Source: Candidatus Multivorans sp.
Lineage (GTDB): Bacteria; Acidobacteriota; Thermoanaerobaculia; Multivoradales; Multivoraceae
Assembly: GCA_965216125.1 (NCBI GenBank)
Contig: OZ244152.1
Span: 4,427,947-4,491,946 of the forward strand
Direction of reading: 5' to 3'
DNA length: 64,000 bases
In this document: positions 1 to 64,000 of the stretch, in pieces
How the letters are laid out: every line of letters begins with the position of its first letter
Numbering within the stretch: the stretch's first letter is position 1
Translations under genes and position numbers: made by a program
Notes under the pieces: model-generated
Told to the model about the DNA's origin: nothing
The model's input: the letters and a program-made list of their open reading frames with translations, nothing else
The model's database searches: none

Positions 1-1380
1 CCCTCCGATCAGCCTGCGCAATACGGACCTGAGCGTGGCGCCCGCCCTTGAGTGGTACAGGCTCGCCAGCCGACTGCGCACCTCCCGAGCTCCGATATCT
101 CCAGGGCCGGGCGCCGAGGCGAGGAAGATCGGGTCGAGGTCGTGTTCGAACCGGCCCTTGGTCTCCAGCCAATCCCCAAACCGCGCAAGACCGGCGCCTC
201 TTTCCTGAGCGTTGAGAAAGGCGATCCTCATGTCGCTGCGGGACCGCAGTAGATAGCGTTGCAGCCGCGACAAGTAGGGCGGCGCCCGGCGAGGACCGTT
301 CAGCCAGTCGAAGAAGCTGGCGCCATCGCCTCCCGCGGTTTGGAACGGGTCACCGAAGCGGCGACGGCGATGCACGTCGAGCGACAGGAAGAGCGAACGC
401 GCCAAATCAGGAACCCGGACGCCGTTGTCGAAGCGACTGAACGCGTACGGCCATCGGCGACAGTCGCCATGGCCCTCGGCCAGTACCCGCGCGGCGTACC
501 GCCGGATGATCTCACCGGCTTTGCCCCGGGCGTCGAGATCCGCGAGTCGGAACCGGTCCTGGTGCTTTGAAACACCATCCAGACGTTCCGGATCGAGGCC
601 GCTGAAGTGGAAGAAGTAGAGCGGCTCACCGTTGGCCAGATAGCGAGCATCCACAGGTGACTCGACCGCATCGTCCCCGCCGCCGGCCGATGTGACCACC
701 CTGTGCGCCAGGTTCCAGTAGGCGACATTCAATCCGGGCTGCTTCAGAACCGCGACGCCGTCGAACAGCAGCGGCGCCAGGTCCATCCACTTCTGATCGA
801 CGAAGAGGCCCAGATCGACCCGGTCGACGCAGCGGTCGAACAGTCGCGCCTGCCACCACGCGAGCAACCGTCTGGTTTCGGCCGACGCGCGCAGGCCGAC
901 GAACCCAAGGTTGTAGAGACCCGCCTGCAGCAAGGCCAGTTCTCCAGGGAGGGCGCCGTCGTCCAGAGGACGGTCGATGTGGGGCGTGAGAACGGCGACG
1001 CCTCGATCAAGCCCCTCGAGCACAGGCGCCAGGGGGCGCAGCACCCAGATGTCCGGGTCAAGGTAGATGACCCGTTCGGCGCCGTCGTCGAACAATCGCT
1101 CCAGCAGGTACGGCTTGACGGCTGTGGCCAGTTCGAGAAGCCGGTATTTGAACAGGAACTGCCGCAGTTCCGGCAGGTTGTCCAACTGCTCGACCTCAAG
1201 AACATCGAACGGCTCCTGCTCGGGATCGAAACAGCCGTCCACACGGTCGACGAGGAGTACGACGAAGCGCCCCCCAGGATGATGTTCCAGGAAGGACCGC
1301 GCCAGCACCCGCGCGTAGGCGAGGTAGTTCTTGGCCACGATCGTGCAAGCCACGAGCGAGCCGCCGCTCGAATCACTCAT
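1..1380 (-). CDS. Putative glycosyltransferase-like protein. Complete 5' end with ATG at 1380; the 3' end runs off the window start. About 460 codons are open on the reverse strand (checked by hand); the ORF track lacks it because it has no in-window stop.
   Basis: Uninterrupted reverse-strand frame from 1380 to 1 translating MSDSSGGSLVACTIVAKNYL...FVDQKWMDL...NVAYWNL...FFHFSGLDPE. The ATGA start overlaps the upstream GT4 stop. Motifs resemble nucleotide-sugar transferase families. Confidence 0.6.
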   Translation of the reverse strand, partial: MSDSSGGSLVACTIVAKNYLAYARVLARSFLEHHPGGRFVVLLVDRVDGCFDPEQEPFDVLEVEQLDNLPELRQFLFKYRLLELATAVKPYLLERLFDDGAERVIYLDPDIWVLRPLAPVLEGLDRGVAVLTPHIDRPLDDGALPGELALLQAGLYNLGFVGLRASAETRRLLAWWQARLFDRCVDRVDLGLFVDQKWMDLAPLLFDGVAVLKQPGLNVAYWNLAHRVVTSAGGGDDAVESPVDARYLANGEPLYFFHFSGLDPERLDGVSKHQDRFRLADLDARGKAGEIIRRYAARVLAEGHGDCRRWPYAFSRFDNGVRVPDLARSLFLSLDVHRRRRFGDPFQTAGGDGASFFDWLNGPRRAPPYLSRLQRYLLRSRSDMRIAFLNAQERGAGLARFGDWLETKGRFEHDLDPIFLASAPGPGDIGAREVRSRLASLYHSRAGATLRSVLRRLIGG

Positions 1381-2567
1381 GCTTCGCTCGCTTCGGGGAC
1401 CTGCCGCATCGTCCGCCGTTGGCGTCGCCCGCCGTCATCGCCGCCCTCCCGCCGCCCCGGCCCAACTGCGCCACTCGCCACGTCGCCGTATATCTCGATC
1501 ACCTTGTCCGCTGCCGTCTGCCACGAGAACTGCGCGGCGCGTATGAATCCGGCATCCCGGCAGCGGCGGCGCAGAGACCCATCGCCGAGGAGCGCTTCCA
1601 GGCCACCGCGAAGCGCCACCACGTCGAGCGGGTCGACGCACAGAGCGGCGTCCCCGCCCACCTCGGCCAGCGAGGAGACGTTCGAAGTCAGCACCGGCGT
1701 TCCGCACGCCATCGCCTCCACTACCGGCAGGCCGAAGCCCTCGACCAGGGACGGGTAGGCCACCACCGAGGCGGCGTTGTAGAGGGCAACCAGGTCCTTC
1801 TCTCCGACCGCTCCCAGACGCCGAACGAAGTCGGGCCAGACGCCGGCATACACGGCCTCCTCCTTCCAACCGCCATCGCCGACGAGCACGAGCGGCGTGT
1901 TGCTCAAGAGCTCCGCATCGAGTCCGGAGTAGGCCTCCACCAACCGACCTATGTTCTTGCGCGGCTCGAGGGAGCCGACAGAGAGCACGAACGGACCGTC
2001 GACCCCGAAGCGCTCGGCGAGGCGGCGTCTGGCCGCCGCCAACTCGTTTGCTCCGAGCGCCACGAACACCGGCGACGCCGCCGGGTAGACGACCCGCATC
2101 CGCTCGGGCGCCACGCGGAACCAGCGCTCCACTTCAGCGGCGGTCGCCTGCGAATCGACGAGTAGCGTCGCGTCCTGCGACACCGCGCGCAGGGTCGCTC
2201 GCATGCAGTGCGCCCGGTTGATCGTGCGGTGGTACTGAGGGTGGGTGAGGAACGTCAGGTCGTGGACGGTGAACAACACCGGCCCGTCGAAGAAGCCCGG
2301 ATCCGTGAACGATGTCGTGTGGAACACGTCGAGATCGTCCTCCCCCGGGTGACGGCCGGGGTGCCGCACCGCGCTTGCCGGCAAGTGCCCGAGGACCCGG
2401 TCCCAGGCGGTCGGCTCGGCCTCGAGGCCCGCCGCGTACAGGTGCAACGAAAACCCACCACCACCGTACTCCAGCCGCGCGGCCAACGCATCGAGCAGGT
2501 TCGTGGTGTAACTGGCAATGCCGTCGCGCGGTCCGAAGACCTTGGCGACATCGAAGCCGATGCGCAT
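1377..2567 (-). CDS. Glycosyltransferase family 1 (GT4-type, RfaB/PimA-like)
   Basis: 396-aa ORF with a typical GT-B GT4 C-terminal domain (PSLVEGFGLPVVEAMACGTPVLTS). Translationally coupled to the downstream gene by an ATGA overlap. Confidence 0.85.
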   Translation of the reverse strand: MRIGFDVAKVFGPRDGIASYTTNLLDALAARLEYGGGGFSLHLYAAGLEAEPTAWDRVLGHLPASAVRHPGRHPGEDDLDVFHTTSFTDPGFFDGPVLFTVHDLTFLTHPQYHRTINRAHCMRATLRAVSQDATLLVDSQATAAEVERWFRVAPERMRVVYPAASPVFVALGANELAAARRRLAERFGVDGPFVLSVGSLEPRKNIGRLVEAYSGLDAELLSNTPLVLVGDGGWKEEAVYAGVWPDFVRRLGAVGEKDLVALYNAASVVAYPSLVEGFGLPVVEAMACGTPVLTSNVSSLAEVGGDAALCVDPLDVVALRGGLEALLGDGSLRRRCRDAGFIRAAQFSWQTAADKVIEIYGDVASGAVGPGRREGGDDGGRRQRRTMRQVPEASEA

Positions 2568-2582
2568 GCTGCGACTCCCCTG

Positions 2583-2951
2583 CTATGTCGCTCGTGGAAC
2601 GGTGAGACCCACGTCCGCCCCATGGTCGGACCACGCTTCGGCACGTATCTCCAGCGTCAGACGGCGCAAGCGCTCGGCCGTCCGCTCGGTCAACCTGCCG
2701 CCCCGATCGAGCTTGTCGATCAACGGCAGCACCTGCGCCGGATACAACTCCAAGAACAGCGCCTCTTCGACTTCCGCCGCCCGATCCGACATCTCGTCGA
2801 TCCTGTTCTGAAGGGCGCCGCACAACGTCGCGACCCGCGTCACCTCAAGCCGCAGAGCGTGGATCCGCTGCCGGACCCGCAGCAACACGAACGCCGCCGC
2901 GGCGACCGCGCCGGCAGCCAGGAGCACGAGGAGAACGACAAACGGCCCCAC
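2583..2951 (-). CDS. Small membrane-anchored protein (N-terminal transmembrane helix plus coiled-coil), hypothetical
   Basis: 122-aa ORF with a hydrophobic N-terminus, VVLLVLLAAGAVAAAAFVLL. It sits between the acyltransferase and GT4 genes with 12–16-nt gaps. Confidence 0.45.
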   Translation of the reverse strand: MGPFVVLLVLLAAGAVAAAAFVLLRVRQRIHALRLEVTRVATLCGALQNRIDEMSDRAAEVEEALFLELYPAQVLPLIDKLDRGGRLTERTAERLRRLTLEIRAEAWSDHGADVGLTVPRAT

Positions 2952-2963
2952 AACGGAGGCAGA

Positions 2964-4418
2964 CTAACAGTCGTTCTCCTGCGTCCCGCCTGCGACCGGT
3001 TCGAGATCTGCCGCCAGCCCGGCTACCTCGTCGTACAGCTCGGAGCGCCGCAGGCGCAGGCGCTCCACCGTCCCGGCGCGCAGCCCCACCGTCCACAGCG
3101 CCCGCAGACCGTGACCGAGCCCGGCGATCAGGCGGTGGTACCGGAGGCCGAGCAGCGCCGACGCGGTGCACAGGCCGAGCATCCCGCCGACGCGCACCCA
3201 CAGGGATTCGGGCACCCAGTCGAATCCCGGCAACGGCTCGGTCCAGGCGATGCCGACCGCGAAGCTCGCGACGATCCACGCCGTCGGCAGAATCACGAGA
3301 CCGAGCACCATCTTGAGTCCCGCCTGCTCCTTCCTCGTCTTCGAGAGTTTCTTTGCGCCGAGCACGACCAGAAGCGCCGCAGGCAGGTTGATCAGGCTGC
3401 CGACCAGGACCACTGTGGGCAGGAGCAGCAGCATGACCAGCGCCTCGCCGCCGAGCAGGGCCAGGCGCAGCGCCGTCCGAGCCAGCGGTACGCCGTCCAG
3501 TTCCCGGTCGTTCAGGCCCAGCAGTCGTAGCGCCTCGTCGTAGCGCGTCACCCTGCGCATGAGTCGCCTCGTCCCCTTCGGATCGAGGGAGCGCCGGTTG
3601 CTGTAGCCGGCCCAGACGCGGGCAAAGCCCTGATCCCGCTCGTGCATCCGCGCCCGCCGCAGGCGCTCGCCCGCCCGGGCCGCGCCCTCGGCGCGCACCA
3701 GGGACCGCACCCGCTCCATCGCCCGGTGAATGCCCCAGCTCTCGGTCGGGTGGGTGACCTCGATCAGTTGCTCTTCGATCACGCCGGTCAGGCGATCCAC
3801 GAACGCGTCGGCAGCAGCCTCACCGGCGTCCGACTCCGGTACGCCACCGGGGCCGCAGCGGAGATCAGGCGGCAACTCGACGGGTGCGTGGAAGACGACC
3901 AGAGCCCGAGAACGAAACGCGTACTTGCGCTCGTAGTGCAGACCCACCGGCACCAGCACCGGATCGCCACCGCCCTCCCGGGCAAGTTGAAACAGGCGCG
4001 CCGCTCCGGCCCGTAACTCGAGCAGGTTCGGTTCGTCGTGCGTGGCGCCCTCCGGAAAGATCGCGATGAAGGAGTGCCGCGCCGCCTCGGCAAGAGCAGC
4101 AAGACTCCGGTGATTCGCCGCCCGGCGATCGCGGTCGCTGGCGGGGGCGCCGGCCTCGCCGCGATCCCGAGCCCGGTAGAGCTGCACGGCGCCGACGCCG
4201 CGCAGCAGCCAGCCCACCACAGGGATGCGGAACAGACCGTGACGGGCGCCGAAGGTGACCGGCCGCGGGCAGAACCCGAGGACCAGGACGCCGTCGGCGA
4301 GCCCGTTCGGATGCCACGCGACGAGCAGGCCGCCGCCGTCGCGCGGCACGTTCTCGGCGCCTGTGACTTCGACGCTGCGGAAGAACAGCCTCGCCAACAA
4401 ACGCAGAAAGAGCGTCAA
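2964..4418 (-). CDS. PlsC-family lysophospholipid/glycerol acyltransferase with C-terminal multi-transmembrane extension. The proposed start is TTG at 4418, preceded by AGGAAG; the frame is open to 4895.
   Basis: HX4-5D motif (VAWHPNGLADG) and FPEG motif (IAIFPEGATHDEP). Several C-terminal hydrophobic helices. The AGGAAG Shine-Dalgarno lies 6 nt upstream of TTG 4418, and the sequence upstream of it is a repeat element. Confidence 0.7.
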   Translation of the reverse strand: MTLFLRLLARLFFRSVEVTGAENVPRDGGGLLVAWHPNGLADGVLVLGFCPRPVTFGARHGLFRIPVVGWLLRGVGAVQLYRARDRGEAGAPASDRDRRAANHRSLAALAEAARHSFIAIFPEGATHDEPNLLELRAGAARLFQLAREGGGDPVLVPVGLHYERKYAFRSRALVVFHAPVELPPDLRCGPGGVPESDAGEAAADAFVDRLTGVIEEQLIEVTHPTESWGIHRAMERVRSLVRAEGAARAGERLRRARMHERDQGFARVWAGYSNRRSLDPKGTRRLMRRVTRYDEALRLLGLNDRELDGVPLARTALRLALLGGEALVMLLLLPTVVLVGSLINLPAALLVVLGAKKLSKTRKEQAGLKMVLGLVILPTAWIVASFAVGIAWTEPLPGFDWVPESLWVRVGGMLGLCTASALLGLRYHRLIAGLGHGLRALWTVGLRAGTVERLRLRRSELYDEVAGLAADLEPVAGGTQENDC

Positions 4419-4430
4419 GCAACGCTTCCT

Positions 4431-4508
4431 GAACCCGGGTGGCGCGTTCCGCGCCACCCGTGAACCATCCGTACGCCCGTCATCGGGCGTACGGATGACA
4501 CCCGGTGG
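4431..4508. repeat. Palindromic repeat element, copy A (same family as the tandem copies at 57961–58100)
   Basis: gaacccgggtggcgcgTTCcgcgccacccgtgaaccat + CATCCGTACGCCCG-tcat-CGGGCGTACGGATG + acacccggtgg. It matches the 57961–58100 units over about 80 % of positions, including the identical 10-bp-arm hairpin GGGTGGCGCG-N3-CGCGCCACCC. Confidence 0.6.
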
Positions 4509-4547
4509 ATCGACGCAATTCATCGACGCAGGTACATCGACGCAATT
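4509..4547. promoter_or_regulatory. Three direct repeats of ATCGACGCA with 13–14-bp spacing; candidate transcription-factor site in the divergent comM / acyltransferase intergenic region
   Basis: ATCGACGCAATT at 4509–4520, ATCGACGCA at 4522–4530, ATCGACGCAATT at 4536–4547. Confidence 0.3.
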
Positions 4548-5032
4548 GTACGCCACCGGAGACTCCCGGATCACCGCTACCGTCCGACCGGTCGGACGCT
4601 TGACAACGTCCGTTCCCGCCCCTACCGTGGTTTCATCGATGCAACTGAAGGAGGCGCCATGACACCACCGGGCCATCTCCCGCCCCCGGCCCGCCTGAGC
4701 CGAAATGCCCAGGACGCCAAGCCGGGGGCCGCCAAGTCCGCAGCCTGAGTGGACGAATGACATCCGGCAGTTCGACCGTCGCCTGAATCGCCCGAGCGTC
4801 CGCCAGATCGATGATCTGAACCGGATCGCGCCGAGGCCAACCAGGTGAGTCGAGGCCCAGCGGGCGCCTAACGCCCACCGCGAAATCGCATCCACCCAAA
4901 GCCGGGGACACCCTGAGAGCGCAGGTTCACGCCTGCGCTCTCATTGCGTTCAGGGACCAAGAAGTCGCGCAGACCTCCATCGCGCCTCGCGGCGGATCGA
5001 GGTTCTGGTAGCCGCTTTGCGTCTTAGTCCAT

Positions 5033-6550
5033 GTGATCGCTTACATGAGTTCCGCGACGCCCTGGGGCATCGAGGCGCGAGAGGTCCAGGTCGAGGTCGG
5101 GGCCGACTTCGGTCTGCCCGCGATGCAGTTGATCGGGCTGCCGGACGCCGCGGTTCGGGAGAGCCGTGACCGGGTTCGTTCCGCGATCCGCAACAGCGGC
5201 TACGACCTGAAGAACCGCAATGTCGTCATCAACCTCGCCCCCGCCGACCTGAAGAAGGAGGGAAACCAGCTCGATCTGCCGATCGCCCTGGGCCTCCTCA
5301 CGGCCCACCGCGAACTGACGACCGATTCGCTGGAGGGCCGGATGGCCTGCGGCGAGCTGGGCCTGGACGGCGAGGTACGCCCGATCCGGGGCGCCCTCCA
5401 AGTCGCCGAGTTGGCCGGCAGGCTCGGCATCCGCGAACTCCTGCTTCCGGCCTCGAACAGCCGGCAGGCCGCGGCCCTGTCCGGGACACCGGTGGTTCCG
5501 ATCACCCATCTGAGGGAGGCGATCCAGCACCTGAGCGGCGACCTGGCGATCGGCCCGGCGACTCCGCTCCCCCGTAGCGAAACGAGCGGCGCGACCCCGG
5601 ACTTCTCCGATGTCCGGGGCCAGGAAACCGCCAAGCGAGCGCTCGAGATCGCCGCCGCCGGCGGACACAACGTCCTTTTCGTTGGGCCGCCGGGCACCGG
5701 CAAGACGATGCTCGCCCGCAGGCTGCCCGGCATCCTGCCTCCGCTTACCGAAGCGGAAGCGATCGTAGTCACCAAGATCCACTCGCTGTCCGGCACCGCC
5801 CGCGGCAATGAACTGCTGTGGACACGCCCCTTTCGCAGCCCGCACGCGGGCGTGTCGTCGTCCGGGCTGATCGGCGGCGGCTCCATGCCAAGGCCGGGAG
5901 AGATCAGCCTCGCTCACGGCGGCGTGCTGTTCCTCGACGAACTGCCCGAGTTCCGCCGCGACGCGCTGGAGGCATTGCGCCAGCCGCTCGAGGACGGCGT
6001 CGTCACCGTCGTCAGGGCCCAGGCCCGGCTGACTTTCCCGGCCCGCTTCACCCTGGTCGCCGCCTGCAACCCCTGCCGCTGCGGCCATCTTGGAGACCCC
6101 CGCGCGGATTGCGCCTGTACGACCCGGGACATCGACCGCTACCGCCGTCAGCTCTCAGGACCTCTGCTCGACCGCATCGATCTCCACATCGAGATGCCGG
6201 TACCGAGCCTCGAGGAGCTCAAGGGGCCGGCCTGCGAGACGTCCGCTTCGATCGCCGAGCGGGTGAAGGCGGTCCGCCGTACCCAGGCCTCCCGGTTCCC
6301 CGCCGGACATCCGACACCGCTGAACAGCGCAATGGCGCGCCGGGACCTCGACCGCCACTGCCGGCCGACCTCCGCCGCGCAGGGCCTCATGGACGCCGCG
6401 TTCGAACGCCTGGCGATGTCCGCCCGGGCGCTGACGCGGGCGCTCAAGGTCGCTCGCACCATCGCCGACCTGGACGAGTCCCCCAAGGTCGACGTCACTC
6501 ACGTCGCGGAAGCGATCCAGTACCGGCCACTGGATCGCAGCGGACCGTGA
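5033..6550 (+). CDS. comM: YifB/ComM-family Mg-chelatase-like AAA+ ATPase
   Basis: Lon-like N-terminal domain, Walker A GPPGTGKT, ChlI/MCM-like core and C-terminal Mg_chelatase_C motifs. Confidence 0.9.
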   Translation: MIAYMSSATPWGIEAREVQVEVGADFGLPAMQLIGLPDAAVRESRDRVRSAIRNSGYDLKNRNVVINLAPADLKKEGNQLDLPIALGLLTAHRELTTDSLEGRMACGELGLDGEVRPIRGALQVAELAGRLGIRELLLPASNSRQAAALSGTPVVPITHLREAIQHLSGDLAIGPATPLPRSETSGATPDFSDVRGQETAKRALEIAAAGGHNVLFVGPPGTGKTMLARRLPGILPPLTEAEAIVVTKIHSLSGTARGNELLWTRPFRSPHAGVSSSGLIGGGSMPRPGEISLAHGGVLFLDELPEFRRDALEALRQPLEDGVVTVVRAQARLTFPARFTLVAACNPCRCGHLGDPRADCACTTRDIDRYRRQLSGPLLDRIDLHIEMPVPSLEELKGPACETSASIAERVKAVRRTQASRFPAGHPTPLNSAMARRDLDRHCRPTSAAQGLMDAAFERLAMSARALTRALKVARTIADLDESPKVDVTHVAEAIQYRPLDRSGP

Positions 6551-6563
6551 CGTCGAAGCGGAA

Positions 6564-6604
6564 GGCGGCCGGGCGGGGCCTCCCCTCCACCCCGCCCGGC
6601 CGCC
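6564..6604 (+). terminator. GC-rich hairpin 14 nt after the comM stop (15-bp perfect stem, 11-nt loop), candidate intrinsic terminator without a U-tract
   Basis: GGCGGCCGGGCGGGG-cctcccctcca-CCCCGCCCGGCCGCC. Confidence 0.4.
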
Positions 6605-6685
6605 CCTCTGACGACTGGCGGCATTTGCTGGTAGAGTGCCCGCGTCGGCCCGGTACACGCCGCTGCCCCGCGGAGGCCCGGAGTC

Positions 6686-6714
6686 TTGACACCAGTCCGC
6701 GCAAGACGAATAAT
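6686..6714 (+). promoter_or_regulatory. Sigma70-like promoter TTGACA-17 bp-AATAAT upstream of the M23 peptidase and secA
   Basis: TTGACA at 6686–6691 and AATAAT at 6709–6714 with a 17-nt spacer. This is an AT-rich island in GC-rich DNA, about 75 nt upstream of the 6790 start. Confidence 0.4.
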
Positions 6715-6789
6715 ATTCGGACTCTGCTATACCTCGCGCCAGGGTGGTTGACGCCTGCACAACTCAGCCCCTGACAGGCTCTCACTAGC

Positions 6790-7677
6790 ATGCGATCAAG
6801 GTTCCACACGATTGTTTTCGTCCCGCACTCACAAAAGCGGACCCGGCAGTTTCGCGTCAGCAGCCGCTGGTTGACAACCGCGGCAGTCGCACTTGCTCTG
6901 GTCCTGGGGTTTGTCGGCTGGGCCACCGTCGCCCAACTGCGGTCGGCTGTGGAACTGCGCGACCTCGCCCGAATCGAGAGCGAGAACGAGGAGCTGCGAC
7001 GGGCCAACGATTCGTTCGAGACCAGCATTTCTCGCCTGCAGCAGGCGCTGACCGACGCCGAGGACCGCACGCGGGACCTCGCGATCGTTGCCGGCCTCGG
7101 GCAGATGGTAGGCGGTGAACCGGAGAACCGCCCGTCCGAAGTCGGCGCCGGCGGCAGCTACCCGAGCCCCACGGCTCCCAACAGCTACGACCTGTCCGTG
7201 CTGGAAGCCCGAACCTCCCGGCTCGACGGGCATCTCGACGAGGTGGACGGTGCCGTAGAGGATCGCCTCCTCATGCTCCGCTCAACGCCCATGACCTCAC
7301 CGGTGCGGGGCGTGATCAACAGTGGCTTCGGCTTCCGTCGCGATCCGATCACCGGGCAGCGCTCCCACCACGACGGCATCGACATCGGGGCCGACCGCGA
7401 CCAGCCGGTTTTCGCCACCGCCGACGGCATCGTCGTCCGCGCCGAAAGGGCCGGCAACCTGGGCCGCGCCGTCTACATGATCCACCGCTTCGGCTACGAG
7501 ACGCGCTTCGGCCATCTGTCGAAGATCCTGGTCGACGAGGGCCAGGAGGTCCGGCGAGGCGACATGTTGGGCTGGGTCGGCAACTCGGGACGGGCGACCG
7601 GCTATCACCTGCACTACGAAGTCCGGATCGGCGGCGACACCCGCGATCCGTTCGAGTTCATGCGAGACCAGGGTTAG
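6790..7677 (+). CDS. M23 family metallopeptidase (LytM domain) with N-terminal transmembrane/coiled-coil region
   Basis: HxxxD...HxH peptidase_M23 motifs (HDGIDIGA, GYHLHYEV). Confidence 0.85.
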   Translation: MRSRFHTIVFVPHSQKRTRQFRVSSRWLTTAAVALALVLGFVGWATVAQLRSAVELRDLARIESENEELRRANDSFETSISRLQQALTDAEDRTRDLAIVAGLGQMVGGEPENRPSEVGAGGSYPSPTAPNSYDLSVLEARTSRLDGHLDEVDGAVEDRLLMLRSTPMTSPVRGVINSGFGFRRDPITGQRSHHDGIDIGADRDQPVFATADGIVVRAERAGNLGRAVYMIHRFGYETRFGHLSKILVDEGQEVRRGDMLGWVGNSGRATGYHLHYEVRIGGDTRDPFEFMRDQG

Positions 7678-7793
7678 CGGCAGCACCGTGACGGTGTAAG
7701 TGCCGCACCCCGGGCACTCACCAACTGCGAATCGGCGAACCGTCCGGCAGCGTTAGCTACGCCGCCGGCTCACCATCCCACCGGAACGAGTCG

Positions 7794-10625
<2,832 letters not shown>

Positions 10626-10681
10626 GAGACTGCGCGGCAGAAACTGGGTGCGCCACAGCGTCGCAGTTGATAGCGTTCGGC

Positions 10682-12163
<1,482 letters not shown>

Positions 12164-14652
12164 CCAGAGGCGTAGAACCCGGATACAGCGGCCGACGGCG
12201 AGCGGACCCGCCGGGAGCAGCAGGATGACTCGCCGCGAGCAGGTAGGCCACCCGTTGTTCGCGGCCGTACACGCCCGTCATCTCGGCCTCCAGTCCGTAA
12301 CGAATGTCGTCACCGGCATGCCGGCCTACCGTGATCCAGCGATGAACACTCCGTTCCCAGTCGGGGAACGCATCCGACGACGACGCGCGGAATCGGCGTC
12401 TGACCTGGACCAGGGGCGCCAGCGGAGTCGGCTCGATGAACGCAACATCCTCGGTGGCCACAACGTCCACACGGTCGAGCGCCCGAAACTCGAGTTCGAC
12501 CTGTCTGGTGAACCCGGTGAGCGCGTGGTCGTCGAAGACAGCCCAGGGCTCGGACTCGGTCCAGCCGGACCAGGTCAGGTTGGCTTCGCCGTCCGGCGCC
12601 GCCTCGCGGTACGACCGCCGCACGACAGCCAGAGCCTGCGTCGGCGCCTCCGGCTTGCGCGTCCACGCGCCGCCCAACTCAACGCCCACCGGCGTCTGAG
12701 GCGCCTGCGCACCTGCAGCCTGCGCCATGTACGCGTAGTCGCGCGGTACGCCGCCGCCCCCGAAGCCCGGCATCGCATCTACCGGCGCACTCGCCTCCGA
12801 ACGGTTGCCGCTACGGTCCACGTGACGCACCCAGTAGCGCCGCGCCGCCGGAGAGTCCGTCCGACGCTCGTGCTGCGTGCCCCGTGTCGAGCCCACCAGG
12901 TTCCTCGGCCGGGGCGCCGGCGACGACGGCGCGCCCTCGTACACCTCCGTGTACGCGTAGTCCGTCTCCAGCGGCTGAGGCCAACTCAATCGCACAGCAC
13001 CCGGAACCGACGAAGCGATCAGTCCCGAGGCCGTCTCCGGCTCACCGGTGTCCCCCGCAACCATGTGAGACCTCACCGCTGACCACGCCGACTCCACACC
13101 CTCGTGAGACACCGAACGGGCACGGATCTCGTACGTCGCGCCGACCCGCACAGGCTCCAGCAACACCGGCCAACCCCGCGTCACCTCCTCGCGCGCGTCC
13201 AGCCAGTGGCCACGACTGCTCTGCCTACGCCACTGCACCTTCGTCTTCACGATCAACGAGTAGTCCGACGGCGGTTCGAGCTCCACCCGGATCCGAGGCG
13301 CCACCGTACCGTCCGCACCAGGATCAGACTGCTCCGACACCGACCGGAACGACGGCGCCGGAGGCGTCCACGGCGCCGGAGGCGCCAAGACCAGTTCCGG
13401 CATCCAAAAGCTGTCGCCGAACGTAGCCGCCGACTGCTCCACCAGATCCAGATCCACCGTATCCACGTCCGCACTCGAGGTGGAGCGCTTGGACCGCGTG
13501 ACCGCGCTGGCGCTCGAAGACAACGTCACCCCGGACACAAGAAGCAGCGCACCAGAGAAACCGGCGCCCGCGTCCGTCACCGTCACCTGATCGCCTGGAC
13601 GAAGCGACAACCACGAACCGTTGTCGCCGACCGCCAAACGGTACCGGTACACCGCCAATGCCTTCGAGGCCCGCAACGCCGCGCGCAGAAGACGGGACGC
13701 CGCCGTCGGCGAACCCAGAAACGCCGCCTCGCCCAGGTCCCGCCCGGGCGCCGCATCCGACGACGGCGACGAGGCCGCGACCGTCAGACTGAAGCCTTCC
13801 CCGGCGTGAACGCGGGAACTCGTAAGCGACAGACGCGCCGAACCGATCCGCTCCTCCACCGGCGCCGGAGGCGCGGGCGACGTACCCGGACGCACGTCAC
13901 GGTGAGGTGAACCACCGAGCGTCTGGTACTCGATCACGTTCCCCCACGACTGCCACATGCCGGCACCGCCAAGAACCTGCTCCACCCGCCACACCGTCGG
14001 CAGCTCCGGCGTCGGAGACAGGGCGCTCCTCGACCATGACGTGTCCACCGGCGGAAACTCGTTCCCCGCCGGCGACGGCGGCGGCGCAGGCGGCATCGCC
14101 CCATCGTCTTCCGCGTCGCTGGGAGGAGCGTCGTCCGTTGCCGTCCAGGCAAAACGGATCGTCTCCTCAGGCAACCCGATCTCGATCCGCTGGCCGCTCC
14201 GGTCGTGATCACGAACTGAGCCGGGTACGAAGCTTCGCCCTCCGACTCCGACCGATCGAAACCGTCGTCGAACTGAAAACGCAACGGACGCTCCCGACGA
14301 CGACTCCCCAAGACCGACAGGTCCAGACTGCCGCCAAGAGGAACTACGAGGTGCCTCGTCGACCGGTGGGGGCCGCGCCCGGCCGATGCCGGACCGCCAT
14401 CTTCAAGCCCGAACAGGTCGCCTCAACGCTTCTATCCGAGGCCTGAAGCCCCGCCGCACATAGCGAATCGCATCGGCCCCGCCGGTCGCGAGGGTCGACA
14501 ACCGACAGTCTCCTCAGCCGCACTCATTGACGGCTCGCAGCAGATCGTCTGTCAACCACCGCGCGGTAGGTCCACCGCGCCCAGGTCCCCTGCACAACGT
14601 TCCTGTTTCGGGGCGACAGCTTCAATGCCTACACTGACCCCATGAGCGGCAG

Positions 14653-14673
14653 GGCCCGCTCGGCGCGCGGGCC
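14653..14673 (-). terminator. Hairpin GGCCCGC-N7-GCGGGCC immediately after the pepP-like stop
   Basis: Reverse-strand transcript UAGGCCCGCGCGCCGAGCGGGCC; no U-tract. Confidence 0.3.
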
Positions 14674-15899
14674 TACCAGGCCCGCGGATCGAGCGCGTAC
14701 GGAAGCGGCGTCAGGTTCGTCATCCCTTCCGTCGTTATGACCACGAGATCCTCGAGCCGCACGCCCCAGCCGGCTTCCGGGTCGTAGAGACCGGGCTCGA
14801 TCGTCACCACGTCGCCCTCCAGAAGTTCCTCCGTGCCCGGTCCGGTCTCCCGGAAGCTGGGCAGTTCGTGCAGTTCGTAGCCGACGCCGTGGCCCAGCAG
14901 GTGGAAGTAGCCGGTCTGCGCACCGGGGTTCTTGTCGGGCACCGCGAAGCCCTCACCTTCGAACCTGCGGCACACCCGCTCGTGCAGGGTCCAGCCGCGC
15001 ACACCGGCCCGGACCGCGGCGAGACTGGTCTCGAGCGCCTCGAGCACCAGGCCGTGCGCCCGCGCCAGGCCCTCCGGCGGCTTTCCAACACAAAAGGTCC
15101 TGGTGCAATCGGCGAACAGGAGGCCCCTCGGGAACAGGTCGACGACCAGCGACTCGCCGGCCCGCAGAACCCGGTCCGGCGTACCGGTGCTGTGTCCGGT
15201 CGCCCCCTCCTCCGCCGGCGCGACGATCGCGCTCTCGGGCTGTTCCAGACCGTGACCGGCGAACACGGCCGCCGCCCGGGCCTTGATCCGGGCCACGGTC
15301 ACGCGCTCCTCGTCCAGCCACAGTTCGCCCCGGTCCCGCGTCGCACTGCTGGCGAGCATCTGCGCCACCGACTCGAACGCCTCGACCGTGGCCCGCGCGG
15401 CAGCGGCGATCTCCTCGATCTCGCTCCCGGTCTTGGTCCGGCGCAGGGCCTGCATCAGCCCGCGTCCCGAGACGGGCTCCCGGTTCGCCTTCCGCAGTGT
15501 TCTCGCCACCGCCACCGTCGAACCCGCCGGCGGTCGGCCGGCGACGGCGACCCGCCCGGGGCCGATCCCCGCCCGGTCGAAGGCCGCGTCGAGCGCTGCG
15601 GCGAGGATCTCCTCGTGGTTTTTCCCTTCGCGGCGAAGGGTCTCCATCCCGAAGTCGGCCGGGTGGATCAGCTCGACGCCGCCGGCCTCCGCAAGGGCCG
15701 CCTCGCCCCGCTCCATCGACGTGAAGTAGATCAGGCGGGCGCCGGAACCGTCGGCGAGCACACAGGCATCCCCCAACCGCGCTCCGCCGACGAAGGGAAG
15801 CAGGTCCGGGTCGCGGCTCGACCCGGCGAGCACCAGGAGAGCCTCGACCTCCTCACCGGCAAGCAGCTCGGCCAGGAGTTCGCTTCGCGGCCAGGTCAT
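14673..15899 (-). CDS. M24 family Xaa-Pro aminopeptidase / prolidase
   Basis: Creatinase N-terminal domain plus M24 metal-ligand motifs (HGVGYELHE, VVTIEPGLY). Confidence 0.85.
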   Translation of the reverse strand: MTWPRSELLAELLAGEEVEALLVLAGSSRDPDLLPFVGGARLGDACVLADGSGARLIYFTSMERGEAALAEAGGVELIHPADFGMETLRREGKNHEEILAAALDAAFDRAGIGPGRVAVAGRPPAGSTVAVARTLRKANREPVSGRGLMQALRRTKTGSEIEEIAAAARATVEAFESVAQMLASSATRDRGELWLDEERVTVARIKARAAAVFAGHGLEQPESAIVAPAEEGATGHSTGTPDRVLRAGESLVVDLFPRGLLFADCTRTFCVGKPPEGLARAHGLVLEALETSLAAVRAGVRGWTLHERVCRRFEGEGFAVPDKNPGAQTGYFHLLGHGVGYELHELPSFRETGPGTEELLEGDVVTIEPGLYDPEAGWGVRLEDLVVITTEGMTNLTPLPYALDPRAW

Positions 15900-15918
15900 C
15901 CCGGCGCCTCGCAGCTCG

Positions 15919-16248
15919 CTAGACGTGATCGTCCAGGAAGGCCTGGAACCGCATCTTGGGTGCTGCGCCGGTCATGCGCCCCACGATCTCGCCGTCCTTG
16001 AACAGAATGAAGTGCGGGATCCCCTGCACGCCGTAGCGCACGGCAACGTCCTGGGCGTGGTCGACGTCCAGCTTGGCGATCCTCACACGGCCGCCGTACT
16101 CATCCGCGAGTTCGTCGAGAACCGGCGCCACCATGCGGCAGGGACCGCACCAGGTGGCCCAGAAGTCGACCAGAACCGGGCTTTCGGAGCCCAGCACCTG
16201 ATCTTGGAAACTCTGACTGTCCACATTGAAGATCTGTTCGCTTGCCAT
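15919..16248 (-). CDS. trxA: Thioredoxin
   Basis: 109 aa, WCGPC active site. Confidence 0.95.
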   Translation of the reverse strand: MASEQIFNVDSQSFQDQVLGSESPVLVDFWATWCGPCRMVAPVLDELADEYGGRVRIAKLDVDHAQDVAVRYGVQGIPHFILFKDGEIVGRMTGAAPKMRFQAFLDDHV

Positions 16249-16289
16249 GGGGTTAGGGTCCCTCGTGTCAGGTTAGGTGTGTTGGTTGA

Positions 16290-17237
16290 TCAATGGGAAC
16301 TCTCGAGACGGCGAAAGTACTCCCGCGCCGCGTCCGCGTCACGTCCGATCTGCGCGGAGAGGTCCATCATCGACGAGAACAGCTTCTCCTCGCGCAGGTG
16401 CCGGCAGAAGGACACGTCCACGCGCTCACCGTACACATCGCTCGAAAAGTCGAGGATGTGGCTCTCGATGACCCGCCGGTAGTTCTCGTACACGGTCGGC
16501 CTAGTGCCGACGTTCGTCACCGACCGGAAGGTCGCCTCGAAGCTGGGGAAGTACACCTTGGTCACGTACACGCCGTTGTGCGGGTAGAGCTCGTTCTCGG
16601 GCGCCAGGTTGATCGTCGGCCACCCGAGCCGCTGGCCCATCCGGTCGCCGCGGGCTATGGCGCCCGTCATGGTGTAGGGGCGTCCGAGCAGATCGTTCGC
16701 CTCCGCGATCCTGCCTTCCAGTACGAGGCGTCGGATCCGGCTGCTCGACACCCGCTCGCCGCCGGAGCGCACCTCGTCGATCTCAACGGCCGCGAAGCCG
16801 CAGGACGCTCCCAACTCCCTGAGCAGCGCCATGTTGCCCTCACGCCGGCGGCCGAAGGTGAAGTTCGAACCGACGTAGAGCTCGGAAACGGCAAGCTGGC
16901 CGTGCAGGAAGTCGCGCACGAAAGCGCGCGCGCGGGTGCCTGCGAACTCGTGCGAGAAGCGGATCGTGAGCACGTAGTCGACGCCCGCGGCCGCCAGCAG
17001 GGCCTCCTTCTGGTCCTGGGTCACCAGGCGCGGCGGCGCCTCCTCCGGGCGAAGGACGCTGAGAGGGTGAGGATCAAAGGTGATCACCGCGGACGGAACG
17101 CCGACTTCCCGGGCGCGGCCGGTGACCATGTCGAGCACGCTCTGCTGGCCAATGTGAACACCGTCGTAGTTGCCGATCGTGGCGATCACGCCACGCGGAA
17201 GTTCGGTCGACTTCATCGCGTCCCGGATCGCCGACAT
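16290..17237 (-). CDS. ribF: Bifunctional riboflavin kinase / FAD synthetase
   Basis: N-terminal FAD synthetase (GNYDGVHIGQ) and C-terminal flavokinase domain. Confidence 0.9.
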   Translation of the reverse strand: MSAIRDAMKSTELPRGVIATIGNYDGVHIGQQSVLDMVTGRAREVGVPSAVITFDPHPLSVLRPEEAPPRLVTQDQKEALLAAAGVDYVLTIRFSHEFAGTRARAFVRDFLHGQLAVSELYVGSNFTFGRRREGNMALLRELGASCGFAAVEIDEVRSGGERVSSSRIRRLVLEGRIAEANDLLGRPYTMTGAIARGDRMGQRLGWPTINLAPENELYPHNGVYVTKVYFPSFEATFRSVTNVGTRPTVYENYRRVIESHILDFSSDVYGERVDVSFCRHLREEKLFSSMMDLSAQIGRDADAAREYFRRLESSH

Positions 17238-18715
17238 CAGGGCTTCGCCCCCGCGATGGCCGGCGCAGTGGCCGCCGCTCTCCTAGGTCCGACGATCCGG
17301 CCTACGAGGTCGTCGGCGAACGCATCCGTCACCTCGACCTCCACGATGCTCCCCGCGACGACATCGTCCAGCGACAGGTCGACCGTGGCGCTGCCGGCAT
17401 CGCCGGCGACGACGTCGTTGATCAGCACCCGGCCGTCCACGTCCGGCGCCATGCCCTGGTGCCGGGCCTGGAGCAGGTGCTCGGTCTCCTCGCAGGGCCC
17501 CTCGATCAGCATCGGCATCGTCCTGCCGACAAGACGTTGCCGGCGCTCCAGGGCGATTGCCCGCTGCAGTTCGAGCAATCGCTCCTTGCGCTCCTCGGCC
17601 ACCGGGCGCGGCACCGGGTCCGGCAGCGCCGCCGACGGCGTATCGCTCTCGCGGCTGTAGACGAACGCGCCGAGGTGATCGAAGCGAACCTCGGAGACGA
17701 AGTCGAGCAGGTCTTCGAAGGCCGCGTCGTCCTCGCCCGGGAAGCCGACGATGAAGGTCGTACGCAGGCTCACTTCGGGATCGAGTGCGCGCGCCCGCTC
17801 GAAGATCCGCCGGTACCGGTCCGCGTTTCCGCCCCGGCGCATGGCGCGCAGCATGCGCCGGTCGCTGTGCTGGAGCGGCATGTCGAGATACGACGCCACC
17901 CGCGGTTCGGCCGCCATCAACTCGAGCAGGGCGTCGTCGAGCGTGGTCGGATAGGCGTAGAGGAACCGGATCCACTCCGCGTCCGTGCCCGCGAGCAACG
18001 CCTCCACGAGACGCGCCAGACCGTGCCGGCCGTAGTCCAGATCTTCCCCGTACCGGGTCGTGTCCTGGGCCACGAGCACGAGTTCGCGCGCCCCGCGCGC
18101 CACCAGATCGCGCCCCTCCGCGACCAGGCTGTCCATTGTGCGACTCCGCAACCGGCCCCGCCACACGGGAATGGCGCAGAAGGTACACGGGTTGTTGCAC
18201 CCTTCCGCGACCTTGAGGTACGCGTAGCCGCTCGTGGTGAGCAACCGGCTGTCCCGGTGATCGAAGACCAGGTGGGACGCGGAGGGCTCCGCGGCTGGAG
18301 CGCCGCCGAGCTTGACCAGGGAACCCACCTGGCGCAGGGAGTCGAGATCGACGAAGCCGTCGATCTCGGGGATCTCGGCCTGAAGCTCCTGGCCGTACCG
18401 GTTGGCCATGCAGCCCGCGACCAGAACCTTTCGTACGGACGCGCCGCCGTCGGACTTGCGGGCCGCGGCCTCCAGAATCGCGTCGATCGACTCCTCCCTG
18501 GCCTCGTCGATGAAGCCGCAGGTATTGACGATCACCGTCTCGGCCTCATCCAGGTCCGCGACCAGCCGGTAGCCCTGACGGTCCAGCACACCGAGCATGA
18601 TCTCGCTGTCGACGTGGTTCTTGGCGCAGCCGAGGCTGACCAGGCCAACCGCGGCCCGGCGCTCCGGCACGCCGGACCGAGCGCCCGGATCCGCCCTCCT
18701 CGCGGGGGTCGACAC
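17237..18715 (-). CDS. rimO: Ribosomal protein S12 methylthiotransferase RimO (radical SAM MiaB family with TRAM domain)
   Basis: VSLGCAKN, CxxxCxxC radical-SAM motif (CNNPCTFC), C-terminal TRAM domain. Stop/start overlap with ribF. Confidence 0.85.
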   Translation of the reverse strand: MSTPARRADPGARSGVPERRAAVGLVSLGCAKNHVDSEIMLGVLDRQGYRLVADLDEAETVIVNTCGFIDEAREESIDAILEAAARKSDGGASVRKVLVAGCMANRYGQELQAEIPEIDGFVDLDSLRQVGSLVKLGGAPAAEPSASHLVFDHRDSRLLTTSGYAYLKVAEGCNNPCTFCAIPVWRGRLRSRTMDSLVAEGRDLVARGARELVLVAQDTTRYGEDLDYGRHGLARLVEALLAGTDAEWIRFLYAYPTTLDDALLELMAAEPRVASYLDMPLQHSDRRMLRAMRRGGNADRYRRIFERARALDPEVSLRTTFIVGFPGEDDAAFEDLLDFVSEVRFDHLGAFVYSRESDTPSAALPDPVPRPVAEERKERLLELQRAIALERRQRLVGRTMPMLIEGPCEETEHLLQARHQGMAPDVDGRVLINDVVAGDAGSATVDLSLDDVVAGSIVEVEVTDAFADDLVGRIVGPRRAAATAPAIAGAKP

Positions 18716-18721
18716 GGTTCC

Positions 18722-20593
18722 TTAAGAGGCGGCGGCAGCCGTCTGGCGCGCCTGACGCATCGACGGATCGAGGGCGTCCAGGAGTTCCTCGCGCCCGATA
18801 TGCCGACCCTGCATCACGTCCTGCGCGGTGCGGTACTTGAGCGCGTCCTCGTTGTGCCACAGCTCGTGGAAGAGCTGCTTCACGCGCCGCCGGGACATGC
18901 GGCAGAAGAGGTCGCACAGCGCCGCGGAACGTGCGGCCGACTCGGCGCCCTTCTGCGCCTCGGTGTGGGCCCGGGAGATCGAGGCGGCCATGGCGAAGAG
19001 TTCGTTGACCACATCGACGAGGCGGAACAGGAACATCTGGCGCCGCTCCATCTTCTCGCGGTAGACGAGCATGCCGTGGAAGCTCTCGCGCGCCAGCTTG
19101 CGCGCGGCGCGATCGATGAAGCGGAGGTGCCGGGCATAGGGCCCGTAGCCGGCGTAGCGGGGCCAGCGACCCCACGCCAGCCACCGCGTCGGATACCACC
19201 AGGCGTAGAAGAGACCGATCTTCGGCAGCGCCGCCAGCTTGGCGCCAATGCCCGCGCGCTTGTCGATCAGGGCGCCGGCCACCTGAAGGTGCTTGTCCAC
19301 CGCCTCGCGGGCCATGATCAGGTGCATGATCTCGCTTGAACCCTCGAAGATCCGGTTGATCCGGAAGTCGCGCATCATCCGCTCGATGCCGACCGGCTCC
19401 TCACCGCGGTCTCGCAGGGAGGACTCCGTCTCATAGCCGCGACCGCCGCGCACCTGCATCGTCTCGTCGATGATCTGCCAGCCGCGCCATGTGTTCCACT
19501 CCTTGCAGGCCGCGCTCTCGAGCCGCAGGTCGAGCTTCTTGTTGTTCGCCATGTGGCTGGCCAGCTTGACGATCGCCTCCATGGCGAAGCCGTAGGCGGC
19601 GATGTCCGAGATCTTCTGCGCGATCGCCTCGTGCTTGCCGATCGGCACGCCCCACTGAATCCGCGTGCTGCTGAACTCACGCACCGCCTTCAGGCAGTAC
19701 TTGGCGGCGCCCACCGAACTGTTGGGGATCGACAGCCGGCCATCGTTCAGAGTGGTCAGGGCGATCTTGAGTCCCTTGCCCTCCTGGCCGATCAGGTTCT
19801 CCTTCGGCACCTTCACGTTGTCGAACTGGATGATGCCGTTGGCCAGTGCCCTGAGACCCATGAAGTGGCAGCGGCGCTCGACCGAAACTCCCTCCCATGC
19901 GGTTTCAACGACAAAGGAGCTGATCTTCTCGGTCACGGGATCCATCGCCATGACCACCAGGAGACCGGCCTTGGTGCCGTTCGTGCACCACAGCTTGGTG
20001 CCGTTGAGCAGGTAGAAGTCGCCGTCCAGCACCGCCGACGTCGCGAGACGGGCGGGATCCGAACCCACTTCCGGCTCGGTGAGGGCGAAGGCGGAGATCT
20101 CACCGCTCGCGCAGCGCGGCAGGTACTTCCGCTTCAGCTCCTCGGTGCCGAACAGGTTGAGCGGCTGTGGCACCCCGATCGACTGGTGAGCCGACAGCAG
20201 GGCCGTCAGATTGCCGTCAAAGGCGCCGATCAGCTCCATGACCTGGGCGTACTCGACCTGGTCGAATCCGAGGCCGTCGTACTCGGTCGGGATCTTCATG
20301 CCGAAGGCGCCGAGCCTGGCGAGACCGTCGATCACGTGGTCCGGGTAGTCCTCCGAGACGTCGATCTCGATTGGATCGACCTCACAGCATAGGAAGTCGG
20401 TGAGCGCCGAGTAGAAGGACTCGAACTCCGGGCGCCACTCGTCCCGCGAGGGATAGGGACAGATCAGGTCGAACCGGAAGTTGCCGAGGAACAGCTCCTT
20501 CATGAAGGACGGGTTCTTCCACTCCTTCTGGCGCGATGCCTCGGCGACCGCTCGGGCCTTCTCTTCGCTCACTCGAACCTGTGGCTGGCTCAT
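18722..20593 (-). CDS. Long-form acyl-CoA dehydrogenase (FadE-like) with ~200-aa C-terminal extension. Start ATG at 20593 or 20617 is preferred; the frame is open to 20713.
   Basis: ACAD N, M and C domains (GGRGYETESS...IFEGSSEIM) followed by a conserved helical tail. Confidence 0.8.
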   Translation of the reverse strand: MSQPQVRVSEEKARAVAEASRQKEWKNPSFMKELFLGNFRFDLICPYPSRDEWRPEFESFYSALTDFLCCEVDPIEIDVSEDYPDHVIDGLARLGAFGMKIPTEYDGLGFDQVEYAQVMELIGAFDGNLTALLSAHQSIGVPQPLNLFGTEELKRKYLPRCASGEISAFALTEPEVGSDPARLATSAVLDGDFYLLNGTKLWCTNGTKAGLLVVMAMDPVTEKISSFVVETAWEGVSVERRCHFMGLRALANGIIQFDNVKVPKENLIGQEGKGLKIALTTLNDGRLSIPNSSVGAAKYCLKAVREFSSTRIQWGVPIGKHEAIAQKISDIAAYGFAMEAIVKLASHMANNKKLDLRLESAACKEWNTWRGWQIIDETMQVRGGRGYETESSLRDRGEEPVGIERMMRDFRINRIFEGSSEIMHLIMAREAVDKHLQVAGALIDKRAGIGAKLAALPKIGLFYAWWYPTRWLAWGRWPRYAGYGPYARHLRFIDRAARKLARESFHGMLVYREKMERRQMFLFRLVDVVNELFAMAASISRAHTEAQKGAESAARSAALCDLFCRMSRRRVKQLFHELWHNEDALKYRTAQDVMQGRHIGREELLDALDPSMRQARQTAAAAS

Positions 20594-20744
20594 CGACTCG
20601 GCTCCTGTTGGCTCCATGAAACAACATGTACCCTGCGCATCGGCGCGGCGAAGACGCCGCGACTCTACTGCTGACTGGCAAGGGTCCCTCCCGACGCGTC
20701 GGGACGGGAGCATTGTACCCGGCGGCGCCCGCCGCCGCCGCTGC

Positions 20745-22304
20745 CTAGCCTTCTTCTTCCTCGATCTTGCCCCAGCCGCCGCCGCCCGGCGTTTCCAGAA
20801 CCAGGAGGTCCCCCGGCTCGACGTCGGCCTGATCGACGGAGGCCAGTTCCCGTACGCCTCCGGCGGCGCGCCGGATACGGGCGCGACCGACGCTTCCGCA
20901 CTCGCCTCCGTCGACCCCGAAGGGCCGCTCCACCCGGTGCTGGCCGAGTACCGAGACCTGCTGCCGGGTCAGGAAGCGCAACTCACGCCGAAGACCGTCG
21001 CCGCCCGGGTACCTGCCGGCGCCTCCCGACCCCGGCCGCAGGCCGAATCGCTCGAGACGCACGGGATAGCGGTGCTCCAGCACTTCGGGATCGGTGATCC
21101 GCGTGTTCGTCATGTGCGTGTGGACGCCGCTGGCGCCGGCAAAGCCGGGACCGGCGCCGGCGCCCCCGCCGACCGTCTCGTAGTACCCGAAGGTGTCGTC
21201 GCCGAACAGCGTGTTGTTCATCGTGCCCTGCCCGCAGGCGCAGAGACCGAGCGCCCGCAGCAGCGTGTCGACGACCCGCTGGCTCGTCTCGACGTTGCCC
21301 CCGACCACTGCCGGGCAGCGCCTCGGGTCGGCCGAGAACTCGGGGTTCAGCATGCCGCGGGGGATCACGATTTCCACCGGCTCGAGCAGTCCCTCGTTGA
21401 GCTGCAACGGCACCCCGATCAGCAGCCGCAGGACATAGATCGTGGCGCTCCGGACGATCGCCGGGGTGGCGTTCAGGTTGCCCGGGTGAGTCGGGGCGCT
21501 GCCGGTGAAGTCGATCCGCGCCGAACCGCGCTCGATCGTCACCTCGACCTCGATCGGCGAGCCGTCGTCGAGCCGTTCGAGAGCATGGAAGGACTGGCGC
21601 CCCGTGCTCCGTACGTGTTCCTCCAGGGCGACCCGCATGCGGTCCGCGGCGCGCGAGTAGAGCGCCGACATGTAGCGGCGCACCTCGTCCTCGCCATGGT
21701 CCCGCGCAAGCTGCTGAAGCGCGGCCGCTCCACGCCGGTTGGCCGCCACCGCCGCGCCGAGATCGGCGAGATTCTCCGCTACCGAACGGGACGGCGAAGG
21801 ACCCCGGCGCAGCAGCGCCTCCATCTGCTCCCACTGGGGTTCGCCGGCCCGCACCAGGCGCTGCGGCGCGATGACCACCCCCTCCTCGGCCAGGTTCGCC
21901 GCCTTCGGCGGCATCGAGCCGGGTCGAATGCCGCCGAGCTCGGCGTGGTGGGCCCGGTTCGCGACGTAGCCGATCAGCCGGCCGTCCACGTGGACGGGGG
22001 CAATGACCGTGATGTCCGGCAGGTGGGACCCGCCATAGCCGGGATGGTTCGTGACCGCGACATCGCCGGGGTCGAGTTCGAGCTCGGCGGCGACACCGCG
22101 CACGCACTCGCCGAGGGCGCCCAGGTGCACCGGTATGTGCGGCGCGTTGACCAGCAGCCTGCCATCCGCATCGAGCAGGCCGCACGAGAAGTCGAGCCGC
22201 TCCTTGATGTTCACCGACATCGCGGTCCGCTGCAGCATCACGCCCATCTCGGACGCGATCGCCGCGAACCGATTCGAGAACAGCTCCAGCCGGACCGGAT
22301 CCAC
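20745..22304 (-). CDS. Hydantoinase B / oxoprolinase family protein (HyuB-type). No hyuA partner in the window.
   Basis: 519 aa with typical Hydantoinase_B core motifs. Confidence 0.85.
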   Translation of the reverse strand: MDPVRLELFSNRFAAIASEMGVMLQRTAMSVNIKERLDFSCGLLDADGRLLVNAPHIPVHLGALGECVRGVAAELELDPGDVAVTNHPGYGGSHLPDITVIAPVHVDGRLIGYVANRAHHAELGGIRPGSMPPKAANLAEEGVVIAPQRLVRAGEPQWEQMEALLRRGPSPSRSVAENLADLGAAVAANRRGAAALQQLARDHGEDEVRRYMSALYSRAADRMRVALEEHVRSTGRQSFHALERLDDGSPIEVEVTIERGSARIDFTGSAPTHPGNLNATPAIVRSATIYVLRLLIGVPLQLNEGLLEPVEIVIPRGMLNPEFSADPRRCPAVVGGNVETSQRVVDTLLRALGLCACGQGTMNNTLFGDDTFGYYETVGGGAGAGPGFAGASGVHTHMTNTRITDPEVLEHRYPVRLERFGLRPGSGGAGRYPGGDGLRRELRFLTRQQVSVLGQHRVERPFGVDGGECGSVGRARIRRAAGGVRELASVDQADVEPGDLLVLETPGGGGWGKIEEEEG

Positions 22305-22425
22305 GGACGGAGTCTACGCGGGCGGGCGTCGGCAAGCACTCCCGGCCCCCAAGTCGCTAAGGTACCGCTTCCAAACGAGCTGAGAAGACACCGGAACACG
22401 ACCCCGAAACCCCTCAGGAGCCGCC

Positions 22426-24051
<1,626 letters not shown>

Positions 24052-24093
24052 ATCTTGACACCAAACTGTACAAGTCGGATACTCTGAACTGTC

Positions 24094-24357
24094 ATGAGAA
24101 CGGTTAACGCCCTGCAACTTCGTCAGAGTCTCGGCAAGGTACTCGACCACCTCGAGCGGCACGGGGACCCGATTCTTGTTTGCCGTCGCCGGACGCCGGC
24201 GGCCGCCCTGGTCAGTCTCAAGGACTACCGGGAGCGCTTCGTCGACCGAGAGGCCGATGAGCGGCGGCGTGAAGTGGTTGCCAGACTGCGCGGGTTGAAG
24301 TTCGAGTCGCCGGCCACAGGCACGACGCTCGACATCCTTCGCGACCTCCGGTCGTGA
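24094..24357 (+). CDS. Phd/YefM-family type II antitoxin
   Basis: 87 aa. ATGA overlap with the downstream PIN gene. Confidence 0.8.
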
Positions 24358-24764
24358 TCGTCGTAGACGCTTCGGTCGCGATCAAGTGGTTCGTGACCAG
24401 CGAGCCTCTGGTGGAAGAGGCGGAGCGCGTTCTCGGAGAGATCGAAGAGGATCCGTCTGGCTACCTGGTCCCGGATCTGTTCATGAACGAGTTGCTCGCC
24501 GTTCTCTGCCGTCTGCCTGGGAGCACTCCGTCAAAGGTCAAGGAGGCTCTTTCTCTGGTCGAAGCGCTCGGCATGAAGCGGATCGGCAACGGACATGAAC
24601 TCCTGGCTCTTGCGGCCGACTTCGCGGGCCGCTGGCGGCTATCCGGATACGACGCGGTCTACCTGGCGCTGGCTTCGCTCGCAGGCGGCGAGTGGCTGAC
24701 CGCTGATGCGCGGGCGGTGCGCCGGGTTGCGAACAGCGACCTGGTTTCTCTGCTCGGGTCGTAG
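24354..24764 (+). CDS. vapC: PIN-domain toxin VapC
   Basis: 136 aa, [12 protein letters not shown] start with a conserved acidic PIN quartet. Confidence 0.85.
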   Translation: MIVVDASVAIKWFVTSEPLVEEAERVLGEIEEDPSGYLVPDLFMNELLAVLCRLPGSTPSKVKEALSLVEALGMKRIGNGHELLALAADFAGRWRLSGYDAVYLALASLAGGEWLTADARAVRRVANSDLVSLLGS

Positions 24765-24778
24765 CCGACGCCGGAACA

Positions 24779-24799
24779 GGCAGTCTGCCGAGCAGACTG
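24779..24799. terminator. 7-bp stem hairpin between convergent vapC and the esterase, candidate bidirectional terminator
   Basis: GCAGTCTG-ccgag-CAGACTG(G). Confidence 0.3.
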
Positions 24800-24801
24800 G
24801 C

Positions 24802-25695
24802 TCAGTCCGACGACACCCCCAGGTGCTCGTTGAACCAGGCGACCAACGCGCTCGCTGCGCGCTGGCTGTCCTCACCGCGGAAGCCGTGGGCGGCGCCCTC
24901 GATGACCACCAGCTTGGAGGTCACGTTCGCCTCGTCGAAGGCGGCCTTGATTCGCTCGCTGTGGCTCAGAGCCACGAGCGCGTCCTGGTCACCGTGGACG
25001 AGCAGGGTCGGCGGATCGTCCTCGCTGACGAACAGGACCGGTGAGATGGCGGTCGCCTTCTCCGCGTCGAAATCGAGGGCCGGGAAGCGCTCGTTCGGAC
25101 CGGTAAGCCCCTGCAGGTCGACCGGCGGGAAGTAGGCGACGACCGCGGCGACGCGGTTGCCGGTCTGTTCGATCGGGTCGTTGCTCTCCGGGTTGCCCTC
25201 GTCCGAGGCGTTGCCGAGCATCAGAGACAAGTGGCCTCCGGCGCTGCCGCCGGTGACACCCAACCGTTCCGGGTCGACGCCGAAGTCGTCCGCGTTGAGA
25301 CGGACGTAGCGGACCGCGCGGCGCACGTCGGCGACCGCCTCCGGCACCTTGAACAACGGCGCCGAGCCGTGGCGGACCATGAACACGGCGTAGCCGTTGT
25401 CCAGGAGATCGCCGACCGCTCCGGCGCGGCGACTGTCACCGGACACGATGCGGTGCGGATCCGACCAGCGGGAGAACCAGCCGCCGCTGACCATGAACAG
25501 CACGCCGGCGCCGTTCTGGTCGGCCGGCACGAGTGCATCGAAGGTCAGGGCCATGCCCATCTTGTGGCCGTAGACGACGTCGGCGTGGACTTCGGTGTCG
25601 CCACCGGCGGAAAGCGGCGCGGCGAGCAGGGCAAGGGCAATCAGGACTGCGAGTGTGTGCTTCACGAGTGTCTGTTTCATTTGGGGGTTCTCCAT
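24802..25695 (-). CDS. Secreted alpha/beta-hydrolase (carboxylesterase, GGSAGG nucleophile elbow)
   Basis: Signal peptide, GxSxG, abhydrolase_3-like. Confidence 0.8.
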   Translation of the reverse strand: MENPQMKQTLVKHTLAVLIALALLAAPLSAGGDTEVHADVVYGHKMGMALTFDALVPADQNGAGVLFMVSGGWFSRWSDPHRIVSGDSRRAGAVGDLLDNGYAVFMVRHGSAPLFKVPEAVADVRRAVRYVRLNADDFGVDPERLGVTGGSAGGHLSLMLGNASDEGNPESNDPIEQTGNRVAAVVAYFPPVDLQGLTGPNERFPALDFDAEKATAISPVLFVSEDDPPTLLVHGDQDALVALSHSERIKAAFDEANVTSKLVVIEGAAHGFRGEDSQRAASALVAWFNEHLGVSSD

Positions 25696-25725
25696 GTTCT
25701 CGGTCTGTTCGGGCGGGCGGACGTT

Positions 25726-25759
25726 CTCAGGCCACTACGGTTCGCTCAGGCCACTACGG
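25726..25759. repeat. 15-bp direct repeat CTCAGGCCACTACGG x2 (19-bp period) at the amidohydrolase stop codon
   Basis: Copies at 25726–25740 and 25745–25759. The second copy contains the TAG stop of the 25754 gene on the opposite strand. Confidence 0.5.
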
Positions 25760-27451
25760 CCGCGCGCCTCCCGCCGTCTCCTGCAACGGGCTCTCTGACT
25801 CCATTTTGGCAGCGGCAACCATATCCGCCACGTCGGCGAGCAGGGCCTTCGCGTCGAACAGGATCCCGTCCTTGATCGTGTAGCGGACGCCGCCGACCCG
25901 CTCGGGCCGGCCCGTCTCATCGTTGAGCCGCACGGCGCCGGTGCCGTAGAGCACCTTGAGGTTGGCTACCGGGTTCTCGTCGACCACGAGCAGGTCGGCC
26001 AGCATGCCCTCGCGCACGATGCCGAACTCCATCTCGGCGCCGCTGGCCCGGGTCAACTCCTCGGCGCCGTACATGGTCGCCGAGCGGATGACCTCCAGCG
26101 GATGGAAGCCGGCCTCCTGGAGCAGCTCGAGCTCCAGGATCGTGCCGAAACCGTAGGTCTGGTAGATGAAGCCGGAGTCCGAACCGATCGTGACCCGGCC
26201 GCCGCGGTTCTTGTACTCGTTCAGGAACTGCATCCACACCCGGTAGAAGTTCTTCCACGCCACTTCGTCCCAGGTGGTCCAGTCGTACCAGTACGAGCCA
26301 TGGTCCTCGCGGCTGGGGGCGTAGAACTCGGCCAGCGTGGGCAGCGTGTAGTCCGCGTGCCAGTCGGCGTTGCGCGCCCGCATCACGTCGCGGCCGGCCG
26401 AGTAGATCGTCATCGTGGGGTTGATGAAGAAGTCGAGTTCGAGGAACTCGTCGAGCAGGGCGTTCCAGCGCTCGCCGCCGGGCTCGACCAGGCGCCACTG
26501 GCGGGCGACCTGGCCGAAGCGGAACTGCTCGTCCGCGTAGTTCATCTGCGCCGGCCAGGGCTGCACGTCGGCGCCGTCGTACATCGCCTCGAACAGGCCG
26601 TAGAAGTGGGTCATCCCGATCAGGCCGAGGCGGGCCGCGTCGAGGGCGTTCATGTGCGCCACGCCCATCTGGTCGAGGTGGGCCGTCGATCCCATTCCCA
26701 GGCTGCCGGCCTCGTCGATCAGAGCCGCCATGATCTTCGGCGGGTAGGCACCGAGCTTCAATCCGTCCACGCCCTTCTCGTGGGCGTAGCGCACCCACTC
26801 CCTGGCGTCGGCGGGAGTGCGGATGTCGCGGTCCTTCCACTCCTTGCCGCCGCCCGGTCTCTGGTAGGAGACCAGGCGCGGCGCCGTGATCTCGTTGTTC
26901 TGGCTGCGCTCCTTCTCACTCAGGTCCCAGTCGAGCGGCCCCGTCGGTACGCCGCGGGCCGTGGTAATGCCGTGAGCGAGCCACAACTTGTAGGCGTACT
27001 CGGCCCGCGGCGCCTTCGGCATGCCGCCGGTATGCACGTGGAGATCGACCAGTCCCGGCAGCACCCACGAGCCGGTGAGATCGAGTTCGCGGTCGGCGTC
27101 CTTCGGACGCTTGTCCTCGTCGATCTCGGCGCCCGGCATCCCGATGCTCTTGATTTCCTCGATCCGGTTGCCCTCGATGACGACGTCGACCGGCCCCGAG
27201 GGGGGCGCACCGGTGCCGTCGATCAGGATGACGCCGCGCAGGATCAGGCGGTCGAAGGGACCCTCGCCCTCGTCGTCGGGCCGCGGCGGCGCCGGCTCGA
27301 CGAGCTTCGGTTCTTCCTCTTCGTCGTCGGCCGCAGCGACACCGGGCGCCACCACCCCCGAAAGCAGGGCAACGATAGTGAAGAGGCCGAGTCCGGGGCC
27401 GAAGAAGGCGACCGGAGCGTGGTTCAAGGCATCAAGGATCCGTCTAGACAC
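25754..27451 (-). CDS. Amidohydrolase-family metal-dependent hydrolase, membrane-anchored or secreted
   Basis: VDLHVHT metal-binding motif, N-terminal hydrophobic segment, acidic low-complexity linker. Confidence 0.85.
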   Translation of the reverse strand: MSRRILDALNHAPVAFFGPGLGLFTIVALLSGVVAPGVAAADDEEEEPKLVEPAPPRPDDEGEGPFDRLILRGVILIDGTGAPPSGPVDVVIEGNRIEEIKSIGMPGAEIDEDKRPKDADRELDLTGSWVLPGLVDLHVHTGGMPKAPRAEYAYKLWLAHGITTARGVPTGPLDWDLSEKERSQNNEITAPRLVSYQRPGGGKEWKDRDIRTPADAREWVRYAHEKGVDGLKLGAYPPKIMAALIDEAGSLGMGSTAHLDQMGVAHMNALDAARLGLIGMTHFYGLFEAMYDGADVQPWPAQMNYADEQFRFGQVARQWRLVEPGGERWNALLDEFLELDFFINPTMTIYSAGRDVMRARNADWHADYTLPTLAEFYAPSREDHGSYWYDWTTWDEVAWKNFYRVWMQFLNEYKNRGGRVTIGSDSGFIYQTYGFGTILELELLQEAGFHPLEVIRSATMYGAEELTRASGAEMEFGIVREGMLADLLVVDENPVANLKVLYGTGAVRLNDETGRPERVGGVRYTIKDGILFDAKALLADVADMVAAAKMESESPLQETAGGARP

Positions 27452-27513
27452 GTTCCCCTCCCAAAGAAGAAGACAGAGCGGCCGAAACTATCGCGCCCAC
27501 TCCTGGTCGAGAC

Positions 27514-28518
27514 TCACGACAAGGATGGGCGGTCGCCGGAATCGACGACAGCACTCAGATAGAGCAGCGCCTGACCCGGCTGAGGCGCCCGCACCAGCAG
27601 GCCGTGGGTCGCGGACAGCACATCCCGGCGACTGATCTGCCCTACCAGCCTCCGGCCCTTGAGCACCGGCAGCCGGCGGTAGGGCGTGCTCTTGAAGATG
27701 CGGGCGATGGCCAGAAGGTCGGTGTCCTCGGAGATCGTGCGCGCCTTGCGGTCCATGAAGGCCGACGCGTCCGTGGAGTCGAGTTCGAAGTCCCCGGATT
27801 CACCTTCCTCGTCCGGTGCCGCCAGATCCTCCAGGCCGAGTTCGCTGCTGCGCTCGCGCAGAATCGAGCGCCGCCCGTCGAGCGCCGAGGTCAGGTGGTG
27901 CGAGGCCGCGAGCACGTCACGGCGGCTGACCTGGCCCACCAGCGTGCCGTCCCGGACCACGGGCAGGCGCCGGTACGGGGTATCCAGAAAGCGCTGGGCC
28001 ACCTCGAGCAGCGGCTCGGAACCCTCGATCACGCGACCGAAGTCGGTGTTCATGAAGGCGTCGACCGGCGCCGACGGCAACTGGTCGTAGGCCAGCCCGA
28101 GCAGGACGTCCATCGAGCACTTCTCGGAGAAGACCCCCAGCAACGCACCGTTCTTGTCGACCACCGGCGCGCCCGAAATCCGGTTCTTGAGCAGCAGGGC
28201 GATCGCGTCGAGAGCCGACATGCCGGCCTTGAGCGTCACCAGGCGTGTGGCCATGAAGTCTCGCGCCCGGGTACCGCGGCTCCGCGCCAGACCGCGTTCG
28301 TCGGCGGCGCGGGCGGTCACGGTAAGCACCGTGAGGCAACTCTTCTCGGACAGCATGCCGAGGTAGCGATGCCGCTCGTCGATCACCGGCGCGCCGGTGA
28401 TGCGGTGCCGCAGCAGGGCCGCAATCCCGTCGTAGACGTGCGTGCGTGGATGCACGGTCACCAGCTTGGTCACCATGATGTCCCGCGCCAGCTTGGGCCT
28501 GTCGATCCTTCTTTCCAT
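27514..28518 (-). CDS. Protein with four CBS domains
   Basis: Two tandem CBS pairs (GAPVIDE..., GAPVVDK..., LPVVRDG..., LPVLKG...). Confidence 0.8.
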   Translation of the reverse strand: MERRIDRPKLARDIMVTKLVTVHPRTHVYDGIAALLRHRITGAPVIDERHRYLGMLSEKSCLTVLTVTARAADERGLARSRGTRARDFMATRLVTLKAGMSALDAIALLLKNRISGAPVVDKNGALLGVFSEKCSMDVLLGLAYDQLPSAPVDAFMNTDFGRVIEGSEPLLEVAQRFLDTPYRRLPVVRDGTLVGQVSRRDVLAASHHLTSALDGRRSILRERSSELGLEDLAAPDEEGESGDFELDSTDASAFMDRKARTISEDTDLLAIARIFKSTPYRRLPVLKGRRLVGQISRRDVLSATHGLLVRAPQPGQALLYLSAVVDSGDRPSLS

Positions 28519-28637
28519 CGGAAGCCCCTTGATCGTAGCAGCGGCTGAGCCAACCGAAAGCCCCCGGCCCGTCAGAGGCTGGTAGGCTCGCCCGCTCTCG
28601 AAGTTTCAATTCACCAGCAAGTCGAGGGGAGATACCC

Positions 28638-29945
28638 ATGACTCGTGCCGCCACGCTGCCCCGCCTCCTGACCGCGCTCCTTGCGGTCGCTTTCCTGAGC
28701 CTTGGTCTCACAGCCTGCGCCCAGACTCGCGCCGATACTCCGATCCAGGGACCGCGCGATCTGGCGAGCGCCACGCCGGAGAGCGTCGGCATGTCGAGCG
28801 AACGGCTCGAACGCCTGGACGACGCGATGCAGGGCCTGGTCGACGACGGGCTGCTGGCCGGCATCACGACGATGATCTCCCGCCACGGCAAGATCGCCCA
28901 CTTCGGCACCTTCGGACACCAGGACATCGAAGCCGGCGCCGCGATGAGCGAAGACACGATCTTCCGCATCTACTCGATGAGCAAGCCGATCACCGGCGTC
29001 GCCCTGATGATCCTCTACGAGGAGGGCAAGTTCCGGCTCTCCGACCCGGTGCACCGGTACATCCCCGAGTTCGAGGGCCTGGTGGTCGCCAAGGAGGATG
29101 GGCCGAACGGCCAGCCGATCACCGAGCCGGCCGACCACCCGATGACCATCCGCGAGCTGATGGCGCACACCGCCGGCCTCAGCTACGGCATCTTCTCGCA
29201 GTCCCAGGTCGACGCGATGTACAACGAAGCGAACGTCCTCGACAACGAATCGACGCTCAAGGACATGATCGGCAAGCTGTCGAAGATCCCGCTCCGCCAG
29301 CAGCCCGGCTCGATGTGGCACTACAGCGTCGCGGTCGACGTCCAGGGCTACCTCGTCGAGGTGCTCTCCGGCCAACCGCTCGATGAGTTCCTCAATGAGC
29401 GCGTGTTCGGTCCGCTGGGCATGAACGACACCGCTTTCCATGTCGCCGCCGACAAGGCGGACCGCTTCTCCCAGGTCTACACCCACGATGAGGACGGCAA
29501 CCTGTTGGCCCAGGAGGGCTTCGGCGGCCGCCGCGACTACCTCGACCCGCCCGCGTTCCTCTCCGGCGGCGGCGGCCTGGTGTCCACGACGATGGACTAC
29601 ATGCGGTTCAGCCAGATGATGCTCAACGGCGGCGAACTGGCCGGCGTCCGCATCCTGGCGCCCTCGACGGTCAAGCTGATGCACCTCAACCACCTGCCAC
29701 GTGAACTCGGCGAGATGTCCCCGGGCACCGGCTTCGGCCTCGACTTCGCCGTCGTCCTCGACCCCGTCGCCGCCGACGGCATCTCCAAGGGCGAGTACTC
29801 CTGGGGCGGCGCCGCCGGCACCTGGTTCTGGATCGACCCGAAGGAAGACCTCGTCTTCGTCGGCATGATCCAGCACTTCGGCCCCCGGCGGCCGGACGTT
29901 CGGTCGCTGAGCCGCCGGCTCACCTACCAGGCGATTCTCGAGTAG
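28638..29945 (+). CDS. Serine hydrolase of the beta-lactamase (class C / esterase) family, lipoprotein
   Basis: Lipobox LTAC, SxxK motif YSMSKPITG. Confidence 0.85.
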   Translation: MTRAATLPRLLTALLAVAFLSLGLTACAQTRADTPIQGPRDLASATPESVGMSSERLERLDDAMQGLVDDGLLAGITTMISRHGKIAHFGTFGHQDIEAGAAMSEDTIFRIYSMSKPITGVALMILYEEGKFRLSDPVHRYIPEFEGLVVAKEDGPNGQPITEPADHPMTIRELMAHTAGLSYGIFSQSQVDAMYNEANVLDNESTLKDMIGKLSKIPLRQQPGSMWHYSVAVDVQGYLVEVLSGQPLDEFLNERVFGPLGMNDTAFHVAADKADRFSQVYTHDEDGNLLAQEGFGGRRDYLDPPAFLSGGGGLVSTTMDYMRFSQMMLNGGELAGVRILAPSTVKLMHLNHLPRELGEMSPGTGFGLDFAVVLDPVAADGISKGEYSWGGAAGTWFWIDPKEDLVFVGMIQHFGPRRPDVRSLSRRLTYQAILE

Positions 29946-29981
29946 GCCTCGTAGCGAGGCCGGCGGCGGCGGCGGCGGCGG
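29946..29981. repeat. Stop-adjacent hairpin GCCTCG-tag-CGAGGC followed by a (CGG)7 trinucleotide microsatellite
   Basis: gcctcgtagcgaggc then cggcggcggcggcggcggcgg. Confidence 0.6.
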
Positions 29982-30019
29982 AGGCACCGGCTGTGGTCGC
30001 GCAGCCGTGCCTCGGGGCG

Positions 30020-31267
30020 CTACCGCTTCGCTCTCTTGCCGAACATGATCCCCGCGACGCGGCGGATCTGGATCTCTTCCGATCCTTCGGTGATCCGGTA
30101 CCGCCGGTGGTGGCGGTAGATGTGCTCGAAGGGCATGTGGCGGGTGTAGCCGATGCCGCCGTGGGTCTGAATGGCGCGGTCGGCGGCGTCGCAGACCAGG
30201 CGATTCGCGCGGTAGTTGCACATGGAGACCTTGTCGGTCACTTCCATGTGGTGCTGCTGGTCGAGTTCCCAGGCGGTCTTGTAGACCAGGTTCCGCACCA
30301 TCTCGCATTCGGTCTGGAGTTCGGCGAGCGGGAACTGGATCGCCTGGTTGAGCCATAGCGGCTTGCCGAAGACCGTCCGCTTGCGGGCGTATTCGATGCT
30401 GCGGTCGATGCAGTACTGCGCGCCGCCGACGCCGGAGGCGGCCTGGCGGATGCGGTTCTCATGCACGAAGGTCTGCGCCAGGGCGAGGCCGCGGCCCTCC
30501 TCGCCGAGGATCGCGTCGTTCGGCACCCGGACTGCTGAGAGCGACACCTCGGCGTGGTCGGTCGGCATGTTGAACGTCCACCACATGAAGGGGATCTCGA
30601 AGCCGGGCGAGTTCGTCGGGACGATGAAACAGGTGACGCCGTCCGCCTGCCCGGGGTCGCCGGAGGTGCGGGCGAAGATCAGGTCGTGGGTGGCGGCGTG
30701 GAGGCCCGAGTTGAAGCGTTTGCCGCCGTCGATGATCCAGTCGTCACCGTCGCGGACTGCCGCGGTCTCGAGCCAGGTCGCGTCGGAGCCGTGGTCGGGC
30801 TCGGTCAGGCCGAAGCCCATCTTCACCGCGCCGGTCATCATGCCCTCCATGAACTGCGCCTTCTGGGCGGGCGTCCCGAAGCGGTGCATCATGATCACGG
30901 TCGGGAAGTTGCCGACGATCGAGGACTCGTTCTGCAGGTCGTTGTGCAGGCCCAGGCCCTTGGCGGCCAGGTGCTCCCGGATCACCGCCATCGCCAGGTT
31001 CGAGCCGTCCTGACCTCCCAGCTCCCGCGGAAGACCGAAACGAAGGTGGCCGACGGCGTCGGCACGCCGCTTCATCTCGCGAAGCAGGGCCTCCCACTCG
31101 GGCCGCGGCGTGCCGTCGTTCTCGAAGTCCGTCCGCGCCCACTCGCGGCGCTGATCGAAGAAACGGATGTTGTCGTCCTGCTGCTCGAGCGGCTTGATCT
31201 CGCGCTCGATGAAGTCGTCGAGTTCGGCCAGCTTGTCGCGGATGTCCTGGGGTATCTGGAAGTCCAT
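30020..31267 (-). CDS. Acyl-CoA dehydrogenase
   Basis: ACAD N, M and C domains. Catalytic glutamate region YRITEGSEEIQ. Confidence 0.9.
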   Translation of the reverse strand: MDFQIPQDIRDKLAELDDFIEREIKPLEQQDDNIRFFDQRREWARTDFENDGTPRPEWEALLREMKRRADAVGHLRFGLPRELGGQDGSNLAMAVIREHLAAKGLGLHNDLQNESSIVGNFPTVIMMHRFGTPAQKAQFMEGMMTGAVKMGFGLTEPDHGSDATWLETAAVRDGDDWIIDGGKRFNSGLHAATHDLIFARTSGDPGQADGVTCFIVPTNSPGFEIPFMWWTFNMPTDHAEVSLSAVRVPNDAILGEEGRGLALAQTFVHENRIRQAASGVGGAQYCIDRSIEYARKRTVFGKPLWLNQAIQFPLAELQTECEMVRNLVYKTAWELDQQHHMEVTDKVSMCNYRANRLVCDAADRAIQTHGGIGYTRHMPFEHIYRHHRRYRITEGSEEIQIRRVAGIMFGKRAKR

Positions 31268-31274
31268 GGTTCGG

Positions 31275-32189
31275 CTACCCCGCTTCCAGGTAAGCGCCGA
31301 TGATCTCGGCCAGCCGTTCCGGCGCGTCGAAATGCACCATGTGGCCGGCTTCGGGGATCTCGACGTGGTGAACGTTGCGGAACAGGCGGACGCGACGCTC
31401 GATCTCGTCCGGCGCCGCCGGCGTGTCGTAGTCGATGCCGCCCCGGCCGCGGTAGAAGTCGGCCGAGCGGCCGCCGGTGATCACGAGCACCGGGCAAGCG
31501 ATCCAGGGCCAGCGCTCCGCCGACAACTGACTCGACATGGTCAGCCCGGTAGTCTCGACTTGCGGGTCCCACTTCCACTGCAAACCGCCGTACGGGTGCT
31601 CGGTGGTCCCGATCTCCACCAGGTGCCGCGCCAGGTCGTGGTCGAGACCCGGATGGAACCGGCAGTAGAGCCGCCAAGCGTCGTCCAGATCCATCATCGG
31701 CCGCTTGTGGCCCCCGGGCCGCAGCAAGCTCGTATGGCCGTTCTGCAGACGAAGCTGCCGGTTCTCGACCGGCATGTCGCTCTCGCGGAACGGCGCGCCG
31801 ACGCCGTCGATGTTCACGACCACACTGGGCACGTCGTTGAACACCGCGGCGTAGTGACTCACGATGTGACCGCCCAGGCTGTGGCCCACCAGCACCGGCC
31901 GCTCCAACTGGAGCTGGAAGATGACCGCGTGGAGATCGGCGATGAAGTGCGGCAGGGCGTAGACCCCCGGCTTGCCGCTGTCGCCGTGACCGCGTAGATC
32001 GAGCGAGACGACGCGGTAGCGGTCGCGGAACCGGTTCGCCAACGGCTCGAACGCCATCGCCAGATCCTGCATACCGTGCAGCAGGACCAGGGGCGGCGCC
32101 TCCGCGTTGCCGTAGTCGTAGACCTGCAGTTCGACACCGCCCGCGCCGGGCAGGCGGAGACTTTCGGGAGGTGAACTGTCCGTCGTCAT
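31275..32189 (-). CDS. Alpha/beta hydrolase fold protein. Start ATG at 32189; the track start at 32351 is probably too early.
   Basis: HGxxD, GHSLGG nucleophile elbow, C-terminal His. Confidence 0.8.
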   Translation of the reverse strand: MTTDSSPPESLRLPGAGGVELQVYDYGNAEAPPLVLLHGMQDLAMAFEPLANRFRDRYRVVSLDLRGHGDSGKPGVYALPHFIADLHAVIFQLQLERPVLVGHSLGGHIVSHYAAVFNDVPSVVVNIDGVGAPFRESDMPVENRQLRLQNGHTSLLRPGGHKRPMMDLDDAWRLYCRFHPGLDHDLARHLVEIGTTEHPYGGLQWKWDPQVETTGLTMSSQLSAERWPWIACPVLVITGGRSADFYRGRGGIDYDTPAAPDEIERRVRLFRNVHHVEIPEAGHMVHFDAPERLAEIIGAYLEAG

Positions 32190-32284
32190 GGGATTGGCGA
32201 GGATACGCCAAGCTCGGCGAACGGCTCGACGCGGACCGGTTATCCTTGCCGCTTCACCACCAAGCAGCCCCGAAGGAGCATCCG

Positions 32285-32818
32285 ATGAAGACGAACGTAT
32301 GGACTGTTGGAGCGATCGCGATACTGCTGCTTCCCGCCACCGTCGCGGCATCCGATCTGTCCGCCGAGAAGGCCTTCGAGCGACTCAAGGCCCTGGCCGG
32401 CACCTGGGAAGGATCGGCAAGCGGCGAGGGTGAGGAAGCCGAGGCCGAGGCGGATGCCGCCGTCCTCGTGGTCCACGAGTTCGAGGTCACCGCCAACGGC
32501 CATGTGTTGATGGAGCGCATGGGGCCGGACACCGAGTACGAGATGGTCAACATGTACCACCTCGACGGATCGGACCTCGTCCTCACCCACTACTGCTCGG
32601 CCGGCAACCAGCCGAGGATGAAGTTCAACGCCGCCACCAGCGCCCCAAACCGCCTGGTCTTCGATTTCCACGGCGGCACGAACCTGGACACCACCCCCAA
32701 CCACATCCACTCGGCGGAGATCCGGCTCGACGGCGAGAACAGGATCGACAGCGCATGGAAGGCCCACGAGGGAGACATGGAAGCCGGGACGATGACCTTC
32801 CACCTGAAGCGACGCTGA
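32285..32818 (+). CDS. Secreted hypothetical protein. Start ATG at 32285 with signal peptide MKTNVWTVGAIAILLLPATVAAS.
   Basis: Signal peptide and an acidic linker, then a conserved ~120-aa domain. Confidence 0.6.
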   Translation: MKTNVWTVGAIAILLLPATVAASDLSAEKAFERLKALAGTWEGSASGEGEEAEAEADAAVLVVHEFEVTANGHVLMERMGPDTEYEMVNMYHLDGSDLVLTHYCSAGNQPRMKFNAATSAPNRLVFDFHGGTNLDTTPNHIHSAEIRLDGENRIDSAWKAHEGDMEAGTMTFHLKRR

Positions 32819-32888
32819 GGAGTTCGGGACGAACCGGGCGGCGCGGCTTGCGGTTGCCCGACGTCATGCTTGTGCCTACAATGGTCAC

Positions 32889-33173
32889 ATGGTGACGGTT
32901 GGAGCAAGAGAACTCAAGACAAGGCTGGGCACGTACCTCCGGAGGGTGCGAGAGGGATCGGTGATTCTCGTGACCGAACGAGGACGACCGGTCGCCGAAC
33001 TGCGGCCCGTGCCGAAGGCCGCCTCGGACGAGGAGGAGAAGCTCCTCGACCTCGCGGCCAGGGGACTCGTGACCCTGGGGACCGCGCGCCTTGCGCCGTC
33101 CATCGAACCGGTCCAGGTGCGCGGCGGATCGGTCGCGACCACCATCGTCGAGGAACGAGACGACAGGTTCTGA
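32889..33173 (+). CDS. Phd/YefM-family antitoxin (second TA pair)
   Basis: 94 aa. One-nt stop/start overlap with the downstream PIN gene. Confidence 0.8.
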   Translation: MVTVGARELKTRLGTYLRRVREGSVILVTERGRPVAELRPVPKAASDEEEKLLDLAARGLVTLGTARLAPSIEPVQVRGGSVATTIVEERDDRF

Positions 33174-33604
33174 TGCTGTTTCTGGACGCGAGCGCTCTGG
33201 TGAAGCGGTACGTCGAGGAAGACGGATCGGAGTTGGTCATCGAAGCAATGGCCGGACAACCCGTGGCCATCAGCCGGCTATCGGCGACCGAGGTGGTCTC
33301 GGCAATCTGTCGGCGCTGCCGCGAAGGCGACATGCGGGTCGAACAGCGCGAAGCCGCCCTGCTCTCTCTCGACACCGAGCGCCCAGCCTTCCACGTGGTG
33401 GAGCTCACGGAAGAGATCACGACGAGGGCCGCAACGCTGCTGCGTCGGCACCCCCTGCGGGCGAGCGATTCGGTGCAGCTTGCCTCCTGCCTGTTGCTGG
33501 CCGATGAGCTGGGAACGCTTGCTCGCCTCGTCGCGTTCGACGACCGCCTCATGGGCGCCGCCCAGGCAGAGGGTGTCGAGTGCCTGGCCGTCGACGGCTC
33601 GTAG
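33173..33604 (+). CDS. vapC: PIN-domain toxin VapC (second copy)
   Basis: MLFLDASALVKRY with acidic PIN residues. Confidence 0.8.
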   Translation: MLFLDASALVKRYVEEDGSELVIEAMAGQPVAISRLSATEVVSAICRRCREGDMRVEQREAALLSLDTERPAFHVVELTEEITTRAATLLRRHPLRASDSVQLASCLLLADELGTLARLVAFDDRLMGAAQAEGVECLAVDGS

Positions 33605-33692
33605 CACAGCTCCCGGGCCCCCGAACCGGCGCGTCGGCCGGCCCGAGTACACTCCATCCCACCGCGCCAGCCACAGCCCGGAGATCCGACAG

Positions 33693-34150
33693 ATGACAGA
33701 ATCCCGGAACGCCAACGCCCGCACGAATGGCCTCTACGGCGCGCATGGGCGGGCGCTGATGGTCGACATCTCGACCGGCGAACACCATGTGGAGACGATC
33801 CCGCCTGCCACGACGCCTGCAACCGGTACGGCATGGACACGGTGAGCTCCAGCGCCACGATCGCCTGGGTGTGCGAGGCCGTGGAACGCGGCGACCTCAC
33901 CACGAACGACCTCGACGGCGTCGAGATACGCTGGGGCAAGAGCGAGGCCGCCCTCGCCCTGACGATCAAGATGGGCGAGGGCGACGGACTTCTCGAAACC
34001 GGTCCGCTCGCCGGGGTTCAGCCGCCGCTCGAACAGTTGAAGCGAGACTACTACCAGGCGATGGACTGGGATCCCGACACCGGCCGGCTCAGCCGAGACC
34101 GCGCCGAGCAACTGGGCATGGCCGAGTTGCTGGACGCCCAACTGGCCTGA
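33693..34150 (+). pseudogene. Aldehyde:ferredoxin oxidoreductase (AOR, tungsten/molybdenum) remnant. About 460 bp remain of ~1.8 kb, with two internal deletions and one frameshift.
   Basis: N-terminal fragment LYGAHGRALMVDISTGEHHVETIP. Mid fragment CNRYGMDTVSSSATIAWVCEAVERG...IRWGKSEAALALTIKMGEGDGLLETGPLAG, in another frame. C-terminal fragment [31 protein letters not shown]. All match the AOR family in collinear order. Confidence 0.7.
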
Positions 34151-34175
34151 TTCAGGTCTCAGGTCTTCCGCTCCG

Positions 34176-35930
34176 ATGGGTATCCTGCGCAGCCTGGTTC
34201 GCCCCCGTTCGGGCACGAAGATCCGCGTCCGGGTTTTGATCCGCGGCCGCATCGGAGCCGGCTGGCACGACGTCGACCGCACGTTCCGGCTGGCGCCCGG
34301 CGACACGCTGGCGGAGCTCCTGCCGGCCGCCGACCGTGCCGGTGTGCCGCTCTCCGAGGCGATCGAGAATTCCCCTCATCTGCGCGACACGCTGATGATC
34401 AACGGGGAGCGCTGCCCGCTGGAGACGAACCGCGAACGGCCGCTACGGAACGGCGACGAGATCTACCTGCTCGCACCCGTGGCGGGCGGCAGCGGCGGCC
34501 CCTGGGCGCAGGACAGCTTCGAGGCGCGACTGGATCGCGTGCTCCGGCGCGAGATCGACGGTTGCGAACGGCTGGCCGCGGTCGAACGGCTCTCGGGCGG
34601 CGCCAGCCAGGAGACCTACCGCCTGCGGATCGAAACGCAAGCCGGTGATCGCCAGCTCGCGCTCCGGCGATCCCAGGGCGGCAAGGAGCAAGAAGCCCGG
34701 GCCGTCGAGCGCAGCGCGCCCGGACTCCGGATCGAGGCGAAGCTGATGCAGGTCGCCCGAAGCAACGGCATCCCAGAGCCCGAGGTCTTCTACATCCTGG
34801 CGCCGGGCGACGATCTTGGGGGCGGCTTCGTCATGGAGTGGCTCGACGGCATCGCACTGGGTGCGCGGATCGTCCGCTCGCCCGACCTCGCCGAAGTCCG
34901 CCCCAAGCTGGCCCGGCAGTGCGGCGAGATCCTTGGCCGCCTGCACGCCATCGATCTGGAGGCTCAGGGTCTCGACCGCGACCTCGCACGCCTGAGCGCC
35001 GCCGACTTCATCGAGCAGACCCGGGGCCGCTACGAGGCCCTCGACACGCCGCAGCCGATGATCGACTTCACGGGACGCTGGCTCACCGAGAACCTTCCCG
35101 AGTCGACTGAACAGACCCTTGTTCACAACGACTTCCGCAACGGCAACCTGATGGTCGATCAGACGGGCGTCATCGCGGTGCTCGACTGGGAGATCGCCCA
35201 CATCGGCGACCCGATGCGCGACCTGGGCTGGATCTGCACGAATTCGTGGCGGTACGGCGCCGGCCCCGAACTGCCGGTCGGCGGCTTCGGTACCTACGAA
35301 GATCTGTTCGCCGGCTACGAGGCGACGAGCGGCCACCGGGTCGACCTGAGCCGGGTCAAGTACTGGGAGGTGTTCGGCTCCTACTGGTGGGCGGTCTCCA
35401 CTCTCGGCATGACCGAGGCCTATCGGATCGGCCCGGACCGCTCGGTCGAACGGGTCACGATCGGCCGCCGGACGACGGAGTGCCAGGTCGACTGCGTGAA
35501 TCTCCTCATCCCGGGGTCGGTCGAACTGGTGCAGGCCCCCGATCAACTCGCCGACCCCGACATGCCGCGGCTCGACGAACTCGTCGGCGCGACGCGCGAC
35601 TTCCTGCACGGCCCGGTGAGGGACGAAACGGCCGGGCGCACCCGGTTCCACGCCCTCGTCGCCGGCAACGCGCTCGACATCGTCTACCGGGACCTGCACT
35701 TCGGCGCCGAACACCGTCGCCGCGAACACGAACGTCTGCGCCGGCTGCTCGACGCGAACGGTTCTCTCCTGGAGTTGCGCTGGAAGCTCGTCCACGCGAT
35801 CCGCGACGACGCCATCGGGCTCGACGACAACTGTCTCCACGATCACCTCCGCGCCACCGTGGTCAACCAGATCGCCATCGACCAGCCGAAGTACTCGGGC
35901 TTCAAGACGGCCGCGGCCCGCCGAAGCTGA
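34176..35930 (+). CDS. MoaD/ThiS-like ubiquitin-fold domain (ends ...LLAPVAGG) fused in frame to an APH-type phosphotransferase (kinase) with a C-terminal helical extension
   Basis: Residues ~15–105 match the MoaD beta-grasp consensus, including the terminal GlyGly at 34485–34490. There is no stop codon; the frame continues through SGGPW into an APH kinase with HNDFRNGN and DWE motifs. Confidence 0.75.
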
Positions 35931-36002
35931 GCCGGACCCAGCACTTTCCGAAGCTATAGTCACCGGACACTCGTCTCACAGCAGATCCAGGGAGGACGCC
36001 CA

Positions 36003-36593
36003 ATGAAGACGCATGCCATCCGCAGAGCCACCATCTCCGTCCTCGCGCTGGCACTTGTCGCTGCTTCGGTCTCGGCCCAGCGCCAGAGCGGGCCCCGCAT
36101 TCCGCCGGCCGAAGGGGTCCAGAGCATCAACCTCATCCGCACGCTCTCCCATCACCCACCGCTGATGGAGGCCTGGGGCCCGTTCGGCGGCTACATCCTG
36201 CGCGGCAGCACCCTGCCCGACCGCGACCGCGAGATGCTCATTCTGCGCACCGCGTGGCTGAACGAGGCCGAGTACGAGTGGGGACACCACAGCCGCGCCG
36301 CGAAAGCGGCCGGCATGACGGACGAGGAGATCCGCAACATCGCAGTCGGCGAGAACGCCGGGCCCTGGAGCAGCTTCGAGCGCTACCTCCTGCGCGCCGC
36401 GACCGAACTGCACCGGCGCTCGGCGATCTCGGAGCGCACCTGGGCCTTCGTCAAGGCCCGTTACAGCGACCAGCAGATGATCGACCTGATCTTCACCGTC
36501 GGCCAGTACCGGATGGTGTCGATGGCGCTCAGGAGCATCGGCGTCGAGCTCGACGAGGGGCTCGAACCCTTCCCGGACGTTCCGAGGCGCTAG
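36003..36593 (+). CDS. Carboxymuconolactone decarboxylase (AhpD-like) family protein with signal peptide
   Basis: CMD-family core around EYEWGHHSRAAKAAG. Confidence 0.8.
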   Translation: MKTHAIRRATISVLALALVAASVSAQRQSGPRIPPAEGVQSINLIRTLSHHPPLMEAWGPFGGYILRGSTLPDRDREMLILRTAWLNEAEYEWGHHSRAAKAAGMTDEEIRNIAVGENAGPWSSFERYLLRAATELHRRSAISERTWAFVKARYSDQQMIDLIFTVGQYRMVSMALRSIGVELDEGLEPFPDVPRR

Positions 36594-37507
36594 CGCCTCA
36601 GCGCTGCCTTCACCTCGGCCAAGCGGCCGATGGAATCGAGCACCCGCCTCGGGTCCTGCACCAGGTGCCGCACCACAACCTCGTCGTACCCCATCGCAGC
36701 CAGTTCACCGAAACCCGTGGCGGTCCGCTCCACGTCGCCGACGATGAGCGCCTCCGGCGGGAAGCCCCGGTAGCCGCGGGCAATCATCTTCCCCGCCAGG
36801 GCCTCGGCCTCGGCAGCCGTCTCGCCGACGTAGATGTCGCGCCGGATCGCGCATACGCCGACCGGACGATCGTGGCGTTCGCAGGCCTCCCGGTAGAGCC
36901 GGAGTTGCTCCGCCGCCGCTGCCGGCGCCAGGCCGGGCGCCGCCAGCCAGCCGTCGCCCAGACGTGCCGCGCGGTCGATCGCCGGCGGCGCCGAGGCCCC
37001 GATCCAGACCTCGACGGGCTCCGGCGGGCAGGGCGCGATCCGCGCCTCATGCAGTTCGAAACGGCTCCTTTCGCCGCCGGTCGTCACCGTCTCGCCGGCC
37101 CAAAGCCGCCGCAGGATCGAGAGCGACTGCTCGAAACGCGACGGCCGCTGGCGCGCCGAGACGCCCATGGCCGGAAACTGATTGTCGGCCGGCCCGATCG
37201 CGCACTGGAGGATGAAGCGGCCGGAGGCAAGGCTCGCCAGGGTGCCGACCTGCTCCGCGACGATCAGCGGGTGCCAGAGCGGCAACAGGAAGAGAGCGCC
37301 CGCGGGGCGATCCCCCCACTCCGCCAGCATCCGGCCGAGGATCGCGGTGTTCTGGTAGTACGGCCCCGGCGTCGCGTGGTGGTCGCCGACGAACAGCGCG
37401 TCCAGGCCGGCGTCCCGGGCGGCCCGCGCACGGTCCACCATGCGTCGCGCCCCCTCGCGAACATCGGTCACGTTGTAGGCGCTCTGAACTGAAATGCTGA
37501 CCCGCAT
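36590..37507 (-). CDS. LLM-class (luciferase-like) F420/flavin-dependent oxidoreductase
   Basis: TIM-barrel LLM motifs; 305 aa. Confidence 0.85.
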   Translation of the reverse strand: MRVSISVQSAYNVTDVREGARRMVDRARAARDAGLDALFVGDHHATPGPYYQNTAILGRMLAEWGDRPAGALFLLPLWHPLIVAEQVGTLASLASGRFILQCAIGPADNQFPAMGVSARQRPSRFEQSLSILRRLWAGETVTTGGERSRFELHEARIAPCPPEPVEVWIGASAPPAIDRAARLGDGWLAAPGLAPAAAAEQLRLYREACERHDRPVGVCAIRRDIYVGETAAEAEALAGKMIARGYRGFPPEALIVGDVERTATGFGELAAMGYDEVVVRHLVQDPRRVLDSIGRLAEVKAALRR

Positions 37508-37593
37508 GGCTACCCCCCGCCGTCAATGTACTGCACTTCACGGGCTGCTACGATGCGCGCCACCAACAACGCGAAACAACCTGGGACCCCGAT

Positions 37594-37875
37594 ATGCCTG
37601 AACTGATTCTCGCCACAGCCGCATACCCCGCCGGCGGCCTGATCGCCGGTGTTCTCGGCGGCGCCGTCGGCATCCTGGTCGTCATCATCATCGCCGAGGG
37701 CGCCAGCACGGAACCGGTCGCGCCGAGGATGATTCCCCTCTGGATGTGGCTTGCCTTCTGGACCCCGCTCGGCCTGATCCTGATCATGACCGACATGCCG
37801 GGCTGGCTGCGCACTCTGCTGTTCGTGATTCCGCTCGCGCTCACGATCGGGCTGTTCAACCGCCGTGCAGCCTGA
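37594..37875 (+). CDS. Small membrane protein with three predicted transmembrane helices, hypothetical
   Basis: 93 aa, strongly hydrophobic; overlaps the next gene start by 11 nt. Confidence 0.4.
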   Translation: MPELILATAAYPAGGLIAGVLGGAVGILVVIIIAEGASTEPVAPRMIPLWMWLAFWTPLGLILIMTDMPGWLRTLLFVIPLALTIGLFNRRAA

Positions 37876-38671
37876 CCAACTCGCGACCGCGGCCGATGGC
37901 GCAACGCTCCGCTATCGGCTCGAGGGCAGCGGCCCGGTCGTCGCCCTCACGCACGGCCTGGGCGGTCATCTGGACTCCTGGGCGCCCACCGTAGCGACGC
38001 TTGAGGACCGCTACACCGCTCTGACCTGGGATGTCCGCGGCTTCGGAGGTTCCTCAAAGCGCCCCAACGATCTCTCGCCGGAGGTCTGGGCCTCTGACCT
38101 TGCGGGACTCCTCGATGAAATCGGCGTCGACGACGCCGTCATCGCCGGCATCTCGATGGGCGGCGTCATTTCACAGCGCTTCGCGCTCGACTTCCCCGAC
38201 CGCACCCGGGCCCTGATCCTGATCAGCACCTCCAGCGAAGTGAACGAGCGCGCCACCGCCGGGTGGAACGCGCGCGCCGACCTGATCGAACGCGGCGGCC
38301 TGGGCGCCGCCCTGACGCCCACCGGCCCCTCCCTCTCCTACGGCAAGGAGTACCTCGAACGCCACGCCGACGACATCGCCGAAGCCGCCCGTCTCACCAT
38401 CGAGCGCAACGACGCGGCCTGTTACGCCGCCGCCTGCCGCGCCGTCTCCGACATCGACTACACCGCCGACCTCGCCACCATCACTTGCCCCACCCTGATC
38501 CTCCAGGGCCTGGAAGACGGCGTCACCCCACCCGGCGGCAGCGTCATCATGTCCCGCCGCATCCCCGGCGCCCGCCTGATCATGCTCGAACACTGCGGCC
38601 ACTTCATCCCCGCCGAACGCCCCGAAGAGTTCCACGCCGAAGTGGAGGCCTTTCTGGCGGACGTCGCGTAG
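37865..38671 (+). CDS. Alpha/beta hydrolase (3-oxoadipate enol-lactonase-like)
   Basis: HGLGG, GISMGG nucleophile elbow, EHCGH C-terminal His. Confidence 0.8.
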   Translation: MQPDQLATAADGATLRYRLEGSGPVVALTHGLGGHLDSWAPTVATLEDRYTALTWDVRGFGGSSKRPNDLSPEVWASDLAGLLDEIGVDDAVIAGISMGGVISQRFALDFPDRTRALILISTSSEVNERATAGWNARADLIERGGLGAALTPTGPSLSYGKEYLERHADDIAEAARLTIERNDAACYAAACRAVSDIDYTADLATITCPTLILQGLEDGVTPPGGSVIMSRRIPGARLIMLEHCGHFIPAERPEEFHAEVEAFLADVA

Positions 38672-38703
38672 AGCCGGAGGCGGATCCGGAGAGGCGGCTG
38701 CCG

Positions 38704-39687
38704 CTACTTCAAATGGCGGTCGAAGAAGTCGATCTCGGCGGTCATGGCCTTGTCGAGCCAGTCGCCGCTGTAGACGTCGTAGTGGCCCATGTCCCAGGCG
38801 TGGTATTCGACGGGTACGCGGCCGGAGAGGATTTGGGCGACTCGTTGGCCGTGCTCGCGGATGTCGAAGTAGTGCTCCTTCTTCGCGTCGATGATGATGG
38901 TCGGCGCGGTGATGAGGTGCGCGTGCTCGACGGGTGAGAACTTGGCGAAGCGTTCGTAGTACGGGCTGCCGGTGAGACCTTCCGGCTGGGGGCCGCCGAC
39001 CGGGACCGGCGCCACTTCGCCGCGGGCGCGCAGGATGGCCGTCCGGTGGAACCCCTTGAGACCGCCCGGCGCCACGACCAGGCCGGAGCGTTGGTCCATC
39101 GCGCCGACCTGGGCGGCCACCGCCTTGACGCGGCGGTCGTGGGCCGCGCGCCAGATGACGTGGCCGCCGCCGAAGCTCGAGCCCCAGATGCCGATCCGGG
39201 ACGGGTCCGCGTGCGGCTCGCCCTCGACGAACGTGATGGCCGCATCGATGTCCTCCTGCTGGTCCAGCGGGTCGACGAGCTGCCGGATCGCCTGCGCCTT
39301 GACCGTGACGTAGCCGTCCTCGTCGGGCTCGGGCATCTCGCCGCGGACGACGAGGCGCGAATCGCTCTCGCCCCAGCCGCGGTAGTCGAAGGCCAGCACC
39401 AGGTAGCCGGCGGCGGCAAAGCGCGGCGCGATACCGCGGTTCAGGTGCGCCTTCACGCCGCCCCAGCCGTGGCAGAGGACGATGGTCGGCAGCTTCTCGC
39501 CTTCGGCGGTCGCCTTCGGGTAGAAGACATCACCGGCCAGGCGCGTGCCGTCGCTCCAGAGTTCCACCGGCTTGCGGACGAGAGACGGATAGCCCTCGAC
39601 GTCCATCAACGCGCCGGCAGCCAGCGCCGGCGCGGCGGTCACGGCGGCGGCCAGGATTCCGGCCAGGGCCAGACCCCAGCGGTACAT
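38704..39687 (-). CDS. Secreted alpha/beta hydrolase (dienelactone hydrolase / S9-like). Only the C-terminal third of the 976-aa track ORF is real.
   Basis: Signal peptide MYRWGLALAGILAAAVTAAPALAAG, then GIWGSSFGGGH nucleophile elbow. The track ORF upstream of 39720 is an antisense shadow of the 39841 gene. Confidence 0.75.
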   Translation of the reverse strand: MYRWGLALAGILAAAVTAAPALAAGALMDVEGYPSLVRKPVELWSDGTRLAGDVFYPKATAEGEKLPTIVLCHGWGGVKAHLNRGIAPRFAAAGYLVLAFDYRGWGESDSRLVVRGEMPEPDEDGYVTVKAQAIRQLVDPLDQQEDIDAAITFVEGEPHADPSRIGIWGSSFGGGHVIWRAAHDRRVKAVAAQVGAMDQRSGLVVAPGGLKGFHRTAILRARGEVAPVPVGGPQPEGLTGSPYYERFAKFSPVEHAHLITAPTIIIDAKKEHYFDIREHGQRVAQILSGRVPVEYHAWDMGHYDVYSGDWLDKAMTAEIDFFDRHLK

Positions 39688-39840
39688 CTTCCGGGTCGTA
39701 CTCCCGATGTGATCGTGCATTGCCGCTCCTCCTGCAAAGTGCTCAGGGTCGTTTCCGCCGATGCTACCGGAGAGGGTTGCCATGAAGACAGGAGAGCCAA
39801 CCCGCGCCGCGACTTCACATTCGGAGTAAAGTCGCCAGCC

Positions 39841-42078
39841 GTGAGGCGCTTTCCCGCGGCGGCGACCGCCGCAACCCTGTTGCTGTGGGCCGCCGCGTCG
39901 GAGGCTCAAACCGCACGTCCAACCGCCTCGGCGATGACGATCGGCGAAGCGCCGGTGCTCGACGGCGAGGTTCTCGACGACCCGGTCTGGCAGGCCATCG
40001 AGCCAGCTTCGGGCCTCACCCAGACCCGGCCCTACGCCGGCGAACCCGGCACCGAGCGCACGGAAGTTCGGTTTGCGTTCACCGAGGACGTCCTCTTCGT
40101 CTCCGTGGTCTGTCATGACCGCGAACCCGACGGGATCGTCATCTCGGACAGCCGTCGCGACGCGCCGCTCAACGAGACGGACAGCTTCCAGGTCATCTTC
40201 GACACCTTCAAGGATGGCCGCAACGGCTTCGTGTTCGGCACCAACCCGGCCGGCATCGAGTACGACGGTCAGGTGGTCGAGGGCGGCTCCGGCATCTTCA
40301 GCGGCATGGGCGGCAGCAGCCGCTTCCGGGGCGGCTTCAGTACGGGGTTCAACCTGAACTGGGACGGCGCCTGGAACGTCGCCACACAGATCGGCGACTT
40401 CGGCTGGAGCGCCGAGTTCGCGATCCCCTTCCGCACCCTGCGCTACCCGCCGGGCGATGTACAGACCTGGGGTCTGAACTTCCAGCGCAACATCGCCCGC
40501 CACAAGGAAGTCGCCTTCTGGTCCGAACTCGAACGGAACCACGAACTGGACCGGCTGACCGACGGCGGCTCGCTCCAGGGCGTCGAGCCGCCGCCGCAGC
40601 GCAACCTGAAGCTGGTTCCCTACGCTCTGGGCGTCGGCCGTCGGCCGTCCGACGTGGACAGCGACAACGAGGCGGAATCCGATCTCGGCCTCGATATCAA
40701 GTTCAGCGTGACGCCGAGCCTGACCCTCGACCTGACCTACAACACGGACTTCGCCCAGGTCGAGGTCGACGAACAGCAGGTGAACCTCGACCGGTTCAAC
40801 CTGTTCTTCCCCGAGAAGCGGCCCTTCTTCCTCGAGAACGCCGGGTTGTTCACGGTCGGAGCGCGCTCGGGGGGAAGCCGCGCCTCGGCCCGGATCGACC
40901 TGTTCTTCAGCCGCCGGATCGGCATCGGCCCGAGCGGCGAACTGATTCCCATCGACTACGGCGGCCGCCTCTCCGGCAAGGCGGGCCGCTTCAACGTCGG
41001 GCTGCTCAACATGCAGACCGCCACGGTGGGAGGGCTGCACGGCAACAACTACGGCGTCGCCCGCATCAATCGCGAGTTGGGCGAACGCTCGAGCATCGGC
41101 GCGATCCTGGTCAGCCGCGAGGGAGTGGGCAGCCTGGCGCCGGAGAACGACACGAACCGCACCTTCGCCATCGACGGCCAGTGGGGAATCGGCGAGCACC
41201 ACACGATCGAGTCGTACGTCGCCCAGAGCGACACGCCGGGTCTCGAGGGCGACGACACGGCGATGCTCTTGAGCTACAACCTCGGCAAGCCGCAGTGGCG
41301 CGGCAGCCTCAGCTACTCCGAGGCGCGGGAGAACTTCAATCCGGAAGTAGGGTTCCTGTCCCGCACCGCCTTCCGTAACGCCTCCGTGTTCGGCATGCGC
41401 ACGATCCGGCCCAAGGCCCTCGCCGGCCTGCACGAGATCCGGCCGCACGTCTCCTACAGCGCGATCTGGGACTTCGAGGACTTCAAGGAGACGGACTACA
41501 CCCACATCGATGTCCACTGGGAGTGGCGCAACGGCTTCGAAGTCCACACCGGCGTCAACCTCACCGGTGAGGGCGTCAAGGAAACGTTCGAGATCGTCGA
41601 CGGCGCCGCCGTCGCGCCGGGCAGGTACGACCACAGCGAACTCCAGACCGTCTTTCAGACCAACCAGTCGAAGCCGGTCTCCGTCTACATCCGCAACACC
41701 ACCGGCGGGTTCTTCGGCGGCGACCGCAGCTCAACCAGTTTCGGGATGCTCGCCCGGCGCGGGGAACGGTTGACCTCCGACCTGTCCTGGGACCACAACG
41801 ACGTCGACCTGGCCGGGGGCTCTTTCCAGATCAACCTCGGCCGCCTGCGACTCACGTACTCGATCACGCCGCGGATGCTGGTCCAGGCCCTGGCCCAGTA
41901 CAACGATCAGTCGGACGTCGTCTCCACGAACTTCCGGTTCTCCTGGCTGCAGGACGCGAACACCGGGCTGTTCATCGTCTACAACGAGATCGACGAGCTC
42001 GGCCTGCGCGACCTCTTCGCGCGTCCGGACCGCAGCGTGATCGTCAAGTACAGCTACCTCTTCGACGTTCTCCATTGA
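39841..42078 (+). CDS. DUF5916-like outer-membrane protein with an N-terminal carbohydrate-binding (CBM9-like) domain. GTG start with signal peptide.
   Basis: Signal peptide RRFPAAATAATLLLWAAASEA, then a CBM9-like N-domain and a long beta-rich C-terminal region ending in an aromatic residue. Confidence 0.7.
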   Translation: MRRFPAAATAATLLLWAAASEAQTARPTASAMTIGEAPVLDGEVLDDPVWQAIEPASGLTQTRPYAGEPGTERTEVRFAFTEDVLFVSVVCHDREPDGIVISDSRRDAPLNETDSFQVIFDTFKDGRNGFVFGTNPAGIEYDGQVVEGGSGIFSGMGGSSRFRGGFSTGFNLNWDGAWNVATQIGDFGWSAEFAIPFRTLRYPPGDVQTWGLNFQRNIARHKEVAFWSELERNHELDRLTDGGSLQGVEPPPQRNLKLVPYALGVGRRPSDVDSDNEAESDLGLDIKFSVTPSLTLDLTYNTDFAQVEVDEQQVNLDRFNLFFPEKRPFFLENAGLFTVGARSGGSRASARIDLFFSRRIGIGPSGELIPIDYGGRLSGKAGRFNVGLLNMQTATVGGLHGNNYGVARINRELGERSSIGAILVSREGVGSLAPENDTNRTFAIDGQWGIGEHHTIESYVAQSDTPGLEGDDTAMLLSYNLGKPQWRGSLSYSEARENFNPEVGFLSRTAFRNASVFGMRTIRPKALAGLHEIRPHVSYSAIWDFEDFKETDYTHIDVHWEWRNGFEVHTGVNLTGEGVKETFEIVDGAAVAPGRYDHSELQTVFQTNQSKPVSVYIRNTTGGFFGGDRSSTSFGMLARRGERLTSDLSWDHNDVDLAGGSFQINLGRLRLTYSITPRMLVQALAQYNDQSDVVSTNFRFSWLQDANTGLFIVYNEIDELGLRDLFARPDRSVIVKYSYLFDVLH

Positions 42079-42110
42079 ACTCCAACGACACCCGCTGAGG
42101 TGCGCTCGCC

Positions 42111-42749
42111 ATGACCGACTCCGACCTGCGCGTCTACTTCTCCTTCCGCTCCCAGTTCTCGTGGCTGGCCTTCCACCGGATCACCACGACCGGCGTGTTC
42201 GACTGGAACGAGATCGACGCGATCCCGATCTTCCCGTTCGGCAAGGGCGCCAACCTCTCCGCCGGACGGGCCAAGTCGTCCTACCTGCGAGAGGACACGG
42301 AGCGCATCGCGAACGCCTATGGACTCTCCGTCAAGTGGCCGGAGTCCGGCAGCGACCCGGACTGGTTCCCACCGCACCAGATCTATCTCTGGGCACGGAA
42401 GCAGGGCAAGGCAGTCGACTATGCCCGCGAGGCCTTCTCGGCGCGCTTCGAGCGCGGCCTCGATCTGGCCAGCGACGAGGTGATGCGCGCCGCTGCCGAA
42501 GCAGCGGGTCTGGACGGCGACGAAGCCCTGGCCGTGGCGCACGACCCGAAGTGGAAGGAAGCAGTCATGGCCGGCTTCGCCCACACCCGGGACGACGGCG
42601 CCTTCGGCGTGCCGCTGTTCATCTTCCGCGGCGAGCGCTTCTGGGGCAACGACCGGCTCGACTGGCTGCTACGCGCGGTCGCTCGGAGCGAGGGACGGGA
42701 GTTGCCGGACCTGAAAGCGGATCCGCTGGCGCCGGTCTACTCCGGGTAG
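42111..42749 (+). CDS. DsbA-like thioredoxin-fold protein (2-hydroxychromene-2-carboxylate isomerase family)
   Basis: Family signature with a conserved N-terminal YFSFRS segment in a DsbA-like fold. Confidence 0.8.
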   Translation: MTDSDLRVYFSFRSQFSWLAFHRITTTGVFDWNEIDAIPIFPFGKGANLSAGRAKSSYLREDTERIANAYGLSVKWPESGSDPDWFPPHQIYLWARKQGKAVDYAREAFSARFERGLDLASDEVMRAAAEAAGLDGDEALAVAHDPKWKEAVMAGFAHTRDDGAFGVPLFIFRGERFWGNDRLDWLLRAVARSEGRELPDLKADPLAPVYSG

Positions 42750-42787
42750 AGCGGCCGCACCGGTCGCACCCGCCAGTCCGGCTGGCG

Positions 42788-43534
42788 CTATGCGCGTGAG
42801 GGCGCTGCAACGTCGCCCACGATGACGACGCACGGGGGCTCGATCTGGCCGGAGAGGTTGCCGGCAGCGAGGGCGTCCAGGGTGGAGGAAATGACCCGCT
42901 GACCGGGGGTGGTTGCGCGTTCCACGATTGCAACCGGCGTCGAAGGGTCGCGGCCGGCTGCGATCAGGCCGACGCCGATGCGTCTTAGGCGCCGCGACGC
43001 CATGAGGACGACCACCGTGTCGGCGCCGGAGAGGCCCGCCCAGTCGGGTTCGCCGCCGTCCGCGTTGCGCGCGGAGACGACCGCGAAACCAAGCGAAACG
43101 CCGCGTCGGGTCAGTGGGATCCCAGTCACCGCAGCCGCTGCGGTAAGGCTGCTCACTCCCGGCACGACTTCACAGGGCACACCGGCGGACGCGCAGGCCT
43201 CGATCTCCTCGCCGCCGCGACCGAAGACGGCGGGATCGCCACCCTTGAGCCGCACCACGCGGGCCCCGGCCTGGGCGTGTTCGATCATCAGCCTCTCGAT
43301 CCGGCGTTGTCGGGCCTGCACCTCGTCGCCAGGCTGCTTGCCGACATCGACGATCTCGGCGCCCGCTTTCGCCTCGGCGAGAAGCTCAGGCGCCGCGAGG
43401 CGGTCATGCAGGACGACGTCAGCGGCCCGCAACCGCTTCAGGCCGAGAACCGTGATCAGGTCCGGGTCGCCCGGACCGGCCCCGATCAGGGTCACGCGTC
43501 CTGGAGCGCGGTTGGACGCTCTGGCGCCGCTCAT
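42788..43534 (-). CDS. cobA: Uroporphyrinogen-III C-methyltransferase (SUMT)
   Basis: GAGPGDPDLIT and VVRLKGGDP tetrapyrrole methylase motifs. Start at ATG 43534. Confidence 0.85.
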   Translation of the reverse strand: MSGARASNRAPGRVTLIGAGPGDPDLITVLGLKRLRAADVVLHDRLAAPELLAEAKAGAEIVDVGKQPGDEVQARQRRIERLMIEHAQAGARVVRLKGGDPAVFGRGGEEIEACASAGVPCEVVPGVSSLTAAAAVTGIPLTRRGVSLGFAVVSARNADGGEPDWAGLSGADTVVVLMASRRLRRIGVGLIAAGRDPSTPVAIVERATTPGQRVISSTLDALAAGNLSGQIEPPCVVIVGDVAAPSRA

Positions 43535-44229
43535 CAGTCCGGCGACTCCGGTGTGACTCCCATGATCTCCGAAGCCAGCCGGCAGGCTTCGGCGGTCCTG
43601 CCACCCCGAAGCAGAACGAGCACCTCCGAGTCCACGAGCTCGTACCAACGGCGCCGCCGTTCCTCGAACTCGGGTACCGCCCGCGCCAGAGGCCCCCGCA
43701 AACGGCCGGCGAACTCCAGCAGAGCGGCGTACTCCGGACCCAACTCCCGCTCAAGGCGTTGCCGGAGACGTACGGCCAGGGCCGGCGCCCGGCCCGAGGT
43801 CGAGATCGCGATCACCAAGTCGCCGCGCCGCACGATCGAGGGCGCGATGAAGCTGCAGTGATCCCGATCGTCCTCCACGTTGGCGAAGATGCGGCGCTCT
43901 TCCGCCTCGGCGAAGAACGCCTCGTCCCGGGAGGCGTCTCCCGGCTCCGCCAGGGCGAGCACCGCACCCTCCAGGTCGCCCGGAAGAAAGTCGCGCGCCC
44001 TGTGCTCGATCTCTCCGCCTTCGGCCAACCGCGCCAACCCAGGCGTCAGCTCCGGAGCGATGACCCGCACACGGGCCCCGCACGGCAGCAGGCCCGCCAC
44101 CTTCCGCTCGGCGATCGCGCCGCCGCCGACCACGACCACCCACCGCTCCGCCAGCGACAGATAAACCGGATAGTAGGCGGGAGGCCGACTATCGGCGCTC
44201 AACGTGGCTGCAGCACGTGGAGTCCGCAT
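43534..44229 (-). CDS. Precorrin-2 dehydrogenase / sirohydrochlorin ferrochelatase (CysG N-terminal / SirC-like)
   Basis: Rossmann motif VVVVGGGAIAERK. ATGA coupling to cobA. Overlaps the cysH 3' end. Confidence 0.75.
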   Translation of the reverse strand: MRTPRAAATLSADSRPPAYYPVYLSLAERWVVVVGGGAIAERKVAGLLPCGARVRVIAPELTPGLARLAEGGEIEHRARDFLPGDLEGAVLALAEPGDASRDEAFFAEAEERRIFANVEDDRDHCSFIAPSIVRRGDLVIAISTSGRAPALAVRLRQRLERELGPEYAALLEFAGRLRGPLARAVPEFEERRRRWYELVDSEVLVLLRGGRTAEACRLASEIMGVTPESPD

Positions 44230-44990
44230 TCCTTGCCGGTCTGGGACTCCCACCACCAGCGTCCGCCGCGGGCGCCTTCACCGGGCCGCGAGGGCCGCGT
44301 GCACGGTGCGCACCCGATCGTCCGGTAGCCGCGGTCGTAGAGCGGGTGGTACGGGACTCCCTGCTCGTGGATGTACGTCCAGACCTGATCCTCGGTCCAG
44401 TCGAGCAACGGGCAAACCTTGACCAGACGCCCCCTGGTCCGAGTCACCCGGTCGACCTCCACCTTGTTCAGAACATCCCGGGTCGGCGTCTGGTCGCGGC
44501 GAAGGCCGCTGAGCCAGGCCGGCGTGCGCGCCAGGGCCCGGCGCATCGGTTCCACCTTGCGCACGTTGCAGCAACGCTGCCTCCCGGCGACCGAGGCGTA
44601 GAAGAGATTCGGTCCCTCCTGCCGGACCAGGCGCGCAACTTCGGAGGCGCGCGGCGCCACCATCTCGACCTCGACGCCGTAGTGCAACCGCACGTGCTCG
44701 ATGTGCCGGTACGTATCCTCCGGCAGGCGGCCGGTGTCGAGCGTCACCGCGCGAACCGGCAGACCGAGCTGATGACACATATGAAGGAGGATCATGCCCT
44801 CCGCCTGAAACGACGTGGCCAGGGTCAACTCGCGGCCCCAGCGCCCGTGGGCCCAACGGAGCACCTGTTCGGGCGTCGCCGGTTCCAGCTCCATCGCCCA
44901 GCCGAGTACGCAGAGGTCGCCGTCGGCGGCCTGGCCCGGAAAGTCCAGAACGGCGCCGCCGAGGTCGCTCGGATGTGCTTCCTGCTGCAT
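44199..44990 (-). CDS. cysH: Phosphoadenosine phosphosulfate / APS reductase (thioredoxin-dependent, ECGLH motif)
   Basis: PAPS_reduct fold with C-terminal ECGLH. ATG at 44990 is preferred over TTG at 44999. Confidence 0.85.
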   Translation of the reverse strand: MQQEAHPSDLGGAVLDFPGQAADGDLCVLGWAMELEPATPEQVLRWAHGRWGRELTLATSFQAEGMILLHMCHQLGLPVRAVTLDTGRLPEDTYRHIEHVRLHYGVEVEMVAPRASEVARLVRQEGPNLFYASVAGRQRCCNVRKVEPMRRALARTPAWLSGLRRDQTPTRDVLNKVEVDRVTRTRGRLVKVCPLLDWTEDQVWTYIHEQGVPYHPLYDRGYRTIGCAPCTRPSRPGEGARGGRWWWESQTGKECGLHVLQPR

Positions 44991-45014
44991 TTGTGACAAA
45001 TACGATCACAAATG
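44988..45014. promoter_or_regulatory. 27-bp perfect inverted repeat CATTTGTGA-N9-TCACAAATG overlapping the cysH start codon; candidate operator
   Basis: The arms are exact reverse complements. It is AT-rich in a GC-rich genome and is followed by GTTGCAAC and GGGGCGCCCC palindromes. Confidence 0.4.
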
Positions 45015-45070
45015 TCTTTTGGTTGCAACGCAACGACCTGCGGGGCGCCCCGAGGGGGCCAAAACGGTGG

Positions 45071-46228
45071 TTACAACGCCCGCAGCGTCGCCGCCAAGGC
45101 CTCCAGATCCGAGCTGTCGTTGTAGACCTGAGGCGCAACCCGGATCGCCGTACCCCGAACCGACACGAAGACCCGGGCCTGCCGGAGGGCCGCCGCGGTG
45201 GCGTCCGCGTCCAGGCCGCGGCGGGACCGCAATCCGAACAGATGCGCGCCGCGCCACGCCCGATCCTCCAGCTCGAAACCCGCCTCGCTGAAGGCGTCCT
45301 CGAACGGTTCGAGCAGTTTCACGCAGTACTCCTGGATGCGCTCCGGGCGCCACTCGAGCACCATGTCCAGGGCGGCGTTCAGCATCGGCAACTGGATCTG
45401 GTTGCTGCGCTCGCCCACGTCGTAGCGCGCGGCGGCCGGCCGGTAGGACTCGACGTACTCGAGCCGCCCGGCGACGAACAACTCACTGCTTTCCCGGGCG
45501 GCCCAGGGCTCCTCCAGCGGAACGCCGTCGTCGTACCGCTCGCCGAACCACGCCAGACCGCTCTGGTACGGGCCGAACAGGGTCTTGTACCCGGCGACGA
45601 CCAGCGCGTCGGGCGCCACCTCCTCGATATCGAAGGGCATCGCGCCGATCGACTGCGTACCGTCGATGACGAACAGCGCGCCCACTTCGCGCGCCCGCCG
45701 CCCGACCGCCGCGACATCGAAGCGGGTGCCGTCCGCCCAGTGAACGACCGGCAGCGCAACGACCGCGGTGTCGCGATCGATCGCCTCCAGCAGCCGTTCG
45801 TTCCAGGCCGCGCCCGGGCTCGGATCCCCGGTCGCGGGCCGGTCCACCGCCCGCAGTTCCGCGCCGCTCTCCCCCGCCTTGCGCATCCACGCGTACACGT
45901 TGCTGGGGAACTGCTCGCCCAGGATGACGACGTTCTGCCCCCTGCCCACCGGAGCGTTGCGGGCCGCGGCCGCGATGCCATAGGACACCGCCGGGATGAT
46001 CGCGACCCGCCGCGGATCGGAACCCCCGATCAGCCGCGCGAAGCGCTCGCGCAGCGCGTCCGCCTGGTCGAAGAAATCGTCCGCGACGATCGTCGACGGG
46101 TCGCGCCGGCGCGCCATGCCCGCAAGCCCGGCCGCCTCGACTTCGCGCGCCAGGGGCGCCATGTAGGCGCAGTTCAGGTAGTGCAGGTCGGCCGGAAGCT
46201 GGAAGCGGTGTCGCTGGCAGTCGAGCAT
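45071..46228 (-). CDS. Class V aminotransferase-fold PLP enzyme (cysteine desulfurase / selenocysteine lyase-like)
   Basis: Aminotran_5 fold. Start ATG at 46228; the track N-terminal extension is a low-complexity shadow. Confidence 0.8.
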   Translation of the reverse strand: MLDCQRHRFQLPADLHYLNCAYMAPLAREVEAAGLAGMARRRDPSTIVADDFFDQADALRERFARLIGGSDPRRVAIIPAVSYGIAAAARNAPVGRGQNVVILGEQFPSNVYAWMRKAGESGAELRAVDRPATGDPSPGAAWNERLLEAIDRDTAVVALPVVHWADGTRFDVAAVGRRAREVGALFVIDGTQSIGAMPFDIEEVAPDALVVAGYKTLFGPYQSGLAWFGERYDDGVPLEEPWAARESSELFVAGRLEYVESYRPAAARYDVGERSNQIQLPMLNAALDMVLEWRPERIQEYCVKLLEPFEDAFSEAGFELEDRAWRGAHLFGLRSRRGLDADATAAALRQARVFVSVRGTAIRVAPQVYNDSSDLEALAATLRAL

Positions 46229-46254
46229 GGCCGGCGATCTTACGCGCGGCGCCG

Positions 46255-47571
46255 CTATGCGGCGGCCAGGGCGCGGTCGAGGTCGCGGATCAGGTCGTCC
46301 ACCGTCTCCAGGCCGATCGAGAGCCGCACCACCTCCGGCCCGGCGCCGGCGGCGGCGCGTTGCTCGTCGCTCAGTTGACGGTGGGTGGTCGAGGCCGGAT
46401 GGAGGATCAGGGAGCGCGCGTCGCCGACGTTCGCCAGGTGGGAGAAGAGGTCGCAAGCCTCCACGACCCGGATCCCGGCGTCGTAGCCGCCGCGGACGCC
46501 GAAAGTGAACACCGCGCCCCCGCCCTTCGGCAGGTACTTCGCGGCCAGGTCCCGGTAGGGGCTTTCGGGCAAGCCGGCGTACGACACCCACTCGACCTTC
46601 GGGTGCTCCCGCAGCCACTCGGCGACCTGCTGCGCGTTCCGGCAGTGACGCTCCATGCGCAGCGCCAGGGTCTCGATGCCGAGCAGGATCAGGAACGCGT
46701 TCATCGGCGCCATCGCGGCGCCCAGGTCGCGCAGGCCGACCGCGTGAGCATGGGTGGTGAACGCGAGATCGCCGAAGGTCTCGCTGAACTTCAGGCCGTG
46801 GTAGGCCGGTTCCGGTTCCGAGAGCCCGGGAAAGCGTCCGGAGGCAGCCCAGTCAAAGCGTCCGCTGTCGATCACGCCTCCGCCGATCACCGTGCCGTTG
46901 CCGGACAGGAACTTGGTCGCGGAGTGGACCACCAGGTCGGCGCCCCAGTCCATCGGCCGGCAGAGCCAGGGGGTGGCCAGCGTGTTGTCGACGATGAGCA
47001 CCGCGCCCGCCGCCCTGGTCAGCCCGGCCAGCGTCTCGAGATCCGAAACAACGCCGCCCGGGTTGGCCAGGCTCTCGACGAACAGCGCCTTGGCGCCCGC
47101 GTCCAGGGCCGCCTCGACCGCGGCCAGGTCGTCCGTGTCGACGAAGTCGCACCGCCAGTCGAACTTCTGGAACGTCCTGCTGAACTGGGTGATCGACCCG
47201 CCATAGAGCCGGCGCGACGCGGCGAACCGGGCGCCGGGCTCCATCAGGGGGAAGAACGCGAGGAGCTGGGCGGCGTGACCCGAGGCGCAGCAGGCGGCGC
47301 CGCGTCCGCCTTCCAGGCTCGCCAGCCGTTGCTCCAGCGCCGCGACCGTGGGGTTGCCCAGGCGCGAGTAGATGAACCCGAAGGTCTGGAGATTGAACAA
47401 CGAAGCGGCGTGGTCCACGTCGTGAAACGCATAGGCCGTGTTCTGGTAGATCGGCGTCTGCCGAGCGCCGGTGATCGGCTCGGGCGCGGCACCCGCGTGG
47501 ATCATCCGGGTTTCGAAGCCCCAACCGGGATCCGCCTTCCGGTCCGGGTCCCGCCCGGCTCGCCCGCTCAC
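46255..47571 (-). CDS. metY: O-acetylhomoserine / O-acetylserine sulfhydrylase (Cys/Met metabolism PLP enzyme)
   Basis: GFETR...HAG N-terminus and the PLP-lysine region SATKFLSGNG. The proposed GTG start at 47571 overlaps the upstream stop by 4 nt. Confidence 0.85.
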   Translation of the reverse strand: MSGRAGRDPDRKADPGWGFETRMIHAGAAPEPITGARQTPIYQNTAYAFHDVDHAASLFNLQTFGFIYSRLGNPTVAALEQRLASLEGGRGAACCASGHAAQLLAFFPLMEPGARFAASRRLYGGSITQFSRTFQKFDWRCDFVDTDDLAAVEAALDAGAKALFVESLANPGGVVSDLETLAGLTRAAGAVLIVDNTLATPWLCRPMDWGADLVVHSATKFLSGNGTVIGGGVIDSGRFDWAASGRFPGLSEPEPAYHGLKFSETFGDLAFTTHAHAVGLRDLGAAMAPMNAFLILLGIETLALRMERHCRNAQQVAEWLREHPKVEWVSYAGLPESPYRDLAAKYLPKGGGAVFTFGVRGGYDAGIRVVEACDLFSHLANVGDARSLILHPASTTHRQLSDEQRAAAGAGPEVVRLSIGLETVDDLIRDLDRALAAA

Positions 47572-48098
47572 CCGGACCCTCCGCGCCCAGGCGCCTGCAC
47601 CAGCCGCGGGCGCCGGCTGGAGATGACGCCGCTGTCGATGCCGCCCCAGCCCAGCTCGCCCCACAGCCGCCCGTACTCGATCTTCGGGCAGCGGTCCATG
47701 ATCACCGTGAGCCCGGCGGCCTCCGCCTCGGCCGCGGCTTCGTCGTTGCGCACGCCGAGCTGCATCCAGACCACCTCGATGCGCTTCTCCTCCCGCAGCC
47801 GGATGGCCTCCCGGGTCGTCTCCAGGGCCGCGTCCGAGCTGCGGAAGACGTCGACCATGTCCACCGGCGCCGGCGCCTCGGCCAGGGACGCGCAGGCCCG
47901 CTCGCCCAGGATCGAAACCCCTTGAGCCGCCGCCCGGGGATTCACCGGAATCACGCGGTAGCCCTTCTCCTGCAGGTACTTCATGGCGAAGTTCGAGGGC
48001 CGCTTCCAGTTCGGCGACGCGCCCACCATGGCGATCGTCCGCACCCGGCGGAGGATGCCGGCGATCAGGGCGTCGCTGTAGCGCAGGGCGGAGGCCAC
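47568..48098 (-). CDS. CoA-binding domain protein (YccU/YneT-like)
   Basis: CoA_binding_2 fold, 176 aa. Confidence 0.8.
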   Translation of the reverse strand: MASALRYSDALIAGILRRVRTIAMVGASPNWKRPSNFAMKYLQEKGYRVIPVNPRAAAQGVSILGERACASLAEAPAPVDMVDVFRSSDAALETTREAIRLREEKRIEVVWMQLGVRNDEAAAEAEAAGLTVIMDRCPKIEYGRLWGELGWGGIDSGVISSRRPRLVQAPGRGGSG

Positions 48099-48232
48099 GG
48101 CGCGGATGTTAGCGCCGGTGGCGTCGAGTACTCTGACGCCCTGAGTCGCGAGTTCGCCCGCAGCTCGTTCGCCGCGTCCCAGAGCTGCGTTTCGATCCCT
48201 CCGTTCTGCGTTATCGGCTGTAGTCTAGGGCC

Positions 48233-49255
48233 ATGGCTGATGGTGTCGCTGCAGTTCTTCCCAACCTGGAGGGCGAGGGGACTGACCCCCGAGAAGCTGC
48301 CGCCGGGCCGGTGGGCGCCCAGCTCGACGCTGACGGCTGGCGGCTCGACCTCACAGACTTCCCCGGTTGCGAGGCGGTCCGGATCCCGCGGGAGAAGATC
48401 GAAGATCACGAAGGCCGGGTCGAGTACTGGGACAGCCGGACCGAGACGGCGATGGTGGTTTGCGAGACGACTCTGTTCCACGAACGGCCCTCCCAACGCC
48501 TGGCGAGGCTGGCCGAACGGGTCGCCGCTTCGAGCGGGTCCCTGATCGAGACGTTCGGGACGACGGACCTGGTGCGGTTCTTCGCCAGCGGCAAGATGAA
48601 GGTGCTCATGCAGGCGGACCAGATCGTGTACGTCAACCCGCCGGCCGCGGTCGGACTGAGCCCGAGAGTCGACGTAGACGGAGGCGATCTGCCGGATGTC
48701 GTCCTGGAAGTCGACCATTCCACCGATGTCCGGCGCGGCAAGTTGCCGCGTTACGAGGCATGGGGCTTCCCGGAGGTCTGGGTCGACGTGCCCGACGAGC
48801 GTGCGGTAAGCCGCCCTAGGTCGCGCAGATCGGGGCTCACGATCCACCTTCTCGAAAACGGCCGGTTCGAGAGCACACCGTCCAGTCGCGCCTTCCCCGG
48901 CTGGACGGCGGAGGAGATCCACCGCGCTCTCAACGAGCACCTGCCCAGCGACCACACGATGACCGTGCTGCGCCGGGTGGGTCGCGCCCTGGGCGCACGC
49001 GAAGGGACGGGCCCCGACCAGGATCGGTGGCTGCGGTACGAGCGCGACGAGAGCCGGGCGGAAGGCCGGGCGGAAGGCCGGGCGGAAGGCATGATCGCCG
49101 CGGTGGCAGCTCTGCTCGAGAGCCGCGGCGTAGCCGTCGACGCCGACCTCGCGGCGCGTCTGGCCGTCTTCGGCGACAAGTCGCCGGTCGAACTGATGCG
49201 GGCGGCGCAAGAGTGCGGGAGCGCGGAAGACCTGCTGCAGCGACTGAGCGATTGA
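48233..49255 (+). CDS. Uma2-family (DUF820) PD-(D/E)XK endonuclease with a DUF4351-like C-terminal tail carrying EGRAEGRAEG repeats
   Basis: PDVVLEVDHST...K catalytic core, then (A/S)EGR repeats and a helical tail. Confidence 0.7.
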   Translation: MADGVAAVLPNLEGEGTDPREAAAGPVGAQLDADGWRLDLTDFPGCEAVRIPREKIEDHEGRVEYWDSRTETAMVVCETTLFHERPSQRLARLAERVAASSGSLIETFGTTDLVRFFASGKMKVLMQADQIVYVNPPAAVGLSPRVDVDGGDLPDVVLEVDHSTDVRRGKLPRYEAWGFPEVWVDVPDERAVSRPRSRRSGLTIHLLENGRFESTPSSRAFPGWTAEEIHRALNEHLPSDHTMTVLRRVGRALGAREGTGPDQDRWLRYERDESRAEGRAEGRAEGMIAAVAALLESRGVAVDADLAARLAVFGDKSPVELMRAAQECGSAEDLLQRLSD

Positions 49256-49283
49256 CACGCGGCAGGCGCGTCCGGTTCCTACA

Positions 49284-49309
49284 CCGCAACGCAGCAACCC
49301 CCGTTGCGG
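49284..49309. terminator. 8-bp stem hairpin CCGCAACG-N10-CGTTGCGG between convergent genes
   Basis: Lies between the Uma2 stop at 49255 and the reverse-strand gene end at 49316. Confidence 0.35.
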
Positions 49310-49315
49310 CCGCTC

Positions 49316-50485
49316 CTATCTCGGCGGATGTCTGGCCAGCGCCTCTTCGTCCGGCTCCGTACCCCAGCCGGGCCTCCCAGGCACGACCAGATAGCCGCCT
49401 TCCTCGAACTCGGGCTCGTGGGTGAATATCTCGCCGTCCCACGGCAGCCGGTCGATGTCCGTCTCCATGATCCGCAGGTTCGGCACCGCGGCGCTCATGT
49501 GGGCGTTCATCATCGTCGCCAGGTGGCCGTAGTAGTTGTGCGGCGCCACGTTGACCTCGTAGGCGGCCGCCAGGGCGGCAATCTTCATCGACTGCCAGAC
49601 GCCGTTCCAGACCGCGTCGATGATCGCCACGTCGACCGCCTCGGCGCGCAGGTACGGCAGGAAGGCGGCGCTCCCGATCAGGGTCTCACAGGAGCTGATC
49701 GGGTGCGCGCTCTCCTGCCGCACCGTCGCCAGTCCGTCCGCTGAGGGCGTGTCGATCTCCACCCAGAAAAGATCGAGATCCGCGAGCGCCCGCACGATCT
49801 GGCGGTAGCCCGAGATCTTGGCGTTGAAGTTGAGGTCGAGCAGGATGTCGACGTCGGGCCCGGCCCCCTCGCGCAGCGCTTCGAGGTGCCGACGCAGGTT
49901 CGAAATGACCTTGCGGTCGACGTTCTGGCCTGGGTCGAACGGGCGGCCGAAGCCGGGCGCCCAGCCGCGCGGCGAACCGCTGCTGTAGTCGAAGATGTTC
50001 GTCTTGAGCGCGGTGAAGCCGCGTTCGCGGACCTCCGCGCCGAGCGCCACGACGCCGTCGATGTCGGCAATCGCGTTCCCGTAGACCTGCGGCAGCGCGA
50101 TCCGCCAGGTCGCGCAGTGCGACCAGTACACGCGTACCCGGTCCCGCACCCGTCCACCGAGCAGGTCGCAGCAGGGGACGCCCAGCTCCTTGGCCCGGGC
50201 GTCGAGTACCGCGTTCTCGATCGCGCCGATCGCCATCGCCATGACACCCGACATCGACTGCCGCGCACGGGTCAGCAGGCGCTGGTAGATCCGCTCCAGG
50301 TCGGCGACCCGCATGCCCACGACCAGCTCCCCCAACTGCTCGATCACCGTGGTGACGCCGAGCGCGCCCTGGTGCTGGTCGTACTCGCTCCAGCCGACGA
50401 TTCCATCGTCGGTGGTGAGCTTCACGAAGTGGTAGTTCCGCCACCCCGCGTCGCAGTGGCGGGTTTCGATCTTGGCGACCTTCAT
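49316..50485 (-). CDS. Enolase-superfamily mandelate racemase / muconate-lactonizing-enzyme-like dehydratase
   Basis: MR_MLE N and C domains. ATG at 50485; ATGA coupling with the upstream gene. Confidence 0.85.
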   Translation of the reverse strand: MKVAKIETRHCDAGWRNYHFVKLTTDDGIVGWSEYDQHQGALGVTTVIEQLGELVVGMRVADLERIYQRLLTRARQSMSGVMAMAIGAIENAVLDARAKELGVPCCDLLGGRVRDRVRVYWSHCATWRIALPQVYGNAIADIDGVVALGAEVRERGFTALKTNIFDYSSGSPRGWAPGFGRPFDPGQNVDRKVISNLRRHLEALREGAGPDVDILLDLNFNAKISGYRQIVRALADLDLFWVEIDTPSADGLATVRQESAHPISSCETLIGSAAFLPYLRAEAVDVAIIDAVWNGVWQSMKIAALAAAYEVNVAPHNYYGHLATMMNAHMSAAVPNLRIMETDIDRLPWDGEIFTHEPEFEEGGYLVVPGRPGWGTEPDEEALARHPPR

Positions 50486-51669
50486 GGGGTGCTCCTCTCC
50501 GTGGGCGAATGATCGCCGAGCCACTCGGCGACGACCTCTTCCGTATCGCGGCCAAGTTCGCAGCTCGGTTCGAGCGGGCCGGACGACTGACCGTCGAAGC
50601 GTAGCGGGCTCGTCGGCAGGGTGACCTCGCCCAGCGTCGGGTGGTCGAGGGTCTCCAGGAAACCGCGCTCCAGCAGGTGCGGATCCGCGTTCACCTCGGC
50701 CAGATCGCGCACCGGCGCGCACGGCACGTGGCAGTCGCGGGCGGCCCGGCAGACCTCCGCCCGGCTTCTGGTCGCGGTCCAGGCGGAGACCACGTCTTCC
50801 GCCTCCTCCATGTGGGCCACGCGCGCCTCGTTGTTCTCAAAGCGCGGATCGGAGGCCAGTTCCTCCCGACCCATCGCCTGCAGCAGGTTCCGCCAGTGCC
50901 CCTCGTTGACGCAGATGATGGCCACGAAACCGTCGTTGCACGGGTAGACGTCGTACGGGGAGACCCGGCCGTGCCGGTTGCCGATCCGTTCCGGAGGCCG
51001 GCCGTCGTTGTGCATCAGGGCGAGCTTCGAGAGCATGCTCGGGTAGACCGCCTCCTGCATCGCCACTTCGACCAGACGTCCCCGGCCGGTCCGCTCGCGC
51101 TCGTAGAGAGCGCTGACGACTCCTCCGTACAGATGGACGCCGCCGAGGAAGTCGATCAGCGCCGGCCCGGCCTTGAGTGGCGGGCGCCCGGCCTCGCCGG
51201 TGATGCTCATCACGCCGGAAGACGCCTGCACCGTGATGTCCATGCCCAGGCGGTCCCGATCCGGGCCGCTCAGACCGTACGCGGTGCCCGAGGCGTAGAT
51301 CAGCCGCGGGTTGAGTTCCCGCAGCCGTTCCCAGCCGACGCCGAGTCGGTCCAGCACGCCGGGCGCGAAGTTCTCGACCAGCATGTCGGCGACCGTCGCC
51401 AGCCGGCGCAGCAGGTCCCGCCCGTCCTCCACCTTGAGGTCGCAGACCACCGAACGCTTGTTCGAGTTCAGGAACGCGAGCGGGAACGACGGCGGCCCGC
51501 CGTGGACCTCCCGGCGGCGTAGCGGCTCCCCGCCAGGCGGTTCGACCTTGACCACGTCGGCCCCGGCCTGGGCAAGCAGGAAGCCGGCGTACGGCCCCTG
51601 GTAGATCTGCCCCAGGTCGAGGACGCGAACTCCCGCAAGAGGCTTCGGAGCCTGTGATTCACCGCTCAC
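50482..51669 (-). CDS. Family III CoA-transferase (CaiB/BaiF)
   Basis: GVRVLDLG N-terminus and the catalytic Asp region. Confidence 0.85.
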   Translation of the reverse strand: MSGESQAPKPLAGVRVLDLGQIYQGPYAGFLLAQAGADVVKVEPPGGEPLRRREVHGGPPSFPLAFLNSNKRSVVCDLKVEDGRDLLRRLATVADMLVENFAPGVLDRLGVGWERLRELNPRLIYASGTAYGLSGPDRDRLGMDITVQASSGVMSITGEAGRPPLKAGPALIDFLGGVHLYGGVVSALYERERTGRGRLVEVAMQEAVYPSMLSKLALMHNDGRPPERIGNRHGRVSPYDVYPCNDGFVAIICVNEGHWRNLLQAMGREELASDPRFENNEARVAHMEEAEDVVSAWTATRSRAEVCRAARDCHVPCAPVRDLAEVNADPHLLERGFLETLDHPTLGEVTLPTSPLRFDGQSSGPLEPSCELGRDTEEVVAEWLGDHSPTERSTP

Positions 51670-51685
51670 GGCGCCGCCCGGATCC

Positions 51686-52852
51686 TCAGTGGAAGGAACC
51701 GCCGATGATGTCGCGCGCGACGATCAAGCGCTGGATCTCGTTCGGGCCCTCGCCCACCCGCCGGATGCGGAGTTCCCGGTACCAGCGTTCGAGCGGCAGG
51801 TCCTTCGTCATGCCGTAGCCGCCGTGGATCTGCATGGCGCGGTCGACCACCCGGCTCGCCCCCTCGCTCGCCACCAGCTTGCAGATCGCCGCCTCGGTTC
51901 TGAATGGCTTGCCGGCATCGGCGCGCGCGGCCGCCTCCAGGGTCAACGCCCTGGCGGTGCGCAGATCGATCTCGTTGTCGACGATCATCCACTGCACCGC
52001 CTGCCGGGTCGACAGGTAGTCGCCAAACGTCTTGCGCGTCCTGGCGTAGGCGATCGCCATCTCCTGGGCCTTGAGCGCCACGCCCACGCAACCCGCCGCA
52101 TACGGGATCCGGTTGCGGCTCAAGCGGTCGTTGGCGATCGCGAAGCCCTGGTTCACCTCGCCCAGCACGTTGCGGCCAGGCACCCGCACCCGGTTGAACT
52201 CGAGTTCCGCCGCGTAGTGCGTCGAACGCAGGGTGTGGATGATGCGGCGGACGCGGAAGCCCGGCATGTCCGTGTCGACCAGGAAGCAGGTGATCCCCTT
52301 GCGCCCGAGTTCGGGATCGGTGCGCGCGAAGACGATGCCGAAGTCCGCCTTGTCGGCGCCGGAGATGAAGGTCTTCTCGCCGTCGATGATCCAGTCGTCG
52401 CCGTCGCGCACCGCCGTGGTGCGGATCGCGCGGGCCGGGTCGCTGCCGCCCGAGGGCTCGGTCAGCGCGAAGTAGCCGCGCTTCTCGCCCCGCAGCACGG
52501 GATAGAGATAGCGCTCCTTCTGGTCGTCGTCCGCCTCGTACAACTGGGCCAGACCGGCGCCGCCGAAGACGCCGTAGCAGGGCGCGTAGAGGCCGGCCCG
52601 GTGCTGCGCCATCTCGAACGCCATCAACGTCCTGGTCACCAGATCGATGCCGGGGCCGCCGTACTCCTCCGGGATGTCCAGGCCGTAGAAGCCGAGTTCC
52701 TTCGTCATCGCCACCAGGCGCTCGCGATGGTGCGGCGGAAGTTCGCCGGCGTCCGGGTCGAGGTCGACCTCGAGCGGCACGATCTCCTCGTGCACGAAGC
52801 GGCGCACGGTCTCCAGGATCAGCTTCTGTTCGGTACTGAGTTCAAAGTCCAC
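51686..52852 (-). CDS. Acyl-CoA dehydrogenase
   Basis: ACAD N, M and C domains. Confidence 0.9.
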   Translation of the reverse strand: MDFELSTEQKLILETVRRFVHEEIVPLEVDLDPDAGELPPHHRERLVAMTKELGFYGLDIPEEYGGPGIDLVTRTLMAFEMAQHRAGLYAPCYGVFGGAGLAQLYEADDDQKERYLYPVLRGEKRGYFALTEPSGGSDPARAIRTTAVRDGDDWIIDGEKTFISGADKADFGIVFARTDPELGRKGITCFLVDTDMPGFRVRRIIHTLRSTHYAAELEFNRVRVPGRNVLGEVNQGFAIANDRLSRNRIPYAAGCVGVALKAQEMAIAYARTRKTFGDYLSTRQAVQWMIVDNEIDLRTARALTLEAAARADAGKPFRTEAAICKLVASEGASRVVDRAMQIHGGYGMTKDLPLERWYRELRIRRVGEGPNEIQRLIVARDIIGGSFH

Positions 52853-52856
52853 CGGC

Positions 52857-53216
52857 TTACCTCCCAGGCGCCGCGATCCGGCCGACGCCTATCCGGCCGA
52901 CGCGCCGCTCGCCGCGGTCCGCGTTGCCCGGCGGCAACTCGCCGTGGTCGGCGAAGTAGACGGCGAGCAACTCCTCGAAGCGGCTCCAGTACTGCATGGT
53001 CACTTCGTACCGGAACCGCGCCGCCCCCTCATGCTTCGCGGCCGTCTCCGCGACGGCGCTGCGCAGCCCGAAGCGGGACCGCCCGCCCGCGAAGCCCAGC
53101 TCCAGGGCGCCGCCTTCCGCGTCACCGATCTCGAACACACCCAACTGCCCGGGCAGCGCGGCGATCGCGGCATCGTCCAACTCGCGCCAGGGTTTCGTCA
53201 GCCGGACCTCGGTCAT
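52857..53216 (-). CDS. Hypothetical small protein (119 aa) between ACAD and CoA-transferase genes
   Basis: ORF only; no recognised domain. Confidence 0.35.
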   Translation of the reverse strand: MTEVRLTKPWRELDDAAIAALPGQLGVFEIGDAEGGALELGFAGGRSRFGLRSAVAETAAKHEGAARFRYEVTMQYWSRFEELLAVYFADHGELPPGNADRGERRVGRIGVGRIAAPGR

Positions 53217-53316
53217 CGGCCGGGATGGTATCCCGCACTCCGGGGTCGCGGCCCTGTGTCACAATCCCGACCGCTCTGGACACAACCCGCCAACCTCCGC
53301 GCGGCGAGAAGCCGGC

Positions 53317-54570
53317 ATGACCTCAGCCGCCGCAAACGGTGCGCCGGGCGACCAGGCCGCGCTGCTCGACGGCGTCCGCGTCGTCGAGCTCGCCACCATC
53401 GTCATGGCGCCCTCGGCATGCGCGATCCTCTCCGACTTCGGCGCCGAGGTGATCAAGATCGAGGCGCCGGGCAGAGGCGACCTCTACCGCTACTTCCAGG
53501 ATCTGCCCGGCATGCCGGACTCGGAGATCCCCTATTGCTTCCTGCTCGACGGCCGCAACAAGAAGAGCGTGGTGATCGACCTCAAGAACGAGCACGGTCA
53601 GGCCGTCGCTCACCGGCTGATCGAGACCGCCGACGTCTTCCTGACCAACTGCCACAACTCCGTGCTGGACGACCTCGGCATGACCTGGGACCGGCTGCGC
53701 GAGATCAATCCGCGGCTCATCTTCGCGCACGGCACCGGCTACGGCCACACGGGCCCGGAGGCCGAAAAGCCCGGCTACGACCAGGTCTGCTACTGGACCC
53801 GTTCGGGCCTCGTCTCGACGTTCTTTCCGGTCGAGGGGCACCTGGGGTCGCTTGGATGCGGCACCGGCGATCACCCCACCGGCGTAACGCTGTTCTCAGC
53901 GGTGCTCCTGGGCCTGATGAAGCGCCAGCAGACGGGAAAGGGTTCCTACGTCACCACGTCGCTCCTCGCGGCCGGCGCCTGGGCCAACGCCTGCGCCATC
54001 CAGGCCAAGCTGGTCGGCGCCGAGTTCCACGAAAAGCGGCCGCGCGAACACACGATGAACTTCGGCCAGCTCTACTACCGCACCCGGGACGACCGCCTCG
54101 TCAAGCTGAGCATCGTCGAGCAGGACCGGGACTGGGAGCGCTTCTGCCTCGCCCTCGGCCGCACCGACCTGATCGACAACGAGCGCTTCTGCACGACGCC
54201 CGAGCGGATCGCGAACATGCCCGAGTTCGTCGCACTCCTCGACGCGGAGTTCGCGCGGCGGGACTTCGAGGACTGGAGCGAGCGCTTCACCCGCCGCGAG
54301 ATCCCCTACAGCCTGGTCTCGAACCTCGACGACATCGCGAACGACGAGCAGTTGGAGGCCATCGGCATGTTTCGCGAGCTTGACCACCCCAAGTACGGCC
54401 GCTTCCGGACCGTCGACAGCCCGATAACCATCCTCGGCGAGGAGAAGGTCAAGCCCCGGCCGGCACCCGAACTCGGGGAGCACACCGGCGACCTGCTGCG
54501 GGAGTTGGGATTGGACGCCGCGGAGATCGACCGGCTGGCCAGGCGGGGCGTCATCTCGGGCCGGCTCTGA
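53317..54570 (+). CDS. Family III CoA-transferase (CaiB/BaiF), second copy. Start ATG at 53317.
   Basis: GVRVVELATIVMAPSA N-terminus. Confidence 0.85.
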   Translation: MTSAAANGAPGDQAALLDGVRVVELATIVMAPSACAILSDFGAEVIKIEAPGRGDLYRYFQDLPGMPDSEIPYCFLLDGRNKKSVVIDLKNEHGQAVAHRLIETADVFLTNCHNSVLDDLGMTWDRLREINPRLIFAHGTGYGHTGPEAEKPGYDQVCYWTRSGLVSTFFPVEGHLGSLGCGTGDHPTGVTLFSAVLLGLMKRQQTGKGSYVTTSLLAAGAWANACAIQAKLVGAEFHEKRPREHTMNFGQLYYRTRDDRLVKLSIVEQDRDWERFCLALGRTDLIDNERFCTTPERIANMPEFVALLDAEFARRDFEDWSERFTRREIPYSLVSNLDDIANDEQLEAIGMFRELDHPKYGRFRTVDSPITILGEEKVKPRPAPELGEHTGDLLRELGLDAAEIDRLARRGVISGRL

Positions 54571-54633
54571 CGATCCCGGATTCTCGGACTACAATCCCCC
54601 CTTCCCGACCGAACGCCACGCAGGAGACGAGCC

Positions 54634-55863
54634 ATGGACTTTCAGGACTCACCACAAGAGGCCGCCTTCCGCGCCGAGGCGCGCGCCTGGCTCGGAGCGA
54701 ACGCCGAACCCCTGTCTCCGGGTGACACCTCCCGGTACGCCGGGCTTCCCGAGCAGGAAGGGCTGGCCGTGGTCAAGGAGTGGCAGCAGAGGAAGTGCGA
54801 CGCCGGCTGGGCCTGCATCACCTGGCCGAAGGAACACGGCGGCCGCGGCGCGACCTTCATGGAGGGCGTGATCTGGGACCAGGAGGAGGCGAAGTTCGAC
54901 GTTCCCGGCGGCTACCTCAACATCGGCCACGGCACCTGCGCGCCGGCGATCATGGCCCACGGCACGGAGGAGCAGAAGCGCCGCTACCTGCCCAAGCTGG
55001 CCAGCGGCGAGGAGGTCTGGTGCCAGCTCTTCTCCGAGCCGGGAGCGGGTTCCGATCTCGCCGGCCTGCGCACGCGCGCCGAGCGCGACGGCGACGAGTG
55101 GGTCGTCAACGGCCAGAAGGTCTGGAACTCGGGCGCCCACTTCGCCGACTGGGGCATCCTCGTCACCCGCCACGATCCGACCGTGCCCAAGCACAAGGGC
55201 CTGACCTTCTTCGTCGTCGACATGAAGTCCCCTGGCATCGACCCGCGGCCGATCCGCCAGATTCCGGGCACCGCCGAGTTCAACGAGGTCTTCCTGCAGA
55301 ACGTCAGGATCCCCGACCACAACCGTCTCGGCGCGGTCGGCGCCGGCTGGCAGGTGGCGATCACGACCCTGATGAACGAGCGGCACGGCCGCTACCAGAT
55401 GACGCCCGACTGGAGCGACGCACTGCGCATCGCCTCGGAACTGGAGATCGACGGCGAACCCGCGGCAGCGCAAAGCGCCGTGCGCGACCGGATCGCCGAC
55501 TGGTACGTGCAGTGCCGCGGCGTCGAGTTGACCTTCCTGCGCACCCTGACCGCCATCTCCCAGGGCAAGCAGCCGGGGCCCGAGAACTCGATCTGCAAGG
55601 TCATCACCGCCAGCGCCCGGCAGGACATCGCCTCGTTCGCCGCCGACCTGCTGGATGTCGCCGGTTCCATCAGCGGCCGTGAAGACGCCCCGTCGGGCGG
55701 GATGTTCCACTACGCCTACCTGGCGGCGCCCGGCATGCGGATCGCCGCCGGCACGGACGAGATCCTGCGCAACATCATCGCCGAGCGGGTGCTCACCCTG
55801 CCCGGTGAGATCCGCGTCGACCGCGACCGGGCCTTCAGCGACATCCCCACCGGCTCGAACTGA
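54634..55863 (+). CDS. Acyl-CoA dehydrogenase
   Basis: ACAD N, M and C domains. Confidence 0.9.
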   Translation: MDFQDSPQEAAFRAEARAWLGANAEPLSPGDTSRYAGLPEQEGLAVVKEWQQRKCDAGWACITWPKEHGGRGATFMEGVIWDQEEAKFDVPGGYLNIGHGTCAPAIMAHGTEEQKRRYLPKLASGEEVWCQLFSEPGAGSDLAGLRTRAERDGDEWVVNGQKVWNSGAHFADWGILVTRHDPTVPKHKGLTFFVVDMKSPGIDPRPIRQIPGTAEFNEVFLQNVRIPDHNRLGAVGAGWQVAITTLMNERHGRYQMTPDWSDALRIASELEIDGEPAAAQSAVRDRIADWYVQCRGVELTFLRTLTAISQGKQPGPENSICKVITASARQDIASFAADLLDVAGSISGREDAPSGGMFHYAYLAAPGMRIAAGTDEILRNIIAERVLTLPGEIRVDRDRAFSDIPTGSN

Positions 55864-55883
55864 CGAGCGGCGCCGAGACGGCG

Positions 55884-56165
55884 TCAGGCGCCGGGCTTGC
55901 GGTCGTAGACCAGCTTGTAGGCGTAGGTTCCCAGGCCGGCTGCGCCTTGGTACTGGGTCAAGACGACCAACTGGTCCTTCTTGTTGACGCTGTACTCCCG
56001 AATCACGAGCGACTGCCCACGCCCCCGGTTCCTGGTCACCAGTTTGGTTTTCTTCCAGTACGACTGGCTCTCACCCGTCTTGCCTGCCTGGCGCCACTCG
56101 CGATCCGTCGTCAACACGCGGGCCCGGCCCAAGGCATCCGTGATCTGAACCCCGTCCTCCATCAT
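55884..56165 (-). CDS. Small lysine-rich protein. Probably the mature domain of a secreted protein split by a frame break from the signal-peptide ORF at 56162–56308.
   Basis: 93-aa ORF with lower GC than its neighbours. An ATGATG junction joins it to the upstream signal-peptide ORF. Confidence 0.4.
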   Translation of the reverse strand: MMEDGVQITDALGRARVLTTDREWRQAGKTGESQSYWKKTKLVTRNRGRGQSLVIREYSVNKKDQLVVLTQYQGAAGLGTYAYKLVYDRKPGA

Positions 56166-56308
56166 GTGGATGGTGAGTCCGCCGGCGCCGGTTGCGCCAC
56201 GGCGGCCGGCGCTACCACCCCGTAGGACACCACCGCAGCCAGTAGCGCGACTGCTCCCGATCTCACGACAGCCGCCAGGGACGACCGAAACGACCGCATC
56301 TTTTCCAT
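56162..56308 (-). CDS. Signal-peptide-only mini-ORF (MEKMRSFRSSLAAVVRSGAVALLAAVVSYG...) overlapping the next ORF by ATGA
   Basis: About 47 codons carrying a classic Sec signal peptide with no mature domain in the same frame. Confidence 0.3.
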   Translation of the reverse strand: MEKMRSFRSSLAAVVRSGAVALLAAVVSYGVVAPAAVAQPAPADSPST

Positions 56309-56572
56309 CGTCTTCCCTCCGTTCCGCCTGTAGTGACCTCCTAGCCTATCGCCAGCCACGCCCGTCCGACGCCGTCCAGTCCGCGCCGGAGGCTGGAGGG
56401 GAGGGTCCCAGCGAGGCTGTCGGCAAGCGACGGCCCAAGCCCCTACAACGACCGACACGAAACCGGAGCGCAGCCGACCGCAGCGAGCGCCAACCTCACA
56501 TCAACCAAGAGAGCGCGAGCGGCCGCAGGGACCCTCCCCTCCGGCCGCAGGAGCGGACGGGTGCACCATGCG

Positions 56573-57937
56573 CTAGCTGGCGACCTCGCTCTCGCTGCCC
56601 GGGAACAGGAGCCGGGCCATCTGGGTCTGCGACCGGTGCACGAACAGGATGACCTGGTCGTTCGCGCGCAGCACGTTGCTGCGCTCCGGCATGAACACCC
56701 GGTCGCCTCGCACCACGGCGCCCACGATCAAGCCCCTGGGCGCCTGGAGGTCGGCAAGCGTGGCGCCGGCCGCCGGGCTGGCTTCGTGGATCACGCGCTG
56801 AACCACCTGCAGGGCGCCGTCGGCCAGGTTGACCAGGTTCGCCTTGTAGCCGTTGGCGACGAAGTTGCGGACGTGGTCGATCGCCAGGGAATGCGGCGAC
56901 ACCAGCTCGACCTCGCCGAGCCGCTGCCAGAGCCGGCTCGTCGTATGGTGGATCAGAGCGACCACCTGCCGCACGCCCAACTCCTGGGCGATGAGCCCTG
57001 CCACCACGTTGCTGTCGTCGTGGCTGGTGGCCGCGATCAGGACGTCGGCCCGGCCGAGTCCCTCGCTCTCCATGGTCGCCGCGTCGATCGGATCGCCGTG
57101 CAGCACCTCGATGTCGGGAAACGACTGGGCCAGGTACTCGGCGCGCCGCCGGTCGCGCTCGATCCAGCGCAGACGCTTGACCTCGTTCCGCAACGCCTTG
57201 ACCACCGCAACCGCGGCCGAACTGCCACCGGCAACGGCCACGGTGTGGGGATGTTCGACCCGGGACGCGAACAGCTCCTCCACGCCGTGGGTGGACTTCG
57301 TGCGACAAAGGACCATGGCCAGACCGCCCGGCGCGGCCTGCAGGTCCGGACCGGGGATCGACAGTTCGTGCTCCGCATCGAAGTAGCCGACGATCCGGGC
57401 GCCCTCGGGCAGCGGCAGTTCCCGGATCGGCAGCCGGGCGACCGTGCTGTTCGCCTGCACCTGGATCGTCCTCAACTCGAAACGTCCCTTGGCCAGATAG
57501 TCGACTTCGTGGGTATGGTGGCCGAGCACGACGTTCAGGATCGCGTTGGTCGCCAGACTCTGGGGCGACAGCAGGAGGTCGGCGCCGAACAACCGCTCGT
57601 AGGAGCGGCGGTAGACGGTCAGATCCTCGGACGTGTCGAGCCGCACCACGCACCGCTTCGCGCCCAGGTTGCGGGCAATCACGGACGCCACCAGGTTCGC
57701 CTCCTCCGACGAGGAGGCGGCGATGAAGAGGTCCGCGGCCTCGACGTGAGCCCGCTCGAGAACCGCCTGATGGGCGCCGTTGCCGACCACGAAGGCCGCG
57801 TCCAGCTCCTCCTCTATCCGTTGCCCCTTGTCCGGATCGATGTCGATCAGGGTCAGACTCCGGCCTTCACGGCCAAACGCCTCGGCAATGTGGAAGCCTA
57901 TGTCGCCGATGCCCATGATGCAGTAGTGGCCCTTCGT
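56573..57937 (-). CDS. trkA: Trk potassium-uptake regulatory protein TrkA (two RCK/NAD-binding domains). GTG start at 57937.
   Basis: IMGIGDIG and VAGGSSAAVAV Rossmann motifs with two RCK_C domains; 455 aa. Confidence 0.85.
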   Translation of the reverse strand, partial: TKGHYCIMGIGDIGFHIAEAFGREGRSLTLIDIDPDKGQRIEEELDAAFVVGNGAHQAVLERAHVEAADLFIAASSSEEANLVASVIARNLGAKRCVVRLDTSEDLTVYRRSYERLFGADLLLSPQSLATNAILNVVLGHHTHEVDYLAKGRFELRTIQVQANSTVARLPIRELPLPEGARIVGYFDAEHELSIPGPDLQAAPGGLAMVLCRTKSTHGVEELFASRVEHPHTVAVAGGSSAAVAVVKALRNEVKRLRWIERDRRRAEYLAQSFPDIEVLHGDPIDAATMESEGLGRADVLIAATSHDDSNVVAGLIAQELGVRQVVALIHHTTSRLWQRLGEVELVSPHSLAIDHVRNFVANGYKANLVNLADGALQVVQRVIHEASPAAGATLADLQAPRGLIVGAVVRGDRVFMPERSNVLRANDQVILFVHRSQTQMARLLFPGSESEVAS

Positions 57938-57960
57938 GCTCACGACCTGTCGAGCATAAG

Positions 57961-58100
57961 CGAACCCGGGTGGCGCGACCCGCGTCACCCGCGAACCATT
58001 CCGTTCGCGAGTCATCGAGCGGACGGATGACACCCGGGTGGCGCGACCCGCGCCACCCGCGAACCATTCCGTTCGCGAGTCATCGAGCGGACGGATGACA
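57961..58100. repeat. Two perfect tandem copies (68-bp period, one mismatch) of the palindromic repeat element, plus the start of a third, in the trkA 5' leader
   Basis: Units at 57965–58032 and 58033–58100. Each carries GGGTGGCGCG-acc-CGCG(T/C)CACCC, GCGAAC-cattcc-GTTCGC and TCATC-N9-GATGA hairpins. Same family as 4431–4508. Confidence 0.7.
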
Positions 58101-58203
58101 CACCCCGCAGTCCGTGTGGGACTCCGACGGCCCACGATGGTCTGTTACGGTAGCCGCTTCCTTCCGCAAGGCGGTGACTCCCAGCCCCGCCCGAGGGTCG
58201 CTT

Positions 58204-58638
58204 GTGAGCGAACTGAAGACGAAGCAGAACGACGCCAGCGTCGAGATGTTCCTGAGGGCGGTCGGCAACGATCGGCGGCGTGAGGACAGCTTCACCGTCC
58301 TTGAGCTCATGAAGCGGATCACCGGTGAAGAGCCCCGGATGTGGGGCGCCGCGATCGTCGGCTTCGGCAGCTACCGCTACAGGTACGCGAGCGGCCGCTC
58401 CGGAGAAATGCCGCGCATCGGTTTCTCGCCCCGCAAGCAGAGCCTGACCGTCTATGTCATGCCCGGGTTCTCGGACTATGACGAGATCCTGTCCCGGCTC
58501 GGCAAGCACCGGACCGGCAAGTCCTGCCTCTACATCAACAAGCTGGCCGACATCGACATGGACGTGCTTGAAGACCTGACCAGGAGTTCGCTCGACGCGA
58601 TGCGGGAGAAGTACCCGGAGGAACGACCAGGCACATGA
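58204..58638 (+). CDS. DUF1801 (YdhG/YjdI-like) domain protein. GTG start at 58204.
   Basis: Conserved FGSYRYRYASGRSGEMPRIGFSPRKQSLTVY core. Confidence 0.7.
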   Translation: MSELKTKQNDASVEMFLRAVGNDRRREDSFTVLELMKRITGEEPRMWGAAIVGFGSYRYRYASGRSGEMPRIGFSPRKQSLTVYVMPGFSDYDEILSRLGKHRTGKSCLYINKLADIDMDVLEDLTRSSLDAMREKYPEERPGT

Positions 58639-59432
58639 ACTACGAACGGATCCTGCTCGAACGGGACGGGAATCTCGCCACGATCACGCTGAACCACCCG
58701 GAGGTGCTGAACGCCACGGACGCGCAGATGGTGGCCGAAATGGGCGACGCCGTGCTGCGTATCCGCGATCCGGAGAGCGGTGTACGCGCGCTCCTGCTCA
58801 CCGGCGCGGGCCGTGCCTTCTGTTCCGGCGCCAACCTGTCCGGCCGCGGCAGCCAGCCGGAGGGCGCCGTGAAGCCGACGGCCCGCGAGAACCTGCGCAA
58901 CAACTACCACCCCTTGCTGCTGTCGCTCCGCGACCTCGACGTACCGATCGTCACGGCCGTACACGGGGCCGCGGCGGGCGTCGGCATGAGCTTCGCTTTG
59001 ATCGGCGACCTTGTCTGCGCATCGAAGCAGGCCTTCTTCCTGCAGGCGTTCGCTCGCATCGGGCTGGTGCCCGACGGCGGCGCCACGTTCATGCTGCCGC
59101 GCCTGATCGGTTGGGGCCGCGCGGTCGAGCTGTCCATGCTCGCGGAACGTCTGCCGGCCGACAAGGCGTTCGAATGGGGCTTGGTCAACCGCCTGTACGA
59201 CGACCGGGAGTCCTTGATGGAGGGGGCCACCGAGCTGGCCCAGCGCCTGGCCAACGGTCCGCGCTCCCTGGGGATGATCCGCAAGGCCTACTGGGCCACC
59301 TGGCAGAACGTGTACGAGCAGCAACTCGACCTGGAGGCAAGGCTCCAGGCCGAGGCCGGCGCCACCGAAGACTCCCGCGAGGGAGTCCTCGCCTTTCTCG
59401 AGAAGCGGCCCGCCCAATTCAAGGGACGCTGA
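58635..59432 (+). CDS. Enoyl-CoA hydratase/isomerase (crotonase)
   Basis: Crotonase fold with oxyanion-hole segments. Confidence 0.9.
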   Translation: MNYERILLERDGNLATITLNHPEVLNATDAQMVAEMGDAVLRIRDPESGVRALLLTGAGRAFCSGANLSGRGSQPEGAVKPTARENLRNNYHPLLLSLRDLDVPIVTAVHGAAAGVGMSFALIGDLVCASKQAFFLQAFARIGLVPDGGATFMLPRLIGWGRAVELSMLAERLPADKAFEWGLVNRLYDDRESLMEGATELAQRLANGPRSLGMIRKAYWATWQNVYEQQLDLEARLQAEAGATEDSREGVLAFLEKRPAQFKGR

Positions 59433-59508
59433 CAAGGGACGCTGATCCTCTCCCGCCGGCGCCGGAGACGCGGCGCAACCCCCATCCGAGCCCAAGGAGG
59501 ACTCCACC

Positions 59509-61455
59509 ATGCCGGATAGCGCCGTCAAACGCCTCGCAGCACTAGCCTTTCTCGCCTGCTCCGCCGCGGCCGCTCAGGAACCCGTCGAGTGGCGCCACTA
59601 CGCCGCCGACCGAGCCAGCACGAAATACTCGCCGGCGGCGCAGATCGACGCGTCGAACGTGTCGAAGCTCGAGGTCGCGTGGCGCTCGGTCACACCCGAC
59701 GGCCGCGTTGACACGAAGGCGCCGGCCGGCGACCTGAAGGGCACGCCGCTGATGGTGAACGGCACCCTCTATGCCGTGTCGGCCCTGAACCTCGTCAGCG
59801 CCATCAACCCCGAGACCGGCGAGGAGCTCTGGACCTACGATCCGTTGGCCTACGAACGCGGCGTCCCGACCCACGGCGGCTTCACCCAGCGCGGCATCGA
59901 GTTCTGGGAGCACCGCGGCATGCAGCGGATCGTGCTGGTCACCGGTACCCATCAACTCGTGTCTCTGGACGCCAGGACCGGCAAGCCCGACCTCGAGTTC
60001 GGCGAAGCGGGCATGGTCGACATGCGCGGCGACATCGGCCGGCCGGACCAGATGCGCCAGACCGGCGCCAACTCGCCCGGCATCGTCTGCGGCGACACCA
60101 TTCTCATGGGCATGACGATCATGGACTTCTCCTTGACGCAGGAGATGCCGGCCGGCCATATCCGCGGCTACGACATCCGCACCGGCCAGAAGAAGTGGGT
60201 CTTCCACACCGTTCCGCAGGGCGGCGAGCCTGGCGCGGAGACCTGGCACGATGAGTCCTGGCGCTACTCCGGCAACAGCAACGTGTGGTCGTGGATGAGC
60301 TGCGACGACGATACGGGCTGGATCTACTTCGGCACCGGCACGCCGACCAGCGACTACTACGGCGGCCACCGCCACGGCGACAATCTCTACGCCGAGAGCC
60401 TGGTCGCCATCGACACCGCGACGGGCGAGAAGAAGTGGCACTTCCAGGCGGTGCGGCACGGCCTCTGGGACTACGACTTCCCCTGCGCCCCGATCCTGCT
60501 CGACATCGAGGTCGACGGGGAGCGCATCGAGGCGGTGGCCCAGGTCAGCAAGCAGGCGTTCACCTACGTCTTCGACCGCAAGACCGGCAAGCCGGTGTGG
60601 CCCATCGAGGAGCGCAAGGTGCCGGAGAGCACCGTCCCCGGCGAGTGGACCGCAAGCATGCAGCCCTTCCCCACCAAGCCGCCGCCGTTCGACCGCCAGG
60701 GCGTGCGCGAGAGCGATCTCATCGACTTCACACCGGAACTGAACGCCCGGGCGGTCGAGAGCTACCGCAAGACCCTGCTTGGAGGCCCGCTGTTCACGCC
60801 GCCGATCGTGGCCGGCAACAACGGCAAGGCGGCGATGGCGCAACTACCCGGTCAGGCCGGCGGCGCAAACTGGGGCGGCGCCGCCGTCGACCCGGAAAGC
60901 GGTGTCCTGTTCGTGCCGTCGCAGACCCGGCTCGGCACGATGTCCCTGAACCCGCCGACCGGACGCCAGCGCTCCGACCGCGACTACCTGCCGGGATTCA
61001 CGTTCCCCGCCGGCCCCGAGGGCCTGCCGCTGACCAAGCCGCCCTGGAGCCGCCTCACCGCGATCGATCTCAACCGAGGCGAAATCCTGTGGCAGACGCC
61101 GCTCGGGGACGGACCGCGCAACCATCCGGCGCTCGTGGACCTGGAGCTCGGTCCGCTCGGCGCCTGGCCGCTCGGCGGCCTGACTCCCGGCTGGCCGATG
61201 GCGACCCGGACCCTCGTGTTCGTCGTCACCAGCGAACAGGAGCCCGGCAACTACGCTCCGCGCGGGCCGTCGACCGGTTTCCTCTACGCCTTCGACAAGG
61301 CGACCGGCGAGGAGGTCTGGCGGACGGAGTTGCCCGACACCCCGGGCGGCGGACCGATGACCTATGTCAGCGCCGGACGTCAGTTCATCGTTGTGCCCGT
61401 CGGCGATCGCGGCCAGGAGCATTCCCTGGTCGCGTACGCGTTGCCGACGAACTAG
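59509..61455 (+). CDS. PQQ-dependent dehydrogenase (quinoprotein alcohol/sugar dehydrogenase), secreted
   Basis: Signal peptide, eight-bladed propeller W-motifs. Strong Shine-Dalgarno AAGGAGGA upstream. Confidence 0.9.
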   Translation: MPDSAVKRLAALAFLACSAAAAQEPVEWRHYAADRASTKYSPAAQIDASNVSKLEVAWRSVTPDGRVDTKAPAGDLKGTPLMVNGTLYAVSALNLVSAINPETGEELWTYDPLAYERGVPTHGGFTQRGIEFWEHRGMQRIVLVTGTHQLVSLDARTGKPDLEFGEAGMVDMRGDIGRPDQMRQTGANSPGIVCGDTILMGMTIMDFSLTQEMPAGHIRGYDIRTGQKKWVFHTVPQGGEPGAETWHDESWRYSGNSNVWSWMSCDDDTGWIYFGTGTPTSDYYGGHRHGDNLYAESLVAIDTATGEKKWHFQAVRHGLWDYDFPCAPILLDIEVDGERIEAVAQVSKQAFTYVFDRKTGKPVWPIEERKVPESTVPGEWTASMQPFPTKPPPFDRQGVRESDLIDFTPELNARAVESYRKTLLGGPLFTPPIVAGNNGKAAMAQLPGQAGGANWGGAAVDPESGVLFVPSQTRLGTMSLNPPTGRQRSDRDYLPGFTFPAGPEGLPLTKPPWSRLTAIDLNRGEILWQTPLGDGPRNHPALVDLELGPLGAWPLGGLTPGWPMATRTLVFVVTSEQEPGNYAPRGPSTGFLYAFDKATGEEVWRTELPDTPGGGPMTYVSAGRQFIVVPVGDRGQEHSLVAYALPTN

Positions 61456-62882
61456 TCCGCCACTGCAGCCGTCTCCCGGCAACCCTCGGGAAACGCGTAC
61501 AAGTCCGTGATCGCCGGCGCCGGAACGCCGGGTTCGTTGACGTACCGCCGCAACCTCCCGAGCACCGAGTCCCTCACAGTGACCTCGTACCCCAGGTCCG
61601 TCGTCGAGGCGCCGAACACCCAGACGTTGCCGTTGTTCGAGCAGCCCTTCAGCACCTTGATCAGAATCTCCCAATTGTCCGGTTCGAAGAACCAGAACAT
61701 ACCCGAGTCGCCCGTAGACTCCTCGACCGTTTGCGCCACGCCGGACCTGCCATCTGGTGTTCGCCATACGGCCCTGACTTCGTACCGGGATTCCTGCAGG
61801 CACAGAGTCTCGGCGCCCGGCACACACTCGCCCGTCTGCGGCGGCTCGCCTTTCGGGGCGAATGCAGGACGGATGACCTTGACGACCCGGTTCCTTGCAA
61901 TGAGCGATCCCCCCACGTGGGCGTCCCCCTCAAGATAGCGGACCTCTTCGTCTTGCGCGAGTGCGATCAGTTCCTGCTTCAGCCTCGCCGCGCCCCAATC
62001 GGGATTCGAGTACGCGAGATTCGTTGCGTAGGCCGCAAGAACCGCCGTCGCGTGGGAAGTGCTCATGTCCGGCGACTCGACATAGATGGTGTGAGGCGCA
62101 AACACTCCGTCCGCCCGAATCGCGCCGGTCGCGAAGCTCATGCCGGTCGCGGAGGGCTCCGGGGCGAGGGCCCCGACCCACAGGGCCTTGTCGAGACCGA
62201 CACCGGAATGCGCGATGTAGTCGCGCAGAAGGCCACAAGGAGGCTCCCACCCCCGTTCTTCCTGCGGATCGAAATCGTCGCAGAAAAGGGGCAGCCCGTC
62301 GCGTCTCCGGGAAATGTTCTCCACCGAGGCGACAAACAACGTGTTCTGATTCTGCATCCAGGCAGCAACAGCGCGCGCGTCCTTGTCAAACGGCCGGCCG
62401 TTCTCGAGAAACCAGTATTCATACCACCTCGGCGCGTACGTGCCCGTGTCGCTGGTGGCGGTCCAGAAGATCCCGCCGCCGCGTCGTAGCGCGTGTCTGA
62501 TGAATCCGTTCCCGACAAACAACCTGATCTCTCGACCGCCGAGTTCGTACCGGCCGTACCCAATGGTCTGAACCAGACGCGCCTGATTCGTGTTCGCCAG
62601 GAACGTTCTCGTGATCCGTTCCCCATGTTCGTCAGGCTCGAAGCCTTGTCCGTCGACCATCGACACCGCGACAGGGCCCGAATCGTCCGCCAGCCGATCG
62701 ACGAAGTCGTCGTCTATGAGCACGGGGACGTGTGACGAAGTCGACTCGACCCCGGCCGGCCGCTCGCCGTCCGCTCCCGGACCAGCGTAGGCAGCGCCGA
62801 CACAAGCGAAACCCGCCAACATTGTGGGCAGAGCCCAACACGTGCGACAAGCCTTCAGCCCGACGGGTTCACTTAAAGGCAC
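61452..62882 (-). CDS. Secreted protein with N-terminal hydrolase-like domain (weak subtilase-like D/H/S spacing) and a ~110-aa conserved C-terminal domain shared with the next gene
   Basis: The C-terminal domain ETLCLQESRYEVRAVW...NWEILIKVLKGC...VWVFGASTTDLG...PAPAITD...FPEGC is about 60 % identical to the C-terminus of the 63196 gene. Confidence 0.7.
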   Translation of the reverse strand: MPLSEPVGLKACRTCWALPTMLAGFACVGAAYAGPGADGERPAGVESTSSHVPVLIDDDFVDRLADDSGPVAVSMVDGQGFEPDEHGERITRTFLANTNQARLVQTIGYGRYELGGREIRLFVGNGFIRHALRRGGGIFWTATSDTGTYAPRWYEYWFLENGRPFDKDARAVAAWMQNQNTLFVASVENISRRRDGLPLFCDDFDPQEERGWEPPCGLLRDYIAHSGVGLDKALWVGALAPEPSATGMSFATGAIRADGVFAPHTIYVESPDMSTSHATAVLAAYATNLAYSNPDWGAARLKQELIALAQDEEVRYLEGDAHVGGSLIARNRVVKVIRPAFAPKGEPPQTGECVPGAETLCLQESRYEVRAVWRTPDGRSGVAQTVEESTGDSGMFWFFEPDNWEILIKVLKGCSNNGNVWVFGASTTDLGYEVTVRDSVLGRLRRYVNEPGVPAPAITDLYAFPEGCRETAAVAD

Positions 62883-62963
62883 AAGGAGATCCTAGCTAAG
62901 CTAAGCTAGCAGTTGCCGAGTCGCCGACCGAGAGGGACCGGGGCCGCCGAAACGCACACCGTA

Positions 62964-63195
62964 TCACCGCCGCTTCGACAGCCGGGCGTCCGGCGGGTCG
63001 CCGATCCACTCCGCCCCCTGCTCCCAGCCGTCGTCGAAGACCGTGTCGCGAATCGGCCGGCGCCGCAGCGGGCCGTGGCGTCCCAGGGGCTTGCCGATCG
63101 TGATCGTCAGTGACAGCTCGACGTCGTCCGGAACCTCCAGAATCTCACGCAGCTCGTCCGCCACGGCGTGATGCCACCCGCTGTAGCAGGCGCCG
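62964..63195 (-). pseudogene. Nitroreductase-family C-terminal remnant (~75 codons), truncated at its 5' side by the neighbouring gene
   Basis: NGACYSGWHHAVADELREILEVPDDVELSLTITIGKPLGRHGPLRRRPIRDTVFDDGW matches the nitroreductase C-terminal consensus. Upstream, the frame runs into the 63196 gene in another frame. Confidence 0.5.
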
Positions 63196-64000
63196 TTACC
63201 GCGTGCAGCCCTCCGGAAACGCCGTCCCGTCCGTGATCGCCGGCGCCGGATGGCCCGGTTCGTTGCGGTACTCCTTCACCACACCCGTGACCGTGTCCGT
63301 CACGCGGATTGAGTTGCCCAGGTCCGTGGTCGAAGCGCCGTACACCCACACGTGACCGTTCATCGCACACCCGTCCAGTACCTTGATCAGCACTTCCCAG
63401 TTCTCCCGGTTGAAGAACGTGAACAACCCCGAGTCGTTCGTGCCCTCATGGACCACGCTGCCGGCGCCGCTTTCGCCGGCGGCCGTCCACCAGGCCACAT
63501 GGACCGCGTAGCGGGAATCCTGAAGGCAGAGCGTCTCCGCGTCCGACACGCAGGCGCCCGCCGGATCGCTCGCCTCGACCAGGAACTTCCGTGACGCCGT
63601 GGACTCGTTCTCGCCGTCGCTCACCCACAGGGTGACCTCGTAGAAGCCGGGTTCCGACCACGCGTGCTCAGGCCTGCGACCCCGCGAACTCGCCCCATCC
63701 CCGAACTCCCACCGGCGCGTCAGCACCTTGCCGGTACTCGTGTCCGTGAAACGCACAGGCGAACCGCCAACAGCCCGGCAAAGATCAGCCCCGCACGCCG
63801 CACCGCTGAAGTCGAAGGCCGCCATGGGGGCGCCGTCGTCGTCATCGTGAATCGTCCCGACCACTTGCAACACCGAGCCGCCGCCGGCCAGCGTGGCGTT
63901 CGTCGGGTTGCGAAGCGTCAACGTGAAGGTCTCCGACTGCGGCTCGTACACCCCGTCGTCCGTTACCGGAACGCGGATCTGGCGCACTGCCGTCGACTGG
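63196..64000 (-). CDS. Extracellular multidomain protein (Calx-beta fragment, PKD domain, shared C-terminal domain). The 5' end lies beyond the window.
   Basis: Calx-beta end LTLRNPTNATLAGGGSVLQVVGTIHDDDD. PKD motif WEFGDG...PGFYEVTLWVSDG. C-terminal domain paralogous to the 61452 gene. The frame is open to position 64000. Confidence 0.75.
   Translation of the reverse strand, partial: QSTAVRQIRVPVTDDGVYEPQSETFTLTLRNPTNATLAGGGSVLQVVGTIHDDDDGAPMAAFDFSGAACGADLCRAVGGSPVRFTDTSTGKVLTRRWEFGDGASSRGRRPEHAWSEPGFYEVTLWVSDGENESTASRKFLVEASDPAGACVSDAETLCLQDSRYAVHVAWWTAAGESGAGSVVHEGTNDSGLFTFFNRENWEVLIKVLDGCAMNGHVWVYGASTTDLGNSIRVTDTVTGVVKEYRNEPGHPAPAITDGTAFPEGCTR

Follow-up and report, generated by a model that had tools for sequence, protein, structure and literature searches.

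An old in-frame fusion of a MoaD-like beta-grasp domain to an APH-type kinase in Ca. Multivoraceae

Sulfur-carrier beta-grasp proteins, the ubiquitin relatives of prokaryotes, can carry out their chemistry only with a Gly-Gly that is free at the C-terminus. In the stretch of Candidatus Multivorans DNA analysed here (64,000 nucleotides, referred to as the window), one gene places such a domain in front of a kinase, so that the Gly-Gly is masked by a 479-residue unrelated enzyme and yet is invariant family-wide; selection also maintains the remainder of the domain.

Layout and conservation of the fusion gene

The features of the open reading frame are as follows.

34176..35930, + strand: complete fusion ORF, 584 aa, consisting of MoaD-like beta-grasp, linker, APH kinase and DUF6285
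34176..34217, + strand: N-terminal tail, residues 1-14, shared with the stand-alone MoaD-like family; low model confidence; dN/dS 0.35
34218..34490, + strand: MoaD/ThiS-type beta-grasp, residues 15-105, with C-terminal end LLAPVAGG
34485..34490, + strand: Gly104-Gly105 codons (GGC GGC), internal here and the C-terminus in stand-alone relatives
34491..34517, + strand: linker SGGPWAQDS, residues 106-114, variable in length and sequence, frame always kept
34518..35525, + strand: APH-type small-molecule kinase domain, residues ~115-450
34581-35324, + strand: Pfam APH match, residues 136-383
35124..35147, + strand: catalytic loop HNDFRNGN, residues 317-324, invariant in the alignment
35184..35192, + strand: DWE metal-binding motif, residues 337-339, invariant in the alignment
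35625..35894, + strand: DUF6285, a helical domain at the C-terminus (residues 484-573) that every unfused ortholog has too

The original prediction of a MoaD-like domain that ends in Gly-Gly and is read through into an APH kinase with intact HNDFRNGN and DWE motifs was borne out. The codon composition of the ORF is gene-like (GC3 0.88), the codons right after Gly104-Gly105 read AGC GGC GGC CCC TGG (SGGPW) with no stop between, and 479 residues lie C-terminal of the invariant pair, the translated fusion protein having no free Gly-Gly terminus.

For the N-terminal domain, the Pfam ThiS profile (PF02597) gave a weak match to residues 39-105 (E 6.6e-4, 20.6 bits vs a gathering cut-off of 22.5 bits). 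Much stronger matches (60-72% identity, E 1e-31 to 1e-36) link residues 1-105 to stand-alone proteins of ~100 aa that carry PF02597, are annotated in their sources as MoaD/ThiS and terminate exactly at ...LLAPxAGG. A profile of this stand-alone family matched MoaD/ThiS chains in the PDB (best E 2.6e-4), in alignments that place the Gly-Gly at the end of the chain. For residues 1-108, AF2 predicts a beta-grasp (pLDDT 82.8) whose best PDB match is the mycobacterial MoaD 6jbz_B (Foldseek E 2.7e-4, TM 0.74 target-normalised), the next matches being SUMO, SAMP/SAMP1, Urm1 and ubiquitin. The expected beta-grasp similarity was thus recovered, and the domain belongs to the MoaD/ThiS family both by fold and by sequence. 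The genes of its stand-alone relatives are located directly downstream of genes coding for aldehyde:ferredoxin oxidoreductase (AOR), and these AOR-adjacent proteins being its nearest relatives, the domain is derived from an AOR-linked moaD gene. A search for an in-frame stop after the Gly-Gly in relatives showed that the stand-alone proteins end at AGG and that the fused genes are open. Among 22 positions invariant in the stand-alone relatives, 20, including G104 and G105, are unchanged in 32/32 fused sequences; the two exceptions are Cys80, replaced in four fused sequences, and Gly93, replaced in one, which may point to some relaxation of the original function. His and Cys residues are conserved to an unusual degree in this AOR-linked family.

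The C-terminal part contains a Pfam APH domain (PF01636, residues 136-383, E 1.4e-38, 133 bits vs a 23.2-bit cut-off) and DUF6285 (residues 484-573, E 3.7e-26). H317-N-D319-F-R-N-G-N324 and D337-W-E339 are invariant in fused and unfused relatives alike, identifying the domain, by Pfam threshold and by its HxDxxxxN and DxE motifs, as an APH small-molecule kinase; its fold matches 3dxp, 9fsg and 3ats.

The same open frame was found in ~36 species-level genomes of the uncultured Ca. Multivorans/Multivoraceae (Thermoanaerobaculia, Acidobacteriota), and the fusion is represented in >50 protein clusters with 77-99% identity. The assemblies with an open junction include complete chromosomes of 4-5 Mb as well as the deepest branches (L001, L002) and, since the frame is reproduced in ~36 independent assemblies, the junction is not a sequencing error. 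With a dN/dS of 0.97 the linker evolves neutrally, whereas values are low in the MoaD part and the kinase (0.17 each) and in DUF6285 (0.15), showing that both halves, including the Gly-Gly and nearly all family-invariant MoaD residues, are under purifying selection; the linker varies from ~7 to ~20 residues between lineages, with every indel in frame. When a profile of the N-terminal domain was searched against 1.84 billion representative proteins, 79 matches were obtained, and no kinase-sized protein among them other than the representative of this clade (P0058) has the whole domain N-terminally; a few proteins of 159-214 aa were also matched, as were two of ~1,750 aa in which the match is partial or repeated. 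The comparison of fused orthologs with separate genes thus places the fusion clade-wide in Multivoraceae, and separate moaD and kinase genes in other lineages. Taken as a genuine MoaD-like/kinase fusion, which was one of the two origins initially considered, the gene is an old, lineage-specific in-frame gene fusion.

Neighbouring genes and the age of the fusion

The genes flanking the fusion in the window are listed below.

30020..31267, - strand: acyl-CoA dehydrogenase (ACAD), orthologs of which lie directly upstream of unfused kinase genes elsewhere
31275..32351, - strand: alpha/beta hydrolase that keeps its synteny with the ACAD in the whole fused clade
32854-32882: promoter-like site ahead of the Phd/PIN pair (32889..33604, + strand)
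32889-33173, + strand: Phd-family antitoxin, in the interval that separates the AOR remnant from the genes upstream
33176-33604, + strand: PIN-domain toxin, in the same interval
33693..34150, + strand: AOR pseudogene remnant, three fragments in two frames
36003..36593, + strand: CMD-family gene (carboxymuconolactone decarboxylase/peroxidase-related), the next gene after the fusion at almost every locus of the clade

At the source locus AOR is present as fragments only (33693-34150), which correspond to residues 1-37, 398-459 and 631-689 of an intact 689-aa ortholog. In 29 related loci the fusion is preceded, at a distance of ~22 nt, by an intact AOR gene under selection (dN/dS about 0.1), so that the AOR adjacency typical of the AOR-linked MoaD subgroup is seen there as well as in the stand-alone relatives. 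In the AOR remnants dN/dS is 0.14-0.44, only slightly above the 0.10-0.30 of the corresponding codons of intact AOR genes, and the AOR losses are therefore recent. Most relatives carry the fusion together with an intact AOR; the fusion is therefore older than the decay of AOR, which at the source locus is one of several independent recent losses on an old fusion. The other origin initially considered, a stop-codon loss as the adjacent AOR/MoaD locus decayed, had to be abandoned, given that the deepest branches have the fusion, that 29 genomes combine it with an AOR that is intact and under selection, and that the losses are recent. The related possibility that the fusion is a recent accident or artefact, with a stop lost or a sequencing error introduced during AOR/moaD decay and a junk extension, accounts for the pseudogene upstream of the source fusion but was rejected in view of the ~36 independent assemblies, among them complete chromosomes and basal lineages, and of the purifying selection and retained family-invariant residues of the MoaD part.

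In five genomes lacking a functional AOR, the source genome included, the MoaD-like domain is intact, which fits a recent loss of AOR and would also fit an AOR-independent role of the domain. Relaxed selection on the MoaD part of these genomes was considered and rejected: its pairwise dN/dS was 0.11-0.27, with no clear difference from the rest of the gene, and the excess of rare amino-acid changes (1.9 vs 0.92 per site relative to the rest; a crude count, Fisher p 0.018) is only suggestive, given how recent the AOR losses are and that two of the genomes (L007 and L037) nearly duplicate each other.

The kinase half has a second genomic association. Unfused kinase orthologs are encoded directly downstream of an orthologous ACAD gene in 11 loci, including one in an outgroup of the same order (L051); at the source locus, the ACAD gene lies on the opposite strand, 2.9 kb from the fusion. 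Kinase and ACAD act together on 4-hydroxyacyl-CoA in the LvaA/LvaC system of Pseudomonas putida and in mammalian ACAD10/ACAD11, the latter being the architecture to which the original prediction had likened the present one. The likeness holds for the pairing of the genes and for the kinase, which is homologous to the ACAD11 kinase domain (8v3v, E 2.9e-10; 8v3u, E 3.7e-9), although 9o56 and 3dxp match better, 25-hydroxysteroid kinase and Rv3168 are also nearer, and DUF6285 is an extra domain. It seems not to extend to the ACAD, which scores nearer to ordinary ACADs (E 3e-50) than to ACAD11 (E 2e-32) and which, in an alignment to 4u83, carries a Glu (ITEGSEE) at the position of the canonical catalytic base (YEG), whereas the catalytic residue given in the ACAD10/11 paper is Asp753. 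A further mark of ACAD10/11 and LvaC is a specific Arg/His/Arg helix. Classification of the ACAD as an ACAD10/11-type enzyme is thus unsupported both by score ranking and by the residue at the 4u83-aligned position. The kinase half would be a small-molecule kinase that probably phosphorylates an acyl-CoA-related hydroxyl, acting with the ACAD as in the unfused orthologs.

Fate of the Gly-Gly at the junction

We favour, with a probability of roughly 0.6, a reading in which the fusion is old, the MoaD-like half serves AOR and is probably cut free after Gly105, and the kinase works with the ACAD. A two-gene cassette of AOR and a moaD-like gene would have landed, in an ancestor of Ca. Multivoraceae, just before an APH/DUF6285 kinase gene, which until then had followed the ACAD gene with which it is paired; loss of the moaD stop codon would have come next, and a few spacer codons would have become a neutral Gly/Ser-rich linker. 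We infer that the MoaD-like half still serves the neighbouring AOR, as a carrier or as a maturation factor for its pterin cofactor. Because carrier chemistry requires a free Gly-Gly carboxylate, an endoproteolytic cut behind Gly105 (GG/S) most likely sets this half free, as in MoaX and the Deinococcus MoaD-MoaE fusion, which would give two proteins at a ratio of 1:1. In the source genome, where AOR has recently decayed, the MoaD-like part would probably be a leftover leader that bears the only conserved start codon of the gene.

The junction itself resembles that of MoaX-type precursors, with an N-terminal ubiquitin-like domain, a Gly-Gly, a small next residue and a flexible connection: residue 106 is Ser in 27/32 fused sequences, and residues 100-107 have pLDDT values below 50 and are predicted to be disordered between the two folded parts. 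MoaX of Mycobacterium tuberculosis is cut between Gly82 and Ser83, and the MoaD-MoaE fusion DR2607 of Deinococcus radiodurans is cleaved by the JAMM protease DRJAMM; in both cases cleavage is needed for activity. As in these proteins, a MoaD-type beta-grasp is N-terminal and a Gly-Gly marks the junction, followed in MoaX by Ser83 and here by Ser106, and by this analogy release of the carrier at the Gly-Gly is plausible. The systems differ in that the C-terminal partner is MoaE there and an unrelated APH kinase with DUF6285 here, in that the MoaD-like part here belongs to a separate, AOR-linked family, and in that cleavage has been demonstrated there, the present case being known from sequence, with no protease gene in the window.

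The strongest competitor of the cleavage reading is a permanent two-domain protein whose beta-grasp has taken on a new role in cis, for instance in docking, regulation or solubility of the kinase or as its tether to AOR, and whose Gly-Gly is structural; we regard it as possible, though rather unlikely. In line with it, no JAMM/MPN, ThiF/MoeB or MoaE gene was found by Pfam among the ~45 predicted genes of the window (nor among the called genes of the 15-kb neighbourhoods of L001 and L002), and the MoaD part and the kinase have the same dN/dS. Persistence of the domain in the five genomes without functional AOR points in the same direction but is of little weight because the AOR losses are recent, and the replacement of Cys80 has to be set against the residues defining the carrier family, terminal AGG included, which remain invariant. 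A neutral linker of such variable length would, moreover, be unusual for a fixed interdomain geometry. The kinase is also independent of the beta-grasp, as judged from one genome (L033) in which AOR and codons ~1-100 have been deleted and an intact 492-aa kinase is retained, and no unfused ortholog carries the domain. On a further scaffold (L087), the two parts are present as separate, overlapping ORFs, an apparent re-split.

Two proteins could also be made with no proteolysis at all if the kinase were translated from an internal start near the junction, the fused frame being incidental, a scenario that we consider very improbable. It draws on the kinase of L033, which starts at GTG (Val102) behind GAGGA, and on the internal starts assigned by NCBI to P0053, P0055 and P0056. 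Across the 32 fused genes, however, no conserved internal start was found: the Val102 codon is GTG in just 14/32 genomes and GTC, GTT or GTA in the others, and the conservation of Met74 is uninformative on initiation because this residue is invariant in the stand-alone relatives as well. Frame-preserving linker indels would be unneeded if the frames were independent, and the Gly-Gly of the MoaD-like part would remain unfreed.

Relation to other sulfur-carrier and ubiquitin fusions

In CysO/Mec+ and QbsE/QbsD, C-terminal extensions of sulfur-carrier precursors are removed by JAMM proteases. The present gene shares with these and with archaeal SAMPs a Gly-Gly masked by residues that need removal before activation; their extensions are one to a few residues long and the protease is encoded in the operon, whereas in our gene an enzyme of 479 residues follows, with no protease gene in the vicinity. 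Eukaryotic ubiquitin-fusion genes offer another comparison: UBA52 and RPS27A encode ubiquitin N-terminal to an unrelated ribosomal protein, joined at the Gly-Gly and produced 1:1, and their products are cut by dedicated deubiquitinases, ubiquitin being a protein modifier. The order of a ubiquitin-fold protein before an unrelated protein, the joint at the Gly-Gly and the 1:1 synthesis are the same here, while cleavage and protein modification are properties of those systems and the evidence for our fusion is genomic. Tentatively, the gene might be a bacterial counterpart of ubiquitin-fusion genes, with MoaD as a cleavable leader of the kinase that is freed by a Gly-Gly-specific protease encoded elsewhere. 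If so, an AOR maturation factor and a kinase would be made at a fixed 1:1 ratio, and aldehyde oxidation by AOR might be coupled to the hydroxy-acyl route of kinase and ACAD.

JAMM-processed sulfur-carrier precursors form a gene-neighbourhood class in Iyer, Burroughs and Aravind (2006), where stand-alone MoaD genes linked to AOR are likewise recognised as a class. Examples of the latter are TK1065 of Thermococcus kodakarensis and aorD/aorE of Aromatoleum aromaticum, with a proposed role in the synthesis of the AOR pterin cofactor. Our locus resembles this class in that the gene adjoins AOR and the closest relatives of the N-terminal domain are of this kind, and differs from it in that the Gly-Gly is internal and followed by a kinase and that AOR is dead at the source locus. 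The same text describes a MoaD fused to the C-terminus of AOR in Azoarcus, an arrangement that leaves the Gly-Gly free; a kinase fused downstream of the Gly-Gly is absent from the architectures given in that part of the work.

Were the carrier freed, the clade would possess a processing activity for fusions of ubiquitin-like and heterologous proteins, and the gene would provide a simple natural model for the origin of ubiquitin-fusion genes. Were it uncut, an AOR-linked MoaD-like family would function with its C-terminus blocked, changing the interpretation of such genes. The locus amounts to a natural experiment, in which AOR has been lost repeatedly, the domain has been deleted once and the two parts have, apparently, been split again once. 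Some members of the family are annotated by NCBI from internal starts, as MINGERC... (P0053, P0055) or MAGGSG... (P0056); automatic annotation that begins at internal codons shortens these fusion genes and conceals the MoaD-like domain.

The fusion gene and its conservation

A single open frame, gene-like in its codon composition (GC3 0.88), runs through a MoaD-like domain, a linker, an APH-type kinase and DUF6285:

34176-35930, + strand: fusion ORF, 584 aa

Pfam placed APH (PF01636, E 1.4e-38) at residues 136-383 and DUF6285 (E 3.7e-26) at residues 484-573 of the protein, and gave a weak ThiS/MoaD match (PF02597) at residues 39-105 (E 6.6e-4, 20.6 bits against a cut-off of 22.5 bits). The original prediction had the frame passing from Gly-Gly via SGGPW into the kinase without a stop, and the DNA agrees: Gly104-Gly105 is encoded by GGC GGC (34485-34490) and followed by AGC GGC GGC CCC TGG. 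The kinase motifs HxDxxxxN and DWE, likewise predicted to be intact, are complete (HNDFRNGN, residues 317-324; DWE, 337-339) and invariant across all aligned relatives. The fusion gene encodes one polypeptide. In a full-length AF2 model (mean pLDDT 80.7) residues 100-107 scored below 50, and the junction between the MoaD-like part and the kinase is predicted to be flexible.

A search with the whole protein returned more than 50 clusters of 581-604 aa (77-99% identity, 97-100% query coverage), after which the next relatives (60-66% identity, 466-487 aa) began at about residue 110. With one genome per species, 37 loci matched, belonging to Ca. Multivorans, Ca. Multivoraceae and unclassified Thermoanaerobaculia/Acidobacteria MAGs, many of which bear isolate names that we take to be typical of sponge metagenomes. 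All 37 loci except L033 and L004, two genomes altered at the 5' end of the gene, kept an open frame from the conserved start (MGLLR...) via ...APVAGG into the kinase, so that the proposed check for the same fusion in orthologs found it clade-wide. The residues following Gly-Gly (SGGPW, SGRDAW, SGSGGAW, SGRGAGSGSGGW, GPGGGPGGDEAW, SGGGPADGAEPGSGDW or SGSSGDSSGR) varied in length by lineage, with the frame kept every time.

dN/dS along the fusion gene (Nei-Gojobori, 32 genomes)
Beta-grasp, codons 15-105: 0.17
Linker, codons 106-114: 0.97
Kinase: 0.17
DUF6285: 0.15

These ratios indicate selection on both the beta-grasp and the kinase part and a neutral linker. Across 52 stand-alone (unfused) MoaD-like relatives 22 positions never vary, and 20 of these, Gly104 and Gly105 among them, are likewise fixed in every one of the 32 fused genes. 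Cys80 (34413-34415), invariant in the 52 stand-alone proteins, was replaced in four fused sequences (Ser in L015, Arg in L017 and L038, Tyr in L020), and Gly93 was replaced by Arg in one (L009). A conserved internal start was absent from the 32 genomes, the Val102 codon being GTG in only 14 of them. When a profile of the N-terminal domain was compared with 1.84 billion representatives, 79 proteins matched; leaving aside a few of 159-214 aa and two of ~1,750 aa that matched in part or repeatedly, the sole kinase-sized protein with a complete N-terminal domain was P0058 (564 aa), the representative of this clade. No other clade in the search joins the domain to a kinase. Conserved across the clade and with both parts under selection, the MoaD-like/kinase fusion is genuine, as one of the two readings originally offered had it; it is old, translated as one frame and restricted to a single family of uncultured Acidobacteriota. 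An internal Gly-Gly is already known from other MoaD/Ubl fusions; the unrelated kinase partner is new.

The NCBI annotation begins three related proteins (P0053, P0055 and P0056) at internal codons (MINGERC... or MAGGSG...) and labels them just 'phosphotransferase', so that the MoaD-like domain goes unseen; P0056, from L033, is a case in which the short form is genuine.

The MoaD-like domain and the AOR

The assignment of residues ~15-105 to a MoaD/ThiS beta-grasp was corroborated by stand-alone homologs, a family profile and structure prediction. The first 105 residues matched more than 500 proteins, the best 120 of which were stand-alone and mostly 93-117 aa long (56-81% identity, E 1e-31 to 1e-47); several carry MoaD/ThiS family names from their sources. 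Among 20 aligned stand-alone relatives, 16 ended exactly in ...LLAPxAGG and the other four had 3-27 extra residues beyond it. The family profile matched MoaD/ThiS chains in the PDB (6jbz_B, E 2.6e-4; also 4n6e_B, ThiS 1f0z and Pyrococcus MoaD 1vjk), and in each chain Gly-Gly aligned with the two C-terminal residues. An AF2 model of residues 1-108 (pLDDT 82.8) had the strand and helix order of a beta-grasp, and its best Foldseek match was mycobacterial MoaD (6jbz_B, E 2.7e-4, target-normalised TM 0.74), followed by SUMO, SAMP1, Urm1 and archaeal ubiquitin. This domain is a genuine beta-grasp of MoaD type, from a particular family linked to AOR (aldehyde:ferredoxin oxidoreductase). In all three contigs inspected, an AOR gene (670-721 aa) lay immediately upstream of the stand-alone relative, one locus having a predicted arylsulfotransferase-like gene between the two. 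Iyer, Burroughs and Aravind (2006) described a class of MoaD genes strictly adjacent to AOR and proposed that they make molybdopterin that goes into the AOR's tungsten cofactor; the same linkage has been noted for aorD/aorE (Aromatoleum) and TK1065 (Thermococcus). For a MoaD, the invariant residues of the stand-alone family are unusually numerous (GRIG.GW, SPHL, NGERC) and include a Cys/His signature.

In the two deepest lineages (L001 and L002) the gene order is ACAD (acyl-CoA dehydrogenase, -), alpha/beta hydrolase (-), AOR of 688-689 aa (+), fusion (+), CMD-family (+) and luciferase-like (-). A full-length AOR was matched in 29 loci; its stop lies ~22 nt ahead of the fusion ATG, and intact AORs showed a dN/dS of ~0.1. 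The window retains only fragments:

32889-33604: Phd-family antitoxin and PIN-domain toxin, just upstream of the AOR remnant, with the other upstream genes before them
33693-34150, + strand: AOR remnant, three fragments in two frames corresponding to residues 1-37, 398-459 and 631-689 of a 689-aa ortholog

The AOR was also fragmentary or absent in L003, L004, L007/L037, L018 and L033. Remnants differ among genomes and AOR-less genomes are scattered over the tree (L003 is sister to the AOR-intact L039), so the AOR was lost several times independently within Ca. Multivorans, and the only slightly raised dN/dS of the remnants shows these losses to be recent. As the fusion occurs in the deepest lineages and beside intact AORs, it long predates AOR decay. 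The other original reading, a stop-loss product of a decaying AOR/MoaD locus, was therefore rejected, the fusion coexisting with a full-length AOR in 29 loci. The Phd/PIN pair may have played a part in the rearrangements by which the AOR was lost.

In five AOR-less genomes, including the window, the MoaD-like domain is intact with all invariant residues. In L033, a deletion that begins where the upstream 215-aa gene ends and reaches about codon 100 of the fusion has removed the AOR; the kinase, with its start at GTG (Val102; L033 6990-7010), five bases past GAGGA, shows no other damage (492 aa, P0056), which makes it a naturally occurring derivative of the fusion that consists of the kinase alone. 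In L004 (6685-7050), a deletion joins PIN codon 14 to fusion codon 17, with loss of the native start and first residues. The kinase does not need the MoaD-like domain and is separable from it. Domain damage was found in 2/7 AOR-less versus 0/29 AOR-intact genomes (p ~0.03, a hand calculation on events that are not independent, since the same deletions may have removed the AOR), and a rough test of whether rare substitutions are in excess in the domain of AOR-less genomes was positive but weak. That the value of the domain is tied to the AOR is suggested, not proven. In the window, where the AOR is dead, the MoaD-like part is probably a leftover supplying the start codon. By consensus matching, a promoter-like site precedes the toxin-antitoxin genes (32854-32882) with no terminator-like site on the + strand between there and the fusion gene, which may be transcribed from it. 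A 215-aa ORF (32171-32818) with a signal-peptide-like N-terminus is conserved at the same position in L004 and L033 and had no Pfam or NCBIfam match.

Origin of the kinase and proposed working of the fusion

In 11 unfused loci, one of them L051 of the same order (Ca. Multivoradales), the gene immediately before the kinase, on the same strand, encodes an ACAD with 60-63% identity to that of the window. The unfused kinase start (M-x-D-x-x-F-x-x-R-L-D) aligns with W-A-x-D-S-F-E-A-R-L-D of the fused proteins, leaving three or four residues between Gly-Gly and the former kinase start in most lineages. An AOR-moaD cassette would have been inserted between the ACAD, now inverted, and the kinase, and the moaD stop and a very short spacer would later have been read through. 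By sequence the kinase is nearest to PDB 9o56 and 3dxp, then to the ACAD11 kinase domain (E 2.9e-10), and by fold to 3dxp, 25-hydroxysteroid kinase (9fsg) and Rv3168; it is an APH-type small-molecule hydroxyl kinase. ACAD10/11 and LvaA/LvaC phosphorylate 4-hydroxyacyl-CoA and then eliminate the phosphate, a scheme that the genetic pairing of kinase and ACAD here fits. The suggested ACAD10/ACAD11-like architecture finds a counterpart in this pairing and in the kinase similarity. The ACAD of the window, however, matches ordinary ACADs (E 3e-50) more strongly than ACAD11 (2e-32) and carries Glu where the canonical base sits, so that the analogy is a lead rather than a membership.

One locus nested inside the fused clade, L087 (TARA scaffold of 2403 nt; 1383-2403), has the MoaD-like gene and the kinase as separate ORFs with an 11-nt overlap. 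Its MoaD-like protein (117 aa) extends 12 residues beyond Gly-Gly, the kinase has its own ATG (MRADFEARLE...) and LND in place of HND in the catalytic loop, and the spacer from Gly-Gly to the conserved ...FEARL is 40 nt, no multiple of three. The arrangement could reflect a true secondary split, a copy in decay or an error of assembly.

We favour, at a probability of about 0.6, a true ancient fusion of an AOR-linked moaD to a kinase whose halves work independently. We infer that the MoaD-like part still serves the AOR, so that it would need a free Gly-Gly and hence release by cleavage after Gly105. Precedents are MoaX, active only after a cut between Gly82 and Ser83, and the Deinococcus MoaD-MoaE, cleaved by a JAMM protease; Ser directly follows Gly-Gly in 27 of the 32 fused genomes. 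Against cleavage, genes for a protease, an E1-type enzyme or MoaE are lacking from the window and nearby. The main alternative is a permanent two-domain protein. By analogy with these precedents, cleavage of the fusion is a reasonable but tentative proposal to which we give slightly less than even odds.

Elsewhere in the window, a sulfur-assimilation-type run (43534-47664, - strand) encodes a sirohaem synthase-like protein, PAPS reductase, a class-V aminotransferase (cysteine desulfurase-like) and an O-acetylhomoserine sulfhydrylase-type PLP enzyme; the same genes come after the locus in L002, and no link between this run and the MoaD-like domain was found. A 683-aa ORF (12123-14174; GC2 0.60, GC3 0.79) passed the composition filter only marginally, had no Pfam match and may not be a real gene. 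Two regions (18722-24051 and 50482-61455) are rich in acyl-CoA metabolism genes, including three further ACADs (18722-20713, with an ACAD9/VLCAD-type C-terminal domain, 51686-52852 and 54634-55863), two family-III CoA-transferases, an enoyl-CoA hydratase, an AMP-binding ligase and a PQQ-dependent dehydrogenase.

Follow-up and report, generated by a model that had tools for sequence, protein, structure and literature searches.

The region upstream of trkA in this stretch of DNA raises the question of why a palindromic element should stand there twice in tandem and recur upstream of an acyltransferase gene, and whether it is a regulatory leader shared by genes for K+ uptake and envelope lipids or a mobile repeat. 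Within the window (the whole 64,000-nt stretch of contig OZ244152.1 analysed here, 68% G+C), trkA lies on the minus strand (56573-57943; Pfam TrkA_N and TrkA_C) and faces a plus-strand DUF1801 gene (58204-58638) across a divergent intergenic region. The array between them spans 57964-58101 (TRF: period 68, 2.0 copies, 98% matches, score 269). TRF and the sequence agree on two plus-strand units of 68 nt, as the preliminary description had proposed: unit 1 (57964-58031), which begins ACCCGGGTGG and ends GGATGAC, and unit 2 (58032-58099), the sole difference being a T/C exchange (57985 versus 58053). Each unit is also recovered by a covariance model of the family described below (65.0 and 81.6 bits, respectively), and unit 1 by its fold. 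The first hairpin of unit 1 (H1, 57968-57990) contains one G·T pair from T57985, and the second (H2, 58000-58027) is degenerate in that two of its pairs are mismatched and one is G·T. In unit 2 H1 (58036-58058) has perfect 10-bp arms, while H2 occupies 58068-58095. At this site H1 reads GGGTGGCGCG-ACC-CGCG(T/C)CACCC. The spacing of 24 nt given earlier to the trkA GTG at 57943 is right when counted from this palindrome, the start of unit 1 lying 20 nt from the same codon. Directly 5' of unit 1 on the plus strand is a GA dinucleotide (57962-57963), the preferred insertion context of the element, which together with the first two bases of the unit forms a GAAC tag. If the trkA promoter lies beyond 58100, the leader would hold the reverse complement of both units.

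The third copy (4433-4499, plus strand) is 67 nt long, as the bulge base ahead of H2 is missing, and is supported by the sequence, by BLAST and by the covariance model (93.6 bits). Its H1 lies at 4437-4459 and its H2 (4466-4497) is a perfect 14-bp hairpin with a TCAT loop (CATCCGTACGCCCG-TCAT-CGGGCGTACGGATG). A GA (4431-4432) again precedes the copy, and the ribosome-binding site AGGAAG (4425-4430) of a minus-strand gene for a PlsC-type acyltransferase (2964-4418; Pfam PF01553) abuts it; the TTG start is 12 nt from the copy. This site too is divergent, with a plus-strand ComM/Mg-chelatase-like gene (5033-6550) on the far side. The copy and its 14-bp hairpin are present as first described, but identity to the trkA units is 86-87% by BLAST over 4431-4502, slightly above the roughly 80% claimed. 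That all three copies share one orientation (plus) and lie directly upstream of minus-strand genes holds, as do the Pfam assignments of those genes. A search of the window with the covariance model (R1, built from 101 family members and run with filters off) revealed no further diverged copies beyond these three, the next match reaching 15.5 bits.

Comparison with the wider family revises the fold that had been drawn from the trkA units. H1 pairs GGGTGGCGCG with CGCGCCACCC through arms of 10-11 bp around a 3-nt loop (23 nt in all), and H2 consists of TCCGTGCGCCCG-TCAT-CGGGCGCACGGA, extended by CCA/TGG, with arms of 12-15 bp (28-34 nt). In the 101-copy alignment 97.1% of the cells in paired columns can pair, while sliding the partner by 1-3 columns reduces pairing to only 28-50%. 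Covariation supports H2, with changes on both sides at 11 pairs compared with 2.6 ± 1.3 in shuffled alignments (0 of 500 reach the observed value). H1 in the seed copies is fixed by the search pattern; its covariation was judged in copies outside the pattern, where compensated changes occur (e.g. GGTTGG/CCAACC and GGGTCGCGC/GCGCGACCC). Covariation in inverted repeats alone cannot separate RNA-level from DNA-level structure, and compensatory changes in such repeats can arise via template switching, without selection. The third copy folds cleanly to H1 plus H2 as DNA (-36 kcal/mol, z = -8.5), and a single trkA unit folds at -21.8 kcal/mol (z = -3.1). Three hairpins per unit had been described initially: the palindrome with 10-bp arms is retained as H1, whereas the family fold has two hairpins. 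The other two motifs, GCGAAC-N6-GTTCGC and TCATC-N9-GATGA, can indeed be read in the trkA units but are local accidents, unconserved in the family, which exist there because H2 is degenerate at this site.

The mismatches within the stems assign the structure to one strand. G·T pairs outnumber A·C pairs by 56 to 15 (binomial p ~1e-6, for copies that are not fully independent); H1 contributes 11:0 to this count and the inner 12 H2 pairs contribute 45:15. This identifies the plus strand of the window as the structured one, antisense to the trkA and acyltransferase mRNAs; the mRNA-sense trkA hairpins would contain A·C mismatches. Since gene orientation around the copies is mixed, the asymmetry tracks the element rather than transcription, and it fits an enzyme that recognises one DNA strand. 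Counting somewhat against such an enzyme is the orientation of the copies, in which elements of the IS200/IS605 type are often biased with respect to replication: in partial data, the 136 copies of the present family divide 61 versus 75 by local GC skew, and a comparison of strand with position on 11 chromosomes gave no clear pattern.

The family was collected with the exact pattern CCGGGTGGCGCGNNNCGCGYCACCCG, which demands a perfect H1, in one genome per species. The pattern matches at least 113 stretches, of which 109 are full-family copies in Acidobacteriota MAGs; at three loci (L063, L068 and L085) only an H1-like palindrome is present. The hosts are labelled Thermoanaerobaculia, 'Ca. Multivorans' or Acidobacteria MAGs, with a few contigs of Vicinamibacteraceae or Holophagales. 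Nearly all loci among the matches listed come from Thermoanaerobaculia/'Ca. Multivorans' MAGs, and the family appears to be restricted to this Acidobacteriota clade. A profile search of the 113 loci and the window brought the number of unique full-length copies to 136, of which about 21 lack the seed pattern, and 101 distinct copies give the consensus GAACCCGGGTGGCGCGATCCGCGCCACCCGYGAACCAGTCCGTGCGCCCGTCATCGGGCGCACGGATGGCA. On complete chromosomes copies are spread along the whole length and on both strands, with up to 20 mapped on one (partial data). The window itself is ~92% identical over 8 kb to the 'Candidatus Multivorans' chromosome OZ251997.1, which makes its host an acidobacterium of Thermoanaerobaculia type.

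Copies are strongly concentrated between genes. With genes called by a home-made codon-usage predictor trained on the same sequences, 123 of the 136 copies lie outside gene calls though intergenic DNA makes up 12.8% of the sequence. Seven of the 13 genic overlaps are artefacts at ORF ends without coding signal past the element, and about six are perhaps truly intragenic; overall ~90-95% of copies are intergenic. Relative to the element, the upstream and downstream genes are both opposite for 44 copies and both in the same direction for 23, with 31 copies in a divergent (opposite/same) and 17 in a convergent (same/opposite) setting. Gene starts account for 129 flanks and gene ends for 101, and the functions of the neighbours are unrelated. 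Starts and ends are thus almost equally common as neighbours and there is no leader bias. Sub-families A-D, defined by regular expressions on flanking sequence, are crude and leave 71 copies as 'other', and we use them only qualitatively.

Comparison of occupied and unoccupied sites defines the mobile unit. It is 68 nt long (5'-ACCCGGGTGG...GGATGRC-3'; 68 nt in 80 of 108 copies), with H1 and H2 arranged head-to-tail in the format of a BIME-like module built from two REP-type units. Five filled/empty pairs give identical boundaries; in none of them is the target duplicated, and the unit lacks terminal inverted repeats. The first lies close to trkA: inside another repeat downstream of the gene, the window carries the empty site GCGA|GCGG (56515-56522, plus strand; junction 56518|56519), while the otherwise collinear sequence of locus L017 holds a 68-nt insert (ACCCGGGTGG...GGATGAC) between GCGA and GC, and a simulated empty site at this junction matches without gaps over 90 nt. 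In L032 the filled and empty sites are paralogues 265 bp apart, and the remaining pairs are L073 versus L023/L042, L107 versus L010 and L034 versus L070. When the flanks of each copy were joined in silico, many gapless junction-spanning matches were found elsewhere. The bases before the unit are G at -2 in 92 of 108 copies and A at -1 in 96 of 108, with GA in ~88%. In several cases the unit has inserted into a hairpin repeat of another kind, within its loop (e.g. GCGGGCC-AGA|A-GGCCCGC).

The trkA tandem units have the same boundaries as the inserts defined by these five pairs, the junctions reading GCGA|unit|unit|ACACCCC, and because of this exact match the array resembles two deposits at one GA target. 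The site varies among relatives, with H2 only in L017, one H1-H2 unit in L008 and two in the window. H2-only copies also occur away from trkA, and since H2-only, one-unit and two-unit states all exist, H1 and H2 behave as separable modules. Both trkA units carry locus-specific variants that are also present in the single orthologous copy of L008, and the second unit was therefore derived locally from the resident one; replication slippage on a 2-nt AC microhomology could be an alternative origin of the duplication. At the acyltransferase site the third copy is found at the orthologous position in four other genomes, five in all, with flanks 81-92% identical, and the ortholog in L022 shows a compensatory G-C/C-G swap in H2. 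Because the intergenic sequence around it (4419-5032) is conserved to the same degree, retention of this copy is not exceptional. Both the trkA and the acyltransferase copies go back to old insertions into divergent promoter regions and have been inherited vertically.

What might move such a unit is suggested by its tag and by its neighbours. GAAC precedes H1 in 101 of 136 copies, H2 in 121 of 136 and, in 50 of 88 copies, a third hairpin repeat (hp3; CTGGGAAC-GCGGGCRTCYYGCCCGC-ATCCGG) that frequently clusters with the H1-H2 unit. On the chromosome most similar to the window, two oppositely oriented copies bracket a gene for a 214-aa protein (L011, 2169-2813, minus strand). The protein matches Pfam Y1_Tnp (33.7 bits; cut-off 23) and scores 79.8 bits with the NCBIfam model 'REP-associated tyrosine transposase', 0.2 below the cut-off of 80. 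Its best match of solved structure is E. coli TnpA-REP (4ER8, E = 1.9e-7), and in this alignment HVH pairs with HMH (the HUH motif) and YIEGNP with YIYINP (the class-2 Y...NP motif). Homologues number in the thousands, and the source records of many carry the name 'REP element-mobilizing transposase RayT'. In its guide-recognition segment the L011 protein has W...D-R, resembling subclasses 2.5/2.7 of Quentin et al. 2018 (PMC6006769).

The L011 RAYT gene is embedded in inverted arrays of GAAC-tagged hairpins that point inward, in the order [H1-H2 unit][hp3 x3] RAYT [hp3 x2][H1-H2 unit][hp3 x2]. Six further RAYT homologues (59-77% identity; L114-L119) each have inverted hp3 flanks as well, including L114 with ~16 tandem hp3 on one side of the gene and two inverted copies on the other. 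Inverted hp3 thus flanks the RAYT in 7 of 7 loci, which makes hp3 its consistent partner, and the H1-H2 unit directly flanks it in 1 of 7 (L011). The idea that the H1-H2 core might itself be the repeat proper to the RAYT flanks is weakened by the six further loci, where hp3 alone takes that place. The common GAAC format and the frequent co-clustering with hp3 suggest that the H1-H2 unit is tied to the RAYT system. A tblastn search of the window found no RAYT gene.

The earlier suggestion of an undescribed REP/MITE-like mobile family is upheld by the at least 113 loci, the extragenic position of at least 90% of copies, the 68-nt presence/absence polymorphisms and the RAYT in a REPtron-like arrangement, and we are highly confident that the element is a dispersed mobile repeat of this kind and not a gene-specific signal. 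It is best explained as a new REP/BIME-like family, probably moved as single-stranded DNA by a HUH/Y1 RAYT-type transposase and inserting 3' of GA. We infer both the mover of the H1-H2 unit, this RAYT or a relative, and the single-strand mechanism. A TnpA-REP (RAYT) enzyme would read the hairpins in only one of the two strands, the plus strand in this window, and cutting and rejoining beside the tag would place the unit 3' of a GA dinucleotide. Such a reaction would make no target duplication and would have no need of terminal inverted repeats. The trkA tandem pair would then have arisen when the copy already resident there was deposited once more, very recently, at its own GA target. A more specific and rather doubtful version is that the H1-H2 unit is a 'hitch-hiker', moved in trans by a RAYT whose own flanking repeat, hp3, has another hairpin but shares GAAC, with recognition driven by the tag and not by the hairpin. 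If this were true, the unit would be an element that prefers to nest in other REP-like hairpins, at their loops or tags, and GAAC would mark a third REP super-family, next to those with GTAG and CGTC, in which a head-to-tail heterodimer transposes.

Several features of the unit would also be expected if it were a MITE or palindrome-associated derivative of an IS200/IS605-family insertion sequence, with H1 and H2 as the IS end hairpins and an IS TnpA rather than a RAYT as the mover. Subterminal hairpins, absence of a target duplication and site-specific insertion are hallmarks of IS608-type transposition in this family (PMC6006769), and the present unit has two unlike subterminal hairpins, no terminal inverted repeats and no target duplication, and inserts 3' of a short specific sequence. 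This origin is nevertheless unlikely, given that ~1 Mb of sequence flanking the copies contains no tnpA/tnpB-type gene bounded by H1 and H2 and that tblastn with the RAYT matched only L011 across the same ~1 Mb of loci. The Y1 enzyme adjoining the unit in L011 is moreover a class-2 RAYT in a REPtron-like setting, and the separate occurrence of H1 and H2 fits REP modules better than fixed IS ends.

Slightly less probable again is an element that serves the host (as a terminator, as mRNA-stabilising hairpins or as a site for a nucleoid or topoisomerase protein) and was spread by recombination. Nucleoid or topoisomerase protein binding has been proposed for E. coli BIMEs. Many copies, especially those with hp3 and CCGGCGCGAAGCGCCGG hairpins, lie in the sense direction 4-30 nt past stop codons, and the hairpins are strong. 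The copies in the window lie instead upstream of genes, in antisense and without a T-tract. Here H1 is followed by GCGAAC on the plus strand and GGGTTC on the minus strand, neither of which is the T/U tract of an intrinsic terminator, and scans of both intergenic regions for promoter and terminator consensus sequences gave nothing at the repeats. REPs are known for such host roles (PMC6006769), but exact 68-nt insertions without junction homology, often in hairpin loops, are unlike the products of recombination. Mobility and host co-option are not mutually exclusive and may be combined in one element; as a weaker addition to the 'hitch-hiker' reading, the copy at the acyltransferase RBS, kept in five species, may have been co-opted as a leader hairpin.

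In a scan of the whole window for known riboswitches and other RNAs no Rfam family reaches its gathering score, and permissive scans of both sites gave only sub-threshold hits (RsmW at 27 bits compared with a gathering score of 52, plus miRNA models), so that no known family matches at either site. The weakest reading, a cis-regulatory leader common to trkA and the acyltransferase operon, in the form of an operator array or of a structured RNA in the 5'UTR, which would have linked K+ uptake to envelope lipids, is very improbable: although the three window copies all lie just upstream of a minus-strand RBS or start codon and the acyltransferase copy persists in five genomes with its compensatory H2 swap in L022 and with H1 abutting the AGGAAG Shine-Dalgarno sequence, the H1-H2 unit occurs at more than 100 loci with unrelated neighbours, at gene ends as often as at starts, in both orientations and also inside other repeats, its trkA site is polymorphic between relatives, its tolerated G·T pairs fall on the strand that is antisense to these mRNAs, Rfam offers no match and conservation of 4419-5032 extends beyond the element. 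Any effect on trkA or the acyltransferase would be incidental, with no shared regulatory programme.

The analysis thereby removes a tempting regulatory link between K+ uptake and lipid genes and documents a repeat family of an acidobacterial lineage that is uncultured, little studied and known mainly from MAGs. Such repeats can break assemblies and mislead screens for ncRNAs and riboswitches, and they can serve as strain-typing markers in MAGs. With its many filled/empty pairs, discrete unit, non-canonical tag, nesting and candidate RAYT, the family also gives specialists in mobile DNA a clean natural data set, in which the substrates of RAYTs could be tested directly with a small number of oligonucleotides. 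Our literature search found no description of REPs or palindromic repeats in Thermoanaerobaculia or 'Ca. Multivorans'.

Among known systems the closest parallels are the REP/BIME repeats and their RAYTs (the 'REPtron') of E. coli and Pseudomonas, with which the family shares short imperfect palindromes, high copy numbers per genome with a strong preference for intergenic DNA, hairpin subtypes in mosaic clusters and long vertical persistence at orthologous sites. A conserved unpaired tetranucleotide stands at the 5' foot of the hairpins, although it reads GAAC here, and a single-copy HUH/Y1 gene with HUH and Y...NP motifs lies between inverted repeat arrays, of hp3 in all seven loci and of the H1-H2 unit in L011. 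REPINs reportedly consist, after Bertels and Rainey in 2011, of two inverted copies of one REP in one long hairpin. The present unit resembles them as a non-autonomous combination of two REP-like modules that is presumably replicated by a RAYT and is vertically inherited. It is not itself a REPIN, as H1 and H2 are unlike, stand in direct orientation and fold as two separate hairpins. With IS200/IS605 elements (IS608, ISDra2) it shares subterminal hairpins, the lack of inverted termini and of a target duplication, and strand-specific structure, but the 68-nt unit contains no transposase, no parent IS was found in ~1 Mb, and the associated enzyme is of the RAYT class rather than TnpA-IS200. The described REP super-families carry the tags GTAG or CGTC (PMC3733652), and since the tag here is GAAC the family belongs to neither; GAAC is also unlike the CnGA reported as the class 3 foot (PMC6006769). 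Most described families are reported to have few or no head-to-tail REP dimers (PMC3733652), whereas the unit that moves here joins two unlike hairpins head-to-tail within 68 nt, and the constant RAYT-flanking hairpin is hp3 rather than H1 or H2, unlike in described REPtrons. The element is therefore of a well-known kind, and what is new is its GAAC tag, its head-to-tail pairing of unlike hairpins and its nesting in other hairpins.

The 614-nt nominally intergenic region between the acyltransferase gene and the divergent ComM-like gene is conserved across five genomes to the level of coding sequence. On its + strand a sigma-70-like promoter (TTGACA at 4600-4605, an N17 spacer and TACCGT at 4623-4628) precedes an AAGGAGG motif and the ATG of an ORF of ~31 codons (MTPPGHLPPPARLSRNAQDAKPGAAKSAA), which is followed by another ~200 conserved nucleotides before a hairpin near 4925-4955 (GAGAGCGCAGG-TTCAC-GCCTGCGCTCTC, + strand). 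No Rfam family matches here. The stretch at window 4503-4960 (+) may represent a small gene or an ncRNA that the annotation lacks. Adjoining the third 68-nt repeat copy on its 3' side, TRF detects ATCGACGCAA(TTC) three times in tandem (window 4509-4547, period 14, score 55), while a fourth repeat, ATCGATGCAA, is positioned at ~4635-4644, just 3' of the putative -10 box. All four repeats are kept in orthologous loci of related genomes (L061, L027, L003 and L022), and they look like candidate operator or iteron sites, at which a DNA-binding protein would act on the divergent promoters.

In the divergent region between trkA and the DUF1801 gene, a block GTCTG(T/C)TACGGTAGCCGCTTCC at window 58140-58175, containing the palindrome CTACGGTAG, is common to the window and to the corresponding regions of two related loci (L008 and L017). 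The block is a candidate trkA promoter or operator, in which case both 68-nt units would fall in the trkA 5'UTR. On the other side of the gene, past its stop codon (window 56370-56575), GGGACCCTCCCCTCC occurs as an inverted repeat (56393-56409, -, and 56528-56544, +). It forms part of a second dispersed repeat, termed the 'C scaffold' (CAGCGAGCGCCAACC...GCGA|GC...GGGACCC...GGACGGGTG). The window's scaffold is empty; in many other genomes the 68-nt unit lies inside it.

Independent doublets of the 68-nt unit, tandem or closely spaced, occur at differing loci in related genomes (L005 3636-3776, L003 3177-3315 and L095 2932-3109), indicating that local duplication of the element is recurrent. The L003 doublet occupies the acyltransferase site, whereas the window carries a single copy there. 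A few copies lie within long ORFs with coding signal on either side (L082 4017-4088, L052 1349-1420, L093 4570-4640 and ~3 others). They may have inserted in frame within genes, a behaviour reported for some REP families, or the surrounding ORFs, called by a crude home-made gene predictor, may be fused gene calls.

At the RAYT locus L114, a RelE / MqsA-type toxin-antitoxin gene pair lies between two inverted 68-nt units (6167-6237, +, and 7131-7202, -). Immediately upstream of the RAYT gene in the same locus, the hairpin repeat hp3 is present in ~16 head-to-tail copies with a 26-nt period (CCCTGGGAACGCGGGCGTCYCGCCCG, 3530-3950), and two further copies, inverted, are found downstream of the gene. 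For a REPtron, this is a REP array of unusual length.

Follow-up and report, generated by a model that had tools for sequence, protein, structure and literature searches.

Shared C-terminal domain of exported proteins in Candidatus Multivorans and other Thermoanaerobaculia (Acidobacteriota)

Several described systems place a common module at one end of many exported proteins. Type A sorting domains of the type IX secretion system (T9SS) are folded all-beta domains that form the very C-terminus of many Sec-exported proteins in each genome; their cargo comprises peptidases, glycosidases and adhesins built from PKD, fn3 or cadherin domains. PPC modules (PF04151) and the collagen-binding domains of clostridial ColG and ColH are all-beta C-terminal modules on secreted peptidases, about 110-120 residues long and often placed after a PKD domain, in one or two copies. 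SLH and dockerin-cohesin modules are terminal and often repeated; within one genome they occur on many exoproteins of unrelated kinds, which they tether to a shared envelope component or scaffold. PEP-CTERM/exosortase signals are C-terminal as well, with many paralogues per genome and mixed cargo.

Protein secretion and surface display in Acidobacteriota are poorly understood, and the literature searched contained no work on either Candidatus Multivorans or the domain described here. This domain is like T9SS type A domains in fold class, position, number per genome and cargo spectrum, like the PPC and collagen-binding modules in size and in its occurrence on secreted peptidases, like SLH and dockerin in its spread over unrelated exoproteins, and like PEP-CTERM in its mixed cargo.

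Two adjacent genes with a common C-terminal domain

The stretch analysed (the window, 64,000 nucleotides) was syntenic with Candidatus Multivorans genomes. Two adjacent genes on the minus strand were found at its end, and the window genes otherwise were only housekeeping genes, SecA included. Gene A extends from its first possible start, a GTG at 62882, to its stop codon (61452..62882). Only the 3' part of gene B is visible (63196..64000), with a frame that stays open from 63999 to the stop codon (63196-63198) and an ORF running past the window end. Both proteins end in a common domain of 118 residues, 62% identical (73/118) without a gap (BLASTP E 8e-48), so the paralogous C-terminal domain proposed for them in the initial annotation is real, and the consensus pattern given there was found in both copies. 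After the gene A copy (61479..61832, minus strand, residues 351-468) come eight more residues, RETAAVAD, and the stop codon 61452-61454; after the gene B copy (63205..63558, minus strand, located by BLASTP and tblastn) come Thr-Arg and the stop. The proteins terminate in ...FPEGCRETAAVAD and ...FPEGCTR, respectively. No further copy was detected by tblastn in the window.

Nucleotide identity between the two copies was 69% over 354 codon-aligned bases, somewhat lower than the 75-80% first estimated. Since third positions were only 60% identical, the pair cannot stem from a recent duplication or from recent gene conversion, and the two domains, judged from their sequences, are old paralogues.

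Outside this domain the two proteins are unrelated, as had been claimed: gene A carries a divergent subtilase fold, gene B a PKD domain and the tail of a Calx-beta domain. The cargo of gene A is a putative serine peptidase domain (61872..62723, minus strand) with Asp77, His86, Asn189 and Ser276 (476-residue numbering) in the Asp-His-(Asn)-Ser order of the subtilase fold (peptidase S8). Gene A matched no Pfam family at E<=1 and did not pass the threshold of PF00082, which was passed only by its homologue P0339 (26.4 bits against 21.8), so the putative protease is placed in a divergent subfamily of S8. A probable Sec signal peptide, MLAGFACVGAAYA, was read from Met21 (62784..62822, minus strand) by inspection, with no predictor. 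The database protein P0314, which is 98% identical to gene A, also starts at Met21 and represents a 456-residue form; the 476-residue form was not on record in an exact look-up. The hydrophobic N-terminus ending in AFA or AYA is conserved in the orthologues of gene A. Between the window and the syntenic orthologue in locus L001 the shared domain was 67% identical and the cargo 55%; the domain is the slower-evolving part.

In gene B a PKD domain (63580..63771, minus strand) lies directly upstream of the shared domain and forms one cassette with it. It was matched by PF18911 (E 5.9e-15, 55.5 bits, cut-off 27) and PF00801 (E 1.9e-12, 47.4 bits, cut-off 23.5). Further upstream the window end truncates a Calx-beta domain, of which the C-terminal part is visible (63892..63990, minus strand; PF03160, E 0.0028, 18.1 bits, below the cut-off). 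Stretches within 63187-63996 showed 73-81% nucleotide identity to many paralogues in related genomes, at their 3' ends.

Family, fold and arrangement of the domain

Genes A and B are far from the only carriers of the domain. A profile search from the C-terminal domains, as suggested in the initial annotation, revealed a wide family on diverse cargo: exhaustively searched, it comprised 10,136 clusters at 50% identity (E<=1e-3), 4,325 of them at E<=1e-30, and the domain was confirmed at more than 504 genomic loci. One related genome of 5.06 Mb held at least 25 domain-bearing genes, six of them consecutive; in Thermoanaerobaculia each genome codes for dozens of probably exported proteins that end in this domain. 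Relatives were absent from viral contigs and from 72,556 plasmids, which rules out phage or plasmid carriage. In the source records the carriers were named 'hypothetical protein', 'PKD domain-containing protein' or 'VCBS repeat-containing protein'.

The domain was rightly called unrecognised. The copies of genes A and B gave no match to Pfam or NCBIfam at E<=1, and 34 diverse copies gave no recurring match there at E<=10. PDB sequences were not matched either, also with permissive thresholds on the 34 copies.

In the AlphaFold model of the gene A copy (pLDDT 89.7) the domain is all-beta with about nine strands. All four cysteines were found in 446 of the 520 copies compared, and copies without Cys3 tended also to lack Cys4 (odds ratio 14, p 4e-6). 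The domain is probably held by two disulfides, one joining Cys1 to Cys2 and the other Cys3 to Cys4. Arg16, Asn53, Glu55, Lys59, Asp88 and Asp110 were 97-100% conserved in the 520 copies on unrelated cargo, a pattern that would fit one common binding partner. The domain ends 0-8 residues after the last cysteine, with no hydrophobic helix.

At 71 Thermoanaerobaculia loci 132 ORFs carried the domain, and in 129 of them it lay within 35 residues of the protein end, in most cases with only 0-2 residues left before the stop; it was also at the extreme C-terminus in 129 of the 150 top database matches. The strictness of this position in the ORFs is greater than usual for binding modules and is sorting-domain-like, a counterpoint to an anchoring module. 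Other arrangements also occur. Two to four copies were present in 14 of 135 ORFs. Tandem pairs were found N-terminally, directly after the signal peptide, in large proteins such as P0038, P0072, P0088 and P0118, with 430-970 residues of cargo downstream, and some stand-alone proteins consisted of a signal peptide and one domain (L024:13039-13599, L028:12497-13495). Because tandem, N-terminal and stand-alone copies occur, the shared domain is an autonomous module.

The cargo was surveyed in 45 proteins, in which PKD (26), Calx-beta (19), Spondin_N (9), fn3 (9), M14 peptidase (8) and S8 peptidase (5) were the counted domains; trypsin, reprolysin, purple acid phosphatase, arylsulfotransferase, cadherin, GSDH and GH92 were observed in addition, and four peptidase families were covered. 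Together with the positional counts, this census strongly supports a common terminal module on different cargo. A substrate-specific module would not be common to enzymes whose substrates differ so widely. Signal-peptide-like N-termini were seen by a crude rule in 93 of 139 database proteins, and the carriers are probably exported.

Relation to known terminal modules

The view that the domain is unlike T9SS and PEP-CTERM signals was borne out. Neither the type A (PF18962/TIGR04183) nor the type B (TIGR04131/PF13585) family HMM matched it, and hhalign against an alignment of nine genuine T9SS tails gave a probability of 0.8%; homology to T9SS sorting domains is thus ruled out by these searches. 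The domain does not have the Ig-like small beta-sandwich fold of T9SS sorting domains, and its multi-copy, N-terminal and stand-alone forms differ from type A domains, which occur in single copy at the extreme C-terminus only. PEP-CTERM signals (TIGR02595) span about 25 residues in all, made up of a motif, a transmembrane helix and a basic tail, whereas the present domain is soluble and has 118 residues; the PEP motif, transmembrane helix and Arg-rich tail were absent, with no NCBIfam match. PPC/collagen-binding modules (PF04151) were matched neither by HMM nor by fold, and no characterised CBM or lectin family was matched by sequence or fold. SLH and dockerin-cohesin modules have no sequence relation to it and are helical or EF-hand-like, unlike this all-beta domain.

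Neighbours of the domain were surveyed at the 71 loci, for which 717 called genes were clustered. No machinery-like conserved neighbour was found; the recurrent ones, succinate dehydrogenase, MatE, TPR, sigma-70 and nitroreductase genes among them, were housekeeping genes of one syntenic locus. T9SS-type tails were not detected in 1.38 Mb of carrier loci and the window with an ad hoc model, whose sensitivity was limited since it was built from 15 closely related tails.

The protease family of gene A gives the closest connection to the known systems. Its acidobacterial members end in the shared domain, while other members carry a T9SS sorting domain (PF18962, 32.6-36.7 bits, cut-off 27) at the same C-terminal position, an N-terminal dockerin-like module in place of the shared domain (PF00404, 18-22.4 bits, the cut-off of 22.9 not being reached) or an unrelated N-terminal extension. 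The T9SS sorting domain and dockerin are known surface-attachment devices. Gammaproteobacterial homologues have no C-terminal domain at all, so folding of the cargo is independent of it.

Possible role of the domain

Anchoring or binding is the best reading and fits better than an export signal, because tandem, N-terminal and stand-alone copies occur and no machinery is found nearby. In its full form, which we put forward tentatively from sequence comparison and at somewhat less than even confidence, the domain may be an autonomous, non-catalytic targeting module that binds one common ligand and tethers exoproteins at the cell surface. Two disulfides would hold an all-beta extracellular module of about 118 residues; the carriers would be exported by Sec, and the domain would then bind the ligand, for which a component of the producer's envelope or of the surrounding matrix is the likeliest candidate. 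Unrelated enzymes and adhesin-like proteins would be kept at the cell surface in this way, and tandem copies would raise avidity. The role would be comparable to that of T9SS-dependent attachment, dockerin-cohesin or SLH, with no relation to any of them.

The domain could instead be a folded C-terminal secretion or sorting domain, read by an outer-membrane translocon or a sortase-like enzyme of Acidobacteriota and perhaps then removed or modified. The analogy to T9SS drawn in the initial annotation is strengthened by the protease family, which in other lineages has a genuine T9SS sorting domain at precisely this position, and the nearly invariant C-terminal position, the dozens of paralogues per genome with T9SS-like cargo and the lack of T9SS-type tails in carrier DNA, within the limited sensitivity of the model, point the same way. 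As a sorting signal it is weakened by the tandem and quadruple copies, the N-terminal pairs and the stand-alone proteins, and the missing machinery-like neighbours and lack of sequence or fold relation to T9SS domains also argue against it; we regard it as unlikely. A broader version, also improbable, would make the domain the address tag of an undescribed export or surface-attachment pathway in Acidobacteriota and in other bacteria not yet cultured. It would then be a further class of folded sorting domain at the C-terminus, one that arose independently of that of T9SS and has its own receptor or processing enzyme.

It is likewise doubtful that the domain targets a substrate, as a CBM or a clostridial collagen-binding domain does, by binding a polymer outside the cell, for example host matrix, detritus or exopolysaccharide, and thereby bringing enzymes to what they degrade or modify. 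A passive cap, spacer, oligomerisation domain or removable PPC-like pro-domain with no specific ligand would suit the compact, probably disulfide-locked fold and the independent folding of the cargo, but is very unlikely given six polar residues almost invariant across hundreds of paralogues, stand-alone secreted copies, and repeated replacement by known targeting modules, which speaks for a specific interaction.

The anchoring reading concerns a domain of more than 10,000 clusters for which Pfam, NCBIfam and PDB offer no name, structure or function. Defining it would improve the annotation of secretomes in Thermoanaerobaculia and related uncultured bacteria by marking extracellular proteins, and would give a handle on how Acidobacteriota keep or direct their exoproteins. 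The exchange of this domain for a T9SS sorting domain or a dockerin-like module on one protease family provides a clear and testable hypothesis on its function.

Genes A and B and their surroundings

The final 2.5 kb of the window was occupied by two minus-strand genes: gene A (61452-62882), which encoded a divergent subtilase-like protease, and gene B, which started past position 64000 and ended with the stop codon at 63196-63198. Gene A contained 476 codons counted from the first possible start, but probably starts at Met21, with 456 codons. The C-terminal 118 residues of the two proteins (61479-61832 and 63205-63558, both on the minus strand; hereafter the domain) were 62% identical without gaps (BLASTP, E 8e-48), and outside them nothing could be aligned. 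The initial annotation was thus right that two otherwise unrelated proteins end alike with about 60% amino-acid identity; its nucleotide identity of 75-80% was a little too high, with 69% found in codon alignment and 60% at third positions. These values mark the two as old paralogues under purifying selection and ruled out a recent duplication or gene conversion. No further copy was detected by tblastn in the whole 64-kb window.

For the cargo of gene B, which had been read as Calx-beta plus PKD, the PKD domain was recovered in the visible portion (Pfam, E 5.9e-15), while Calx-beta was reduced to a sub-threshold tail (E 0.0028) cut off by the window end. The 3' cassette of gene B with PKD and the domain (63187-63996) contained stretches sharing 73-81% nucleotide identity with the gene ends (3') of dozens of paralogues that have different upstream cargo in related genomes (e.g. 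L071:9814-10354 and L006:9814-10346), and PKD and the domain seem to travel as one unit.

The window was syntenic with Candidatus Multivorans chromosomes (Acidobacteriota, class Thermoanaerobaculia). Compared with about 91% nucleotide identity of the flanking genes, the protease domain of gene A (61833-62882) shared 55% protein identity with its orthologue in the closest syntenic locus (L001:8834-10369), and third-position GC of this region was 0.75 against 0.82-0.93 in neighbouring genes; this cargo is either fast-evolving or recently replaced. A 3' remnant of a nitroreductase gene (62967-63194, minus strand; residues 175-250, 89% identical) started right after the gene B stop codon, so this genome has undergone a private rearrangement or insertion where the domain cassette ends. 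In 16 related loci, L001 among them, the nitroreductase gene was practically complete (residues 25-250 at least). Elsewhere the window held housekeeping genes. SecA, a DUF5916 protein and a PQQ-dependent dehydrogenase were encoded on the plus strand (7692-10622, 38938-42075 and 59509-61452), together with genes of acyl-CoA and CoA-transferase metabolism; the dehydrogenase gene was convergent with gene A, their ends overlapping by 4 bases.

A large family without known relatives

A word-indexed search gave 33 relatives of the domain. The wider profile search that the initial annotation had called for, performed exhaustively by HMMER with a profile of 13 sequences, gave 10,136 sequences, each representing one 50%-identity cluster, at E<=1e-3 (4,325 of them at E<=1e-30), and more than 504 loci, a lower bound, were confirmed by scanning one genome per species. 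The best 80 of these loci (71 distinct) all belonged to Thermoanaerobaculia, Holophagales or Acidobacteriota MAGs. The domain occurred in 135 ORFs across the 71 loci, 46 of which had 2-5 such genes, and at least 25 distinct genes were counted in the examined loci of one 5.06 Mb genome. Among them, six consecutive large genes (1,215-1,966 codons) within 34 kb of OZ242222.1 (4049919-4083832, covering loci L068, L027 and L006) all had the domain at their end; genes of this type are thus organised in tandem arrays. Carriers were annotated at source as 'hypothetical protein', 'PKD domain-containing protein' or 'VCBS repeat-containing protein'.

No Pfam or NCBIfam match was found in the domain region of gene A or B at E<=1, none recurred among 34 diverse copies (mutually <60% identical) even at E<=10, and the profile of these copies retrieved only noise from PDB sequences. 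Weak matches to NF058629, the PA_0111/PP_0108 redox-active disulfide protein family of NCBIfam, appeared in residues 167-228 of gene B and in two of the 34 copies (E 0.02-0.2), and are probably noise. The domain differed from T9SS type A sorting domains, with a profile-profile probability of 0.8% against genuine tails. A confident structure model, another analysis proposed earlier, was obtained (pLDDT 89.7, pTM 0.85), with nine strands and two one-turn helices. The description as unrecognised and unlike T9SS signals therefore stood: within the reach of the tools used, this is not a known domain. As a type, accessory modules at the ends of secreted proteins are well known; the family described here is new, very large and unrecognised, with no detectable sequence or fold relative.

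In an alignment of 520 distinct copies, all four cysteines were kept in 446. Cys1 and Cys2 were spaced by eight residues at the domain N-terminus, Cys3 lay within a KVLDGC motif, and Cys4 was 0-3 residues before the end. A subfamily on Spondin_N/fn3 proteins had KVLDGR and a terminus ...AF, thus lacking Cys3 and Cys4. Copies without Cys3 tended to lack Cys4 as well (odds ratio 14, p 4e-6), which supports putative Cys1-Cys2 and Cys3-Cys4 disulfides. Arg16, Asn53, Glu55, Lys59, Asp88 and Asp110 were 97-100% conserved. By a crude hydrophobicity rule, the N-termini of about two thirds of the Met-starting database proteins resembled signal peptides, many of them textbook examples, and the N-termini of gene A (MLAGFACVGAAYA followed by GPG) and its orthologues were consistent with a signal peptide. 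Together these features indicate that carriers would be exported by Sec into an oxidising compartment.

Position, cargo and exchange of the domain

Of the 132 stop-terminated ORFs from Thermoanaerobaculia loci, 129 had the domain at most 35 residues, mostly 0-2, from the end; in 129 of the 150 best database hits it was followed by no more than 10 residues. The C-terminal position is not absolute. Two or four copies were present in 14 of 135 ORFs, and in all of the 150 best database hits, where summed scores favour multi-copy proteins; more than 50 residues extended beyond the last copy in about 7% of sampled proteins, and at least 12 cluster representatives consisted of a signal peptide, a tandem pair and a large C-terminal region. 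Two small proteins (L024:13039-13599 and L028:12497-13495) had a signal peptide and a single divergent copy, nothing more.

That one module serves differing cargo, as had been proposed from two genes, was borne out by very diverse Pfam content. No Pfam family was common to 45 full-length carriers, the commonest being PKD (26). Cargo included repeat, adhesin-type and other domains (PKD, Calx-beta, Spondin_N, fn3, Big_9, Big_2, cadherin, FG-GAP), peptidases (M14 carboxypeptidase, S8 subtilase with P-domain, trypsin, reprolysin) and other enzymes (purple acid phosphatase, arylsulfotransferase, glucose/sorbosone dehydrogenase, GH92).

Searching with the protease domain of gene A gave 52 homologues, which fell into four terminal classes on a conserved cargo (44-59% identical). 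Acidobacterial homologues ended in the domain, and in at least 15 others its place was taken by a T9SS type A sorting domain (three tails checked, 32.6-36.7 bits, cut-off 27). In about ten homologues the protease formed the chain end and a dockerin-like module stood between signal peptide and protease, matching PF00404 over nearly the complete model at 18-22.4 bits, just below the cut-off of 22.9; P0322-P0332, database proteins of this class, represented a lineage whose module was EF-hand-type. Homologues from Gammaproteobacteria MAGs had a different N-terminal extension of 100-260 residues. In none of the sampled proteins did the domain and a T9SS tail occur together, and a model of limited sensitivity, built from 15 closely related tails, detected no T9SS-type tail across 1.38 Mb of carrier DNA.

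Possible role of the domain

Sorting domains have been identified by hallmarks that are present here, namely high copy number, mixed cargo, terminal position and replacement by a T9SS sorting domain, and the conceptual analogy drawn in the initial annotation is therefore reasonable. The end result of T9SS sorting is surface attachment, and a dockerin-like anchor can also stand in for the domain on gene A's protease homologues; tethering of exported proteins may be the common denominator of all three modules. The reading we favour, tentatively and at somewhat under even odds, is an autonomous binding module, by which exported cargo would be retained on one shared cell-envelope or matrix ligand. 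Tandem, N-terminal and stand-alone copies indicate that the domain works by itself, independent of the chain end, which speaks against a true export or sorting signal and leaves that alternative improbable in spite of the hallmarks. Substrate targeting, in the manner of a CBM or collagen-binding domain, is about equally doubtful, and a passive structural or pro-domain is less likely still.

No candidate machinery was found near domain genes, among the neighbour genes of the examined loci and in the window; the genes for sorting machinery often lie elsewhere in a genome. It is an outside chance that the domain tags a so far undescribed secretion or attachment pathway; if it does, the significance of the family would be much higher.
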